Assembly (NCBI GenBank): GCA_016839605.1
Contig: JAEOTX010000057.1
Coordinates: forward strand, 1 to 32,452
Length of the DNA stretch: 32,452 nucleotides
Source: Candidatus Thorarchaeota archaeon
Lineage (GTDB): Archaea; Asgardarchaeota; Thorarchaeia; Thorarchaeales; Thorarchaeaceae
Reading direction: 5' to 3'
In this document: positions 1 through 32,452 of the stretch, in pieces
How the letters are laid out: every line of letters begins with the position of its first letter
How positions within the stretch are numbered: the stretch's first letter is position 1
Notes under the pieces: generated by a model
What the model saw: only the letters and a program-made list of their open reading frames with translations
What the model was told of the DNA's origin: nothing
The model's database searches: none
Position numbers and translations under genes: made by a program

Positions 1-527
1 CAGTTCGAGAGGACCAACTCAAAAGTGACGTGGACCTGACTAGAAGTATCTGTGAGAGTATTAATGGTCATGTAATCGGAATCCGAGAGTTGCCTAAGGG
101 CGAATGGACCAACAGAATGCGACTGCTTGCACGGTCCTCATACGTCCACGGCTGGCACTGGCGGATACTATATCATCATCAGACGCCCTCGAATTGGCAT
201 AGAACTCTGGAGGAACTCTGGGCCGTAATGGAGGAGTATCGTATTCTGGGTCATACCGCAGGATTTCAATCCGGCCACGCTAGCTACAATTACTATCCGC
301 AGTTATTCTACGACCCTCAAGACAAGGAAGAAGAACAGAAAGTACGCGAAGCGCATAGAGATCTTGCTAAACGATTATTCAAGACAGGAGCTGTTCCGTT
401 CAAATTAGCACCGTATTGGATTGAGGGCATAGAAGAGATGAGTAGTTTCTTGGAGATGATGAAGAACCTGAAGCAAACCCTTGATCCCAAGGGGATAATG
501 AATCCTGGAGTGCTAGGAGGCATCTGA
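1..527 (+). CDS. FAD-linked oxidase/dehydrogenase, C-terminal part (GlcD/D-lactate dehydrogenase-like), 5'-truncated by the window edge
   Basis: Frame is open from base 3. It ends with LKQTLDPKGIMNPG, the typical FAD-linked oxidase C-terminal signature, and lies 2 bp upstream of a CCG Fe-S gene. Confidence 0.75.
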   Translation, partial: VREDQLKSDVDLTRSICESINGHVIGIRELPKGEWTNRMRLLARSSYVHGWHWRILYHHQTPSNWHRTLEELWAVMEEYRILGHTAGFQSGHASYNYYPQLFYDPQDKEEEQKVREAHRDLAKRLFKTGAVPFKLAPYWIEGIEEMSSFLEMMKNLKQTLDPKGIMNPGVLGGI

Positions 528-529
528 GA

Positions 530-1690
530 TTGGCCGACATAGACATGGATGAACTCCTAGAGAACTTGGCTCAATGTCGGAGGTGCGGCATCTGTCGGAA
601 CGCGGTTTATGAAGAGATGGGTTTTGATGGCGTGTGCCCAGTATGGAGAAACTCAAACGGATTTGAAACAAGTTTCATGAGAGGGAGAATCCAAGTGGCT
701 CAAGCCCTCCTCGATGAGCGAATTGAGAAGACTGCTGAAAATGTGGAGTCGCTATACACTTGCACGTTATGTGGGGCTTGCACAGAAATATGTGCGGCAG
801 AGTTCGACCCTGCGAAGACGTTAGAACAGGTTCGTGAAATCATGAATGATGCCCCAAATGATGCCCGTGATGCCATCGTTGAGAAGATTCTCACTAATCT
901 GAATCCGTATGAGGAGGATAACAGCTTAAGGAGAAATTGGGTAGAAGAGGTTGGATTTGATGTCCCGACCAAAGCATCAACGATATACTACACTGGATGT
1001 ACGGCAGGAATGAGACTTCCCACCATTGCAATCTCAACAGCCAAGATACTGAAAGCTGCAGCAGAAGACTTCGGAGTGTTGGAAGCAGAGCCCTGCTGTG
1101 GATCAGTCATGATCAGAACAGGAAAGGTAGATTCTGCGAAAGCAAATGCCGAGAAGATACGGGATGCATTTCAACAAGCAGGTGCAGAGCGTATTGTGGT
1201 TTCATGCCCTGGGTGCCTCAATACTCTGAAGAACGACTTCCCCGAACGGTTTGGAATCGAGCTTCCTGAAATAATACATATTGTCGAGTATGCAGCTGAA
1301 CTCATCAGAAATGGAGATTTAGACTTTAGAGGGCGCGGAGAAGAAAGAAAGGTCACATATCATGATCCCTGCCATCTTGGAAGAGATCTTGGTGTCTACG
1401 ATGCACCTCGCGAGATTCTTAGCGCAATCCCAGGGGTTGAGTTAATTGAGATGGAATCCAAGAAGGAAGCTGCCCTCTGCTGCGGCGCGGGAGGAGGAGT
1501 AAGGTCCTACGACACTGATCTTTCAAAACGAATTGGTGCGGATAGGATTAGACAAGCAATCGAGATTGGAGCAGAAATTATTGCGACTGCTTGTCCATTC
1601 TGTGTCAATAACTTGGAAGCCGGAGCAAGTCTTGAAGGCAGTTCGATTGGTGTAGCTGATATTGTAGACTTGTTAGCTGAAAGTCTTTGA
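530..1690 (+). CDS. (Fe-S)-binding oxidoreductase with two 4Fe-4S motifs and two CCG domains (GlcF/HdrD-like)
   Basis: CRRCGIC...CP and CTLCGACTEIC ferredoxin motifs. YYTGC, PCCG, SCPGC, YHDPCHLGR, CCGAGGG and TACPFC are CCG-domain motifs. Confidence 0.9.
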   Translation: MADIDMDELLENLAQCRRCGICRNAVYEEMGFDGVCPVWRNSNGFETSFMRGRIQVAQALLDERIEKTAENVESLYTCTLCGACTEICAAEFDPAKTLEQVREIMNDAPNDARDAIVEKILTNLNPYEEDNSLRRNWVEEVGFDVPTKASTIYYTGCTAGMRLPTIAISTAKILKAAAEDFGVLEAEPCCGSVMIRTGKVDSAKANAEKIRDAFQQAGAERIVVSCPGCLNTLKNDFPERFGIELPEIIHIVEYAAELIRNGDLDFRGRGEERKVTYHDPCHLGRDLGVYDAPREILSAIPGVELIEMESKKEAALCCGAGGGVRSYDTDLSKRIGADRIRQAIEIGAEIIATACPFCVNNLEAGASLEGSSIGVADIVDLLAESL

Positions 1691-1728
1691 GCAAAATACC
1701 TCCGATTTGTAGATGATATAGAGAAGAA

Positions 1729-2012
1729 GGGGACGCCGGCCGGAGCCAAAGACTTGGTGCCCAATAGGGCATTTGAGGTCCACCCTCTCAATTTGAACGT
1801 GAGTAAGTGGTGCTCCAAACCACGAGATCCCGCGCCGTTCTCTGAACACTAGGTGAGAGCCGAATCTCCCTACAGGAGGACATTCGGAAAGACGTTGAAT
1901 CCGGTCACACACTTTTTTGATGTGCAAAGGAGCAACAGGCTTCAGCCAGTCGTCCAACCAAAATGTATGTAACCTAGCAACATAAGCATTTCTTCTGCTA
2001 CGAAACAACCCC
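1729..2012 (-). ncRNA. Candidate structured non-coding RNA (~284 nt), family unknown
   Basis: Intergenic. The 5' GGGGUUGUU can pair with the 3' GGCGUCCCC. About 8 local hairpins, an upstream CATATAATA box (2048-2040) and a downstream UUCUUCUC tract. No SRP or RNase P signature recognised. Confidence 0.4.
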
Positions 2013-2120
2013 AAGGTCTCACAGGTCTCATTAGCGCACTATTATATGGTCATAAAACTTTAAAAGTACACTATGAAAGAGCTGTCCGGAGCCTATTCTT
2101 CGTAGTCAGAGGTGTAAAGA

Positions 2121-3188
2121 ATGAATGGGATAAATGTAGCAATAGTTGGTGTAGGCAACTGCGCGTGTGCCCTTATCCAAGGAGTGGAATATTATAAGGA
2201 TGCCAAAGCTAGTGATGATTTAGTAGGCTTGAGCCATCCTGACTTTGCTGGTTTTCATGTTAGAGACATCAAGTTTGTTGCAGCTTTCGATGTTGCTGAA
2301 GGAAAAGTAGGTGCGGATCTATCCGACGCGATATTCGCAAATCCAAACAATGTAATTCGATTTGCTGACGTACCCAAGATGGGTATCAATGTAGAGATGG
2401 GCCCGGTTCATGATGGAGTAGATGACATGCTGAAGGCATTGATCAAAGTCTCTGGTGAATCCGAGTCAGATGTTGCCAAGATTCTTCGCGACTCAGGTGC
2501 AGAGATTGTGATCAGCCTATTGCCCGGATCGGCTGAAGAAGCTACAAAGTTCTATGCAGGAGCCAGCCTAGAAGCTGGCTGTGCGTTCATCAACGGAGCT
2601 CCAATACCAATAGCCTCTGACCAAGAATGGAGTAACAAATTCAAAGAGAAGGGATTGCCTCTTATTGGAGACGATCTCCAGGACCAGCTTGGCTCGACTG
2701 TATTGCATAGGAATCTGCTCCAGCTTCTTGTAGCGCGTGGCGTACGTGTCGACAAGAGCTATCAATTAGATGTAGGCGGAGGAGCTGAGTCACTGGACTC
2801 GCATTATCGCGGACGCATGAGGAAAAGAGGCGTGAAAAGCAGTGCCATCAGTCAGGACCTACCTTATGATGCACCTTTAGTAGCAGGCTCTTCAGATTTT
2901 GTGCCGTTCATGGATAACAGCAGGGAGTCGTACTTCTATATCAATGGTCGCCAGTTTGGTGGCGCTCCCATCAAGATCGACATTCGAATGGAAGTCACTG
3001 ATGGTCCAAATGCGGGACCAATACTGATGGATGCAATCCGAGGTGCAAAACTAGCCCTAAAGAGAGAGATTGGAGGCGCACTTGAGTCAATCTCAGCCTA
3101 CGGTTTCAAGATGCCTCCCACGCCCACCACGATGTACAGAGCTGAAAGATGGGTTGAGGAGTTTCTGCTTGGGAAAAGGAAACTCTAG
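2121..3188 (+). CDS. ino1: myo-inositol-1-phosphate synthase
   Basis: VAIVGVGNCACALIQG NAD-binding start, FVAAFDV, KVGADL, LPLIGDD..QLGST.LHR and DAIRGAKLA motifs. GAGGTG SD upstream. Confidence 0.9.
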   Translation: MNGINVAIVGVGNCACALIQGVEYYKDAKASDDLVGLSHPDFAGFHVRDIKFVAAFDVAEGKVGADLSDAIFANPNNVIRFADVPKMGINVEMGPVHDGVDDMLKALIKVSGESESDVAKILRDSGAEIVISLLPGSAEEATKFYAGASLEAGCAFINGAPIPIASDQEWSNKFKEKGLPLIGDDLQDQLGSTVLHRNLLQLLVARGVRVDKSYQLDVGGGAESLDSHYRGRMRKRGVKSSAISQDLPYDAPLVAGSSDFVPFMDNSRESYFYINGRQFGGAPIKIDIRMEVTDGPNAGPILMDAIRGAKLALKREIGGALESISAYGFKMPPTPTTMYRAERWVEEFLLGKRKL

Positions 3189-3192
3189 ATGA

Positions 3193-3588
3193 CTACTCAT
3201 GTACCTTCATATAATCAGTCACGAGAGTCTTCAGCTGATCAAGCTTGGAGATGATCTTGAAGTCAGTTTCTTCTCCTACCTCTTCTAAAATCTCGTTGAA
3301 TGCGATTACTGATTTGTAGTCACGTTCGTGTTCCTCGCGGACCGTTTTCTTCTTTGCCGCGGGATCAAAGACAACAATGAGATTCTCAGGTTCAAAATTG
3401 ATGACTATGCTCCGGTCCAGATACTGCACTTTCTTACACTTGGGACATTGAACTCTGTTTGCCTTTCCAGATTTCAAGTTCTTTGCAAGTTCACGGTCCT
3501 GAGAGAGGTCTATGTGATCAATCACATTACATTCGTAGACCTTCTTGCATTTCACACACTTAATCTCTGCAGCACTTCTTCCTGCCAT
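3193..3588 (-). CDS. CpXC-like zinc-ribbon domain protein
   Basis: CVKC...CPKC pairs in CpXC-like spacing. Start placed at the ATG (MAGRS) that follows a GGTGA SD; the ORF track starts at 3609. Confidence 0.65.
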   Translation of the reverse strand: MAGRSAAEIKCVKCKKVYECNVIDHIDLSQDRELAKNLKSGKANRVQCPKCKKVQYLDRSIVINFEPENLIVVFDPAAKKKTVREEHERDYKSVIAFNEILEEVGEETDFKIISKLDQLKTLVTDYMKVHE

Positions 3589-3651
3589 CTTATCACCAGA
3601 GCGAAGCACTACATCGTTATGTAGCTCTTAAGAGTTCCTACATGAGCCAAA

Positions 3652-4284
3652 TTAGGGGCGGCTTCCTTCAATTACACCGAGGTGATCAGTCTCTTCGCTC
3701 ATAGAATCATCATCAGACTGGCGTTTGAAAATTACTCCAAGAATGATGGCTGTCAATGCGATAGATCCAACAACAGTAGGCATCGACCCAAAGAGAGAAC
3801 TCACAGCTGATGCGATGAGTGCGCCTGGAATGGTGACTGCCACTTTCCCAAGGTAGTAACTAGCAAAGAACTTGGGGACACTATATTGAGTTAGGCCACA
3901 ATAGATTACTATTGGGTCATCTGGAACTGGAGAGCCAGCTGAGAGAAGAAGAGCAATAGCGCCCCATTTCTGTACTCTTGCACGCTCTAAATCGATTTTC
4001 GCCAACATGCCCTCTGACAACACAACACGTGAGCCGCGCATTGCGTAGTAAAGAATGACTTTTGAAATAGTGGCAGCAAGAGCGACGACAATCCCAATCT
4101 GAGCTGCTAGTGGGATTGCGACAGCAAGGGGTCGCTCTCCAGGAAACATGAAAAGATAGGCAACTGCCGCCAGCACCATATTGCTAGGGCTAATGAAAGG
4201 AATCAAATTGATTGCAAGGCAGACAATGAATAAGCCTAGATAGCCCTGCAGTATCAAATCTATGACTATGTCCTGCATGTCCAC
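3652..4284 (-). CDS. VTT/DedA (SNARE-associated Golgi protein) family membrane protein
   Basis: Hydrophobic helices, NLIPF..PS, SPVPDDPI..G, and F..Y.LGK pattern. Confidence 0.7.
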   Translation of the reverse strand: MDMQDIVIDLILQGYLGLFIVCLAINLIPFISPSNMVLAAVAYLFMFPGERPLAVAIPLAAQIGIVVALAATISKVILYYAMRGSRVVLSEGMLAKIDLERARVQKWGAIALLLSAGSPVPDDPIVIYCGLTQYSVPKFFASYYLGKVAVTIPGALIASAVSSLFGSMPTVVGSIALTAIILGVIFKRQSDDDSMSEETDHLGVIEGSRP

Positions 4285-4297
4285 TCAGCAACTCATT

Positions 4298-4720
4298 TCA
4301 TGAATGCACGTTCTCGATGTGGACATAGCTGACGCCTTCGAGTGCTGCAAGTTCGTTCCTCAGATCATCCACCGTATTGGTAAGCTGTCCAGGATTGAAG
4401 TAGCACTCATAGAAGCATCTCGTGCCGCGAAGGCAGACACCAGTTGAAAATAACAGATCGACAAGACCTGCTGACTTGAAGACTTGCGAGAGCTGAGTTA
4501 AGAAGTCATTTGTGAGTTTCTTAATCTCGACCGACAGAAAGCTTACCTCTTTGTCTTCGAGCGGGAAGATCTTGATGAGTCGGTCCTTGTGTACTAACAC
4601 CATCAATCCATTATTGGTCCCCATGGCGTCTTTGAATTGTGCAGGAAACTTCACATTCTCGTTGGCATCAAAAACGAGAACTCTACCGGCCGTAGCTCCA
4701 TCATAGTCTTCAGACATCAT
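4298..4720 (-). CDS. Hypothetical protein, possible AbrB/MraZ-like N-terminus plus ACT-like C-terminus
   Basis: VFDANENVKFPAQFKDAMG resembles the AbrB DxxGRIxIPxxxR motif. The C-terminal half (LSVEIK...FLTQLSQVFKSAG...LAALEGVSYVHI) has an ACT-like pattern. GGGTGA SD. Confidence 0.45.
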   Translation of the reverse strand: MMSEDYDGATAGRVLVFDANENVKFPAQFKDAMGTNNGLMVLVHKDRLIKIFPLEDKEVSFLSVEIKKLTNDFLTQLSQVFKSAGLVDLLFSTGVCLRGTRCFYECYFNPGQLTNTVDDLRNELAALEGVSYVHIENVHS

Positions 4721-4921
4721 ATCACCCTTTCGAGTTTCCCCAGACTCCGCTGGTGAAGTCTAACATTCTAGGATTTACGTTACACGAATATAAGTAAAGC
4801 TCCTATGATTGCGGTGATGGAGTAAAACACCTCCTAGACTCATGTACCTTCCTTCAACACCTCAAATCCGAAAACTGTGCACCTTTTGAGGACTCAGACG
4901 GCACGAATCACTAGATGCAGA

Positions 4922-5176
4922 ATGAAAGATCCAAAAAGAGGAACACTAGGAAGGTATCGAGATGTGTCTGAACTTCGCATCCAGTTCCAGTGTGAGTATC
5001 GATTCTACATCAGGCAAATGCAAGGCGAAGAATCCTCTAATGCCAGTAGAGAGGGCTCAAGGCTTCATCGAGAGGTTGGAATGAATCCAGGTCCTGGTCG
5101 CTCGTTGAATGCCTCAGTTATGGCAATAATTGTGATTGTGACCATTGCAGCTGCATTACTATGGGTGTTTGGGTGA
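4922..5176 (+). CDS. Small membrane-anchored protein carrying the N-terminal segment of a Cas4-like nuclease (84 aa)
   Basis: VSELRIQFQCEYRFYI resembles the Cas4 S-x-(L/I)-x3-(Y/F)-C-x-R segment with the first Fe-S Cys. EGSRLH matches the G-x2-(L/I)-H motif. C-terminal TM helix VMAIIVIVTIAAALLWVFG. Confidence 0.6.
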   Translation: MKDPKRGTLGRYRDVSELRIQFQCEYRFYIRQMQGEESSNASREGSRLHREVGMNPGPGRSLNASVMAIIVIVTIAAALLWVFG

Positions 5177-5181
5177 TATCG

Positions 5182-5838
5182 ATGGATCCTTTCGCGAGTG
5201 CCATTCTCCTTGCTGTGTTTATTGGAGGTGTCTTTGCAATACTCCATATGAGCTCTGGAGGTGCTTTCAATACCGCGGGCCGGCGCATTAGAAAGGCTCA
5301 ATCGTGTGAATGGACGCTAGCTGACTTCCTAAGTCTAAGGAGCACGCCGAACTCCAATAGATCATTTCTCTTCAATGAACAGCTAGTCTTTTCGTTGGGG
5401 CACCGGTTCAATGGCAGGTTCGATAACGCCGTCTTGCATTGGGAAGAAGCGCCTGTTCTGGACGCCATCATCGAACGTAAATTCCCCACTAGACATCTTC
5501 CAAAAAAGCCAAGAGACGAGGATATCTTCCAGGCAGGACTCTACGCTCTTGCCTTAATGGAGAGTGGTGTGTCTTGCGCTTCTACTAGGCTTGTTCTCAT
5601 CTATTGCTTGCAGAAGAATGCAAAGCAATGTGTTGGCCGAAACCATAATGACTGTGTGGTATGCAGTAATGGACTGGTGTTCAGCAGAAGATACAACCAA
5701 AAGCATGTGTTGCGAGCATTGGAAAAGCTTGACGAAGTCTGGTATCATGGACGAGAACCAAGAGCGGATCCCACAGAATGGAAATGCCGAGGTTGCCCAT
5801 ATGGACGAAATGGCACTTGTAATCATTCAGCTGCATAG
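5182..5838 (+). CDS. Cas4-like PD-(D/E)xK nuclease core with N-terminal transmembrane helix
   Basis: N-terminal TM AILLAVFIGGVFAIL. GRFD (motif II), IIERK (motif III), FQAGLY (QxxxY) and C-terminal CRGCPYGRNGTC. GGGTGA SD overlaps the upstream stop. No CRISPR array or cas1 in the window. Confidence 0.75.
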   Translation: MDPFASAILLAVFIGGVFAILHMSSGGAFNTAGRRIRKAQSCEWTLADFLSLRSTPNSNRSFLFNEQLVFSLGHRFNGRFDNAVLHWEEAPVLDAIIERKFPTRHLPKKPRDEDIFQAGLYALALMESGVSCASTRLVLIYCLQKNAKQCVGRNHNDCVVCSNGLVFSRRYNQKHVLRALEKLDEVWYHGREPRADPTEWKCRGCPYGRNGTCNHSAA

Positions 5839-6018
5839 GCAAAAGACATTTGACGATTCAACCCATTTCATTTTCAAGGTGATCTTAATCCGAGTACAGT
5901 AGTATCATAAGTTCTAGCTTCCTTGATGAAGATCTGGGACAGGGGTGATCTTTCTAATCCATTTTCTCTCTATTCATCGTGACTCGCTCAATTATGGAAG
6001 AATCAAGTCATCCTCAGA

Positions 6019-6035
6019 ATATTGTTTACTGTCAA
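6019..6035. repeat. Copy A of 17-bp direct repeat ATATT(G/A)TTTACTGTCAA
   Basis: ATATTGTTTACTGTCAA here versus ATATTATTTACTGTCAA at 10579-10595 (16/17 identical). Confidence 0.7.
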
Positions 6036-6163
6036 ACCAAGTACCTCCGTAAATGAAGGAAAGCGATGCTCAATGTAGACAATATATTAACGTTTGGATT
6101 GAAGTTCAGCCCTTTCTTTTGCGAGTTTCTGTTCCTATCATTTTGAGAGTAAGTATTCGTTTC

Positions 6164-6484
6164 TTAGCAACTATTTGAAAATGCCTTTTGCAATCTTCCT
6201 TTTCCGTCATAGCCAATGGTTTTATTCCAAAAGTATCTCATCATCATTTCCCTATCACTAGAAACCTCGTTCTCTGAGATATATTGGAAAATGGTTTCCC
6301 AAGTTACTCGTGGAAATTGCCTTCGCTGATTTTCTTTTATATGCCTCTTGAAGACAGATTCAATATTAGATTCTCGTTCAGACAAAACCAAACTAATAAG
6401 ATAGATGATTGAAGCCACAATTATCATGACTATGCCGGCTATGGCAGAAACCACGTTCAGTCCAACTTGAATGGCTTGATACAT
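6164..6484 (-). CDS. Hypothetical membrane-anchored protein, possibly frameshifted near its 3' end
   Basis: N-terminal TM helix and AT-rich sequence. Removing one T from the TTTT run near 6180 would extend it with AFQIVAKKRILTLKMIG...KG*. Confidence 0.45.
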   Translation of the reverse strand: MYQAIQVGLNVVSAIAGIVMIIVASIIYLISLVLSERESNIESVFKRHIKENQRRQFPRVTWETIFQYISENEVSSDREMMMRYFWNKTIGYDGKGRLQKAFSNSC

Positions 6485-6503
6485 TCATGCCAGCCCTGGG
6501 GTG

Positions 6504-7019
6504 TTACTGTTGAGTTTTCCAAATGTGACGCTTCCATGTTTCGCGTATCGTTCCCAACAGCAGAATTGTGATAAAGCCTGCCAAAGTCAGGATAATCCCA
6601 GTAAATAGAATCCCAGAATGGGGGAGTGGTCTTGCGACTTCGATGTGGAAAAAAATGGTTTCATTGTTATAGGGTGTGACAAGAATGGCATACATTCCTG
6701 GCAGGGGGATTTCAATCACATCGGAGTAGTTTTTAATTCCCTCAAGTGCGATTAATGGGTGAGTTTCTTCTAAGGACGCGTTCTCAAGTGCAATCATCAA
6801 TTCATCGTAACTCACTATATAGACGCAGAGAACGCTGCTGTTGTACGTATAGACCTCTATGTACGTGTTTCCGACTGCACCAAACACCCTCCCTTCGTAT
6901 GCGCCATGTTCAACTTCGGAGCTAAAGCCAAATTCACTAGATGGGACAAAGGAGATCAACAGAAAAGTGATCCCAATGATCATCAGCAACTTGCCGATTC
7001 TCACCGCAACTGAAGCCAT
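6504..7019 (-). CDS. Two-TM membrane protein with extracytoplasmic beta-rich domain (ABC accessory, paralog 2)
   Basis: N- and C-terminal TM helices. ALENASL and IEIP.PG.YAILVT.Y.N.T are shared with 7828-8409. Start set at the ATG 2 bp after the permease stop; the ORF track starts at 7094. Confidence 0.7.
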   Translation of the reverse strand: MASVAVRIGKLLMIIGITFLLISFVPSSEFGFSSEVEHGAYEGRVFGAVGNTYIEVYTYNSSVLCVYIVSYDELMIALENASLEETHPLIALEGIKNYSDVIEIPLPGMYAILVTPYNNETIFFHIEVARPLPHSGILFTGIILTLAGFITILLLGTIRETWKRHIWKTQQ

Positions 7020-7021
7020 CT

Positions 7022-7831
7022 CTAGATCTCCGCTTTCTCGAACGTAATAATGCTTGCAATGAGCGCGACCACTCCGATGAGCACTGCCCCGCAAATTCCA
7101 AAGAACACCTCTCCGGCTTGTAGTCCCATGTCGCCCCCACTGACAAAGGCATTGGTTAAGAGTATTGGATTGAGGACATTGCGAATAACATCTGGAATAC
7201 TTGGCATGACGATGACCAAAGCAATAACGTACCAGAGCGCGATTCCCATAATCGCAGTGACCTCTGCTTTCTTAGAGATAATTGAGATTAGCGTGGTTAC
7301 TGATGTAAGGAGCATTATGAACGCCCAGAGTGCAGCTGATAGGAGAAGAATGGAGAAGACCTCCCTGTTGCCAGGAACAAAGATGAAGATTACCGAGAGC
7401 GAGCTGAATGTAGCAGACATTCCCAGGAGGACAATCATCCCGGATACTTTCACCGCCAAAAATGTGATGCGATCAACGGGGTAGGACAAGTACGTATGTA
7501 GAGTTCCATCCTCGAAGCGTCCCGCCAACGTGAATGCTACGAGTAGTGGGACCACAAAGGTGAGAACATGAGAAAAGCTAAGAGCTGAGAATCCATAAAC
7601 CGATGCTGTCATGGTCTGTCGATACTCAACAAAGGACTCAATTGCCGCCGTTCCATTCCATTCCGGACCCGGTCTGAGAAGCACGTATCTTCCGGCACCA
7701 AATACTCCGAGAGTGCTGATGAATGCGATAAAGAGGAAGACCACAACCACAGCCTCAACCGTTGGGAATGAATATGACTGGTTGATTTCCAGTTCATAGA
7801 TGGATCGAAGATTCCCGCCTTCCCTCTTCAT
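7022..7831 (-). CDS. ABC-2 type transporter permease (paralog 2)
   Basis: About 6 TM helices, FEDGTLHTYLSYPVDR..FLAVK ABC-2 motif, ATGA overlap with the upstream gene. Confidence 0.85.
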   Translation of the reverse strand: MKREGGNLRSIYELEINQSYSFPTVEAVVVVFLFIAFISTLGVFGAGRYVLLRPGPEWNGTAAIESFVEYRQTMTASVYGFSALSFSHVLTFVVPLLVAFTLAGRFEDGTLHTYLSYPVDRITFLAVKVSGMIVLLGMSATFSSLSVIFIFVPGNREVFSILLLSAALWAFIMLLTSVTTLISIISKKAEVTAIMGIALWYVIALVIVMPSIPDVIRNVLNPILLTNAFVSGGDMGLQAGEVFFGICGAVLIGVVALIASIITFEKAEI

Positions 7832-8409
7832 AAAGCATTCCTTCTTTTATTGCTACTTCCGCCCATCAGTGCATCAGGATGGAGCTGCTCATTCACTGCT
7901 AGTCCATTGCTTTCTATCCCCTCGATTCTGTTCAAAGCTCGTGGTAGGATAGCAATGCACGCGCCCACAGAGAGCAGGAGAATCCCAGGAACAAGGACGC
8001 CTGCATTAGGATATGACCTATCGATGTCAACCATAACGGAACTCGTGTCATTATCGTACGATGTCACAAGGATCGCGTAGACTCCTGGCGATGGGATTTC
8101 GATGATGTCATTGCATTGTGTGATATTCTCCAGACTGACCAGCTGGTTCGTGTTATGAAGAGATGCATTCTCAAGGGCTCTTAGTGCATTCTCCGAGTCG
8201 AGAGCATACAGGGAGAAGCTCTGGTTTGTGATACTCCATGCCTCTACGTATATGTCATCAGTCGCCCTGAAAAGATAGCCCTTGTATATGCCGCTATCAA
8301 CATCAGTCCCAAAGCCGAAGCTGCCTGACCCAAGAAGTGCGACAAACACCAGCGTAATGCCAAGAGTCATCATGAGTGTAGATAGACGACTGTTCAAGGA
8401 GCCCATCAT
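7828..8409 (-). CDS. Two-TM membrane protein with extracytoplasmic beta-rich domain (ABC accessory, paralog 1)
   Basis: Paralog of 6504-7019. Translationally coupled to its neighbours (ATGA overlaps). Confidence 0.7.
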   Translation of the reverse strand: MMGSLNSRLSTLMMTLGITLVFVALLGSGSFGFGTDVDSGIYKGYLFRATDDIYVEAWSITNQSFSLYALDSENALRALENASLHNTNQLVSLENITQCNDIIEIPSPGVYAILVTSYDNDTSSVMVDIDRSYPNAGVLVPGILLLSVGACIAILPRALNRIEGIESNGLAVNEQLHPDALMGGSSNKRRNAL

Positions 8410-9215
8410 TGGACCTCCACTCTCTCAAACGCTACCAGACTTAGAGTAAGGACGACCAGTCCGACAAGCAATGTTCCCATCAAGACGATTGCCACATCCC
8501 AGGTCAGTAGCGTGCTTGTTTCTCCGGTCAACAAGCCTGCAACTGCAGCCACTGGGTTGAGAACTCCCTTGAAAGACTGGGGGAAGCCGGGGGTGTTCAC
8601 CAGTGTCAGAGCCGCTGACCAAGTCATCATCCCTGCAGCAGCACTGGCAACTGCTCTTCTTGAAACGATGCAGATCAGTACAGCCACTGAAGTAACAATC
8701 AAGATGAATATCCAAAGCGCAACGCTTAGTACGAGAATGGGGACAAGCTGCATGCTGCCGGGGATGAAGACGTGAACTGCAAGGAGCGAAAACACTGTGG
8801 CAGGCAAACCTGTTAGGAGCAGTATCGTGCCTACCTTCAATATCAGGATTCTGAAACGGGTTATTGGATACGTGAGAAAGGTCTGTAGAGTTCCATCCTC
8901 GAAGCCTTTTGCTAGGTTGAAACCAGCTAGCATAGGGATCAGCAGGATAAGAATGGAAATGAGGCCGGACAGAGAGGCTGCATACGCAGAAACTGAACCC
9001 TCCAAGAATCCGGAGTAGTGCTCGATCATCATAGTCCCATTCCATGATAGGCCTGGTCTGAGTTCCATCAGCATTGAGTCATTACCCACAGCTATTGCAC
9101 TCACAAGAGCCACGAACAGCAGGATTGCAGTGATACTCTCGAAGATTGGAAAGTAGTACGAGCAGTCCAGTTCCAGTTCAACGAAGGCCCGAAGATTCTT
9201 CCTCTCTTCACTCAT
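8406..9215 (-). CDS. ABC-2 type transporter permease (paralog 1)
   Basis: FEDGTLQTFLTYPITR..ILILK. Same length (269 aa) as 7022-7831 and shares LRPG..WNGT and VLNP with it. Confidence 0.85.
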   Translation of the reverse strand: MSEERKNLRAFVELELDCSYYFPIFESITAILLFVALVSAIAVGNDSMLMELRPGLSWNGTMMIEHYSGFLEGSVSAYAASLSGLISILILLIPMLAGFNLAKGFEDGTLQTFLTYPITRFRILILKVGTILLLTGLPATVFSLLAVHVFIPGSMQLVPILVLSVALWIFILIVTSVAVLICIVSRRAVASAAAGMMTWSAALTLVNTPGFPQSFKGVLNPVAAVAGLLTGETSTLLTWDVAIVLMGTLLVGLVVLTLSLVAFERVEVQ

Positions 9216-10125
9216 TTCTCACAAGCTCCTTAAAGGCGGCTTCAAGGCTGCCTGCCCTCTCGATTGCATACAATCTGATTCCCAAAGACGTGGCGGCATC
9301 CTCAACTTCTGCCTGAATGTCACTGATCTGACCTGATTCAAGATTGAAGGTGATGGAGTTCGCTCCCGAAACCCGGGGGCGTATCAAGCCCGGAAGTTGT
9401 TTTAGGATCTCCATGAGTCCGGCAGAATCAGATGTTATGATCCGGAAAGTATTCGATGTGTACTTCTCAATGATGTCCCGTACTGATCCCCTCTCAATTA
9501 TCTTACCAGCATCTATGAACGCGACTTGATGGCATACCCGTTCCAGTTCTGAGAGGATGTGTGAAGACACGAAGAACGAGACGCCCAATTCATGATGAAG
9601 GTTGACAATCAGATCCATTATGTCATCACGACCAGTCACATCTAGGTTTGATGTGGGCTCATCAAGGAACACCAATTCAGGACTCCCGACCAGAGCCTGA
9701 GCAATGCCAAGTCGTTGGTGCATCCCGGCTGAGAGATTCCCAATCTTTCTGTTCTTTGCGTAGGCAAGGTCAACCATGGTCAATAGGGCCTCAACTGATT
9801 TGTTGCTTCCATACAACTTTGCAACCTTGTCTAGGTAGTCCACGACTGTCATTGATTTCGGATAGGAGGGTCTTTCATGGAGGACTCCGATTCTTCTCCT
9901 CATCTCCAGTGAGTTCTTGCGTATGTCGAGGCCAAGGACCTTGCCTCCACCGACGTCAGGCCTGATGAGTCCGAGCAGTATCCGAAGAAGAGTAGTCTTT
10001 CCAGCTCCGTTTGGGCCAATGAGTCCGAAGATTCCTGAATCGACATCCAGATTCACGTTGTCCAGAGCCCTTACCTCACGAAAGTCCTTCACCAAATCAG
10101 TAACTGACACAACAAATTCCTGCAT
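9208..10125 (-). CDS. ABC transporter ATP-binding protein (DrrA/CcmA-like exporter)
   Basis: GPNGAGKTT Walker A, LSAGMHQR signature, FLDEPT Walker B, SSHIL H-loop. Confidence 0.95.
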   Translation of the reverse strand: MQEFVVSVTDLVKDFREVRALDNVNLDVDSGIFGLIGPNGAGKTTLLRILLGLIRPDVGGGKVLGLDIRKNSLEMRRRIGVLHERPSYPKSMTVVDYLDKVAKLYGSNKSVEALLTMVDLAYAKNRKIGNLSAGMHQRLGIAQALVGSPELVFLDEPTSNLDVTGRDDIMDLIVNLHHELGVSFFVSSHILSELERVCHQVAFIDAGKIIERGSVRDIIEKYTSNTFRIITSDSAGLMEILKQLPGLIRPRVSGANSITFNLESGQISDIQAEVEDAATSLGIRLYAIERAGSLEAAFKELVRNE

Positions 10126-10139
10126 GCTGAATCAATCCC

Positions 10140-10509
10140 CTCGCCTCTATCATTCTTGTGCAATTCTAATAAGAAACTCGGTCCGTGGTCTTCTGAGCTG
10201 AAGCTGTACTTGCTTGAGAAAGCAACAATTTGATTTATCAAATGAGATTTGGAATTACCTTCACTTCTAATAATAATGGTCTTCTTCTCTGTAGGCACTA
10301 AACGAAGGTTCAGCTGGCCTTCCTGTGATTTTCCCTCTTTCTAATTACAGGATCAGGAAGCAAGCTTATTTTTTCCAGTAAGTAGAAGCTGACTTCCTAA
10401 ACAGGGTTGGCCATACCTCTTTTTCAATATGCTGCTCAACCCGTTTCAGCACTTTGCATTCAATAGTATCATCCAGGGGCTTTGTTTTAGTATTTGCGCT
10501 GGTTGTCAT
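10140..10509 (-). pseudogene. Possible decayed gene remnant
   Basis: ATG at 10509 opens MTTSANTKTKPLDDTIECKVLKRVEQHIEKRG, interrupted by TAG after 37 codons. Protein-like fragments continue in shifting frames. Confidence 0.25.
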
Positions 10510-10567
10510 ATCGCTCTAACCCCTAGCGAGATTCCACTAAAATCATTCTAAGAATTCACACACTGGT

Positions 10568-10595
10568 TTGACCCAAGTATATTATTTACTGTCAA
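10568..10595. repeat. Copy B of the 17-bp repeat, within a 28-bp imperfect palindrome TTGACCCAAGT-ATATTA-TTTACTGTCAA
   Basis: TTGAC...GTCAA inverted ends in an 11-6-11 layout. Its right 17 bp recur at 6019-6035. Confidence 0.6.
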
Positions 10596-10621
10596 CTTAG
10601 GCTGCAAACGGTTGTTAGATG

Positions 10622-13600
10622 CTAGAGTTCATAGAAACTGATACCTTCTCCTTCGAGGACGTTGATGACCTCCTCTCGGATGGTGCTAAGCATATCCTCC
10701 TCAAGATCAAAGGCGGAGAGATTGTTCTTCACCTCGCTATCAACAGGCTCAGAGGATATAGCGCTTGCATATTGAGAGTTACCCATATACTTCTTGACAT
10801 TATTCACCACGCAGACCTCCAGATTATCCCCTTCATCTGCCTCCAAAAAAACAATGACCACCGTGTTAGATTGCAATTTCCTGATTTCGAGTCCCCTGTA
10901 CCTGAAGACGCAATTCCTTTCGTATAAAGGAATGGCACCATCCAATGTTGACTGGAATTCCTCATACCTCTCAGCTAGAGTTATCCTGTGGCTTTCAAAT
11001 TCATCATCAAGATTGTTGAGATAGGAGGTAGGAATCACAGATTCGACTTCCTGTCTAAATGCCTCCAGCTCTTCGTCAGGCGGCCTACCTGGAGTCAGTA
11101 TAAACGTGAATGACTTATTCATCCATGCCTTTTGTGTGGACTTCGATATAATAGACCAGACCAGCTGATTACCCTTTATCCTGTTCGAAAGCCTCCAGGT
11201 ATCACTTGACCAATCGAACTCATCGATATCCGCAGCCCGAATTGCTTCCTCAAACCGTGGGTACTGGTGGAGCCTCGAGAACCTAAGGTCCATGATGGCG
11301 TTAGCATTAAGTCTGACAGGATGCCACGTCCCCTTCCGCGAATCAAAGAGCGCCTTGCATTCAGCTAGCAACGCTAAAGCAAAGATATCGAATCCAACTT
11401 CCTCCAATCCTCTCAGGGATGAGTCTTGCGATAAATCCTCCATCTGGACATGATAGGCAGAATCTAGCCGCCGAATTACCAAAGTGACATCATCCCCGTT
11501 GGTCGAGGCGAGAAGCTCCCTGCAGGTCCTTGGATAATGAAACTCATCGGGGTAGAATCGGCTTCGATGAACTAAAGGTTTCAGAAACGAGAGTACATCG
11601 TCATCATAGTCGATATCACTTTTGTAATCCCATGCGAGGGTATTGCCCAGTGACCAATATCCCTTTCCCATTCGGATTGGAGTTCTGAGGAAGTGTACAA
11701 GCTCCTGCGTCCTTCCAAACTCATGTCGTTCCTCAACTGATTCACCCTCAATATTGACCTCATAAACCCTCAGGTCATCGTTGACATTCACCCTTAGTTT
11801 CACTGGTATGGTCTTGTGTTTCACTCGGGATAGCTTAACAAGTGCCTCCTCAATATAATCTGGAACCTCAGGCACATTAGTAGGAGGCACGAAGCCAGCT
11901 GTTGATTCCAGCTTGATCCAAGGAATGCTATTCTGCCGCCCGCTAGGTTTCCCATGGATAAGAGAGAATGAAGCCCATTCAAGTTCCTCATATTCGTTTA
12001 GTACAGGAATCCAGAGAATTTTAGTGTCCTGAACTGTGGTTACGATAAGTGAAGTTCTATCGGTTGACGATAGGGCTTCTCTTGCAAATTCCTTCAACCG
12101 CTGAGGAGCGGTCACGCACTGATGCCATTTCGACGGAATCCATCTATCGTTGAGCCCCTCAATAAATCCTGTTAGGACTCCATCATCATAAGGAATAATG
12201 ATAAGACCGTCATATCCAGATTCGGACTCCTCCCACACAATTGCACCAACCTGTTCTTCATCTGTCGCTCTCTCAGGAAGGTTGAGCTGTGAGAGAGTCT
12301 TAGTTCGAGTTCTGAGGTTGGATAAGATTGCCTGAAAGCTATACACTGACTTAGATTTGCTATCCTGCGTGTGCATGCCAAGCTGGTAGAATGTCCATTC
12401 CCCTACTGAGTTCCAGAGATGTTCTGCAAGATCCTGATTCCTGTCTTTTATAGCTGCTAAGACAGCTAAGAACAGGTTGTTGCCATACAGGAGGAGTAGG
12501 TCAGGAGTCGCTTCAACAATCTCCTCCATGGACTGCTTGTTCTCGGAGTTCAAGACTTCGTGAAGATTTTGTCTGAGGGGTAGAAGATCTTGCCAGACTG
12601 AAGCTCTCTTGGGGTCTTCAAGGATGATAAGCTGAATCTTCCTGAGTGAACCAAGGAAGAACTCCTTTCCGTTAAGGGAAGGGTTCTCCTTGAGAAGGGC
12701 AAACTGCTTTTCACAGACCTTCTCTATTCTCTTGCAGCAGTCCTTCAGACTCTTTGATAGGAAATGCTGTTTCCTCAGATATCGTGTCGCATGATAGAGC
12801 CGCCTGAGCTCAAGTTCGCGGGTTTCAAGGGTATCGATTCCGTTAGCCCCGATGTTGAAAGACATTTGAGTGTGAGTAAACACATTGGATTCTTCTTCAT
12901 CATCAATTTGCCTAGGCGTGAGTTCATAGAACCAGCGTCGTGTGATTTTCTTCTTTGGGCTTGTAAGAACATCACAATATCTTCTCTCTCCTCTTCTCGG
13001 GATGGGTGGAGGTCTTGTGACATCGAGGACCAACCTCTCACCCATTGTCGAGCCCCTTGTGGAGCTCACTGTCTGGACCATCGTCTGCCACTGAGGCTTC
13101 TTCGTTGGTTCTACGGGTTCTTCTTCTACTTCCTTGACAGACACATGGTCTCTACTCCTGAGGACGCTGGGCACAAGTGTCAGTGCATCCTCAAGGACCT
13201 CAGAGAATGATTCGCCTGATAGACTCCCAGTAGAAGCATAGATGCTGGAGAGGGTCACTCCTCTCTCGTACATGGACTGAGCTTCAGTAGTGTATGCGAT
13301 CACATCCTCAGGAGCGACGATTCTGTCCCGTCTAGCAAGTCCTCTGAACTTCTCTGCAAATCCCACAAGATGGGGGACGTGGATTGCAGCTCTCCAGGGT
13401 TCAGCCTTGGTTGGGGTGTCCTGCACAATGATTCGAACATTCTCCTGATGAGGGGTCGACCAACCAAATCCCCAGGGCGTCGTGGAGATATTATAGATGA
13501 CCTCGTCAAGATGGGTTCTACGAGGCGAGTCATGTCTGATTGGATTGACACATTTGCGCTGGTAATGTACATTCATTCGAGTATGAGGGGTTCCACTGTC

Positions 13601-15889
13601 AATCCAGATGATATTGACATTCGACTGGGGAAGAGAGTCAAGCAGATGCTGCTCAAGGGCACGGACGAGACTCTGCTGATATGCTGGAACCATCTCTTTG
13701 AGTTCCATCCAGCCATCAAGGATGATGATACGCTCATCCTCCTTCTCCTCAGGAAGAATGGTCCTGACGTGCTGGTCCAGTCTGTCTAGTGCCTCTGCTC
13801 CTTCTGTCAGAATGTCCGTAATGTTTGCGCTTAAGTCTAAAAACTCGATGGACTTGAGGGTAGCGTTGAGCTTTCGGTGGTCTATGCTAGAGATCATCTT
13901 CTCACGTAACAGAGAATCAAGACCGAATCGCTTCCCTACCAGTTCATCTGTCTTATAGTCCCCCTTGAGATCCAACCAAACGACCTTTTCGATAGGTGCC
14001 GTTGAGGTCTCGAGGCACTCTTGTATATGATGAAGGAGGTGCCAGTTTCGTGAGAGTCGTGCCGCCGTCACTCCCGAGGAGGTAGGTGAGGGAATTGACA
14101 CATAGAGTGTGAGGATGCGGTCGTCTGCCTCTCGGTCACTGAAGGGGCTCTCCACAGGTAGACTACATGGAATGACCATCTCATCCAAGAGGTCGGTTGG
14201 TCCACGGGAGGGGGCTACAAGTAGACCAACTCTTGGAACATCATCTCCAGTCCCTAGAGATTCTGGTGAAACTGAGATAGGTGCGTCCTGGTTGACAAGC
14301 TGATGAATGAGTCCTGTCGTCAGTTCTTCAAGGAGGAACTGAAAGGCTGGAAAGATCTCTATTGGGGTCTGGTCTGTATCTAGGACAATGACACCTTTCC
14401 ACAGAGAGGTTGGTGGAGTCGAATCGAAAGCCACTAGCTTCTCATAATCAGCAAGCATCTCATGTTCGTAGGTGTGTAGCTGCTGAAGTGCATCTGGTTC
14501 TGGACTCGATGTGACGAGAGAATTCCATTCGGCTTCGCTCAATGCGCGTTTCCAAGCATAGAAGGCAGGAGTGACTGATCTCTTTCGTTTGCGGATGATC
14601 TCCATTCCATAGAGGCTGAAGTCAAAGGCGGTCTTGGTCTTGACCTCAAGTACCATCACAGGTGTCCAGATGATTCGATCTGTGACCTCTCGTCTTATGA
14701 AGATGGTTAGGTCCACATGTCCAGAGCGTTTCGCAACAGGCAACTCAGCGACCACAAGAATTGGTGTCAGTGAATCGAGCATTTTGTCCCCTGAGAACAC
14801 TACTTGTCTCAATGAAACGGGATGGTGGAGATTGGAGAGGAGTATCCTGTGCCAGTTGTTTCCTTCTCGCTGACTGAGAGCTAATACGTGTTCGATGAGT
14901 TTCTCAACATCCTTGTCTGCAACCATTCCCTCATCAGTATCAATGTAGTCCAAAAGCTCTTCCATTGACTTTCTCTCAGTCTTGTCAGCTGCTTCCTTGA
15001 GCTGCCTGATAGCCTTCTTTCGAATCTTTTCGATGGACAGGTCTATCGAGCTCTCTCCGTGTGTCTTTGAGATTCGCTGACGAGTCCTGCTACGTTTCCT
15101 GTAGAGTGCCCGAATCTCAAGGACAATCTTCCTGAGCTCATAATCTGCATGGGGATTGAAGTTTGGTCTACCTGTCCTTCCATCAGTGTATATCCAATCA
15201 AGGAAAGGCTTCAGTCGATGAATGAGGAGCTGAATGTATCGATGCGACTCAGTCATAGGGACATGATAGATGAAACATTGCCGACAGAGTTCGACACAAT
15301 GAGCCCTGATCATATCCACAAAATCTAGTCCTGGCAGGGTGGGATGAGATAGAAATATCCGGGGGCTCTTTGCCTCTCGCTCGTACCCATATCGCCAGTA
15401 AATCTTCGTAGCGCCATCATCCACTATTTCGTCAGCTTCAGTCTTAGTGAATATTCTCTTGCTCCCATCTAGATATTCACGAATCTGAAATGCTTGCGGT
15501 CTTGGAAATGGGTAGAGGGTCATAGCAATATCGCGAAGTCGTGCTCCTGCATAGTTGAGTAGAGCGTTGAGTGGACCGACGGTTCCCTCCAGCCAGCTAT
15601 AGACCCGCTTGAGCTCTTTGTTTCCGAATCGCTTAGTGCTAGTCCATACAATCTTGAGAAACTGGCCACGCATATTTGGCTCTGCATTCTGGACGTGAGA
15701 AAAGTCGGTACCCCCCTGTTCGAAGTCTTTACGGGCTGAGTTCCACATCTTCTCGATGCTCTGATAGTGCCTACGAGTCTTCCTACTTACTCTATTCCGA
15801 GCTATTCGAGTCAATGCTACAAGGCCCATGTATATTGCAGTACTGATGGTACCACTTGGATTGTCGATCTTTCCTTTTCGACCCCTCAT
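10622..15889 (-). CDS. Giant multidomain protein (~1755 aa): RecB/Cas4-like PD-(D/E)xK nuclease, degenerate RecA-like ATPase fold, and uncharacterised C-terminal ~1000 aa
   Basis: Uninterrupted 5.3-kb ORF. EGNNWH, VAELP, GHVD, LEVK and QLHTY motifs (aa ~350-482 of the track ORF). SPTSSGVT, KVVWLD and IIILDG pattern (aa ~600-775). TTTATATG at 15920-15913 favours a leaderless ATG at 15889 over GTG 15913. Confidence 0.7.
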   Translation of the reverse strand: MRGRKGKIDNPSGTISTAIYMGLVALTRIARNRVSRKTRRHYQSIEKMWNSARKDFEQGGTDFSHVQNAEPNMRGQFLKIVWTSTKRFGNKELKRVYSWLEGTVGPLNALLNYAGARLRDIAMTLYPFPRPQAFQIREYLDGSKRIFTKTEADEIVDDGATKIYWRYGYEREAKSPRIFLSHPTLPGLDFVDMIRAHCVELCRQCFIYHVPMTESHRYIQLLIHRLKPFLDWIYTDGRTGRPNFNPHADYELRKIVLEIRALYRKRSRTRQRISKTHGESSIDLSIEKIRKKAIRQLKEAADKTERKSMEELLDYIDTDEGMVADKDVEKLIEHVLALSQREGNNWHRILLSNLHHPVSLRQVVFSGDKMLDSLTPILVVAELPVAKRSGHVDLTIFIRREVTDRIIWTPVMVLEVKTKTAFDFSLYGMEIIRKRKRSVTPAFYAWKRALSEAEWNSLVTSSPEPDALQQLHTYEHEMLADYEKLVAFDSTPPTSLWKGVIVLDTDQTPIEIFPAFQFLLEELTTGLIHQLVNQDAPISVSPESLGTGDDVPRVGLLVAPSRGPTDLLDEMVIPCSLPVESPFSDREADDRILTLYVSIPSPTSSGVTAARLSRNWHLLHHIQECLETSTAPIEKVVWLDLKGDYKTDELVGKRFGLDSLLREKMISSIDHRKLNATLKSIEFLDLSANITDILTEGAEALDRLDQHVRTILPEEKEDERIIILDGWMELKEMVPAYQQSLVRALEQHLLDSLPQSNVNIIWIDSGTPHTRMNVHYQRKCVNPIRHDSPRRTHLDEVIYNISTTPWGFGWSTPHQENVRIIVQDTPTKAEPWRAAIHVPHLVGFAEKFRGLARRDRIVAPEDVIAYTTEAQSMYERGVTLSSIYASTGSLSGESFSEVLEDALTLVPSVLRSRDHVSVKEVEEEPVEPTKKPQWQTMVQTVSSTRGSTMGERLVLDVTRPPPIPRRGERRYCDVLTSPKKKITRRWFYELTPRQIDDEEESNVFTHTQMSFNIGANGIDTLETRELELRRLYHATRYLRKQHFLSKSLKDCCKRIEKVCEKQFALLKENPSLNGKEFFLGSLRKIQLIILEDPKRASVWQDLLPLRQNLHEVLNSENKQSMEEIVEATPDLLLLYGNNLFLAVLAAIKDRNQDLAEHLWNSVGEWTFYQLGMHTQDSKSKSVYSFQAILSNLRTRTKTLSQLNLPERATDEEQVGAIVWEESESGYDGLIIIPYDDGVLTGFIEGLNDRWIPSKWHQCVTAPQRLKEFAREALSSTDRTSLIVTTVQDTKILWIPVLNEYEELEWASFSLIHGKPSGRQNSIPWIKLESTAGFVPPTNVPEVPDYIEEALVKLSRVKHKTIPVKLRVNVNDDLRVYEVNIEGESVEERHEFGRTQELVHFLRTPIRMGKGYWSLGNTLAWDYKSDIDYDDDVLSFLKPLVHRSRFYPDEFHYPRTCRELLASTNGDDVTLVIRRLDSAYHVQMEDLSQDSSLRGLEEVGFDIFALALLAECKALFDSRKGTWHPVRLNANAIMDLRFSRLHQYPRFEEAIRAADIDEFDWSSDTWRLSNRIKGNQLVWSIISKSTQKAWMNKSFTFILTPGRPPDEELEAFRQEVESVIPTSYLNNLDDEFESHRITLAERYEEFQSTLDGAIPLYERNCVFRYRGLEIRKLQSNTVVIVFLEADEGDNLEVCVVNNVKKYMGNSQYASAISSEPVDSEVKNNLSAFDLEEDMLSTIREEVINVLEGEGISFYEL

Positions 15890-15912
15890 CGCTGAAATAG
15901 TATCAAGAGGCA

Positions 15913-16130
15913 CATATAAATATAATTAATTTCGTTGGTAACCAAAATTACTCTAAATCATAATTTAAGCCATGATAAGCCTAATTTTATAAAATTGGGC
16001 TATTATAACATTATAATCTTAATAAGTTTATATTCATTCTGTATTACTATTTGGTAGGAGTTCAAAACCGATTCTCAAGACGAGGATTGGAGTGAACTCT
16101 CAAAGAAACAGGTCAGAAGTTTATATTCAT
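15913..16130. promoter_or_regulatory. AT-rich divergent promoter region with palindromic operator-like site and duplicated TATA element
   Basis: TATA boxes at 15920-15913 (-) and 16027-16034 (+). 24-bp palindrome AGCCTAATTTTATAAAATTGGGCT at 15978-16001. AAGTTTATATTCAT repeated at 16024-16037 and 16117-16130. Confidence 0.65.
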
Positions 16131-16142
16131 CAGGTGTATGAA

Positions 16143-17921
16143 ATGGGTCGCTCCAAGGGAACGATAATCAGCGTTAAAGTCCCAATCCGTTGGGGAGTCA
16201 TGACTGATAGGCAGAAGACTCGGCTCAACCGTATCACAGGTAGAGACACACGAGTCATCAAGGCCTATCTTGGAGTGATTGAACGCCATGAGAACGAATT
16301 GCTGACAGGTCGCAAACGGACGAGAATAAACGCTTCCCTATTGGATAAGCTCACCTTGACTGCATCACGGGGAAAGGCAGACAGGAGTCATGTGCCTCAT
16401 GACTTCAAGTCACGGTTTTCCAACATCTCTGTGAATGAGTTTCAGGAGTGTCGCGATACTGCGATTGCCATGTGGCAGAGCTACCTTGAGTTAAATCGCA
16501 GAAAGCCTCTTAGTGCGAAGAGATACTCAACGAGGAAGATTCCTCGATATGCATTCGCTCAACGTTTTCAGCGAATTTACGCACCAGAGCTCGAGATAAG
16601 ACACTGGCTCAAGCTTCGTGATTCGTTAGACTCCGTTTCTGCGGGTTGTAAAAGGCATGATAAACTCATGATCCCTCTCTCAATCTCCTCCTATCATCTA
16701 AACAAGATGAAAGAGGGTAAGGTGAAGACTGTTCGTATCTTCAAGGACTCCCGTCGCAAATGGTGGGCTATCTTCACTGTGACGCTCGATATAGAAGTCC
16801 TGGAATCATCTATGAAACCTCCTGCAGTCTTGTCTATTGACTTGGGGATCGACAAGGCTGCGTGCTCCGTGCTTCTTACTCAGAAAGGATACAAGCAAGT
16901 CAGATACTGGAAACAGGAAGACAAGCTTCGACGAATGAGAGCGTTGGATGACAGGATTGCTTCTCTTCAGAGGGAGAAGGAAACACTTCTTTCACAGGGA
17001 AGGAATGCTGATGCAGTCAGCAGAAAACTCCGGAGCCTGAGCGGAAAAAGACAGCGTGTTAGTAAAGAGCTTGACAAGAATCTGGTCAAGGGCATCTCGG
17101 AACACATCCAAGAGATGGCCGACCAATTCGACCTCTATGTCTCAATTGGCAAGGTGAAGGGCATAAGGAACACAGCTCGAAGAGGCAACTTCAAGGGAAG
17201 TAAGTTCAGAGGTATGATTCACCGCTGGGCCTTCGCCAGGATTCGCGATATGTTGGACCATAAGCTCGCTACGCTTGGTTTTGATGGCAAGCATTACAGA
17301 GCTGTTCCTGAACAATGGACTTCAATCATGTGTCACAAGTGCGGACACAAGGGAATGCGACCGAAACAGAATCTCTTCATCTGTCACACCTGTGGATATC
17401 GTGCAAACGCCGACCTGAACGGCGCCATCAATATTGGGAAGCGCCTCATCATGCTCATCCGCTCACTGAGAGATGAGAAAGGACTAGGGATGTGGCTCAC
17501 TCCAAAGGACAGAGCCATCCTGAAAGCCCGGAGGAAGACTCGTTCATCTCAAGGGAAGTCCTCATTCCCCCAGAAGTTGCCAGCTTCGATTGAAGGGGAG
17601 TCCGTGGCTGACTGCAGTGACCAGACCTCACTTGTGGAGTTTGCGAGCAGTGAAGACCCCGCCATGGTAAAAGCTGTGGAAGAACCGTCTGCATCCAGCA
17701 AATCTGGTAGCGCTGGAGGAATGCAGCGGACAGAAGCCGGGTCCCGACAGAGGAACAATGTTCCGCTGAAGTTGGGCAAAGCTCCCGTCATTTCAAGAGA
17801 TGAAAGTCTTTTGGAAGCTGGTGACAGCAGTCGTGAGAAAGGTGGAACGCAGAAGTTTCTTGTTGGTTCACTCAACCAAAAACAAGCAACAGTTCCTAGG
17901 CAAAAGAGTAATCTCCCTTGA
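16143..17921 (+). CDS. tnpB: TnpB/Cas12f-like RNA-guided nuclease with rearranged RuvC-II, and no adjacent tnpA
   Basis: RuvC-I LSIDLG, HRWAFARIRDMLDHK helix, WTSIMCHKCG...FICHTCG zinc finger, RuvC-III NADLNGAINI. The RuvC-II position reads VSIGK. Start set at ATG 16143 (AGGTG SD); the track starts at 16092. Confidence 0.88.
   Translation: MGRSKGTIISVKVPIRWGVMTDRQKTRLNRITGRDTRVIKAYLGVIERHENELLTGRKRTRINASLLDKLTLTASRGKADRSHVPHDFKSRFSNISVNEFQECRDTAIAMWQSYLELNRRKPLSAKRYSTRKIPRYAFAQRFQRIYAPELEIRHWLKLRDSLDSVSAGCKRHDKLMIPLSISSYHLNKMKEGKVKTVRIFKDSRRKWWAIFTVTLDIEVLESSMKPPAVLSIDLGIDKAACSVLLTQKGYKQVRYWKQEDKLRRMRALDDRIASLQREKETLLSQGRNADAVSRKLRSLSGKRQRVSKELDKNLVKGISEHIQEMADQFDLYVSIGKVKGIRNTARRGNFKGSKFRGMIHRWAFARIRDMLDHKLATLGFDGKHYRAVPEQWTSIMCHKCGHKGMRPKQNLFICHTCGYRANADLNGAINIGKRLIMLIRSLRDEKGLGMWLTPKDRAILKARRKTRSSQGKSSFPQKLPASIEGESVADCSDQTSLVEFASSEDPAMVKAVEEPSASSKSGSAGGMQRTEAGSRQRNNVPLKLGKAPVISRDESLLEAGDSSREKGGTQKFLVGSLNQKQATVPRQKSNLP
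17470..17890 (+). ncRNA. Candidate omega/reRNA scaffold overlapping the 3' end of tnpB
   Basis: Consecutive hairpins with G-U pairs on the + strand, including an 11-bp stem with GAAA loop (17791-17816). The overlying ~130 aa are low-complexity. The position matches known TnpB reRNAs. Confidence 0.6.
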
Positions 17922-17937
17922 TGTAGAGGTTAAAGAC

Positions 17938-18351
17938 ATGCAAGAGATGAGGGAACTCCTGAACTACGTGATCAAATCAAAGCGATATCTCAAAGAGATA
18001 TACTACACCAATCGAGATGAGAATCTGAAAGCTGATGCGAAGGAGCTTGTCGCAGCCATAATAGCAGTTCAGAGAACTCTCGAGCACATTTTGACTTTGA
18101 AGCGAAGATCAAAGACAGCCAAGAGAGTTCTTGGAGACAGGAAAGCTGAGATGTCAGTTAGGCGGTGGAGTGCAGGACTTCCCCGAAGAGTGAGTGACTA
18201 CGTCGAGAAGGAGAAGAAGCTGGAGCAGCATCATCTACATAGATATCAGGTTATTCTTCTCCAATATTTGGAGAATATGGGGACTGAACTAGTCGCATGG
18301 GCTGAGGACATCGATATGCTTCGCGAAATTCCTCGCATACCCAAGGACTAG
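17938..18351 (+). CDS. Hypothetical alpha-helical protein (137 aa)
   Basis: GAGGT SD before ATG 17938. Charged helical composition. The track start at 17800 overlaps tnpB and is unlikely. Confidence 0.65.
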   Translation: MQEMRELLNYVIKSKRYLKEIYYTNRDENLKADAKELVAAIIAVQRTLEHILTLKRRSKTAKRVLGDRKAEMSVRRWSAGLPRRVSDYVEKEKKLEQHHLHRYQVILLQYLENMGTELVAWAEDIDMLREIPRIPKD

Positions 18352-18354
18352 TCA

Positions 18355-19434
18355 TTACCAGCGAAGTCGTGCAGCAACTCCTCCAAATGAGTTCAATTGT
18401 GCACCGGATTCGGTCTGTCCAGAGAAGACCATGAGCTCAGTGCCATACTCACTGATTTCATCATATAGTGAATCGATGAGCTCGGTATGATCTTCAGAAA
18501 TCATAATGGTCTCAACGCGGCCTGCTCTGAGGGCATCCATGACCTCTTTTTTGCCATAAGCTACGGCATTCTCGCCCTTCATCAGATCTTCCATGAATTT
18601 ATCCCATATCTGTCGCTCAGCAAAGATTTCTGTTTCTTTGAGAAGACGTGAAGCCTCTTTCATAGCTTGAAATAATCCAGTCTCATCAATGATGCTCACT
18701 GGTATGATGGTCTCTGCAATCTTCTCACGGATTCGATAGTCTAAGTCACCCTTCTCAAGAAACTCCTGACACCGAATTGTATTGCCTCCTAGGACTATGG
18801 CATCCACGTTGTCTATATTCTCCAGAAGAAGGTCCTTTAGCATCCTTCCAACGTACCGGAAGAACTCCATCATTTTTTCTTCTCTAATACGCAAATACCG
18901 CTTGGCACTCTGACCGCCCGCGCGAGTCTTTCCGATGATATAGAAGTCCTCATCACGGACAAGTTCCATGTGCTTGCCACGTAGATAGCCTATGGTAACC
19001 TTACCACCTTCAATCAACGTGATGACAACCAGACTCTTGGGTAGAGTCATATCTTCAAGCTCATCAGTGATAAACTCTCGACCACAGATGTAAGTAAACT
19101 GTGAGATTGGGGATGGAGGAATGACCATCTCACGGATCTCCTCGGTAGTTCCACCCTCTTCAACGATTCCAAAGAAGAACGCCACGCCATTCTCAGGCAT
19201 GGAGTTGATTAGGTTGAGCTCGCTAAGGATTGCTGTGAGATTGTCTTGCACGTTCTTTCTATTCGGTTTGCTCTTGATGTTATCAGCACCTGCCAGCTCA
19301 GCTTTCACAAAGCCTGTCACATCCACTAGACTCTTTGTCGGAGGGATGTAAAGTGTGGTGAAAGAGCTATGTCTACCCTGGAGTGCCTTTAGTTGTTGGA
19401 CCTTTCTCTTGAGCTTCTGACGCTCGGCAGACAT
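18355..19434 (-). CDS. prf1: Archaeal peptide chain release factor 1 (aRF1)
   Basis: NIKS, YICGREF (YxCxxxF) and GGQSAKRY motifs, and C-terminal FGGVAARLRW. GAGGTGA SD before ATG 19434. Confidence 0.93.
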   Translation of the reverse strand: MSAERQKLKRKVQQLKALQGRHSSFTTLYIPPTKSLVDVTGFVKAELAGADNIKSKPNRKNVQDNLTAILSELNLINSMPENGVAFFFGIVEEGGTTEEIREMVIPPSPISQFTYICGREFITDELEDMTLPKSLVVITLIEGGKVTIGYLRGKHMELVRDEDFYIIGKTRAGGQSAKRYLRIREEKMMEFFRYVGRMLKDLLLENIDNVDAIVLGGNTIRCQEFLEKGDLDYRIREKIAETIIPVSIIDETGLFQAMKEASRLLKETEIFAERQIWDKFMEDLMKGENAVAYGKKEVMDALRAGRVETIMISEDHTELIDSLYDEISEYGTELMVFSGQTESGAQLNSFGGVAARLRW

Positions 19435-19734
19435 TTGTTTCACCTCTTTGTCTCTACTGATTTGACGGGTTTCTTGAAGAACGAGTGGCCGTCAGGCAAC
19501 CGCCAGGCTCATCCCATGAAAGTCCGTATTTTAACGTTACGTAGCGGACCATAGCAGAGATTGGCGACAAATTAAAAAGGCGAACACTAGACATCCTGCA
19601 GTATACAGGTGAAGAAGGGATGTACCGCCAATTTATATCATTGTAGCAAAGGATTGCTTCTTCTATGAACCCAGTTCGTATGTGGCGTCACATTTCAACC
19701 ATCCTAACAGTAGCTCTGGAGTTTTGATATACAG

Positions 19735-21252
19735 ATGAGCGAACAGCTGACAAAAGGAGAGAGAACAGTTCTCAAAGAACTTGTCAACATCAGCGAGAGG
19801 ATAACATCGAGGATTCTCGCCAAAGGACTTGATGAGAAAGAAGAACGCGTTGTCTCAATTCTCAACTCACTCTCACAGAGAGGATTAATTGAACTTGAAA
19901 CATCGGAAATTGTATCATATTATCTTTCGGATGAGGGGCGTGAATACGCAGAGAGAGGACTTCCAGAAGTTAGGCTGTTTCGAGCAGTCGTTGAGCTTGG
20001 TGGTCGGGCTAGTGTAGACAACGCCGTATCTAAGAGCGGGATATCTCAGAAATCCAAAGGCATTGCTTTGAGCTGGACAAGAAAGAATGGATGGCTCGCA
20101 ATATCAAAAGAGAATGAAACTACATTCCTTTCTGCAAATACTGAGGTCGTCGAAACTCCAATTAAGAGCATCCTCTCGATGATTCATAAAGGAGAACATC
20201 GATTCCCTAGAAGGCATGAACCATCATTACAGATCGCCTTGGAGCGGTCATTAATCACGGCCAAAACAGCGAAGGTCTTTGTAGCAAAGGTATCTGAAGA
20301 AATGCGAGGAATAGCGGAGAATCTCATTGGGGAAGAAGTTAGCGGCATTATAGATTTGACACCAGAAATGCTGGTGGAACGGACATGGGAAGGCAAAGAC
20401 TTCAGACCCTACAATGTTGAGTTGCAGCCAGCGTACGCAAACTATGGCAAGAAGCATCCATATGCCGAGTTCAATGATTGGCTCCGAGAAATTATGATTG
20501 GACTGGGATTCACGGAGTGGGATGGTCCTTATGTCGAGACCGAGTTCTGGGCACATGACACGCTATTCGTGCCCCAGGATCATGTAGCTAGAGAGGTTCA
20601 GGATCAATTCCGGATTGAGTCACCGTACGACCACGGAGATATCAGAGATAAGAAGTACTACAGAGCTGTAAAGGCAGTACATGAGAATGGAGGCGATACA
20701 GGTTCCAAGGGATGGGATTGGCCGTTTAGCAGAGAGATTGCCACAAGGCTCTGTCTTCGCCCTCATACTACTCCTGTTTCGATGAGATATCTCTGGGAGC
20801 ATCGGGAAAGCCCTCAGAAAATGTTCATCATCGATCGCAACTTCAGATCAGAAACTCTGAGTGCCACTCATGGTCAAGAGTTCGATCAGTGCGAAGGCAT
20901 CATCATGGATAAGGGTCTCACACTTAGGGATCTTCTAGGATATTTGAAAGCCATATGCAATGCTGTGGGAATAAAGAAGCTCAAGTTCAAGCCAGGTCAG
21001 TTTCCGTTCACTGAGCCAAGTGTAGAAACCTTTGGAAAACATGAGAAGCTTGGGTGGATTGAACTCGGCGGATCTGGAATCTTCAGACCTGAGGTCACTT
21101 ATCCACTTGGGATTAAGGATACTGTCTTAGCGTGGGGAATCGGTTCTGGTCGGCTCTACATGGCAGCAATGGGTATCAATGACATCAGGGAACTATTCTC
21201 AAGGGATCTCAATTGGCTAAGAAAGAGCAGCTTCGCGAGGGAGGCGGTATAA
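19735..21252 (+). CDS. pheS: Phenylalanine--tRNA ligase alpha subunit (archaeal/eukaryotic long type)
   Basis: GKKHPY, LFVPQDHVARE.QD.F, LRPHTT, FRSE.L.ATH..EF.Q.EG, FPFTEPS, GSGIFRPEV and AWGIG motifs. Confidence 0.97.
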   Translation: MSEQLTKGERTVLKELVNISERITSRILAKGLDEKEERVVSILNSLSQRGLIELETSEIVSYYLSDEGREYAERGLPEVRLFRAVVELGGRASVDNAVSKSGISQKSKGIALSWTRKNGWLAISKENETTFLSANTEVVETPIKSILSMIHKGEHRFPRRHEPSLQIALERSLITAKTAKVFVAKVSEEMRGIAENLIGEEVSGIIDLTPEMLVERTWEGKDFRPYNVELQPAYANYGKKHPYAEFNDWLREIMIGLGFTEWDGPYVETEFWAHDTLFVPQDHVAREVQDQFRIESPYDHGDIRDKKYYRAVKAVHENGGDTGSKGWDWPFSREIATRLCLRPHTTPVSMRYLWEHRESPQKMFIIDRNFRSETLSATHGQEFDQCEGIIMDKGLTLRDLLGYLKAICNAVGIKKLKFKPGQFPFTEPSVETFGKHEKLGWIELGGSGIFRPEVTYPLGIKDTVLAWGIGSGRLYMAAMGINDIRELFSRDLNWLRKSSFAREAV

Positions 21253-22917
21253 ATGAATGTGGAAAGCAGAATTGATGACCTCCTCAATCTCATTGGAAAG
21301 AAGCTATCTCTCGAGGAACTTGAAGATGCACTCTTCTTGATCAAAGCTGAGGTTGAAAAAGTTGAAGGAAACATCATCGAGATAGAGGTGAATCCAGACC
21401 GTCAAGATATGCTATCAACTGAGGGAATAGCTAGAGCGGTTAGAGCATTCCTGAGAATTGACTCTGGACTCGTCAAATATCCCACAAAGAAGTCTGGACT
21501 AGAAGCGATAGTCAAGCAAGGACTAACCAAGATAAGACCATACTTAGCATGTTCGATAATCAAGGGTGTGGAAACAGATGACGAGCTTATCAAAGAGTAC
21601 ATGCACTTGCAGGAGGCTCTCACAGCCACACATGGAAGAAACAGGAAGAAAGCAAGCATCGGACTATACGTTTTCGATGATATTGAATTCCCCTTGATAT
21701 ATGGTCCTCGCAAACCAGAAGACATCGCTTTCGTACCCTTGGGATATGAGATTGAGATGAATGGGCCAACAATCCTCACCGACCACGAAAAAGGGGTAGA
21801 CTTCGGTTCGATAATATCTGGATTCAAGAAGTGGCCATTGCTCTACGACTCCAAAGGAGAGGTCCTTAGTCTGCCGCCTATCATCAATAGTAATGACCTT
21901 GGCCGCATAACGACTGACACACACAATTTATTCGTCGAGGTGACTGGAACGCACCTTCCTACGGTGAATCAAGCACTCAATATTATGACAACATCACTAG
22001 CGGAACGAAACGGCAGAGTGGAATCAATAACTGTTGTCTATCCCGATGGGACTACTCACGAAACCCCTGATTTCAGCCCAGAAGAGATGATGATCTCAAA
22101 AGATGAGATCAATAAACTGAGCGGTTTTGATCTTGACAAGACGGGTATAATCGACGCATTGGGAAGAACTGGCTATGGAGCAAAACAGAGAAAGGCAGGC
22201 CAAATTGAAGTCCTGATTCCAAGTTATCGAGTAGATGTGTTGCATCCAGTAGATGTGATTGAGGATATTGCAATAGGCTATGGATTCGATAGAATTGAGC
22301 CTGGTATGCCACAGACGATGACGACTGGGAAGGCAAAACCTGTGACCGGATTAAAGAACAAGGTGCGAGACCTCATGGTTGGCGCAGGTTATCAAGAGAT
22401 AATGAGCTATATCATGAGTTCTCCGGAACTCCTGAATGAGAAGGTGCTCAGAGACCGGCCACTGGTTGTGACAGCAAATCCAAAGAGTCGCGAATATTCA
22501 GTATTAAGGAACTCACTCCTCCCGATTCTGCTTGCCTTCGCTTCCCAAAATCAGCACGCTGAATATCCCCAGAGGATATTCGAAGTTGGAGACGTCGCAG
22601 TGCCCGATGAGATGATGGAGACTCGGATACAGCAAATCCCATCTGTATGTGGATTAGTCACAGACACAACTGTCAACATCACAGACTTGGCTAATGAAAT
22701 CGGGTTCCTTCTAAGAAACATGGGATTCGATTCAAGATTCGCATATAAGAAGAGAGAAGATCCGACCTTCATCAAGGGGAGGAGTGCGGACATTCTTTTG
22801 GATGATGAGCCAGTTGGTCTATTTGGAGAGGTCAATCCCAAGGTTCTCTCAAATCTGGAGCTGGGAACTCCAGTTATAGCCTTCGAGATATACCTGCCAA
22901 GGGATGGACAGTGGTAA
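21253..22917 (+). CDS. pheT: Phenylalanine--tRNA ligase beta subunit
   Basis: NPDRQDMLS.EG.ARA, GRNRKKASIG, VLSLPPIINS, YRVDVLHPVDVIEDIAIGYG and LRNSLLP motifs. Abuts pheS. Confidence 0.97.
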   Translation: MNVESRIDDLLNLIGKKLSLEELEDALFLIKAEVEKVEGNIIEIEVNPDRQDMLSTEGIARAVRAFLRIDSGLVKYPTKKSGLEAIVKQGLTKIRPYLACSIIKGVETDDELIKEYMHLQEALTATHGRNRKKASIGLYVFDDIEFPLIYGPRKPEDIAFVPLGYEIEMNGPTILTDHEKGVDFGSIISGFKKWPLLYDSKGEVLSLPPIINSNDLGRITTDTHNLFVEVTGTHLPTVNQALNIMTTSLAERNGRVESITVVYPDGTTHETPDFSPEEMMISKDEINKLSGFDLDKTGIIDALGRTGYGAKQRKAGQIEVLIPSYRVDVLHPVDVIEDIAIGYGFDRIEPGMPQTMTTGKAKPVTGLKNKVRDLMVGAGYQEIMSYIMSSPELLNEKVLRDRPLVVTANPKSREYSVLRNSLLPILLAFASQNQHAEYPQRIFEVGDVAVPDEMMETRIQQIPSVCGLVTDTTVNITDLANEIGFLLRNMGFDSRFAYKKREDPTFIKGRSADILLDDEPVGLFGEVNPKVLSNLELGTPVIAFEIYLPRDGQW

Positions 22918-23024
22918 TGGGGTCCGCGAACCCTATAACTACCTCCCCGCAGAAAAGATATAAGAAGCAGCACAGCAAGTCAGGCAACAGGTGCATTGCG
23001 CACCCTGGAAAGGGGCACCAATGA

Positions 23025-23624
23025 ATGACGGAAGGTCCAACTCCCTCAGCAGCAGACTCCTCAGATGAATCATCTGATGAGTTCAAGTTTCGAGTAGTTC
23101 TCTTGGGTGAGGCCGCTGTCGGCAAAACTTCTCTGATTCGAAGATTCACTGAAAACTCGTTTGACGAGGAGTACAAGCAAACCATTGGAACCACCTTTGC
23201 CTCTAAGGATGTTAGCGTGACTGATGACGAGGGCCATACCAGACAGGTGCGTTTAATTGTCTGGGATATGGGGGGCCAGACAACTTATCGAGAGTTACGT
23301 AGGCAGTTTATGAAGGGTTCATCCGGAGCGATAATTGCGTATGACGTGTCACGTCCAGAGACGTTCATGGCTATGAATAACTGGTTTGAATCGTTCCGAG
23401 AAACGTGTCCAAATGCAGCCGTAGTCATTGCCGCCAATAAGGTAGATTTATTGGATAGTAGAATAGTGCCCGTAGAACCTGGACTGATGCTGCGTGACTG
23501 GTTTCAAGCCGATTATTATGAGACGAGTGCAAAGACAGGAGCTGCTGTCACGGATGTATTTGACAAGCTAGCCAAGCTCGTCCTCAGACAAGTCCGAGCT
23601 GAAAAGAAGAGCTCGGAGATGTAG
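23025..23624 (+). CDS. Rab-like small GTPase
   Basis: GEAAVGKT (G1), TIG (G2), WDMGGQ (G3), NKVD (G4), ETSAK (G5). Confidence 0.93.
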   Translation: MTEGPTPSAADSSDESSDEFKFRVVLLGEAAVGKTSLIRRFTENSFDEEYKQTIGTTFASKDVSVTDDEGHTRQVRLIVWDMGGQTTYRELRRQFMKGSSGAIIAYDVSRPETFMAMNNWFESFRETCPNAAVVIAANKVDLLDSRIVPVEPGLMLRDWFQADYYETSAKTGAAVTDVFDKLAKLVLRQVRAEKKSSEM

Positions 23625-23659
23625 CTGAAGAAACACGTATCTGCAAAGGAGGAACAAAG

Positions 23660-24061
23660 GTGCTGGTCCGAGACTTCATGACGTCTCTGATTGTCACATC
23701 AGAGGCTGAAACACCGGTAAAGGAAGCTGCGAAACTTATGGCAGCTGAGGATATAGGAAGCCTCATTGTGACCAAGAGCGATCTTTTAGCGGGAATAGTC
23801 ACGAGAAAGGAGATTATCAGTGCACGATTGCTCTCAGACGATGCATATTTCTCACTCACTGTAGAGGATGTTATGACAAGCCCAGTTATCACGATTAGTC
23901 CCGATGCTGATCTAGGCCAGACCATAGCGGTGATGAATCAGGCAGGTGTGAAGTGTCTTCCAGTCATCGAAGGAGATTCTATAATCGGTGTTGTGAGCAC
24001 TAGTGACGTAATCCGAGTTCTAGCAACCATGAAACATCTTGCAGACGGAGCTCCTGAATAG
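23660..24061 (+). CDS. CBS domain pair protein
   Basis: VRDFMT...AAKLM...IGSLIV...GIVT and VEDVMTSPVITI...LPV...GVVS. GGAGG SD. Confidence 0.9.
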   Translation: MLVRDFMTSLIVTSEAETPVKEAAKLMAAEDIGSLIVTKSDLLAGIVTRKEIISARLLSDDAYFSLTVEDVMTSPVITISPDADLGQTIAVMNQAGVKCLPVIEGDSIIGVVSTSDVIRVLATMKHLADGAPE

Positions 24062-24300
24062 TGGGGAGCTTAAATTGAGGGCTCGATACTAACTATTAGC
24101 TGTAAGAAGATGTCTAGCCAGTTGGTGAGAGCCAGCAAGGCTTCGTTGGGTGTGGTATCTTTGATAGCAAAATACCTGATCCCTGCTAGCAACCCACCAC
24201 GTTAATTCTGGTCATCACTCTACTAAAGCGTTTTGACTGCCCCTTCCGCAGATTTTCACTAAGACAATAACTATTAGACCTAACTCCATCTAGCTATCTT

Positions 24301-24561
24301 ATGGGCAGGAAGACATACAGAGACAACAACGGTTACCTCCGCTTCAAGGATTCTGGGAAACTAGTCCATCGATGGGTAGCTGAGAAGAAATTGGGGCGGC
24401 AACTCCGTTCAGGTGAAGTAGTCCATCACAGAAATAAAATCAGATTAGATAATCGCTCGAAGAACCTACAGGTGTTTTCATCTCGAGCGCGTCACCGAGC
24501 GCATCATATCAAGAAAGCATGGACTCGATCACGACGTAGGAGAACAAGAAAGCGATGGTAG
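24301..24561 (+). CDS. Small HNH endonuclease-family protein
   Basis: GY...VHRWVAEKKLGR.L...EVVHHRNKIRLDNRSKNL (HNH_3-like), with a basic C-terminal tail. Confidence 0.8.
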   Translation: MGRKTYRDNNGYLRFKDSGKLVHRWVAEKKLGRQLRSGEVVHHRNKIRLDNRSKNLQVFSSRARHRAHHIKKAWTRSRRRRTRKRW

Positions 24562-24573
24562 CAGATATCCGGC

Positions 24574-26511
24574 TCACTCTGAAACTCCTTTTGCCCGACG
24601 TGGCGTCTGCTTTAGAGACTCTGCGTAGACACGCTTTAGATAATGCTTCATATCCTCCGAGGTTGTCACAGGGTACTCAGATATGCTCTCACTTGTAGTC
24701 TTGAACGAGAGATCAATATACCTCAATTCCTTCTGAACCTTCTCAAGATCCCAAGTAGAAATTTGTAGTGGCATCTTCAGTTTCGTAAGAATTGCGAATC
24801 CATATGCAGTAAGGAGAAGAGGTTCTAAGTCAACTACACCATCTGAGATTTGAACCGTTGTTTCCAGAATCTCCTCTTGTCGACGTTTTACAATATCGGT
24901 GATTAGGACAGCAGCCATACCCTCTCGCATCAGTTCAATGTCCAAAAGAACAGTATTGCCTCTTGAACCAACTTGATCACGAAGTCGCTCAACAAGTATC
25001 TCGTATAATTCATCGACGAGGTGGCCTAAGCCGGTGACATTATCTATTAATTCTATGAGGGGAATCAGGTCGCCATCATAACCTCTGAACTCGGTTATGC
25101 CTAAGGCCTCAAGAAAGCTGCTCTGGCCTGCTAATCTGTGGCGTCCAGACAACCTACTTAGGTAGTCTATTACAGTTCCTTTCAGTACGGACCATCCTTG
25201 CTTTTCTATTCTGTCTTGGTAGTCGTGCCACTGAATATTCCAATCTCGGTCAGGATAGAGCCTGAGATTCAAGTCTTCTCCAGAGAATATTGGGTCCATC
25301 GTTACTGAGACTAGAAGGTCAACGCCAACATCAGCCCAGTGATCTAATGATATCAAGGGGCTCAAATCAATTGCTTTCAAATCGTTATTGTAGAGATCAA
25401 TCTTCCCATGAACACCTCGTCCTCCGAGTGCGGTGAAATCAATGTGCTCTATTTGATTGTCACTGAGTTCAAGATTCTCCAAGGCAGTACATGAACTGAG
25501 AGGTGACAAATCGATATGCTGTAACGAGTTATGACTAAGCCCGAGCTCTCGCAAACAAGATCCAGAACCTAGAGATGTGAGATCCACATTGCCTAGCTGG
25601 TTCCCATTCAGATGAAGAGCCTGTAAGCCACGACAGGAGGCTAATGGACTAAGATCGATCCCTGTGAGATTGTTCTCATCCAAATGCAATTCGTTCAGCC
25701 TCCTACAGGCCCCGATAGGCGTAAGATCGATGCTCTTGAGTTGATTCCAGCTCAAGTGAAGCTCGATAAGATTGGTGCAATGTGAAAGCGGTCGGAGATC
25801 AATCTGGTGGAGATTATTTCTATACAAGCGAAGGCGCTCAAGTTTTTGACATGATCCTAAGGGGGTAAGATCGATATCTGTGAGTTGATTTCCTTGCAGA
25901 CTTACAGAACGAAGATCAGAACAACGCATTAAGGGGGATATGTTGATTTCCTGCAATTGGTTCCAGCTCAGATCCAACTCATGCAAGCGGTGCAATGCCT
26001 TCACTGGATCGAGGTCAATATCGCTGAGCTGGTTTTCGTTCAATCGAATTTCCCTGAGATTTGGAAGAGAACTAACTGGCGAGAGGTCAATGGTCTTAAT
26101 CTTGTTGTTATAGAGGTCCAGAACCTGAAGACTAGTGCATGATTCAATTTGGGTCAGGTCAATATGGCCCAATTCATTCCAGCTCAGCCTGAGAATCTCA
26201 AGACTCTTACATGAGCCAAGCGGCTTGAGATTTGCAGTTGACAGTCTATTCCCAAACAAGTCCAGTACACGCAAGTTGGAGCAATCTGACAGGGGGGATA
26301 GGTCAATCGTTTCGAGCTGATTCTCTCCCAGATGGATTTCTTTGAGCTCATCATGCTCTGCAAGCGGAGATAGGTCAATTGCTTGGATATTGCGCCAGGA
26401 GAGACTAACATTCTCGCTATCGACTTGAGCGACTTTTGCTTCCCCTTTAGATTTGACTATCTCCAGTTCCATCTTTGCCAAACTAGACAACGTCTCCATG
26501 TCTTGATGCAT
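24574..26511 (-). CDS. Leucine-rich repeat protein (15 x 24-aa LRRs plus helical C-terminal domain)
   Basis: Repeated LxxLxLxxNxLxxIDLxPLxxCxx across aa ~35-390. Confidence 0.92.
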   Translation of the reverse strand: MHQDMETLSSLAKMELEIVKSKGEAKVAQVDSENVSLSWRNIQAIDLSPLAEHDELKEIHLGENQLETIDLSPLSDCSNLRVLDLFGNRLSTANLKPLGSCKSLEILRLSWNELGHIDLTQIESCTSLQVLDLYNNKIKTIDLSPVSSLPNLREIRLNENQLSDIDLDPVKALHRLHELDLSWNQLQEINISPLMRCSDLRSVSLQGNQLTDIDLTPLGSCQKLERLRLYRNNLHQIDLRPLSHCTNLIELHLSWNQLKSIDLTPIGACRRLNELHLDENNLTGIDLSPLASCRGLQALHLNGNQLGNVDLTSLGSGSCLRELGLSHNSLQHIDLSPLSSCTALENLELSDNQIEHIDFTALGGRGVHGKIDLYNNDLKAIDLSPLISLDHWADVGVDLLVSVTMDPIFSGEDLNLRLYPDRDWNIQWHDYQDRIEKQGWSVLKGTVIDYLSRLSGRHRLAGQSSFLEALGITEFRGYDGDLIPLIELIDNVTGLGHLVDELYEILVERLRDQVGSRGNTVLLDIELMREGMAAVLITDIVKRRQEEILETTVQISDGVVDLEPLLLTAYGFAILTKLKMPLQISTWDLEKVQKELRYIDLSFKTTSESISEYPVTTSEDMKHYLKRVYAESLKQTPRRAKGVSE

Positions 26512-26613
26512 AATCTAGATGGAATGCAATTAGCTTCGAACCCTCTTTAGCAAAGTGGTCTGGTATTAATCTATGAGGAGTTCACTTATTTTCCAGATAG
26601 TTTAGGAACATTC

Positions 26614-26784
26614 ATGGCCAAATTACCACCAAACTCTACTGGAAGGACTGTTGCACATAAGGGGAGACAAGTACTGGTTGACAAGAAATTGCGTATCGAT
26701 TGGATTCGTTCGAAAGTAGCCATCCTAGATGATGAACATCTGAAACTCGTTGAAGGAGTTATCCGAAGGTTCCTGAAGGAATAG
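26614..26784 (+). CDS. Small hypothetical protein (56 aa) absent from the ORF track
   Basis: ATG...TAG encoding MAKLPPNSTGRTVAHKGRQVLVDKKLRIDWIRSKVAILDDEHLKLVEGVIRRFLKE. It fills the gap without overlap, has an AGGA upstream and ends in an amphipathic helix. Confidence 0.6.
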   Translation: MAKLPPNSTGRTVAHKGRQVLVDKKLRIDWIRSKVAILDDEHLKLVEGVIRRFLKE

Positions 26785-26790
26785 AATTGA

Positions 26791-27195
26791 CTATGGTTCT
26801 CTCCAGCACGGCAGATTACTCTCACAACGCACCCACTTGCCGCGTGGTAGGCCAGATGCTCTTGCGATATTGGTACAGAGGGAGTACCAATTATCACCTA
26901 TGATTCTGAAAGAGGAGGAAAAGTAGCATTTTCTGCAATTCTTGATCGGGCCAATAGGCGCATTGAGGAGACCCATTCTTACCTCAATCGCTGATAGCAT
27001 ACTGTCAAGCTCAGGATTAATTGCTGACTGAGTTGGTTCGGGAAGGTGGTTCTTCTTATACCTTTCAAGTGTCCTCATTGCAGATTTCTTGAGCATCATA
27101 TTGACATACTGCTTATCTTCCTCAGTGAACTCAAGAAGCACTTTGATGGGATTCGGTGGAACAACCTCTTGTTGTTTCTTCCTCCTACGAATCAA
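26791..27195 (-). CDS. Hypothetical protein with C-terminal Cys cluster (putative metal binding)
   Basis: CRKC...LC...RC...PCW, with a basic N-terminus. Confidence 0.6.
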   Translation of the reverse strand: MIRRRKKQQEVVPPNPIKVLLEFTEEDKQYVNMMLKKSAMRTLERYKKNHLPEPTQSAINPELDSMLSAIEVRMGLLNAPIGPIKNCRKCYFSSSFRIIGDNWYSLCTNIARASGLPRGKWVRCESNLPCWREP

Positions 27196-27271
27196 CCTCT
27201 AGCCTCAAGTCTATAGTCTTCTTTCTTGCTATAAACTTCACGATTCAAATCAGGCTAGGAAGGCATTATAG

Positions 27272-27982
27272 TTAAGCAGGTCGGTACTTTGGAACCTCAG
27301 CACGTATTCCTTTCTTGATTTTGAGAATATCACGCGCTTGTAGCTCCTTTCTCTTAGGATAAGCAGCTACTATTCCTTTCCACTGGTCTATTTTAATCAT
27401 GACTGGATCGCTTTCGACAATCTTCTGGATATTGGCCTTTGAATCATCTATCTGATCAATAACATCTCCTGCTTTGCAGCCCATCTTCAAACTAGCGATG
27501 ATATTGTCTAATTCATCAGCTATTTTCATGGCCTTATCAGCAGGTATAGTAACTGTAGTTGGCATTGGTGCAGGCTGAGTCACTACAATCTCAGGTTCAG
27601 GTGCGGGTGCAGGTGCAGCTGGTGCGGTGGCCGCCTTGGGCGCTGGTGCGGCCATAACAACAGGAGGTGCAGCTGCTTGAATTTCCTTCATTGCAACCAC
27701 CATATCGTCTTTCATGGCCTCCAGTGCTTCTCCGATGAACGTGGCTATTTGATCGAATTGGCCCTTCACAAGAACAGCAACATGGTCTAGGTTACCACCA
27801 GAGTCTGAACTTGGCGCAGGTGTGGCCTTAATGGCTTCAAGGATCTCATCCTTGGTGAGTCTGATATCAGACCGAATCTCATCCATATTCGCCAGTATCG
27901 TCACCATTCGCTTCAATGTATCATCAAGAGCTCCAATGCTTTTCTCAATGTCTTTGAGGCGACTAAGAAACTGCTCTGCCAT
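27272..27982 (-). CDS. Coiled-coil protein with Pro/Ala linker and C-terminal helical bundle (possibly Vps28-CTD-like)
   Basis: Heptad-like N-terminus, AAPAPKAATAPAAPAPAPEPE linker and ~85-aa helical C-domain. GGGAG SD. Confidence 0.65.
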   Translation of the reverse strand: MAEQFLSRLKDIEKSIGALDDTLKRMVTILANMDEIRSDIRLTKDEILEAIKATPAPSSDSGGNLDHVAVLVKGQFDQIATFIGEALEAMKDDMVVAMKEIQAAAPPVVMAAPAPKAATAPAAPAPAPEPEIVVTQPAPMPTTVTIPADKAMKIADELDNIIASLKMGCKAGDVIDQIDDSKANIQKIVESDPVMIKIDQWKGIVAAYPKRKELQARDILKIKKGIRAEVPKYRPA

Positions 27983-28138
27983 TTTGCATACTCCCTGCTT
28001 CTATTGATGGTTGCTAAATGTTTGGGCTCTAGAAAAGGGTTTGTCGGATGTTTATCGCGCTCGTCAGAATAATAGCAATACTACGAGGACATTCCGAGAA
28101 CTATTAAATAGCAATCCGAGGCAGAATGACAGGGTAGT

Positions 28139-28750
28139 GTGTTTAAGGACGGAAGAACCGTGTCCACCGAGCAAATATCTCACATGTTTAAGCTAGTTGC
28201 TCTTGGTGACGGTGCAGTTGGAAAGACCTCCTGTATCAAGCAATATACCGAGGGCTCATTCAGTGAGAGATATATCGCTACCATCGGTACTACTTTTGCA
28301 CTCAAGACGGTGGACGTGACTATGCCTGACGGCAATAGAGTCACTGCTAGAGTGGTCCTCTGGGACCTCGCTGGCCAGCCAACATACAATGAGCTTAGAC
28401 GAAGGTATATGGCAGGCGCAACAATGGCTATCATTGTCTATGACGTCACACGACCCCAGACTTTTCTTGACGTAGGTGAGTGGTTCACCAAGTTCATCAC
28501 AGTCTGTCCAAATGCTGTGGTTTCTGTTGTCGCTAACAAGATTGACAGGCAGGATAGGTTAGTACCTCCTGCTGCGGGGCAGATGATTCAGCAATGGCTT
28601 GATGTTCTGCACTATGAGACTAGCGCGAAGACTGGCGAGAACATCAATGAGCTATTCACTGAGCTTGTCACGCGTGCGATTGAAAAGCAGCGTCAATTGG
28701 GCCCAATAGCAGCTGATGGACCAAGCAAACCATTTAAACTGGGAGTTTAG
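28139..28750 (+). CDS. Rab-like small GTPase (second paralog)
   Basis: GDGAVGKT, TIG, WDLAGQ, NKID and ETSAK motifs. Exact start uncertain. Confidence 0.93.
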   Translation: MFKDGRTVSTEQISHMFKLVALGDGAVGKTSCIKQYTEGSFSERYIATIGTTFALKTVDVTMPDGNRVTARVVLWDLAGQPTYNELRRRYMAGATMAIIVYDVTRPQTFLDVGEWFTKFITVCPNAVVSVVANKIDRQDRLVPPAAGQMIQQWLDVLHYETSAKTGENINELFTELVTRAIEKQRQLGPIAADGPSKPFKLGV

Positions 28751-28775
28751 TTCGCTTCTATTGGACTGAACGGGA

Positions 28776-29312
28776 ATGGTGACAAGCAGGAAAGTACTAA
28801 CAGGAGCAGTTGGCCACATCATCCTGTTCATCATCAATTTTCTCGTCTTTGTAGGACTGGTGGAGAGCTTTCAGATTCTTGCTATCGAGTTGCCGCTCTT
28901 CACAGCTCTAGTGCTTGGATACATGGTCATTCATACAACGGTGTTGCTATCCGTTCAGCTGGGCATACAGGTTCTGGAGCTAATCAGAATTAGGATGCCC
29001 ACATTACTCATCAGCTACTATTTTTTGTTTAATGACGATGAGGCTTTGCCATTGCCGCTGCTAGATCCTGTTAAGAGTCGACTAGGAGTCATCACACTCC
29101 TCCTAGTAATCAGTGGGGGACCGGTCTTTTTCCCAATCTTTGCCGCTTCAGGGCTTCTCTTCGTGCTCGCAATTCTTGTTCAGAATCCATTAACCTTGCC
29201 TGCTCTCATTGGCTACTTCATCGAATTCATCAACTGGATGCCACCATTACTCGTATTGATCGTAGCGATCGTGATTTTGTCCATTGTGATTATCGAGTTT
29301 AGGCACGTTTGA
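28776..29312 (+). CDS. Hypothetical integral membrane protein
   Basis: Four to five hydrophobic segments, 25 bp downstream of the GTPase. Confidence 0.7.
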   Translation: MVTSRKVLTGAVGHIILFIINFLVFVGLVESFQILAIELPLFTALVLGYMVIHTTVLLSVQLGIQVLELIRIRMPTLLISYYFLFNDDEALPLPLLDPVKSRLGVITLLLVISGGPVFFPIFAASGLLFVLAILVQNPLTLPALIGYFIEFINWMPPLLVLIVAIVILSIVIIEFRHV

Positions 29313-29379
29313 CCTCTGACAGACTCTCAAAACGACGGCGTCTTTATATTCAAACGCGCACCTCAGATTTCGAAAGACC

Positions 29380-30726
29380 TTGAGAAGACCCGATGTTGTT
29401 GTTGTTGGCGCTGGTTCAGCAGGATGCGTTGCTGCAAGACGTTGCGCAGAGATGGGACTGAAGACGCTTCTCCTAGATAAGAAACCCCGTTCAGAAGTGG
29501 GACAGAAAGTCTGTGGGGACGAGATCAGCAAATCTCATTTTGAGGCGACAGGAATTGAGTTTCCAAAAGATCAAGAAATCTCAAGCCCTATCGCTGGAGC
29601 AGATGTATATCCCCCTAGCATGAGTAATGAACTCAAGGTCAGAGGTTGGACAGAGTTTGATGGCTGGACAGTGAATAGGTTAAGTTTTGGTCAACGACTT
29701 CTCAATGAAGCAATTGATGCGGGTGTTGCCTTTAGGGCAGAAAATCGCGTAGGCAGCCCCATACTCCGTAAAGACAGAGTTGTTGGAATTGAGTACAAGG
29801 ATAAGGGTGAGGAGAAGAAGACCTACGCCAAGCTGGTAATAGATGCCAGTGGTTTTGCTGGAACTATAAGGAACAAACTAGACCATCCGCTTGTTGAGAA
29901 GACCATTGACAAGGAAGATGTGGCACTCTGTTACAGAGAGATCGTGAAACTCAAGATGCCAATGGCTGAACCAGAAGTGGCCCGAGTTCTATTGGGGGGA
30001 AGAGTAGCGCCTGGAGGCTATGCGTGGATCTTCCCCAAGGGAATGCAGGAGGTCAATGCGGGAGTAGGAATTGCCGGAGGATCAGGTAAAGGCTCACCTA
30101 AGTCTCACTTTTTGAAGTTTAAGAAGGAATACCCATTGCTCATCAGGAGTAAAGTCATTGATGCAGCAGGAGGAGCAGTGCCTGTGAGGAGGCCATTGAA
30201 GAGCTTAGTCGCTGATGGAGTTGCTTTTGTTGGAGATGCAGCAGCTCAGGTCAATCCTATCCATGGTGGCGGAATTGGTGCTGGAATGCGAGCCGGAATA
30301 ATTCTTGGAGAAGTAGCCAAAAGGGCGATAGCTAGGAAGAAATTGAGTGCCAAGGGTCTCTGGCACTACAACATTAGCTATCAAACTAATTTTGGAAAGA
30401 GGTTGGCGTCCTTGGAGATATTTCGCAGGCTTCTTCAGGCGGTTTCAGATGAAGATATGGATTTTGGGTTCGAGAAGAGAATCCTCGAAGCTGGTGACTT
30501 AATGGCAGCTAACAGAGGAGATGGACTCTCACTTGGAACTGTTGACAAGCTTCGCAGGTTCAGAAGAGGAGTGAGTCGATTAAGTCTTCTTAGGGACCTT
30601 CAAAAAGCCTCAGGTCTCATGAAGAAAATTTCAAAGACTTATGACGCCTATCCTTCGAATCCCTCAGCGCTTGAGAAATGGAATGATTCGGTTCTTGCAA
30701 TCATAGAATCTGCAGAGTTTGGGTGA
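29380..30726 (+). CDS. Geranylgeranyl reductase family flavoprotein (digeranylgeranylglycerophospholipid reductase-like)
   Basis: VVVVGAGSAG, KVCGD, IDASG, PGGYAWIFPK and VGDAAAQVNPIHGGGI motifs. Confidence 0.9.
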   Translation: MRRPDVVVVGAGSAGCVAARRCAEMGLKTLLLDKKPRSEVGQKVCGDEISKSHFEATGIEFPKDQEISSPIAGADVYPPSMSNELKVRGWTEFDGWTVNRLSFGQRLLNEAIDAGVAFRAENRVGSPILRKDRVVGIEYKDKGEEKKTYAKLVIDASGFAGTIRNKLDHPLVEKTIDKEDVALCYREIVKLKMPMAEPEVARVLLGGRVAPGGYAWIFPKGMQEVNAGVGIAGGSGKGSPKSHFLKFKKEYPLLIRSKVIDAAGGAVPVRRPLKSLVADGVAFVGDAAAQVNPIHGGGIGAGMRAGIILGEVAKRAIARKKLSAKGLWHYNISYQTNFGKRLASLEIFRRLLQAVSDEDMDFGFEKRILEAGDLMAANRGDGLSLGTVDKLRRFRRGVSRLSLLRDLQKASGLMKKISKTYDAYPSNPSALEKWNDSVLAIIESAEFG

Positions 30727-30745
30727 GGTGGAACAGTCCACCTCA
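30724..30745. terminator. Perfect 9-bp hairpin between convergent GGR and radA genes
   Basis: TGAGGTGGA-ACAG-TCCACCTCA, starting at the GGR stop codon. Confidence 0.5.
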
Positions 30746-30768
30746 GCAAGAACTCCACATGTAGTGAC

Positions 30769-31812
30769 TTAGACGTCACGTATTCCGTCTTTTGTGACAG
30801 TAAAGACTGCCTCACCCTCTGGAAGGTTGGGCGAGTCCACAAGTCTACATATTCTTCGTTCACCTTTTGATTTCCTTAGATAGCAGCGTGTCTGGGGCAC
30901 ATGCGCCAACACGTGGCCTCCAACTGGAGCAGTAGGATCTCCGAAGAAAGCGTCCGGTCGTGACATCACTTGATTTGTTATGTAGACTGCCATGTTGTTA
31001 ATCTCAGCACCTCTCTGAAGATGATGCAAGTGCTTGTTCAGCTTCTGCTGTCTCGCAGCAAGTGTGCCTCTTCCTGTATACTCGGCTCTGAAATGACTAG
31101 TGACCGAGTCAAGAACAAGCAGCTTGGCATTCTTTTCTGTCGCCATTTCCATTGCTTGATCGCACAATAGAATTTGATGATCAGAGTTGTAAGCACGAGC
31201 CCAAACAACGTTCTTCAGGACCTTCTTTGGATCCATGCCAAATGGTTCAGCCATGTCCACAAGACGCTCTGGTCTGAATGTGCCTTCTGTGTCGACATAG
31301 ATTGCTGTAGCATCCAATCCACCTTCACCCTCTGGACGCTGAATCATCACAGCTAGCTGATGTCCCATCTGTGTCTTCCCGGACCTGAATGAACCATACA
31401 TCTCTGTGATGCTCTGGGTCTCAAGTCCGCCCCCGAAAAGCTCGTCAAGCGCAGTAGAACCAGTGCTGATTCTTCCTGCTGTCTTTCGCCTCTCAAGAAG
31501 AAGGTCAGCTGTTTCGAAACCAATGTCGAGCATTTCACGTGCTGCCTTTATGATCTTGGTCGAAGTGGTCTCTCCAATTGATCCTGCAGCTGCTAGCTCA
31601 GATGGAGATGCTACTGCAATTGCCTCAACACTTCTATAGCCGGCTTCAGACAAACGCTTGGCGATTGCGGGGCCTACCCCTGGGAGGTCAGTGACCTCTA
31701 TTCCTGATTCTCCTTCAGTACCGAGTTCGACGAGTTCCTCATCGGCTTCGCCTTCCTCGAAATCCTCATAATCTACAGTTTCTTCTTCATCTGCCTTCTT
31801 TTTGGGTGACAT
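30769..31812 (-). CDS. radA: DNA repair and recombination protein RadA
   Basis: N-terminal HhH DLPGVGP, GFETA polymerisation motif, [38 protein letters not shown] and GGHVLAH. No intein. Start at ATG 31812 after GGAGGT. Confidence 0.97.
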
Positions 31813-31950
31813 CCTGAGGACCTCCCTCATCGCTTGGCGTCAATCTGCATATTCAATGCCAAGCACGTGGTCATGCACTTGTCGCATTACTGGATATAAA
31901 AATGGCACTAGTCGAACTGCCGAGTGACCAGATATTAACCATCCACTCGA

Positions 31951-32452
31951 CTATGCAAGATCTTTAACCTTGAACAAGATTGCAGAGAGCGCGATGCAGA
32001 CCAGTACTATCACAGCAAGAATCGATCCTGACAACAGCGGGCTCCAATCGGGGATGCTGTAGCTGTAGTCCACGAAGAGCTGACCATAGTTCAGTATGTG
32101 CCCTGATAGAGAAAAGACAGCTCCCTCAAAGAATATGGCTACTACACCAAGGAGCTGCTCATAGAGCGTAATGACAACTCCCCAGACTAGAGGTCTTTTC
32201 AGAGCGATGCCAAGTAGCATGAATATCGCGCAATAGACAGCGTTGCAGACTGCGCACACCAACCAGAAACCAGTCAGCATCTCAAATGGAATTTCATCTG
32301 AGAAAGTAACGGAGATGTAGAATCCTGATGTCACAATTATGGAGATGATTGTACCCGCAATGACTGTGGCAATGTATCGCCAAATAAGTATCTCAAACCT
32401 TCTTACAGGCCGGGTCACAAGTTGCACTATGGTATGGGACTCAATCTCATCA
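31951..32452 (-). CDS. ABC-2 type permease, C-terminal part (start lies beyond the window)
   Basis: E.ESHTIVQLVTRPVRRFEILIWRY ABC-2 motif, several TM helices, C-terminal FKVKDL. Confidence 0.75.
   Translation of the reverse strand, partial: DEIESHTIVQLVTRPVRRFEILIWRYIATVIAGTIISIIVTSGFYISVTFSDEIPFEMLTGFWLVCAVCNAVYCAIFMLLGIALKRPLVWGVVITLYEQLLGVVAIFFEGAVFSLSGHILNYGQLFVDYSYSIPDWSPLLSGSILAVIVLVCIALSAILFKVKDLA

What the first reader, a model, noticed from the sequence alone, without database searches (positions are those of the whole stretch)
4922..5838. Split, doubly membrane-anchored Cas4-like nuclease
Seen: gene 1 (84 aa) has the Cas4 N-terminal elements (VSEL...QCEYRFY with one Cys, and EGSRLH) followed by a C-terminal TM helix. 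Gene 2 begins 5 bp later with its own GGGTGA SD and an N-terminal TM helix, then carries GRFD, ERK, QAGLY and CxxC-x7-C. Known: the Cas4 4Fe-4S cluster uses one N-terminal Cys plus three C-terminal Cys. Inference: the cluster and active site would assemble in trans from two membrane-tethered chains. This would give a CRISPR-independent nuclease at the membrane, for example for DNA uptake processing or anti-viral entry defence. Extra Cys (C..C..CVVC) in gene 2 may form a second metal site.
Basis: partly seen in the sequence, partly recalled or inferred. Interest (0 to 1): 0.75.

Follow-up and report, generated by a model that had tools for sequence, protein, structure and literature searches.

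The report
Split membrane-anchored Cas4/Exo5-like nuclease pair
In one family of Asgard archaea (Thorarchaeota), a DNA-cutting enzyme of the Cas4/Exo5 type that is normally one soluble protein is encoded as two adjacent genes, each ending or starting with a membrane-spanning helix, so the enzyme and its iron-sulfur cluster probably have to be assembled from two chains at the membrane.

Summary

**The two genes**
- Gene 1 is 4922-5176 (84 aa) and gene 2 is 5182-5838 (218 aa).
- They are separate, translationally coupled genes, not a frameshift or assembly error. Both are intact and adjacent in 33 of the 34 relatives' loci that hold gene 2. Frame offsets (0, 1, 2), spacers and stop codons vary.

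**One fold from two chains**
- Profile comparison maps gene 1 to residues 30-72 of a ~250-aa soluble single-chain archaeal family, and gene 2 to residues 103-255 of the same family. That family scores as Pfam Exo5/PDDEXK_1.
- One relative has both genes in the same frame. Its read-through folds as a complete Cas4/EXO5 fold (Cas4 Z 15.7, human EXO5 Z 13.6).
- Gene 2 alone lacks the N-terminal quarter of the fold (about 50 residues of Cas4), including the first Fe-S cysteine.
- That cysteine is invariant in gene 1. The QSCEW cysteine in gene 2 is not conserved.

**Membrane and context**
- Both hydrophobic segments are strongly TM-like, and their topology puts both catalytic parts in the cytoplasm.
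- The pair sits at one housekeeping locus, was found in only one family (34 of 43 genomes) and is not CRISPR-linked.

Membrane anchoring, the inter-chain cluster and the biological role are inferred, not shown. I rate it a new variant of a known kind, of moderate to high interest.

The parts
4922..5176 (+). Gene 1 (84 aa). It provides the N-terminal module of the nuclease fold plus a C-terminal tail-anchor helix.
   Evidence: ORF and translation. Homologues of 82-98 aa lie directly upstream of gene 2 in relatives. hhalign places it on residues 30-72 of the single-chain family (Prob 96.1%, E 3e-9). Third codon positions vary most (0.35 against 0.17 and 0.13).
4991..4993 (+). Cys24 of gene 1, the proposed first ligand of the Fe-S cluster.
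   Evidence: It is invariant in 25 gene 1 homologues and in the single-chain relatives (C39 of A6).
5054..5068 (+). G45-x2-L48-H49 motif of gene 1.
   Evidence: G45, L48 and H49 are invariant in the family. G and H are also invariant in the single-chain relatives.
5117..5173 (+). TM1, the hydrophobic helix at the extreme C-terminus of gene 1 (residues 66-84).
   Evidence: KD mean is 2.75 here and 2.83 across 28 loci. In 26 of 28 loci 0-2 residues follow it (three outliers have 4-7). A conserved small-x2-L-W motif sits at its end. The model shows a helix at the equivalent position.
5171..5176 (+). GGGTGA, a Shine-Dalgarno-like core for gene 2 that contains the gene 1 stop codon.
   Evidence: Read from the sequence. 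The same GGTGA-over-stop arrangement occurs in at least 14 of 27 related loci.
5182..5838 (+). Gene 2 (218 aa from the MDP start). It has an N-terminal TM helix, then the catalytic PD-(D/E)XK core and the C-terminal Cys triad.
   Evidence: 107 homologues, nearly all Thorarchaeota. hhalign places it on residues 103-255 of the single-chain family (Prob 99.5%, E 2.6e-22). Folded alone it gives pLDDT 82.6 and matches Cas4 residues 54-180 (Z 10.6).
5188..5244 (+). TM2, the N-terminal hydrophobic helix of gene 2 (residues 3-21).
   Evidence: KD is 2.41 here and 2.58 on average. The N-terminus before it is short and acidic or neutral. The 15 residues after it carry a mean net charge of +3. The model shows helix 3-24.
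5413..5424 (+). GRFD, nuclease motif II with the catalytic Asp.
   Evidence: G78, R79 and D81 are invariant. D is invariant in the single-chain relatives.
5473..5481 (+). E-R-K, nuclease motif III (ExK).
   Evidence: E98 and K100 are invariant, and likewise in the relatives.
5530..5544 (+). QAGLY, the QxxxY motif.
   Evidence: Q117 and Y121 are invariant.
5605..5664 (+). Family-specific block of four Cys (C142, C150, C158, C161), a possible second metal site.
   Evidence: All four are invariant in 22 homologues. The block is absent from most single-chain relatives, but a similar four-Cys block occurs in P0149 and P0161. Model confidence here is only about 80, and no metal geometry could be checked.
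5785..5820 (+). C202-x2-C205-x7-C213, the three C-terminal Fe-S ligands.
   Evidence: All three are invariant. They align with the CxxC...C of human EXO5 and of the single-chain relatives.
17938..18351 (+). Gene 3, a conserved 137-aa helical protein. In relatives it directly follows gene 2; here a ~12-kb insertion separates them. It is probably not an obligate partner.
   Evidence: It lies directly downstream of gene 2 in every relative's locus fetched with downstream sequence (31 rows; L020 ends short of it). It is also present in genomes without the pair. It has no family match.

Best explanation
Two translationally coupled genes encode the two halves of one Cas4/Exo5-type PD-(D/E)XK nuclease.

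What each chain provides:
- Gene 1 supplies the N-terminal helices, the first Fe-S cysteine and the G-x2-L-H motif. It ends in a tail-anchor transmembrane helix.
- Gene 2 starts with a transmembrane helix. It supplies the catalytic D, ExK and QxxxY residues, a family-specific four-Cys block and the CxxC-x7-C triad.

Proposed assembly (inferred):
- The two helices pair in the membrane like a hairpin cut in its outer loop.
- This holds both soluble parts on the cytoplasmic side, where they dock into a single nuclease domain.
- The Fe-S cluster of that domain is ligated by one Cys from chain 1 and three from chain 2.
- Embedding the gene 2 ribosome-binding site in the gene 1 stop codon would favour 1:1 synthesis.

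Origin and activity:
- The arrangement arose by fission of a soluble single-chain ancestor, together with gain of the two helices. It is inherited vertically at one housekeeping locus in a single Thorarchaeota family, independent of CRISPR.
- The most likely activity, by homology, is metal-dependent cutting or 5'-to-3' degradation of DNA with free ends.
- Its restriction to the inner face of the membrane suggests action on DNA ends that appear there, for example incoming foreign DNA. That role is a guess.

Shown: the split, the homology of each half, the conserved residues, the completed fold and the hydrophobic segments.
Inferred: heterodimer formation, membrane insertion and topology, the shared cluster, and the substrate.
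For: The split is real and conserved:
- Stop plus restart occurs in all loci. Frame offsets are 0, 1 and 2, spacers run from -25 to +23 nt, and stops are TGA or TAA.
- Adjacent locus tags appear in public records.
- Both genes show a third-codon-position excess.

The two halves map to one ancestral chain:
- hhalign puts gene 1 on residues 30-72 and gene 2 on residues 103-255 of the same ~250-aa family.
- That family has no TM segment, and three of the six members scanned pass the Pfam Exo5 cut-off.

Fold:
- The read-through of L021 (P0125) gave pLDDT 80.1 and pTM 0.76.
- It matches Cas4 7mi4_A at Z 15.7, with 190 residues aligned over chain 5-203. It matches EXO5 7lwa at Z 13.6 over chain 74-357.
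- Gene 2 alone covers only Cas4 54-180 (Z 10.6) and EXO5 148-353 (Z 7.7).

Cysteines:
- The gene 1 Cys and the three C-terminal Cys of gene 2 are invariant. The QSCEW Cys is not.

Membrane:
- KD means are 2.83 and 2.58 over 19 residues. The tail after TM1 is 0-2 residues in 26 of 28 loci, and the net charge after TM2 is +3.

Distribution and loss:
- The pair was found in 34 of 43 genomes of one family and in 0 of 157 elsewhere in the phylum.
- Both genes are missing together in one genus. They are decaying in another.

No cas neighbours at five of the six loci read with called genes; L001 alone has a RAMP-family gene about 4.6 kb upstream.
Against: - There is no experimental or multimer evidence that the chains bind each other.
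- The fold came from an artificial covalent link: an in-frame TGA read as Trp. The alignment rows were unpaired, and the gene 1 TM rows were misaligned onto the TM2 columns.
The C-terminal Cys region has low confidence (pLDDT 37-61).
- No dedicated TM or topology predictor was available.
- In one genome (G081), gene 1 is cut by a TnpB insertion while gene 2 is still intact. Gene 2 may therefore tolerate loss of gene 1 at least for a time.
- In M. mazei Solo-Cas4, mutating the cluster cysteines did not abolish nuclease activity (PMC12501428, abstract). The shared cluster might therefore be structural rather than essential.
- The gene context gives no functional clue.
Confidence: 0.65

Rival explanations
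1. The split is an artefact or a recent pseudogene. Under this reading a frameshift, sequencing error or assembly error broke one gene.
For: The two ORFs are in different frames and only 5 nt apart. Public annotations often miss gene 1 and over-extend gene 2.
Against: The same stop-and-restart occurs in more than 30 independent assemblies, at 32-89% identity. Frame offsets and spacers vary, and both ORFs stay intact under coding-type constraint.
Confidence: 0.02
2. Recoding (programmed frameshift or stop read-through) makes a single polypeptide with an internal TM hairpin. The two-gene appearance would then be misleading.
For: The junction is very short. In L021 the genes are in frame and separated only by a TGA stop and three further codons. 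A single chain with a TM hairpin would be topologically equivalent.
Against: The frame offset is 2 in some lineages, 1 in others and 0 in one, so no single recoding event fits. There is no shared slippery site. Gene 2 keeps its own start codon (conserved M-D/N-P), and an SD-like GGTGA precedes it in at least 14 of 27 loci.
Confidence: 0.05
3. Gene 2 is a self-sufficient membrane-anchored nuclease. Gene 1 would be a separate small membrane protein, a regulator or chaperone, and not part of the fold.
For: All catalytic residues are in gene 2. Gene 2 alone is predicted with confidence (pLDDT 82.6). One genome keeps gene 2 although gene 1 is disrupted. Cas4-family nucleases can cut DNA without their cluster (PMC12501428; highlights of PMC8610317).
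Against: Gene 1 is homologous to the N-terminal segment of the single-chain relatives, including the invariant cluster Cys and G..LH. Adding gene 1 raises the Cas4 match from 124 to 190 aligned residues and Z from 10.6 to 15.7. Gene 2 has only three conserved Cys at the cluster site.
Confidence: 0.1
4. The two hydrophobic helices are not membrane-spanning. They would form a hydrophobic zipper that rejoins the two chains in a soluble complex.
For: Their only demonstrable common property is hydrophobicity and position at the break point. Conserved small residues in both helices fit helix-helix packing.
Against: The segments are 19-22 residues long with KD 2.1-3.2, far above the usual 1.6 threshold. 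A Trp sits at the end of TM1, basic residues follow TM2, and almost nothing follows TM1. Together these are the signature of a tail anchor and a signal anchor. Soluble zippers are amphipathic, and these helices are not.
Confidence: 0.13

Closest known systems
Cas4 (CRISPR adaptation nuclease: SSO0001 4IC1; type I-C Cas4 8D3L; Cas4-Cas1 fusion 7MI4) and solo-Cas4 (Hudaiberdiev et al. 2017, PMC5704561; M. mazei Solo-Cas4, PMC12501428)
   Same: It has the same fold: Z 15.7, 15.0 and 11.8. The RecB-type motifs are the same, as is the pattern of one N-terminal plus three C-terminal Cys. Like solo-Cas4, it is encoded away from cas genes.
   Different: - It is encoded as two chains, each with a TM helix.
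- It carries an extra invariant four-Cys block.
- Sequence scores fall far below the Cas4 family cut-offs: TIGR00372 gives 21.4 bits against 65, and PF01930 gives no hit.
- The Cas4 phylogenomics paper does not mention transmembrane or split forms.
Exonuclease V / EXO5 (Pfam PF09810; human EXO5 structures 7LW7-7LWA)
   Same: It is the best sequence match among solved structures. The match covers the C-terminal W-x3-R-x-P...C-x2-C...C region (E 0.0069). The fold match is Z 13.6 over EXO5 residues 74-357. Three of the six closest single-chain relatives scanned pass the Exo5 cut-off (27-31 bits against 25).
   Different: The pair itself does not reach the Exo5 threshold. EXO5 is a single soluble chain. 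No split or membrane-bound form was found.
Unnamed ~250-aa archaeal single-chain proteins (for example Thermoprotei archaeon RLG71568.1 = P0155)
   Same: They contain both halves in order, with the same invariant C, E, G, H, D, ExK, QxxxY, W..R and CxxC..C.
   Different: They are one soluble chain with no TM. A ~30-residue soluble segment (about residues 73-102) occupies the place taken by TM1, the break, TM2 and the linker in the Thorarchaeota pair. Most of them lack the four-Cys block.
AddB / AdnAB / Dna2 nuclease domains (the 'iron-staple' Fe-S nucleases)
   Same: In these too, a cluster staples an N-terminal Cys to three C-terminal Cys around a RecB-type nuclease core. Fold matches are Z 8-13.
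   Different: They are domains of large helicase-nuclease machines. Here there is no helicase, and the staple would join two separate polypeptides.

Membership tests
Cas4 (PF01930 / TIGR00372) | Sequence score above the curated family cut-off | tested here: not met
   TIGR00372 scores 21.4 bits against a cut-off of 65, over the C-terminal 41 residues only. PF01930 gives no hit for either gene, and none in the whole genome. PADLOC Cas4 models match only weakly (E 1.7e-6 at best).
Cas4 (PF01930 / TIGR00372) | RecB-type PD-(D/E)XK motifs (G-x-x-D, ExK, QxxxY) | tested here: met
   All are invariant in 22 gene 2 homologues.
Cas4 (PF01930 / TIGR00372) | Four cluster cysteines: one N-terminal plus C-x2-C-x5-7-C at the C-terminus | tested here: met
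   All four are present and invariant, but on two chains: C24 of gene 1 and C202, C205 and C213 of gene 2. Cluster binding itself was not testable.
Cas4 (PF01930 / TIGR00372) | Cas4 three-dimensional fold | tested here: met
   Z 15.7, rmsd 3.5 and 190 residues aligned for the two-chain read-through model.
Cas4 (PF01930 / TIGR00372) | Association with cas genes or a CRISPR array | tested here: not met
   The neighbours are inositol-1-P synthase, CpXC, a VTT/DedA-like protein, an eRF1 paralogue and PheRS, in six loci read with called genes. One locus (L001) has a RAMP-family gene about 4.6 kb upstream, beyond five intervening genes.
Exo5 (PF09810) | Sequence score above the curated cut-off (25 bits) | tested here: inconclusive
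   The pair gets no hit. Its nearest single-chain relatives score 27-31 bits. Human EXO5 is the only solved structure found by sequence (E 0.0069).
Exo5 (PF09810) | EXO5 fold with an Fe-S cluster | tested here: met
   Z 13.6 with 177 residues aligned over chain 74-357. The cluster itself was not testable.
PDDEXK_1 (PF12705) | Sequence score above the cut-off (22 bits) | tested here: inconclusive
   The window's gene 2 scores 18.5 bits and the read-through P0125 scores 22.0. Two homologues carry a precomputed PF12705 hit.
Tail-anchored membrane protein (gene 1) | A single TM helix at the extreme C-terminus, with no N-terminal signal and a cytosolic N-domain | tested here: met
   The hydrophobic 19-mer ends 0-2 residues before the stop in 26 of 28 loci (4-7 in L027 and L030). 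Insertion and topology are not testable with these tools.

The most novel reading that the evidence does not exclude
The pair is an obligate heterodimeric nuclease held together by a transmembrane helix pair and by an Fe-S cluster shared between two polypeptides. It would be stationed on the inner face of the membrane to destroy or process DNA ends as they enter the cell. That would make it a CRISPR-independent entry-defence or DNA-uptake device specific to an Asgard lineage, and possibly redox-gated through the shared cluster and the extra four-Cys site.
Probability: 0.2. Interest if true: 0.75.

Novelty: new variant of a known kind. Interest (0 to 1): 0.55.

Why it matters
Fe-S 'iron-staple' nucleases (Cas4, EXO5, AddB, Dna2) are known as single chains or domains in which the cluster pins the N- and C-terminal parts of one fold.

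A natural version in which those parts are separate, membrane-tethered proteins would be useful in three ways:
- It would be a ready-made test of what the cluster is for: assembly or catalysis.
- It would be a rare case of an inter-subunit cluster in a nuclease.
- To my knowledge and in the papers searched, it would be the first membrane-anchored member of the Cas4/Exo5 group.

It also sits in Asgard archaea, where relatives of eukaryotic genome-maintenance proteins such as EXO5 are of evolutionary interest.

On the practical side, gene 1 is unannotated and gene 2 is mis-started in several public Thorarchaeota assemblies.

Tried and rejected
- **Frameshift or assembly error:** rejected by conservation across more than 30 loci.
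- **Programmed recoding:** rejected because frame offsets differ between lineages.
- **Long database homologues (261-312 aa) as fusions:** rejected. Their N-termini are the alternative frame of gene 1's TM region, and an intact gene 1 lies underneath.
- **QSCEW Cys as the fourth ligand:** rejected, because it is not conserved.
- **Gene 3 as an obligate third partner:** rejected. It is present where the pair is absent.
- **CRISPR or defence-island context:** five of the six loci read with called genes show none; L001 has one RAMP-family gene about 4.6 kb upstream. PADLOC and PHROGs give only weak Cas4 or exonuclease echoes.
- **Fused forms from the gene 1 side:** a search among longer proteins found none, which is weak evidence.
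- **Paired alignment with the gene 1 TM trimmed (A3):** it misaligned badly and was dropped in favour of A2.
- **Another PDDEXK_1 hit in the genome (C221):** it lacks the cluster cysteines and is unrelated.
- **Literature:** searches for split or membrane Cas4/Exo5 forms found nothing relevant.
- **ESM Atlas:** it returned only the protein's own cluster and generic PDDEXK_1 clusters.
- **One script returned unrun:** It was rerun reading the stored proteins instead.
Full report
**1. The observation**

The window holds two ORFs on the + strand. Gene 1 is 4922-5176 (84 aa, P0001). Gene 2 is 5182-5838 (218 aa from the MDP start; P0002 is the 225-aa version from the alternative ATG at 5161).

- Gene 1 carries VSELRIQFQCEYRFY, EGSRLH and a terminal hydrophobic stretch.
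- Gene 2 carries an initial hydrophobic stretch, then GRFD, ERK, QAGLY, an extra four-Cys block and CxxC-x7-C.
- The gene 1 stop (TGA, 5174-5176) lies inside GGGTGA, five bases before the gene 2 ATG. The genes are in different frames.

Library profiles see little. Gene 1 has no Pfam or NCBIfam hit. Gene 2 gets PDDEXK_1 at 18.5 bits (cut-off 22) and TIGR00372 cas4 at 21.4 bits (cut-off 65).

**2. Is the split real?**

Gene 2 has 107 homologues, nearly all labelled Thorarchaeota and mostly 210-225 aa.

The 261-312-aa entries are not fusions. Their N-termini are the wrong-frame reading of gene 1's hydrophobic tail, and an intact 88-aa gene 1 lies underneath them.

A whole-genome search found gene 2 in 34 of 43 sampled genomes of one family. 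It found none in 157 genomes of 26 other families of the phylum.

In the 30 loci returned:
- Gene 1 was found intact directly upstream in 28 (27 distinct stretches; L025 repeats L001). One is the window itself. In the other (L012, G081) a TnpB-type element has cut away its N-terminal half.
- Loci with an intact gene 1 number 33 in all: these 28, L002 and four metagenome loci.
- Across loci the frame offset between the genes is 2, 1 or 0.
- The spacer runs from a 25-nt overlap to 23 nt.
- The gene 1 stop is TGA in 23 loci and TAA in 4.
- At least 14 of 27 loci have a GGTGA-type core over the stop.

This excludes an assembly error and any single recoding mechanism, and points to translational coupling.

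Both genes change most at third codon positions. The figures are 0.35 against 0.17 and 0.13 for gene 1, and 0.44 against 0.20 and 0.15 for gene 2.

Gene 1 is unannotated in several public assemblies. This explains why its own search found only 14 entries.

**3. Two genes, one fold**

An exhaustive profile search with gene 2 shows a tight family: 21 representatives below E 1e-30, with the weakest full-length family member (P0143) at 2e-40. Below the family, apart from a few short fragments, the next full-length proteins come only at about 1e-6.

Those next hits are ~250-aa proteins with no hydrophobic segment. One example is Thermoprotei archaeon RLG71568.1. They score as Pfam PDDEXK_1, and three of the six scanned score above the Exo5 cut-off.

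They contain both sets of motifs in one chain: the gene 1 motifs (Q-Y-Y-C-E ... G-x2-L-H) and the gene 2 motifs.

Profile-profile comparison makes this quantitative.
- The gene 1 family aligns to residues 30-72 of the single-chain family (Prob 96.1%, E 3e-9).
- The gene 2 family aligns to residues 103-255 of the same family (Prob 99.5%, E 2.6e-22).

In the Thorarchaeota pair, the sequence TM1, stop, start, TM2 and a linker therefore replaces a ~30-residue soluble segment.

**4. Structure**

In locus L021 the two genes happen to be in the same frame, separated by a TGA stop and three further codons. Reading TGA as Trp gives a 303-aa chain (P0125).
- Folded with an alignment of separate gene 1 and gene 2 rows, it gave mean pLDDT 80.1 and pTM 0.76. 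The core scored above 90.
- It matches Cas4 of the Cas4-Cas1 fusion (7mi4_A; Z 15.7, rmsd 3.5, 190 residues, chain 5-203).
- It also matches type I-C Cas4 (Z 15.0), human EXO5 (Z 13.6, chain 74-357), AdnAB (Z 12.8), SSO0001 (Z 11.8) and MGME1 (Z 11.8).

The window's gene 2 folded alone gave pLDDT 82.6. It matches only Cas4 54-180 (Z 10.6, 124 residues) and EXO5 148-353 (Z 7.7).

Gene 1 therefore supplies the N-terminal quarter of the fold, about 50 residues of Cas4, the part that carries the first cluster cysteine.

By sequence, the only solved structure found is human EXO5, through the W-x3-R-x-P ... C-x2-C ... C region (E 0.0069).

Caveats on the model:
- The covalent link is artificial. However, the soluble parts are joined to the helices by long low-confidence linkers, so the link does not force their docking.
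- The gene 1 TM rows were misaligned onto the TM2 columns.
- The C-terminal Cys region has low confidence, as expected without the cofactor.

**5. Cysteines**

C24 of gene 1 is invariant in 25 sequences. C202, C205 and C213 of gene 2 are invariant in 22.

The QSCEW Cys that might have replaced C24 is S, A or P in most homologues. The cluster, if present, must therefore be ligated by both chains.

Four further Cys (C142, C150, C158, C161) are also invariant. They form an insert absent from most single-chain relatives, although P0149 and P0161 have a similar block. Whether this is a second metal site is open.

**6. Membrane segments**

The best 19-residue windows have Kyte-Doolittle means of 2.83 for gene 1 (minimum 2.19) and 2.58 for gene 2 (minimum 2.08) over 28 loci.
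- The gene 1 helix ends 0-2 residues before the stop in 26 of 28 loci (4-7 in three outliers, one among the 26 loci counted as 0-2 and two beyond), and a Trp lies near its end.
- The gene 2 helix follows a very short acidic or neutral N-terminus. The next 15 residues carry a mean net charge of +3.

By the positive-inside rule and the tail-anchor pattern (established knowledge), both soluble parts face the cytoplasm. Both chain ends at the break point face outward, exactly as if a TM hairpin had been cut in its outer loop. A cytoplasmic location also fits the need for Fe-S assembly. No dedicated topology predictor was available, so this is inference.

**7. Context and history**

The pair always lies between two genes. 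Upstream is a divergent 140-aa gene, itself beside genes for a VTT/DedA-like protein, CpXC and inositol-1-phosphate synthase. Downstream is a 137-aa helical gene 3, followed by an eRF1 paralogue and PheRS. No cas or defence genes are adjacent; L001 alone has a RAMP-family gene about 4.6 kb upstream.

Gene 3 also occurs where the pair is missing.
- In one genus (three genomes, 96-99% complete) the two flanking genes are adjacent, with nothing between them.
- In G046 only a truncated gene 1 remnant remains.

The pair is therefore dispensable, and both genes are lost together. Gene 3 is probably just a neighbour.

In this window, gene 3 (17938-18351) is separated from gene 2 by about 12 kb that is absent from the close relative L004. 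The insert is flanked by an 11-bp direct repeat, TAGGCAAAAGA, at 5836-5846 and 17896-17906. This matches the 12-kb Cas1-TnpB element described by an earlier follow-up.

**8. Mechanism**

- *Shown:* the two genes, the homology of each to one part of a single-chain nuclease family, the invariant catalytic and Cys residues, a complete predicted fold only when both are present, and the hydrophobic segments at the break.
- *Inferred:* coupled translation; pairing of the two helices in the membrane; docking of the cytoplasmic parts; a cluster shared between chains; and metal-dependent cutting or 5'-to-3' degradation of DNA ends, by analogy with Cas4 and EXO5.
- *Guess (about 20%):* the enzyme acts on DNA entering the cell.

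**9. Novelty**

I found no described split or membrane-anchored Cas4/Exo5-type nuclease. The Cas4 phylogenomics paper (PMC5704561) mentions no transmembrane or split form, and the other searches were empty.

Fold and chemistry are known, but the architecture is new. It fails the sequence and context criteria for Cas4 proper and is closer to Exo5/PDDEXK_1. I therefore file it as a new variant of a known kind.

Noticed in passing
window 5836-5846 and 17896-17906 (insert 5847-17895): An 11-bp direct repeat, TAGGCAAAAGA, flanks about 12 kb that is absent from the close relative L004, where the gene 2 stop is followed directly by gene 3. The insert holds the ABC cassette and the Cas1-TnpB element noted by earlier readers. 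It landed exactly at the gene 2 stop codon, separating the pair from its usual downstream neighbour.
   Followed up: partly
window 17938-18351 (+): A conserved 137-aa all-helical protein (motifs LKEIYYTTR, LPRRV, HLHRYQ) with no family match. It is present in 40 of 43 genomes of the family and in the one sister-family genome sampled, next to an eRF1 paralogue. It occurs with or without the nuclease pair.
   Followed up: partly
L012:1-576 (G081:C80): The C-terminal end of a TnpB-type gene abuts the locus and has removed the N-terminal half of gene 1. Only the G..LH motif and the TM remain, while gene 2 is intact.
   Followed up: partly
L036:2862-3062 (G046:C39): A decayed remnant of gene 1 (66 aa, no TM), with gene 2 deleted. 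In three genomes of another genus the whole pair is missing and the flanking genes are adjacent (L033-L035).
   Followed up: yes
L040:3738-4004, L041:2091-2360, L043:2352-2618, L044:2352-2618: Gene 1 is not called in these public assemblies. Gene 2 is often given an over-long N-terminus in the wrong frame (the 261-312-aa database entries).
   Followed up: yes
window 4298-4720 (-): A 140-aa protein with no Pfam match, strongly conserved (phmmer E about 1e-61 in the five loci tested) and always divergent from the pair or from gene 3. It carries a conserved C-x5-C-x3-C stretch (GVCLRGTRCFYEC).
   Followed up: no
window 5605-5664: An invariant C-x7-C-x7-C-x2-C insert in gene 2. A similar four-Cys block occurs in a few single-chain relatives (P0149, P0161). 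It could be a second metal site.
   Followed up: partly

Follow-up and report, generated by a model that had tools for sequence, protein, structure and literature searches.

The locus and its boundaries

The window analysed here, a 32,452-nt stretch of Thorarchaeota DNA, carries a giant gene and a tnpB gene in head-to-head orientation. The two open reading frames of the original prediction (10622-15913 on the minus strand and 16092-17921 on the plus strand) were confirmed, with likely starts at 15889 and 16143, and the AT-rich divergent region between them, put at about 250 bp, was found to span 253 bp with 29% GC. Judged by the features described for such loci in PMC10691335, where the group was published, the gene pair is a copy of the Asgard aCas1-TnpB element. 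The pairing had been thought to belong to no described family; it is in fact already published, and the kind is known from computational cataloguing. Features by position in the window:

5833-5836: TAM-like 4-nt motif GCAT, sharing position 5836 with the left repeat copy
5836-5846, plus strand: left copy of an 11-bp direct repeat (target duplication), present as a single copy in empty alleles
5847-17897, no strand: whole mobile element, ~12.05 kb, comprising cargo, aCas1 gene, divergent control region, tnpB and omegaRNA
6164-10125, minus strand: cargo, an ABC-2 transporter operon with a 106-aa ORF (ATPase at 9208-10125; two pairs of permease and membrane protein)
10622-15913, minus strand: giant aCas1 gene, putative integrase/transposase, 1763 aa (likely 1755 aa from the ATG at 15889)
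12320-12862, minus strand: possible second, degenerate Cas1-like helical domain (a lead only), aa ~1018-1198
13199-14125, minus strand: RecA/KaiC-like fold lacking the Walker A lysine (pseudo-ATPase)
14201-15085, minus strand: PD-(D/E)XK (RecB/Cas4-like) nuclease domain, MGME1 Z 7.7
15143-15880, minus strand: Cas1/casposase-like catalytic helical domain, aa ~12-257, with E78, H190, D197, D200 and R203
15978-16001, no strand: imperfect AT-rich palindrome, 24 bp, 22/24
16019-16037, plus strand: probable TATA-box region of tnpB, with a TAM-like TTAAT (16019-16023) followed by a 14-nt self-target (16024-16037)
16090-16130, plus strand: leader guide, a 27-nt crRNA-like repeat (16090-16116) and a 14-nt spacer (16117-16130)
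16143-17921, plus strand: tnpB, from its likely start ATG 16143
17470-17897, plus strand: omegaRNA scaffold, about 430 nt, stopping at the fixed end of the element
17866-17874, plus strand: family motif GTTCACTCA, within the omegaRNA
17897-17907, plus strand: right copy of the direct repeat
17897-17917, plus strand: the right repeat copy together with the flank-derived guide, which runs from 17898 and matches the empty allele directly behind GCAT

The limits of the unit were set by empty-site alleles. Nine genomes of the same genus carry one repeat copy, with 5846 joined directly to 17908, and empty alleles were recovered for four loci of the same genome. The unit thus does not stop at the end of the giant gene at 10622, as had been assumed, but reaches 5847; the left repeat copy overlaps the stop codon of a host PD-(D/E)XK gene (5161-5838). 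Neither the mapped ends nor the relatives revealed a conserved left end or inverted repeats at the termini. One candidate left end, a 20-bp motif that occurs at both 6016-6035 and 10576-10595, was dismissed since its relatives sit between ordinary genes. The captured ABC-transporter cargo amounts to 4.8 kb. Its five-gene block was also found in four genomes of two other genera (ATPase ~71% identical), where neither the giant nor TnpB lies beside it in the stretches fetched, and 16 other genomes of the same genus yielded no close copy.

Multiple copies, patchy occurrence, varied flanks, empty sites and gene-less omegaRNA derivatives all mark the element as mobile, and argue against the proposal that the pair had been domesticated. 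A search of the whole genome (80% complete) found neither a Y1 nor an IS607 TnpA, and no CRISPR-type Cas1; the window holds no CRISPR array, and the element neither an array nor cas2.

The giant protein and its exchangeable partner

Pfam, PDB sequence and ESM feature searches revealed no family for the giant protein, and its likeness to Cas1 emerged only from structure comparison. Its first ~250 residues fold like Cas1 and casposase: the seven best structural matches were all of these kinds, with Z scores of 13.0 for the Cas1 8flj, 11.8 for 4n06 and 10.8 for the casposase 6opm (172-190 residues aligned, rmsd about 4). H190, D200 and R203 are present in all 123 homologs and E78 in 122, and the spacing of Cas1 motifs suggests that these residues include the catalytic triad. 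The statement that tnpA, cas1 and arrays are absent nearby holds in that none was found as such, but the description of the locus as transposase-less and without cas1 was wrong, because the N-terminus of the giant has the Cas1/casposase catalytic fold. aCas1 reportedly goes back to Makarova et al. 2020 (CRISPR J 3:156), as cited by Altae-Tran et al. No sequence-profile match of the giant to Cas1 was found, and the giant lacks the N-terminal beta domain that Cas1 has. The match is one of structure, and its Z of 13 comes from a helical domain, a setting in which scores of that size can be common.

The PD-(D/E)XK domain is intact, with H355, D401, K425, Q478 and Y482 invariant, and both the Cas1-type and the nuclease residues stay invariant across homologs of 24-80% identity. 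For the possible second Cas1-like domain, nine Cas1-family chains among the top 41 matches cover the same range, with Z scores of only 4.4-6.2; profile comparison of the two putative Cas1 domains gave no similarity (probability 0.3%). Foldseek returned nothing significant for the C-terminal half of the protein.

In TnpB, the RuvC-II motif was found to be rearranged, with D233, an alternative E390 and D424 (numbered from ATG 16143) and a glycine at the usual glutamate. A nuclease-dead protein, TldR-like with an inactivated RuvC, was rejected because the alternative glutamate is invariant, as are D233 and D424, in 45 TnpB proteins; by its residues, TnpB looks active. The rearranged RuvC-II of such TnpBs is described in the passage of PMC10691335. 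The tail past about residue 445 is read-through across the RNA gene.

Homologs of the giant are rare, with only 202 matches in 1.8 billion representatives. Among 61 genomes searched, the giant is restricted to one Thorarchaeota family, and named homologs are almost all labelled Thorarchaeota, with a few Lokiarchaeota or Promethearchaeia. It is present in 20 of 36 related genomes of the family, at up to about 10 copies per genome, and the flanks differ. The pairing is conserved: 52 of 53 full-length giants stand head-to-head with a TnpB, and tnpB copies within the same genome are only 45-68% identical. Neither of the two findings named beforehand as counting against the original proposal, giants mostly lacking a neighbouring TnpB or near-identical tnpB copies in unrelated contexts, was thus made. 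Solo TnpB copies also exist, two of them in the same genome. The partnership is, however, not the fixed two-protein module originally proposed, since the TnpB tree contradicts 17 of the 23 strong splits in the giant's tree, along which two widely different classes of TnpB replace each other at least seven times. aCas1 and TnpB are best explained, from these comparisons, as two exchangeable modules of one element.

In the second TnpB class, an IS607 serine TnpA follows the giant gene in six of 17 loci, with a remnant in a seventh, and the giant is therefore not necessarily always the mover. Together with the solo TnpB copies and the missing conserved left end, these loci would suit a passenger giant in a non-autonomous, IS1341- or IS607-like TnpB element, moved by a TnpA in trans or by TnpB cutting and homologous recombination. 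Such an origin is unlikely for the element described here, which has a target duplication, whereas IS200/IS605 insertion yields none (Meers et al. 2023, PMC10055086). It also sits poorly with a genome in which no Y1 or serine TnpA was found, with the invariance of the Cas1-type and nuclease residues, and with a giant that essentially never occurs without TnpB. Most probably, the giant is what mobilises this element, which is not of the IS200/IS605 type; mobilisation is one of the roles first suggested for it.

Guide RNAs and the insertion rule

The dense structure noted at the tnpB 3′ end was borne out for 17470-17897. The single-sequence fold is modestly better than that of shuffles (z -1.6), and an alignment of 26 sequences revealed two-sided compensatory change in 53 of the 95 predicted pairs; Rfam gave no match. 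The stretch upstream of GTTCACTCA forms a hairpin arm, and the scaffold ends about 23 nt past the motif, where the guide begins. Where loci are paralogous, it is the original tRNA allele that the guide matches, and the tRNA now in residence has been recoded or holds an insert. Placeable guides all aim at host DNA or at the element's own promoter.

Across relatives, the guide-RNA end of the element is fixed, while the far end varies. Insertion follows AT with a duplication of 7-10 bp, and therefore the flank becomes the TnpB guide. AT plus the first seven guide bases recur on the far side in 13 of 57 elements, compared with about two expected (maximum 6-7 in 300 shuffles); by dinucleotide, AT scored 13, CT 6 and all others 0-3. 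In five full-length elements the far copy lies 7.6-8.8 kb off, just beyond the giant gene. The other 44 elements do not carry this signature, and are suggested to be old, truncated or tRNA/rRNA-lodged copies, or to have arisen by other routes.

The divergent region contains a second guide. The palindrome first remarked upon there does beat shuffles (5/2000), but is imperfect and absent from relatives; for want of conservation it was discarded as the key control site. In the leader of tnpB, the crRNA-like repeat is complementary to the omegaRNA tip and the spacer is identical to the promoter target. This arrangement was found in 51 of 56 loci with 46 different 14-mers, and in about 50 loci the guide varies together with its target. 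In 39 of 51 loci the spacer is at least 13/14 identical to the promoter of the same locus, 92-101 bp upstream, compared with 0.9% across loci, and in 43 of 46 the repeat pairs better with the scaffold of its own locus. Because related loci are not independent, these statistics, like those on insertion, overstate the case. Among the 17 loci of the second TnpB class, about 10 have an analogous copy of 12-13 nt. The leader spacer, itself TATA-like, could also be a second promoter.

Proposed mechanism and comparison with known systems

The element's boundaries, its empty sites and duplication rule, the protein folds with their conserved residues, the co-variation and the swapping of partners are shown by sequence analysis, and from them we infer the mechanism as a whole, to which we assign a probability of about 0.68: a Thorarchaeota mobile element inserted by aCas1, in which TnpB defends the insertion and represses its own promoter. 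aCas1, in which a Cas1-type integrase and a PD-(D/E)XK nuclease are fused, would join the fixed omegaRNA end directly behind a short host motif ending in AT, and the variable far end 7-10 bp further, resulting in a short duplication. With the far end loosely defined, neighbouring DNA could be carried along, here the ABC operon. TnpB and its ~430-nt omegaRNA would adopt the new flank as guide and cut element-free alleles, which offer the motif and a full match, while the filled allele, with 10 matching bases only, would be spared; such cutting would favour retention or homing, as in IS200/IS605. The short crRNA-like RNA from the tnpB leader would pair in trans with the omegaRNA tip and guide TnpB by its 12-15-nt match onto the TATA box of the divergent region. 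Because this match is short, TnpB may bind without cutting and so repress its own gene, and perhaps aCas1 too. Enzymatic activities, strand-transfer geometry, the route of cargo capture, empty-allele cleavage and repression are the parts of this scheme that we infer.

Alternatively, guides might precede insertion, with TnpB-omegaRNA picking the target and recruiting aCas1 in CAST-like homing, or with aCas1 writing guide units. The result would be an RNA-guided Cas1 transposon or CRISPR precursor with crRNA-like repeats acting in trans, its integrase steered by TnpB to conserved tRNA/rRNA targets or itself the writer of guide arrays. Genes for tRNA or 16S rRNA are neighbours of at least 15 of the 53 elements; several elements have internal guides, some in arrays of 2-3 units, that match tRNA/rRNA genes behind G(G/A)AT; and the leader repeat and scaffold resemble crRNA and tracrRNA. 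At two loci of the same genome, moreover, the guide lies apart from the flank or in inverted orientation to it, and the junction still lies 9 nt into the protospacer. However, array spacers match the host over 12-17 nt only (one over 27 nt), junctions fall within the seed that TnpB would cover, and the guide in the window is plain host flank. Gene-less copies occupy many unrelated sites, each with a new flank, and their guide therefore cannot predate insertion. Given these copies and the tree conflicts and class swaps described above, CAST-like targeting from guide arrays was given lower weight, targeting of integration by TnpB-RNA is disfavoured for dispersed copies, and this whole family of explanations appears improbable.

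The defence role originally envisaged for a domesticated two-protein and guide-RNA module is very improbable: both genes are intact and always paired, and fusions of nuclease and NTPase-like domains are common in defence systems (weak matches only), but recent mobility, empty sites and the duplication, guides that hit host genes or the own promoter and not foreign DNA, an ATPase fold lacking its lysine, and exchanged partners all speak against it.

The aCas1-TnpB family unites the ancestral halves of CRISPR-Cas, a Cas1-type integrase and the ancestor of Cas12, in one selfish element, carried by the archaeal group closest to eukaryotes (Asgard). An aCas1-driven element of this kind is testable in the copy described here, for which the two junctions and the empty allele have been mapped with single-base precision, and the AT motif and duplication length are predictable. 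Its leader guide offers a simple reporter assay of RNA-guided self-repression by a transposon TnpB, and the split repeat/anti-repeat guide, if true, would fall naturally between omegaRNA and tracrRNA/crRNA as an intermediate. DNA integration might also profit from a Cas1-type enzyme able to insert 7-12 kb with no need of inverted repeats.

The closest known relatives are the aCas1-TnpB loci of Asgard archaea, groups Cas1H-Asgard-1 and -2 (Altae-Tran 2023, PMC10691335), for which the published passage proposed aCas1 as the transposase and a guide perhaps located in the variable stretch upstream of GTTCACTCA. Our analysis places the guide after the scaffold instead, and goes beyond that passage with a rule for insertion, a far end that varies and takes up cargo, a self-guide in the leader and an exchange of partners. 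Shared features are the Asgard host, a Cas1-variant gene next to tnpB, two TnpB groups, flanking repeats (11 bp, 5836-5846 and 17897-17907) and GTTCACTCA downstream of tnpB.

Casposons combine a Cas1-fold integrase with target duplication and frequent tRNA-gene targets. The element resembles them in all three respects, the likeness to casposase being structural with no sequence-level match, and differs in having no PolB ORF in 5847-17897, no terminal inverted repeats, only a single fixed end, an integrase that is giant and multidomain, and an RNA-guided nuclease among its genes. With the OMEGA systems of IS200/IS605 and IS607 it shares an omegaRNA at the fixed end, a host-flank guide, gene-less derivatives, an insertion-site motif shared with the nuclease, and empty-allele cleavage as the likely function. 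Unlike them, it carries no TnpA of its own (neither a Y1 TnpA nor the IS607 serine TnpA upstream of tnpB is present in the element, and neither was found in the 80%-complete genome), a target duplication, an omegaRNA of about 430 nt, a rearranged RuvC-II and a second, trans-acting guide from the leader. Type V CRISPR-Cas differs in its array and cas2, in place of which only guide arrays of 2-3 units are seen in some relatives.

RNA-guided autorepression is known in CRISPR-Cas, from the long tracrRNA of Cas9 and the CreR-type mini-arrays of type I systems. The proposed leader guide is like these in that a short match at a promoter would block transcription without cutting. TldR repressors likewise aim a short-match guide at a promoter (10.1101/2023.11.30.569447), and a literature search, judged by titles and abstracts, found no report of autorepression of TnpB by a short-match guide. 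The element differs from both kinds in its apparently intact nuclease, its location on a transposon and its guide split into repeat and anti-repeat.

The aCas1 protein and its TnpB partner

The window spans one entire contig of a genome that is 80% complete and, judging by the names of homologs, belongs to Thorarchaeota; the giant protein (aCas1) and TnpB are encoded head to head, as originally predicted:

10622-15913, minus strand: giant ORF, 1763 aa, likely start 15889
16092-17921, plus strand: TnpB ORF, likely start 16143

The likely starts are separated by 253 bp with a GC content of 29%. Sequence searches with the giant protein returned no family match. Comparison of the predicted structure of residues 8-930 (pLDDT 88.6, pTM 0.88) with 48,161 chains revealed that the first ~250 residues resemble the catalytic helical domain of Cas1: Cas1 proteins or casposase made up the seven top matches (Z 13.0-10.8). 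On this model, the giant is a variant of Cas1. The claim that Cas1 is absent thus did not hold. Searches of the genome found no Y1 TnpA, IS607 TnpA, or CRISPR Cas1. The Cas1-like domain is followed by a PD-(D/E)XK nuclease domain (structural match MGME1, Z 7.7) and, beyond it, a RecA/KaiC fold in which the Walker A lysine is missing. Among 123 homologs, H190, D200, and R203 are invariant, as are the nuclease residues D401, K425, Q478, and Y482, and E78 is kept in 122; motif spacing suggests that E78, H190, and D200 form the Cas1 triad. Residues near 1018-1198 offer a weak lead to a second, degenerate Cas1-like domain.

TnpB carries a rearranged RuvC-II of the type described in PMC10691335, and because all three acidic positions are invariant in 45 proteins, it is probably active. 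Its 3′ end is overlapped by a ~430-nt RNA, which had no match in an Rfam search. The dense structure predicted there was recovered in the alignment, where the consensus of 26 sequences has two-sided changes in 53 of 95 pairs, but only modestly in the single sequence (z -1.6).

Of the other family genomes, 20 of 36 contain the giant, with up to about 10 matches per genome; a search of 24 more distant genomes found none. Among 53 full-length giants, 35 lie opposite the window's TnpB class, 17 lie opposite a very different class of ~720 aa whose RuvC is canonical, and the remaining one sits at the end of a contig, so that the expected head-to-head pairing is conserved in 52. The trees, however, are not congruent. 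The TnpB class changes at least seven times along the giant's tree, and within the window's class, the TnpB tree contradicts 17 of the 23 strong splits among giants, with identity matrices that correlate only weakly (rho 0.19). These findings fit exchangeable modules rather than a co-evolved complex. The giant of the window branches from within those paired with the ~720-aa class, and the window's TnpB clusters with elements that have giants of only about 40-50% identity.

Additional genes accompany some pairs. Three elements of different genera have, between tnpB and aCas1, a gene of ~235 aa and unknown function (weak DUF5882):

L053:13101-13844, L055:6367-7041, L092:8146-8856, same strand as aCas1

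In elements of the ~720-aa class, an IS607 serine TnpA gene stands directly after the giant gene and convergent to it (L037, L038, L045, L049, L064, L081; remnant in L036); the order tnpA, inverted aCas1, tnpB resembles an IS607 element that aCas1 has entered. Two short aCas1 genes (about 1410 aa) each have a convergent neighbour, an acidic ~206-aa gene without a Pfam match (L062:11464-12087, L078:11324-11944), which may be an accessory gene.

Boundaries and insertion of the element

Nine genomes of the same genus have the sequence at 5846 joined straight to that at 17908, and the filled site is flanked by an 11-bp direct repeat (5836-5846 and 17897-17907). The unit is a 12-kb mobile element; the proposed mobility stands and the proposed domestication does not, and the empty-site alleles sought as a check exist. 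Since the empty alleles and the repeat set its ends, the element includes the ABC-2 operon, which other genera carry as an independent block. Cas1-type strand transfer produces a target duplication. Because a duplication is present here and IS200/IS605 insertion makes none (PMC10055086), aCas1 is the best candidate for the mover of the element.

The window insertion has the motif GCAT, a guide starting at 17898, and 10 guide-matching bases left at the left junction. Across 57 elements, AT (the preferred dinucleotide there) plus the first seven guide bases recur at the far side in 13, against a chance expectation of about 2; in five full-length elements, 7.6-8.8 kb separate this copy from the fixed end, which places it just beyond the giant gene. 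In a related genus, gene-less derivatives terminate precisely where the scaffold ends, and their left parts vary. Many gene-less derivatives of 550-750 bp (L202-L213, from genomes G076, G086, G087, G094, and G095) retain a full omegaRNA and the fixed right end, with mosaic left parts. That integration is RNA-guided, or that guides are written, is improbable, since the dispersal of the copies and the exchange of partners both count against it.

The insertion target lies at the stop codon of a PD-(D/E)XK gene (5161-5838), whose product has a C-terminal cysteine cluster. Just after the target lies a 137-aa gene of unknown function (17938-18351), found in 76 of the 86 family genomes. The host genes at 18355-26511 (aRF1/eRF1, PheRS alpha, PheRS beta, and the two listed here) are a set typical of Asgard genomes:

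23025-23624: Ras/Rab-like small GTPase
24574-26511: leucine-rich-repeat protein

A 20-bp AT-rich motif with two copies in the cargo arm (6009-6104 and 10576-10595), the longer 82% identical to an intergenic stretch in genome G003 (L131), is probably a promoter or terminator.

Leader unit, guides, and relation to known systems

The central 24-bp palindrome (15978-16001) is unlikely by chance (5 of 2000 shuffles were as good), but it has one mismatched pair and is not conserved in the close relatives compared. The conserved feature of the divergent region is instead a leader unit, listed here with its promoter match:

16024-16037: TATA region behind TTAAT, identical to the 14 nt directly after the leader repeat
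16090-16116: leader repeat, 27 nt; base-pairs with the scaffold tip, and its 3′ part resembles the 3′ end of the omegaRNA

Of 56 loci, 51 carry the unit, with its spacing nearly constant (92-101 bp). The leader 14-mer is at least 13/14 identical to its own promoter in 39 loci, versus 0.9% across loci, and in 43 of 46 cases the repeat's own scaffold is a better pairing partner for it than the average foreign scaffold. Relatedness of the loci inflates all of these counts. An analogous copy accompanies the ~720-aa class. The best reading of these sequences is that the unit mediates RNA-guided autorepression by a short match; alternatively, it is a duplicated promoter.

A flank-derived guide and motif would rebuild a complete TnpB target in the empty allele alone, as in IS200/IS605 (PMC10055086). 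At paralogous loci of this genome, the guide matches the tRNA allele of element-free relatives, and the guide target within the resident tRNA-Thr, -Gln, or -Pro has been recoded or interrupted. Further TnpB elements of this genome are lodged in these tRNA genes, and the tRNA sequence that they provide, recoded or with an insert, evades the guide of the element itself:

L001:6640-8990; L001:11700-12250 with L002:8600-8750; L004:560-2760

tRNA or 16S genes adjoin at least 15 of 53 elements, and the 16S group has 2-3 guide units behind a consistent motif. In that group (L058, L059, L061, L068, L070, L093, L094), the repeat-guide units downstream of the omegaRNA match the host's 16S rRNA gene at several sites, all of which follow G(G/A)AT. 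The 3′ end of the 16S gene is about 200 bp beyond the aCas1 stop, and some copies have small inserts at the targets.

The element resembles casposons in insertion and IS605 TnpB in retention, yet belongs to neither. The original prediction knew of no described family, but one has been published (PMC10691335), and all of its features checked here are present, the assignment resting on described features rather than published profiles. The window's element is a real, ordinary member of this Asgard aCas1-TnpB family, with unusually clean boundaries.

Follow-up and report, generated by a model that had tools for sequence, protein, structure and literature searches.

The window, by which we mean the whole 32,452-nucleotide stretch of DNA analyzed here, is archaeal chromosome. 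It carries PheRS, RadA, and an aRF1-like gene, and its PheRS-alpha clusters at 90% identity or more with Thorarchaeota proteins, which identifies the host as a member of the Thorarchaeota and bears out the Asgard host that the initial annotation had proposed. An open reading frame of 609 amino acids on the plus strand (16092–17921) begins with GTG 16092 and contains tnpB. The initial annotation placed D250 (SIDLG), G353 (YVSIGKVKG), E407 (VPEQWTS), and D441 (NADLN) in this frame, and all four motifs are found exactly there. The residue numbers in this text count from the same GTG, although the start itself probably has to be moved. Since nearly all homologues begin at a methionine equivalent to residue 18 (ATG 16143), the true numbers are probably 17 lower (D233, G336, E390, and D424). 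The features of the locus are as follows.

10622–15913, minus strand: 1763-residue protein of unknown family, divergently transcribed, a recurrent partner of tnpB (context, outside the active-site finding)
16024–16037, plus strand: DR1 (AAGTTTATATTCAT), a TATA-like box that probably serves as promoter for tnpB, with an exact copy in DR2
16055–16114, plus strand: conserved 5′ hairpin unit in the 5′ UTR of tnpB, ending in the motif AAGAAACAGGTC, conserved in 22 loci
16117–16130, plus strand: DR2, exact copy of DR1 in the 5′ UTR, after the 5′ unit and before the SD-like CAGGTG, co-varying with DR1
16143–17921, plus strand: tnpB coding sequence, probable start ATG 16143, stop TGA 17919–17921
16839–16841, plus strand: RuvC-I aspartate D250 in SIDLG (residues 248–252), D-Phi-G type; Asp in 120/120 close and 44/46 distant homologues
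17148–17150, plus strand: G353 at the canonical RuvC-II Glu position, in YVSIGKVKG (residues 349–357); Gly in 120/120 close and 43/46 distant homologues
17310–17312, plus strand: alternative RuvC-II glutamate E407 in VPEQWTSIMC (residues 405–414); Glu in 120/120 close and 45/46 distant homologues
17331–17393, plus strand: C4 zinc finger (C414, C417, C431, C434), Cys columns invariant or nearly so
17412–17414, plus strand: RuvC-III aspartate D441 in NADLN (residues 439–443); Asp in 120/120 close and 45/46 distant homologues
17457–17896, plus strand: omegaRNA-like scaffold beneath the disordered C-terminal tail (residues 456–592), marked by third-codon identity, covariation, and a tail pLDDT below 50
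17855–17890, plus strand: hairpin terminating the right end, its loop region holding GTTCACTCA (17866–17874), present in about 20 loci
17897–17916, plus strand: probable guide segment, the first flanking bases past the conserved end motif AAG(A/C)AACAG(G/T)TY, boundary uncertain by about 6 nt

The tnpB product matches the Pfam family PF07282 (4.1e-15) and the NCBIfam family NF040570 (guided_TnpB) with 102.1 bits at a cutoff of 100. TnpB family profiles recognize its RuvC domain, which is split and carries an inserted zinc finger (TNB). An AF2 model of the protein has an overall pLDDT of 81.5, with values above 90 for residues 21–480 and below 50 in the tail. The top Foldseek matches of this model are AsCas12f (E 1.8e-16), ISFba1 TnpB, ApmFanzor2 (E 6e-12), and ISDra2 TnpB. 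The model and these matches give the protein a TnpB/Cas12f-like overall fold.

The RuvC-II motif departs from this canonical picture. When 147 TnpBs were aligned with MAFFT, 74 canonical proteins had Glu in the column of G353, which confirms that Gly353 replaces the canonical RuvC-II Glu. In these 74 sequences the E407 column is occupied by Pro (70), Ala (3), or Ser (1) and never by Glu. All 71 TnpBs with Gly in the G353 column carry Glu in the E407 column. The column pairs are G/E (71), E/P (70), E/A (3), and E/S (1), while G/P and E/E are absent. This exclusivity argues that the assignment of G353 and E407 is no chance alignment. E407 follows G353 at a distance of 54 residues, as initially claimed, and occupies the published alternative position, six residues ahead of the first CxxC (E-x6-CxxC). 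The published pattern D{P}G-x(120,160)-E-x6-CxxC-x(12,18)-CxxC-x(4,8)-D is matched exactly from residue 250 to residue 441.

Conservation of this arrangement is nearly complete. E407 is retained in 165 of 166 relatives, among them all 120 close homologues, where loss of this residue would have spoken against the proposed role. One distant representative has the canonical Glu and carries Ala in the E407 column. Across more than 160 sequences, with identities as low as 25%, neither the three catalytic acids nor the zinc finger varies. Because the D-G-E-D pattern is invariant among the 120 close homologues and present in 43–45 of the 46 distant ones, we conclude that it is maintained by selection. 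D347 was considered as a stand-in catalytic residue and rejected, since conservation is lacking at this site.

In the AF2 model, D250 is located at the end of strand β1 (residues 244–251) and D441 starts the helix formed by residues 440–455. G353 lies at the C-terminal end of strand β4 (residues 347–354), and E407 follows immediately after β5 (residues 402–406), next to the end of β4; both have pLDDT values above 90. This topology suggests a mechanism in which the RNase-H-like RuvC domain would retain two aspartates, Asp250 on β1 and Asp441, with which the last helix begins. Gly353 would replace the Glu normally found at the end of β4, and Glu407 at the end of β5 would assume the role of that Glu, an arrangement shared with RuvX-type folds, Fanzors, and Thermoplasma TvTnpB. 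We infer that E407 joins D250 and D441 in metal coordination and that the enzyme probably cleaves DNA. Enzymes with the same rearranged site do cut DNA (PMC10530073, PMC11832414). Experiments on alternative-Glu enzymes have shown that ApmFanzor is dead as the E467A variant and that TvTnpB cleaves (PMC10530073).

The missing canonical Glu could also mean that the tnpB product is a nuclease-dead, RNA-guided DNA-binding regulator of the TldR type, with a RuvC site inactivated by the loss of this residue and a purely structural E407. Such a role would fit the lack of a nearby transposase, the fixed position of tnpB beside a large partner gene, and the promoter copy at a guide-like site of the 5′ UTR. 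We regard this explanation as very unlikely. The strict exclusivity of the G/E and E/P states is what relocation of the Glu predicts, and loss does not predict it. The invariance of the three acidic residues and the zinc finger over the range described above, and the DNA cleavage by enzymes of the same arrangement, point the same way. In the dead TnpB derivatives that Altae-Tran et al. described, several catalytic residues have been lost. TldR-like proteins are recognized by lost or mutated catalytic residues or by a truncated RuvC-III, whereas D250, E407, D441, and the zinc finger are all intact here.

We therefore agree with the initial annotation in its choice between an active nuclease and a TldR-like repressor: the invariant D/E/D set in more than 160 homologues, together with the covarying omegaRNA-like structure described below, makes the former far more likely, as judged from sequence. 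The product of ORF 16092–17921 is very probably an RNA-guided DNA endonuclease of TnpB type that is catalytically competent and belongs to the class with a rearranged RuvC-II (D-Phi-G + Ealt, TnpB2, or RIIr). The relocated Glu has been described for many TnpBs and for eukaryotic Fanzors, but the second Fanzor hallmark, in RuvC-I, is missing here, and the protein is thus an ordinary member of an already known variant class. Rearranged TnpBs from archaea have been described before, including the experimentally active enzyme from Thermoplasma (PMC10530073, PMC10691335).

The 3′ end of tnpB appears to encode RNA as well as protein. The core of the gene is under protein-type codon constraint, while the constraint on the tail is equal across all codon positions. 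Identity at third codon positions amounts to 0.71–0.76 in 17457–17896 versus 0.48–0.56 in the core. A consensus RNA structure over 17594–17861 contains 77 pairs, 34 of them with compensatory changes. In this structure 95.4% of the cells are paired versus 38–45% in slid controls, and none of 500 shuffles reaches the observed values. All covarying helices of the tail RNA are intact in the window sequence. Judged by single-sequence folding energy, the tail does not stand out (z = −1.37 versus −1.25 for the core control), and Rfam matched no family over 15800–18400. Among the RNA tests applied to the tail, the covariation analysis was the informative one.

The scaffold ends in a hairpin found in about 20 loci, the stems of which vary from locus to locus (CUUGUU/AACAAG in the window, CUUACA/UGUAAG elsewhere). 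About 20 loci have kept the GTTCACTCA motif at the border of the variable region 3′ of tnpB, and this motif is the one reported at Asgard TnpB loci (PMC10691335). Similarity between loci stops at about 17896, and the sequences downstream are unrelated. The locus thus shows the structured omegaRNA overlapping the 3′ gene end and the variable flank that mark TnpB genes. In the scheme we propose, a long structured omegaRNA would be transcribed from the last ∼440 nt of tnpB and would have at its end a hairpin whose loop is GUUCACUCA, together with the motif AAGAAAYAGGUY. The flanking DNA after this motif (about 17897–17916) would supply the guide. The assignment of 17897–17916 as guide is drawn from the analogy to TnpB omegaRNAs, and the choice of bases that would form the TAM is part of the same scheme. 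A TAM search upstream of the left boundary gave no conserved motif across loci. Given the conserved catalytic set and the structured 3′ RNA, a working RNA-guided nuclease is the best reading of the locus.

The family may be active while the copy in the window is a decaying, immobile relic. This copy has CAGTTC where the end motif is otherwise CAGGTC, and it has lost the TAA stop that usually lies in the hairpin, so that the ORF continues for 14 codons past that point, into flanking DNA. Both changes suggest that the window copy could be slightly decayed. The tnpB paralogues in the same genome are only 46–68% identical and several contain stop codons; recent mobility is therefore not evident, and old, partly broken paralogues together with the failure to find a transposase in the 80%-complete genome would suit a relic. 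On the other side, the ORF is unbroken and has all the conserved motifs, the terminal hairpin keeps its pairing through the compensatory change to CUUGUU/AACAAG, the covarying helices are undisturbed, and the partner gene is an intact 1763-residue ORF. On balance we consider a relic unlikely, though with a real minority chance, and continue with the reading of tnpB as a functional nuclease gene.

The homologues of the 1763-residue partner lie upstream of tnpB in 13 loci and adjoin TNB-domain genes at no fewer than 20 places in four Thorarchaeota genomes. Neither Y1 TnpA (PF01797) nor serine TnpA (PF00239) has a match in the 80%-complete genome, and the window contains no TnpA remnant and no Y1 or serine TnpA adjacent to tnpB. 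An adjacent TnpA is often missing in solo TnpBs. IS607-family transposases are present in related giant-gene modules of other Thorarchaeota. At every locus examined, an IS607 TnpA adjacent to the alternative-Glu type of TnpB was absent; those found adjoin canonical-Glu TnpBs. A search for Cas1 (PF01867) gave no match in the 80%-complete genome, nor in three further Thorarchaeota genomes carrying the family, and the Cas1 genes of Heimdallarchaeum are far from the related TnpBs. The genomic context of this tnpB is more unusual than its active site, with a recurrent giant partner, a copy of the promoter within the 5′ UTR, and sister modules that contain IS607 transposases.

The 5′ UTR of tnpB contains a conserved hairpin unit. 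Single-sequence folds from 22 loci give a constant outer stem and an inner stem that changes in sequence yet stays paired. RNAalifold returned only three pairs for this unit, though each sequence folds to the same two-stem hairpin. An origin of the unit as a duplicate of the omegaRNA was rejected, as the similarity is confined to the end motif. We also rejected an independent MITE, because within its own genome the unit is found solely beside copies of tnpB. The DR1/DR2 pair occurs in 17 of the 22 loci with 14 sequence types, and the observed match between the two elements was reached in none of 5000 permutations. One rather doubtful idea on the promoter copy (DR2) in the tnpB 5′ UTR is that TnpB uses a second, short guide besides the 3′ omegaRNA, within a transposase-less, multicopy two-gene module with the ∼1,700-residue partner. 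The 14–17-nt promoter copy after the scaffold-end motif could then target the promoter of tnpB itself and allow RNA-guided autoregulation. Such autoregulation of TnpB would be comparable to that by tracr-L with Cas9.

The position of E407 raises the question of how this family relates to Fanzors. The initial annotation described the site as Fanzor-like, which is correct for RuvC-II, where E407 stands six residues before CxxC, and does not hold for RuvC-I, which reads DLG. Fanzors and pro-Fanzors are characterized by DPG in RuvC-I combined with the alternative Glu (Yoon et al. 2023, PMC10711439). A regular expression for DPG found no match in the window protein or in any of 166 full-length relatives, and RuvC-I has a residue other than Pro between Asp and Gly in the window protein and in all 143 relatives that match the published pattern. 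In a FastTree phylogeny restricted to 81 TnpBs, a single change separates the alternative-Glu from the canonical-Glu proteins. The window protein is nested in the DLG alternative-Glu clade, and DPG occurs in none of the 55 alternative-Glu rows of the tree. A scan of viral contigs recovered 77 canonical TnpBs, two D-x-G TnpBs with alternative Glu, and no protein combining DPG with the alternative Glu. From these motifs and the tree, the protein can be assigned to the published D-Phi-G + alternative-Glu TnpB clade, which in this analysis is spread through Thor- and Heimdallarchaeota.

Could this tnpB family nevertheless be a close archaeal relative or even the source of the Fanzor lineage, with the Asgard host bearing on acquisition by eukaryotes? 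In line with this idea, the family has in common with ApmFanzor2 the exact E-x6-CxxC placement of the alternative Glu and the Glu-to-Asp spacing of 34, its clade is spread over two Asgard phyla, and IS607-family transposases occur in related giant-gene modules. A phmmer match to ApmFanzor2 ends at residue 450 opposite 510; the resulting offset of 60 places E407 on E467 and D441 on D501, catalytic residues known from the solved structure, an equivalence deduced from the alignment end-points and published residue numbers. A 20-residue query around E407 gave no match. The best five PDB sequence matches are all Cas12f, and in searches against solved structures Cas12f ranks first and Fanzor2 16th. 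This ranking, the DLG motif with DPG in none of the relatives (PMC10711439), and the association of IS607 TnpA with canonical-Glu TnpBs rather than with this type speak against a Fanzor source. In the published phylogenies, Fanzors arise from cyanobacterial IS607 TnpBs. We consider a close kinship of this family with Fanzors, or a role as their source, highly improbable.

The relevance to Fanzor origins suggested by the initial annotation is thus not supported. A large TnpB clade across two Asgard phyla has the relocated Glu as its normal condition and keeps it under strong selection, so that a Fanzor-type shift of this residue alone is no evidence of Fanzor ancestry. In the absence of DPG, this tnpB does not support a link of Asgard archaea to eukaryotic RNA-guided nucleases. 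What the family adds in practice is a set of candidate compact nucleases, possibly free of collateral activity, and each of them comes with a well-defined guide RNA supported by covariation.

Among known systems, canonical IS200/IS605 TnpB (ISDra2; D191/E278/D361) and Cas12f share the domain order WED/REC, RuvC-I, RuvC-II, zinc finger, and RuvC-III with the window protein, and give its best fold and profile matches. The window protein differs from canonical IS200/IS605 TnpB by the relocated catalytic Glu, which replaces the Pro of D-P-x-x-T-S. Fanzor2, represented by ApmFz2 from Acanthamoeba polyphaga mimivirus (PDB 9B0L; triad D324/E467/D501), and the pro-Fanzors share a TnpB-like overall fold and an alternative Glu placed with respect to the zinc finger as in the window protein, and the 34 residues from E407 to D441 equal those from E467 to D501 in ApmFanzor2. 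In contrast to Fanzor2 and the cyanobacterial IS607 pro-Fanzors, the window protein has DLG instead of DPG and lacks both an N-terminal NLS extension and an IS607 TnpA as partner. Its gene resides in a prokaryotic chromosome, and Cas12f and TnpB outrank Fanzor2 in sequence and fold searches. The aCas1-associated Asgard TnpBs (Cas1H-Asgard-1/2, Altae-Tran et al. 2023) also come from Asgard hosts and also have a conserved GTTCACTCA beside a guide-like variable region 3′ of tnpB. In the window, a hairpin loop upstream of the variable region holds this motif, and no Cas1 adjoins tnpB. The closest counterparts are the RuvC-II-rearranged TnpBs, namely TnpB2 of Jiang et al. 2023 (e.g., Thermoplasma volcanium TvTnpB, E323), the RIIr branches of Altae-Tran et al. 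2023, and the D-Phi-G + Ealt clade of Yoon et al. 2023. The window protein is larger than these (∼590 versus ∼400 residues), with a disordered tail of ∼135 residues above a long omegaRNA (∼300–440 nt). Its gene also differs in having no adjacent Y1 or serine TnpA, in the divergent pairing with a ∼1,700-residue protein, and in the conserved 5′ UTR hairpin unit. All three sequence marks of the class are present, namely a nonacidic residue (Gly) in the canonical Glu column, a Glu on β5 six residues before the zinc finger, and D-Phi-G in RuvC-I, and the archaeal host and the omegaRNA overlapping the 3′ gene end are shared as well.

Translation of the tnpB open reading frame placed all four of the RuvC residues proposed in the initial annotation exactly at their claimed positions:

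16092–17921, forward strand: tnpB reading frame from GTG 16092, 609 aa on translation
16839, forward strand: D250, in SIDLG (starting at residue 248)
17148, forward strand: G353, in YVSIGKVKG (starting at residue 349)
17310, forward strand: E407, in VPEQWTSIMC (starting at residue 405)
17412, forward strand: D441, in NADLN (starting at residue 439)
Residues Cys414/417/431/434, forward strand: zinc finger

The product contains a Cas12f1-like TNB domain (Pfam, 4e-15) and scores 102 bits against the NCBIfam guided_TnpB model (cut-off 100). Since almost all homologues begin at the methionine that is residue 18 of this frame (ATG 16143), the true residue numbers are probably 17 lower.

The close homologues (n = 120, 55–84% identity) and 46 full-length distant representatives (25–50% identity) conserve this residue pattern. 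All 120 close homologues have Gly353, as do 43 of the 46 distant proteins, and Glu407 is found in 120/120 and 45/46, respectively. D250 and D441 are conserved likewise across both sets. The only distant protein that has Glu at column 353 has Ala at column 407. This reciprocity was general in a joint alignment of 147 proteins that combined homologues, TnpBs from Heimdallarchaeota genomes and 75 TnpBs from viral contigs. The 353/407 columns read G/E in 71 proteins, E/P in 70, E/A in three, and E/S and S/E in one each; G/P and E/E do not occur in this alignment. Column 353 is therefore that of the canonical RuvC-II Glu, as had been claimed for G353, and column 407 is where the canonical D-P-x-x-T-S motif has its Pro. 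Such mutual exclusion would be expected if a catalytic residue had been relocated, but not if the site had been inactivated.

The AlphaFold2 model, for which 106 sequences were aligned (pLDDT >90 over residues 21–480), predicts the RNase-H order β1, β2, β3, helical insertion, β4, helices, β5, zinc ribbon and helix:

Residues 244–251: β1, with D250 at the strand end
Between β1 and β4: β2 and β3, then the long helical insertion
Residues 347–354: β4, with G353 at the strand end; helices follow
Residues 402–406: β5, with E407 immediately after, then the zinc ribbon
Residues 440–455: helix, with D441 at its start

The 3′ part of the gene is conserved in a different manner. In 14 intact family members, the core (residues 21–455) shows identities of ~0.73–0.86, 0.82–0.86 and 0.48–0.56 at codon positions 1, 2 and 3, the usual picture for selection on a protein. 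Third positions of the tail (residues 456–592; 0.71–0.76) are as conserved as the first two, and AlphaFold2 predicts disorder there; what is conserved in the tail is therefore the nucleic acid. An alignment of the last ~310 nt from 19 loci gave a consensus of 77 pairs in 12 helices, the putative guide-RNA scaffold (ωRNA). Compensatory double changes support 34 of these pairs, and 95.4% of cells are paired versus 38–45% when the partners are slid by 1–3 columns; none of 500 shuffles reached the observed values. Many invariant G-U pairs are consistent with the forward strand. The single-sequence folding energy of the tail was uninformative, and no Rfam family matches region 15800–18400. The scaffold closes with two features:

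17855–17890, forward strand: RNA-terminal hairpin; stem sequence varies among loci, pairing kept
17866–17874, forward strand: GTTCACTCA, in the loop of this hairpin

Directly after the hairpin stands AAGAAAYAGGTY, beyond which the loci are unrelated. Altae-Tran et al. (2023, PMC10691335) describe the GTTCACTCA motif next to a hypervariable region that resembles a guide at TnpB loci of Asgard archaea. The usual tnpB stop in most homologues (e.g., L011–L014, four of the fetched loci) is a TAA that forms part of this hairpin's 3′ strand. In the window, this stem has changed to CUUGUU/AACAAG with compensated pairing and loss of the TAA, so that the frame runs 14 codons into the guide-side flank, to a TGA at 17919–17921. 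Taken together, conservation, mutual exclusivity, modelled topology and a covarying guide RNA make the earlier proposal of an active nuclease with a rearranged RuvC site well supported at the level of sequence and model.

Two further observations concern this end. A putative 183-aa reading frame without family match (17800–18351, forward strand) starts within the 3′ end of tnpB and extends into the flank. At four loci from different genomes (L002, L010, L019 and L020), the same sequence (TTCATAGCCAAGCTAGGCC...) lies immediately past the right end, the 3′ end of the conserved tnpB unit, pointing either to a target that is repeated or to an adjacent repeat element.

A second structured unit precedes the gene:

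16024–16037, forward strand: DR1, TATA-like 14 nt upstream of the hairpin unit
16055–16114, forward strand: conserved hairpin unit of the 5′ UTR, ahead of the start codon
16117–16130, forward strand: DR2, an exact DR1 copy immediately after the AAGAAACAGGTC of the hairpin unit

The inner stem of this unit varies in sequence and keeps its pairing. The AAGAAACAGGTC motif that closes it also closes the ωRNA scaffold at the right end. DR1 and DR2 co-vary among loci (14 sequence types, with the pair in 17 of 22 loci), and none of 5000 permutations reached the observed level of match. The DR1 TATA predicts a start of transcription near 16057, and in copies without DR1 similarity begins at this very point. 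For this reason DR2 looks like an RNA copy of tnpB's own promoter in guide polarity. It may serve as a second, autoregulatory guide; alternatively, DR1 and DR2 may be an end-junction relic or recombination sites. Separately, GAGTGAAC in the 5′ unit (16090–16097) and GTTCACTC in the terminal 3′ hairpin loop (17866–17873) are exact reverse complements of each other, which would permit an RNA–RNA contact; as neither motif varies appreciably among loci, both are uninformative for covariation.

We also considered how this gene may move. Y1 TnpA, serine recombinase and Cas1 are all absent from the source genome (80% complete). The remaining copies of this TnpB type in that genome are only 46–68% identical, some of them interrupted by stop codons; recent transposition is therefore not apparent. 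Neighbourhoods differ among close homologues. A large gene without Pfam family recurs beside tnpB:

10622–15913, reverse strand: 1763-aa reading frame, upstream of tnpB and divergent from it
Loci with this partner: L004, L005, L011, L013, L014, L017, L023–L026, L032 and L034 among fetched loci; G003–G005 among Thorarchaeota genomes
Loci with an IS607-family transposase by the giant homologue: L135/L140 (contig G005:C20), L136/L139 (G004:C123) and L137 (G005:C189)

At 13 fetched loci, a homologue of the giant protein is likewise encoded upstream of tnpB and divergently from it. Four Thorarchaeota genomes contain 4, 8, 11 and ~30 matches, at least 20 of which sit 1.3–1.7 kb from a TNB-domain gene. 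By this distribution the giant protein is a recurrent divergent partner of TnpB genes, which are of two types: ~580-aa alternative-Glu proteins or ~710–740-aa proteins with a canonical site (FFEDL, NPAWTSQ). Two contigs have an IS607-family transposase (NF033518, 181–195 bits) on the distal side of the giant gene, forming a TnpB–giant gene–TnpA unit; on a third, such a transposase (177 bits) is the immediate upstream neighbour of a giant homologue. This layout suggests IS607-like elements with a 5-kb cargo. The TnpA-linked units observed enclose canonical-Glu TnpBs, not the alternative-Glu type. The closest homologue (L008/L009, 84% nucleotide identity) has tnpB in common with the window and, of the giant gene, no more than its initial ~165 codons (window 15411–17874); in L008/L009 the giant gene is cut down to a 197-aa frame. 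The right flanks are unrelated, with FEN1/XPG in L008/L009 and an aRF1-like gene in the window.

The suspected Asgard host was correct. The window encodes PheRS α and β, RadA, the aRF1-like protein and a geranylgeranyl reductase; the named members of the ≥90%-identity cluster holding its PheRS-α are Candidatus Thorarchaeota, and the named close TnpB homologues all come from Thorarchaeota MAGs.

Rearranged RuvC-II sites have been catalogued in two major clades and in eight large branches, of which some occur almost only in archaea (Altae-Tran et al. 2023, PMC10691335). No Fanzor has the canonical Glu, nor does a monophyletic TnpB2 group; in both, an alternative Glu stands ~45 residues downstream. 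ApmFanzor E467A is inactive, and TvTnpB, an archaeal enzyme arranged in this way, shows TAM-dependent DNA cleavage without collateral activity (Jiang et al. 2023, PMC10530073). Alternative-Glu TnpBs form two clades, D-Φ-G and DPG, with Fanzors and cyanobacterial IS607 pro-Fanzors only in the latter; the Fanzor fingerprint is RuvC-I DPG jointly with an alternative Glu that precedes the zinc finger by six residues (Yoon et al. 2023, PMC10711439). The D{P}G regular expression of these authors matches the window TnpB exactly from D250 to D441, and the DPG expression does not match it. The D{P}G expression also fits 143 of 166 full-length relatives; the DPG expression fits none of them, and the other 23 fit neither, mostly through spacing. 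By these motifs, the protein belongs to the already described D-Φ-G family with alternative Glu. DPG, a defining Fanzor feature, was tested and is absent; the Fanzor connection is limited to the RuvC-II solution common to both. A FastTree phylogeny of 81 non-redundant TnpBs separates alternative- from canonical-Glu proteins by a single change (support 94) and nests the window TnpB in a Thorarchaeota clade (starred support), itself part of a broader DLG alternative-Glu clade to which the Heimdallarchaeota copies also belong. Since sampling was biased, with alternative-Glu rows chosen by similarity to the query, and covered TnpBs only, this tree speaks to clade membership and not to the relation with Fanzors. 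The complete genomes of Heimdallarchaeum aukensis and endolithica (L038–L053) contain 8–10 relatives each (33–36% identity, ~490–540 aa) with D-x-G and alternative Glu, without the long tail; the Cas1 genes of both do not adjoin them.

Foldseek returned AsCas12f, OsCas12f, ISFba1 TnpB, ApmFanzor2 (rank 16) and ISDra2 TnpB as the best PDB matches. The phmmer match to ApmFanzor2 ends with residue 450 on 510. This offset of 60 puts E407 on 467 and D441 on 501 of the published triad D324/E467/D501, with an identical Glu-to-Asp spacing of 34, and points to a good, albeit indirect, residue equivalence with a solved rearranged enzyme. The modelled arrangement is also that of the RIIr branches, which, like RuvX, place the Glu on β5 in place of β4 (Altae-Tran et al. 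2023, PMC10691335).
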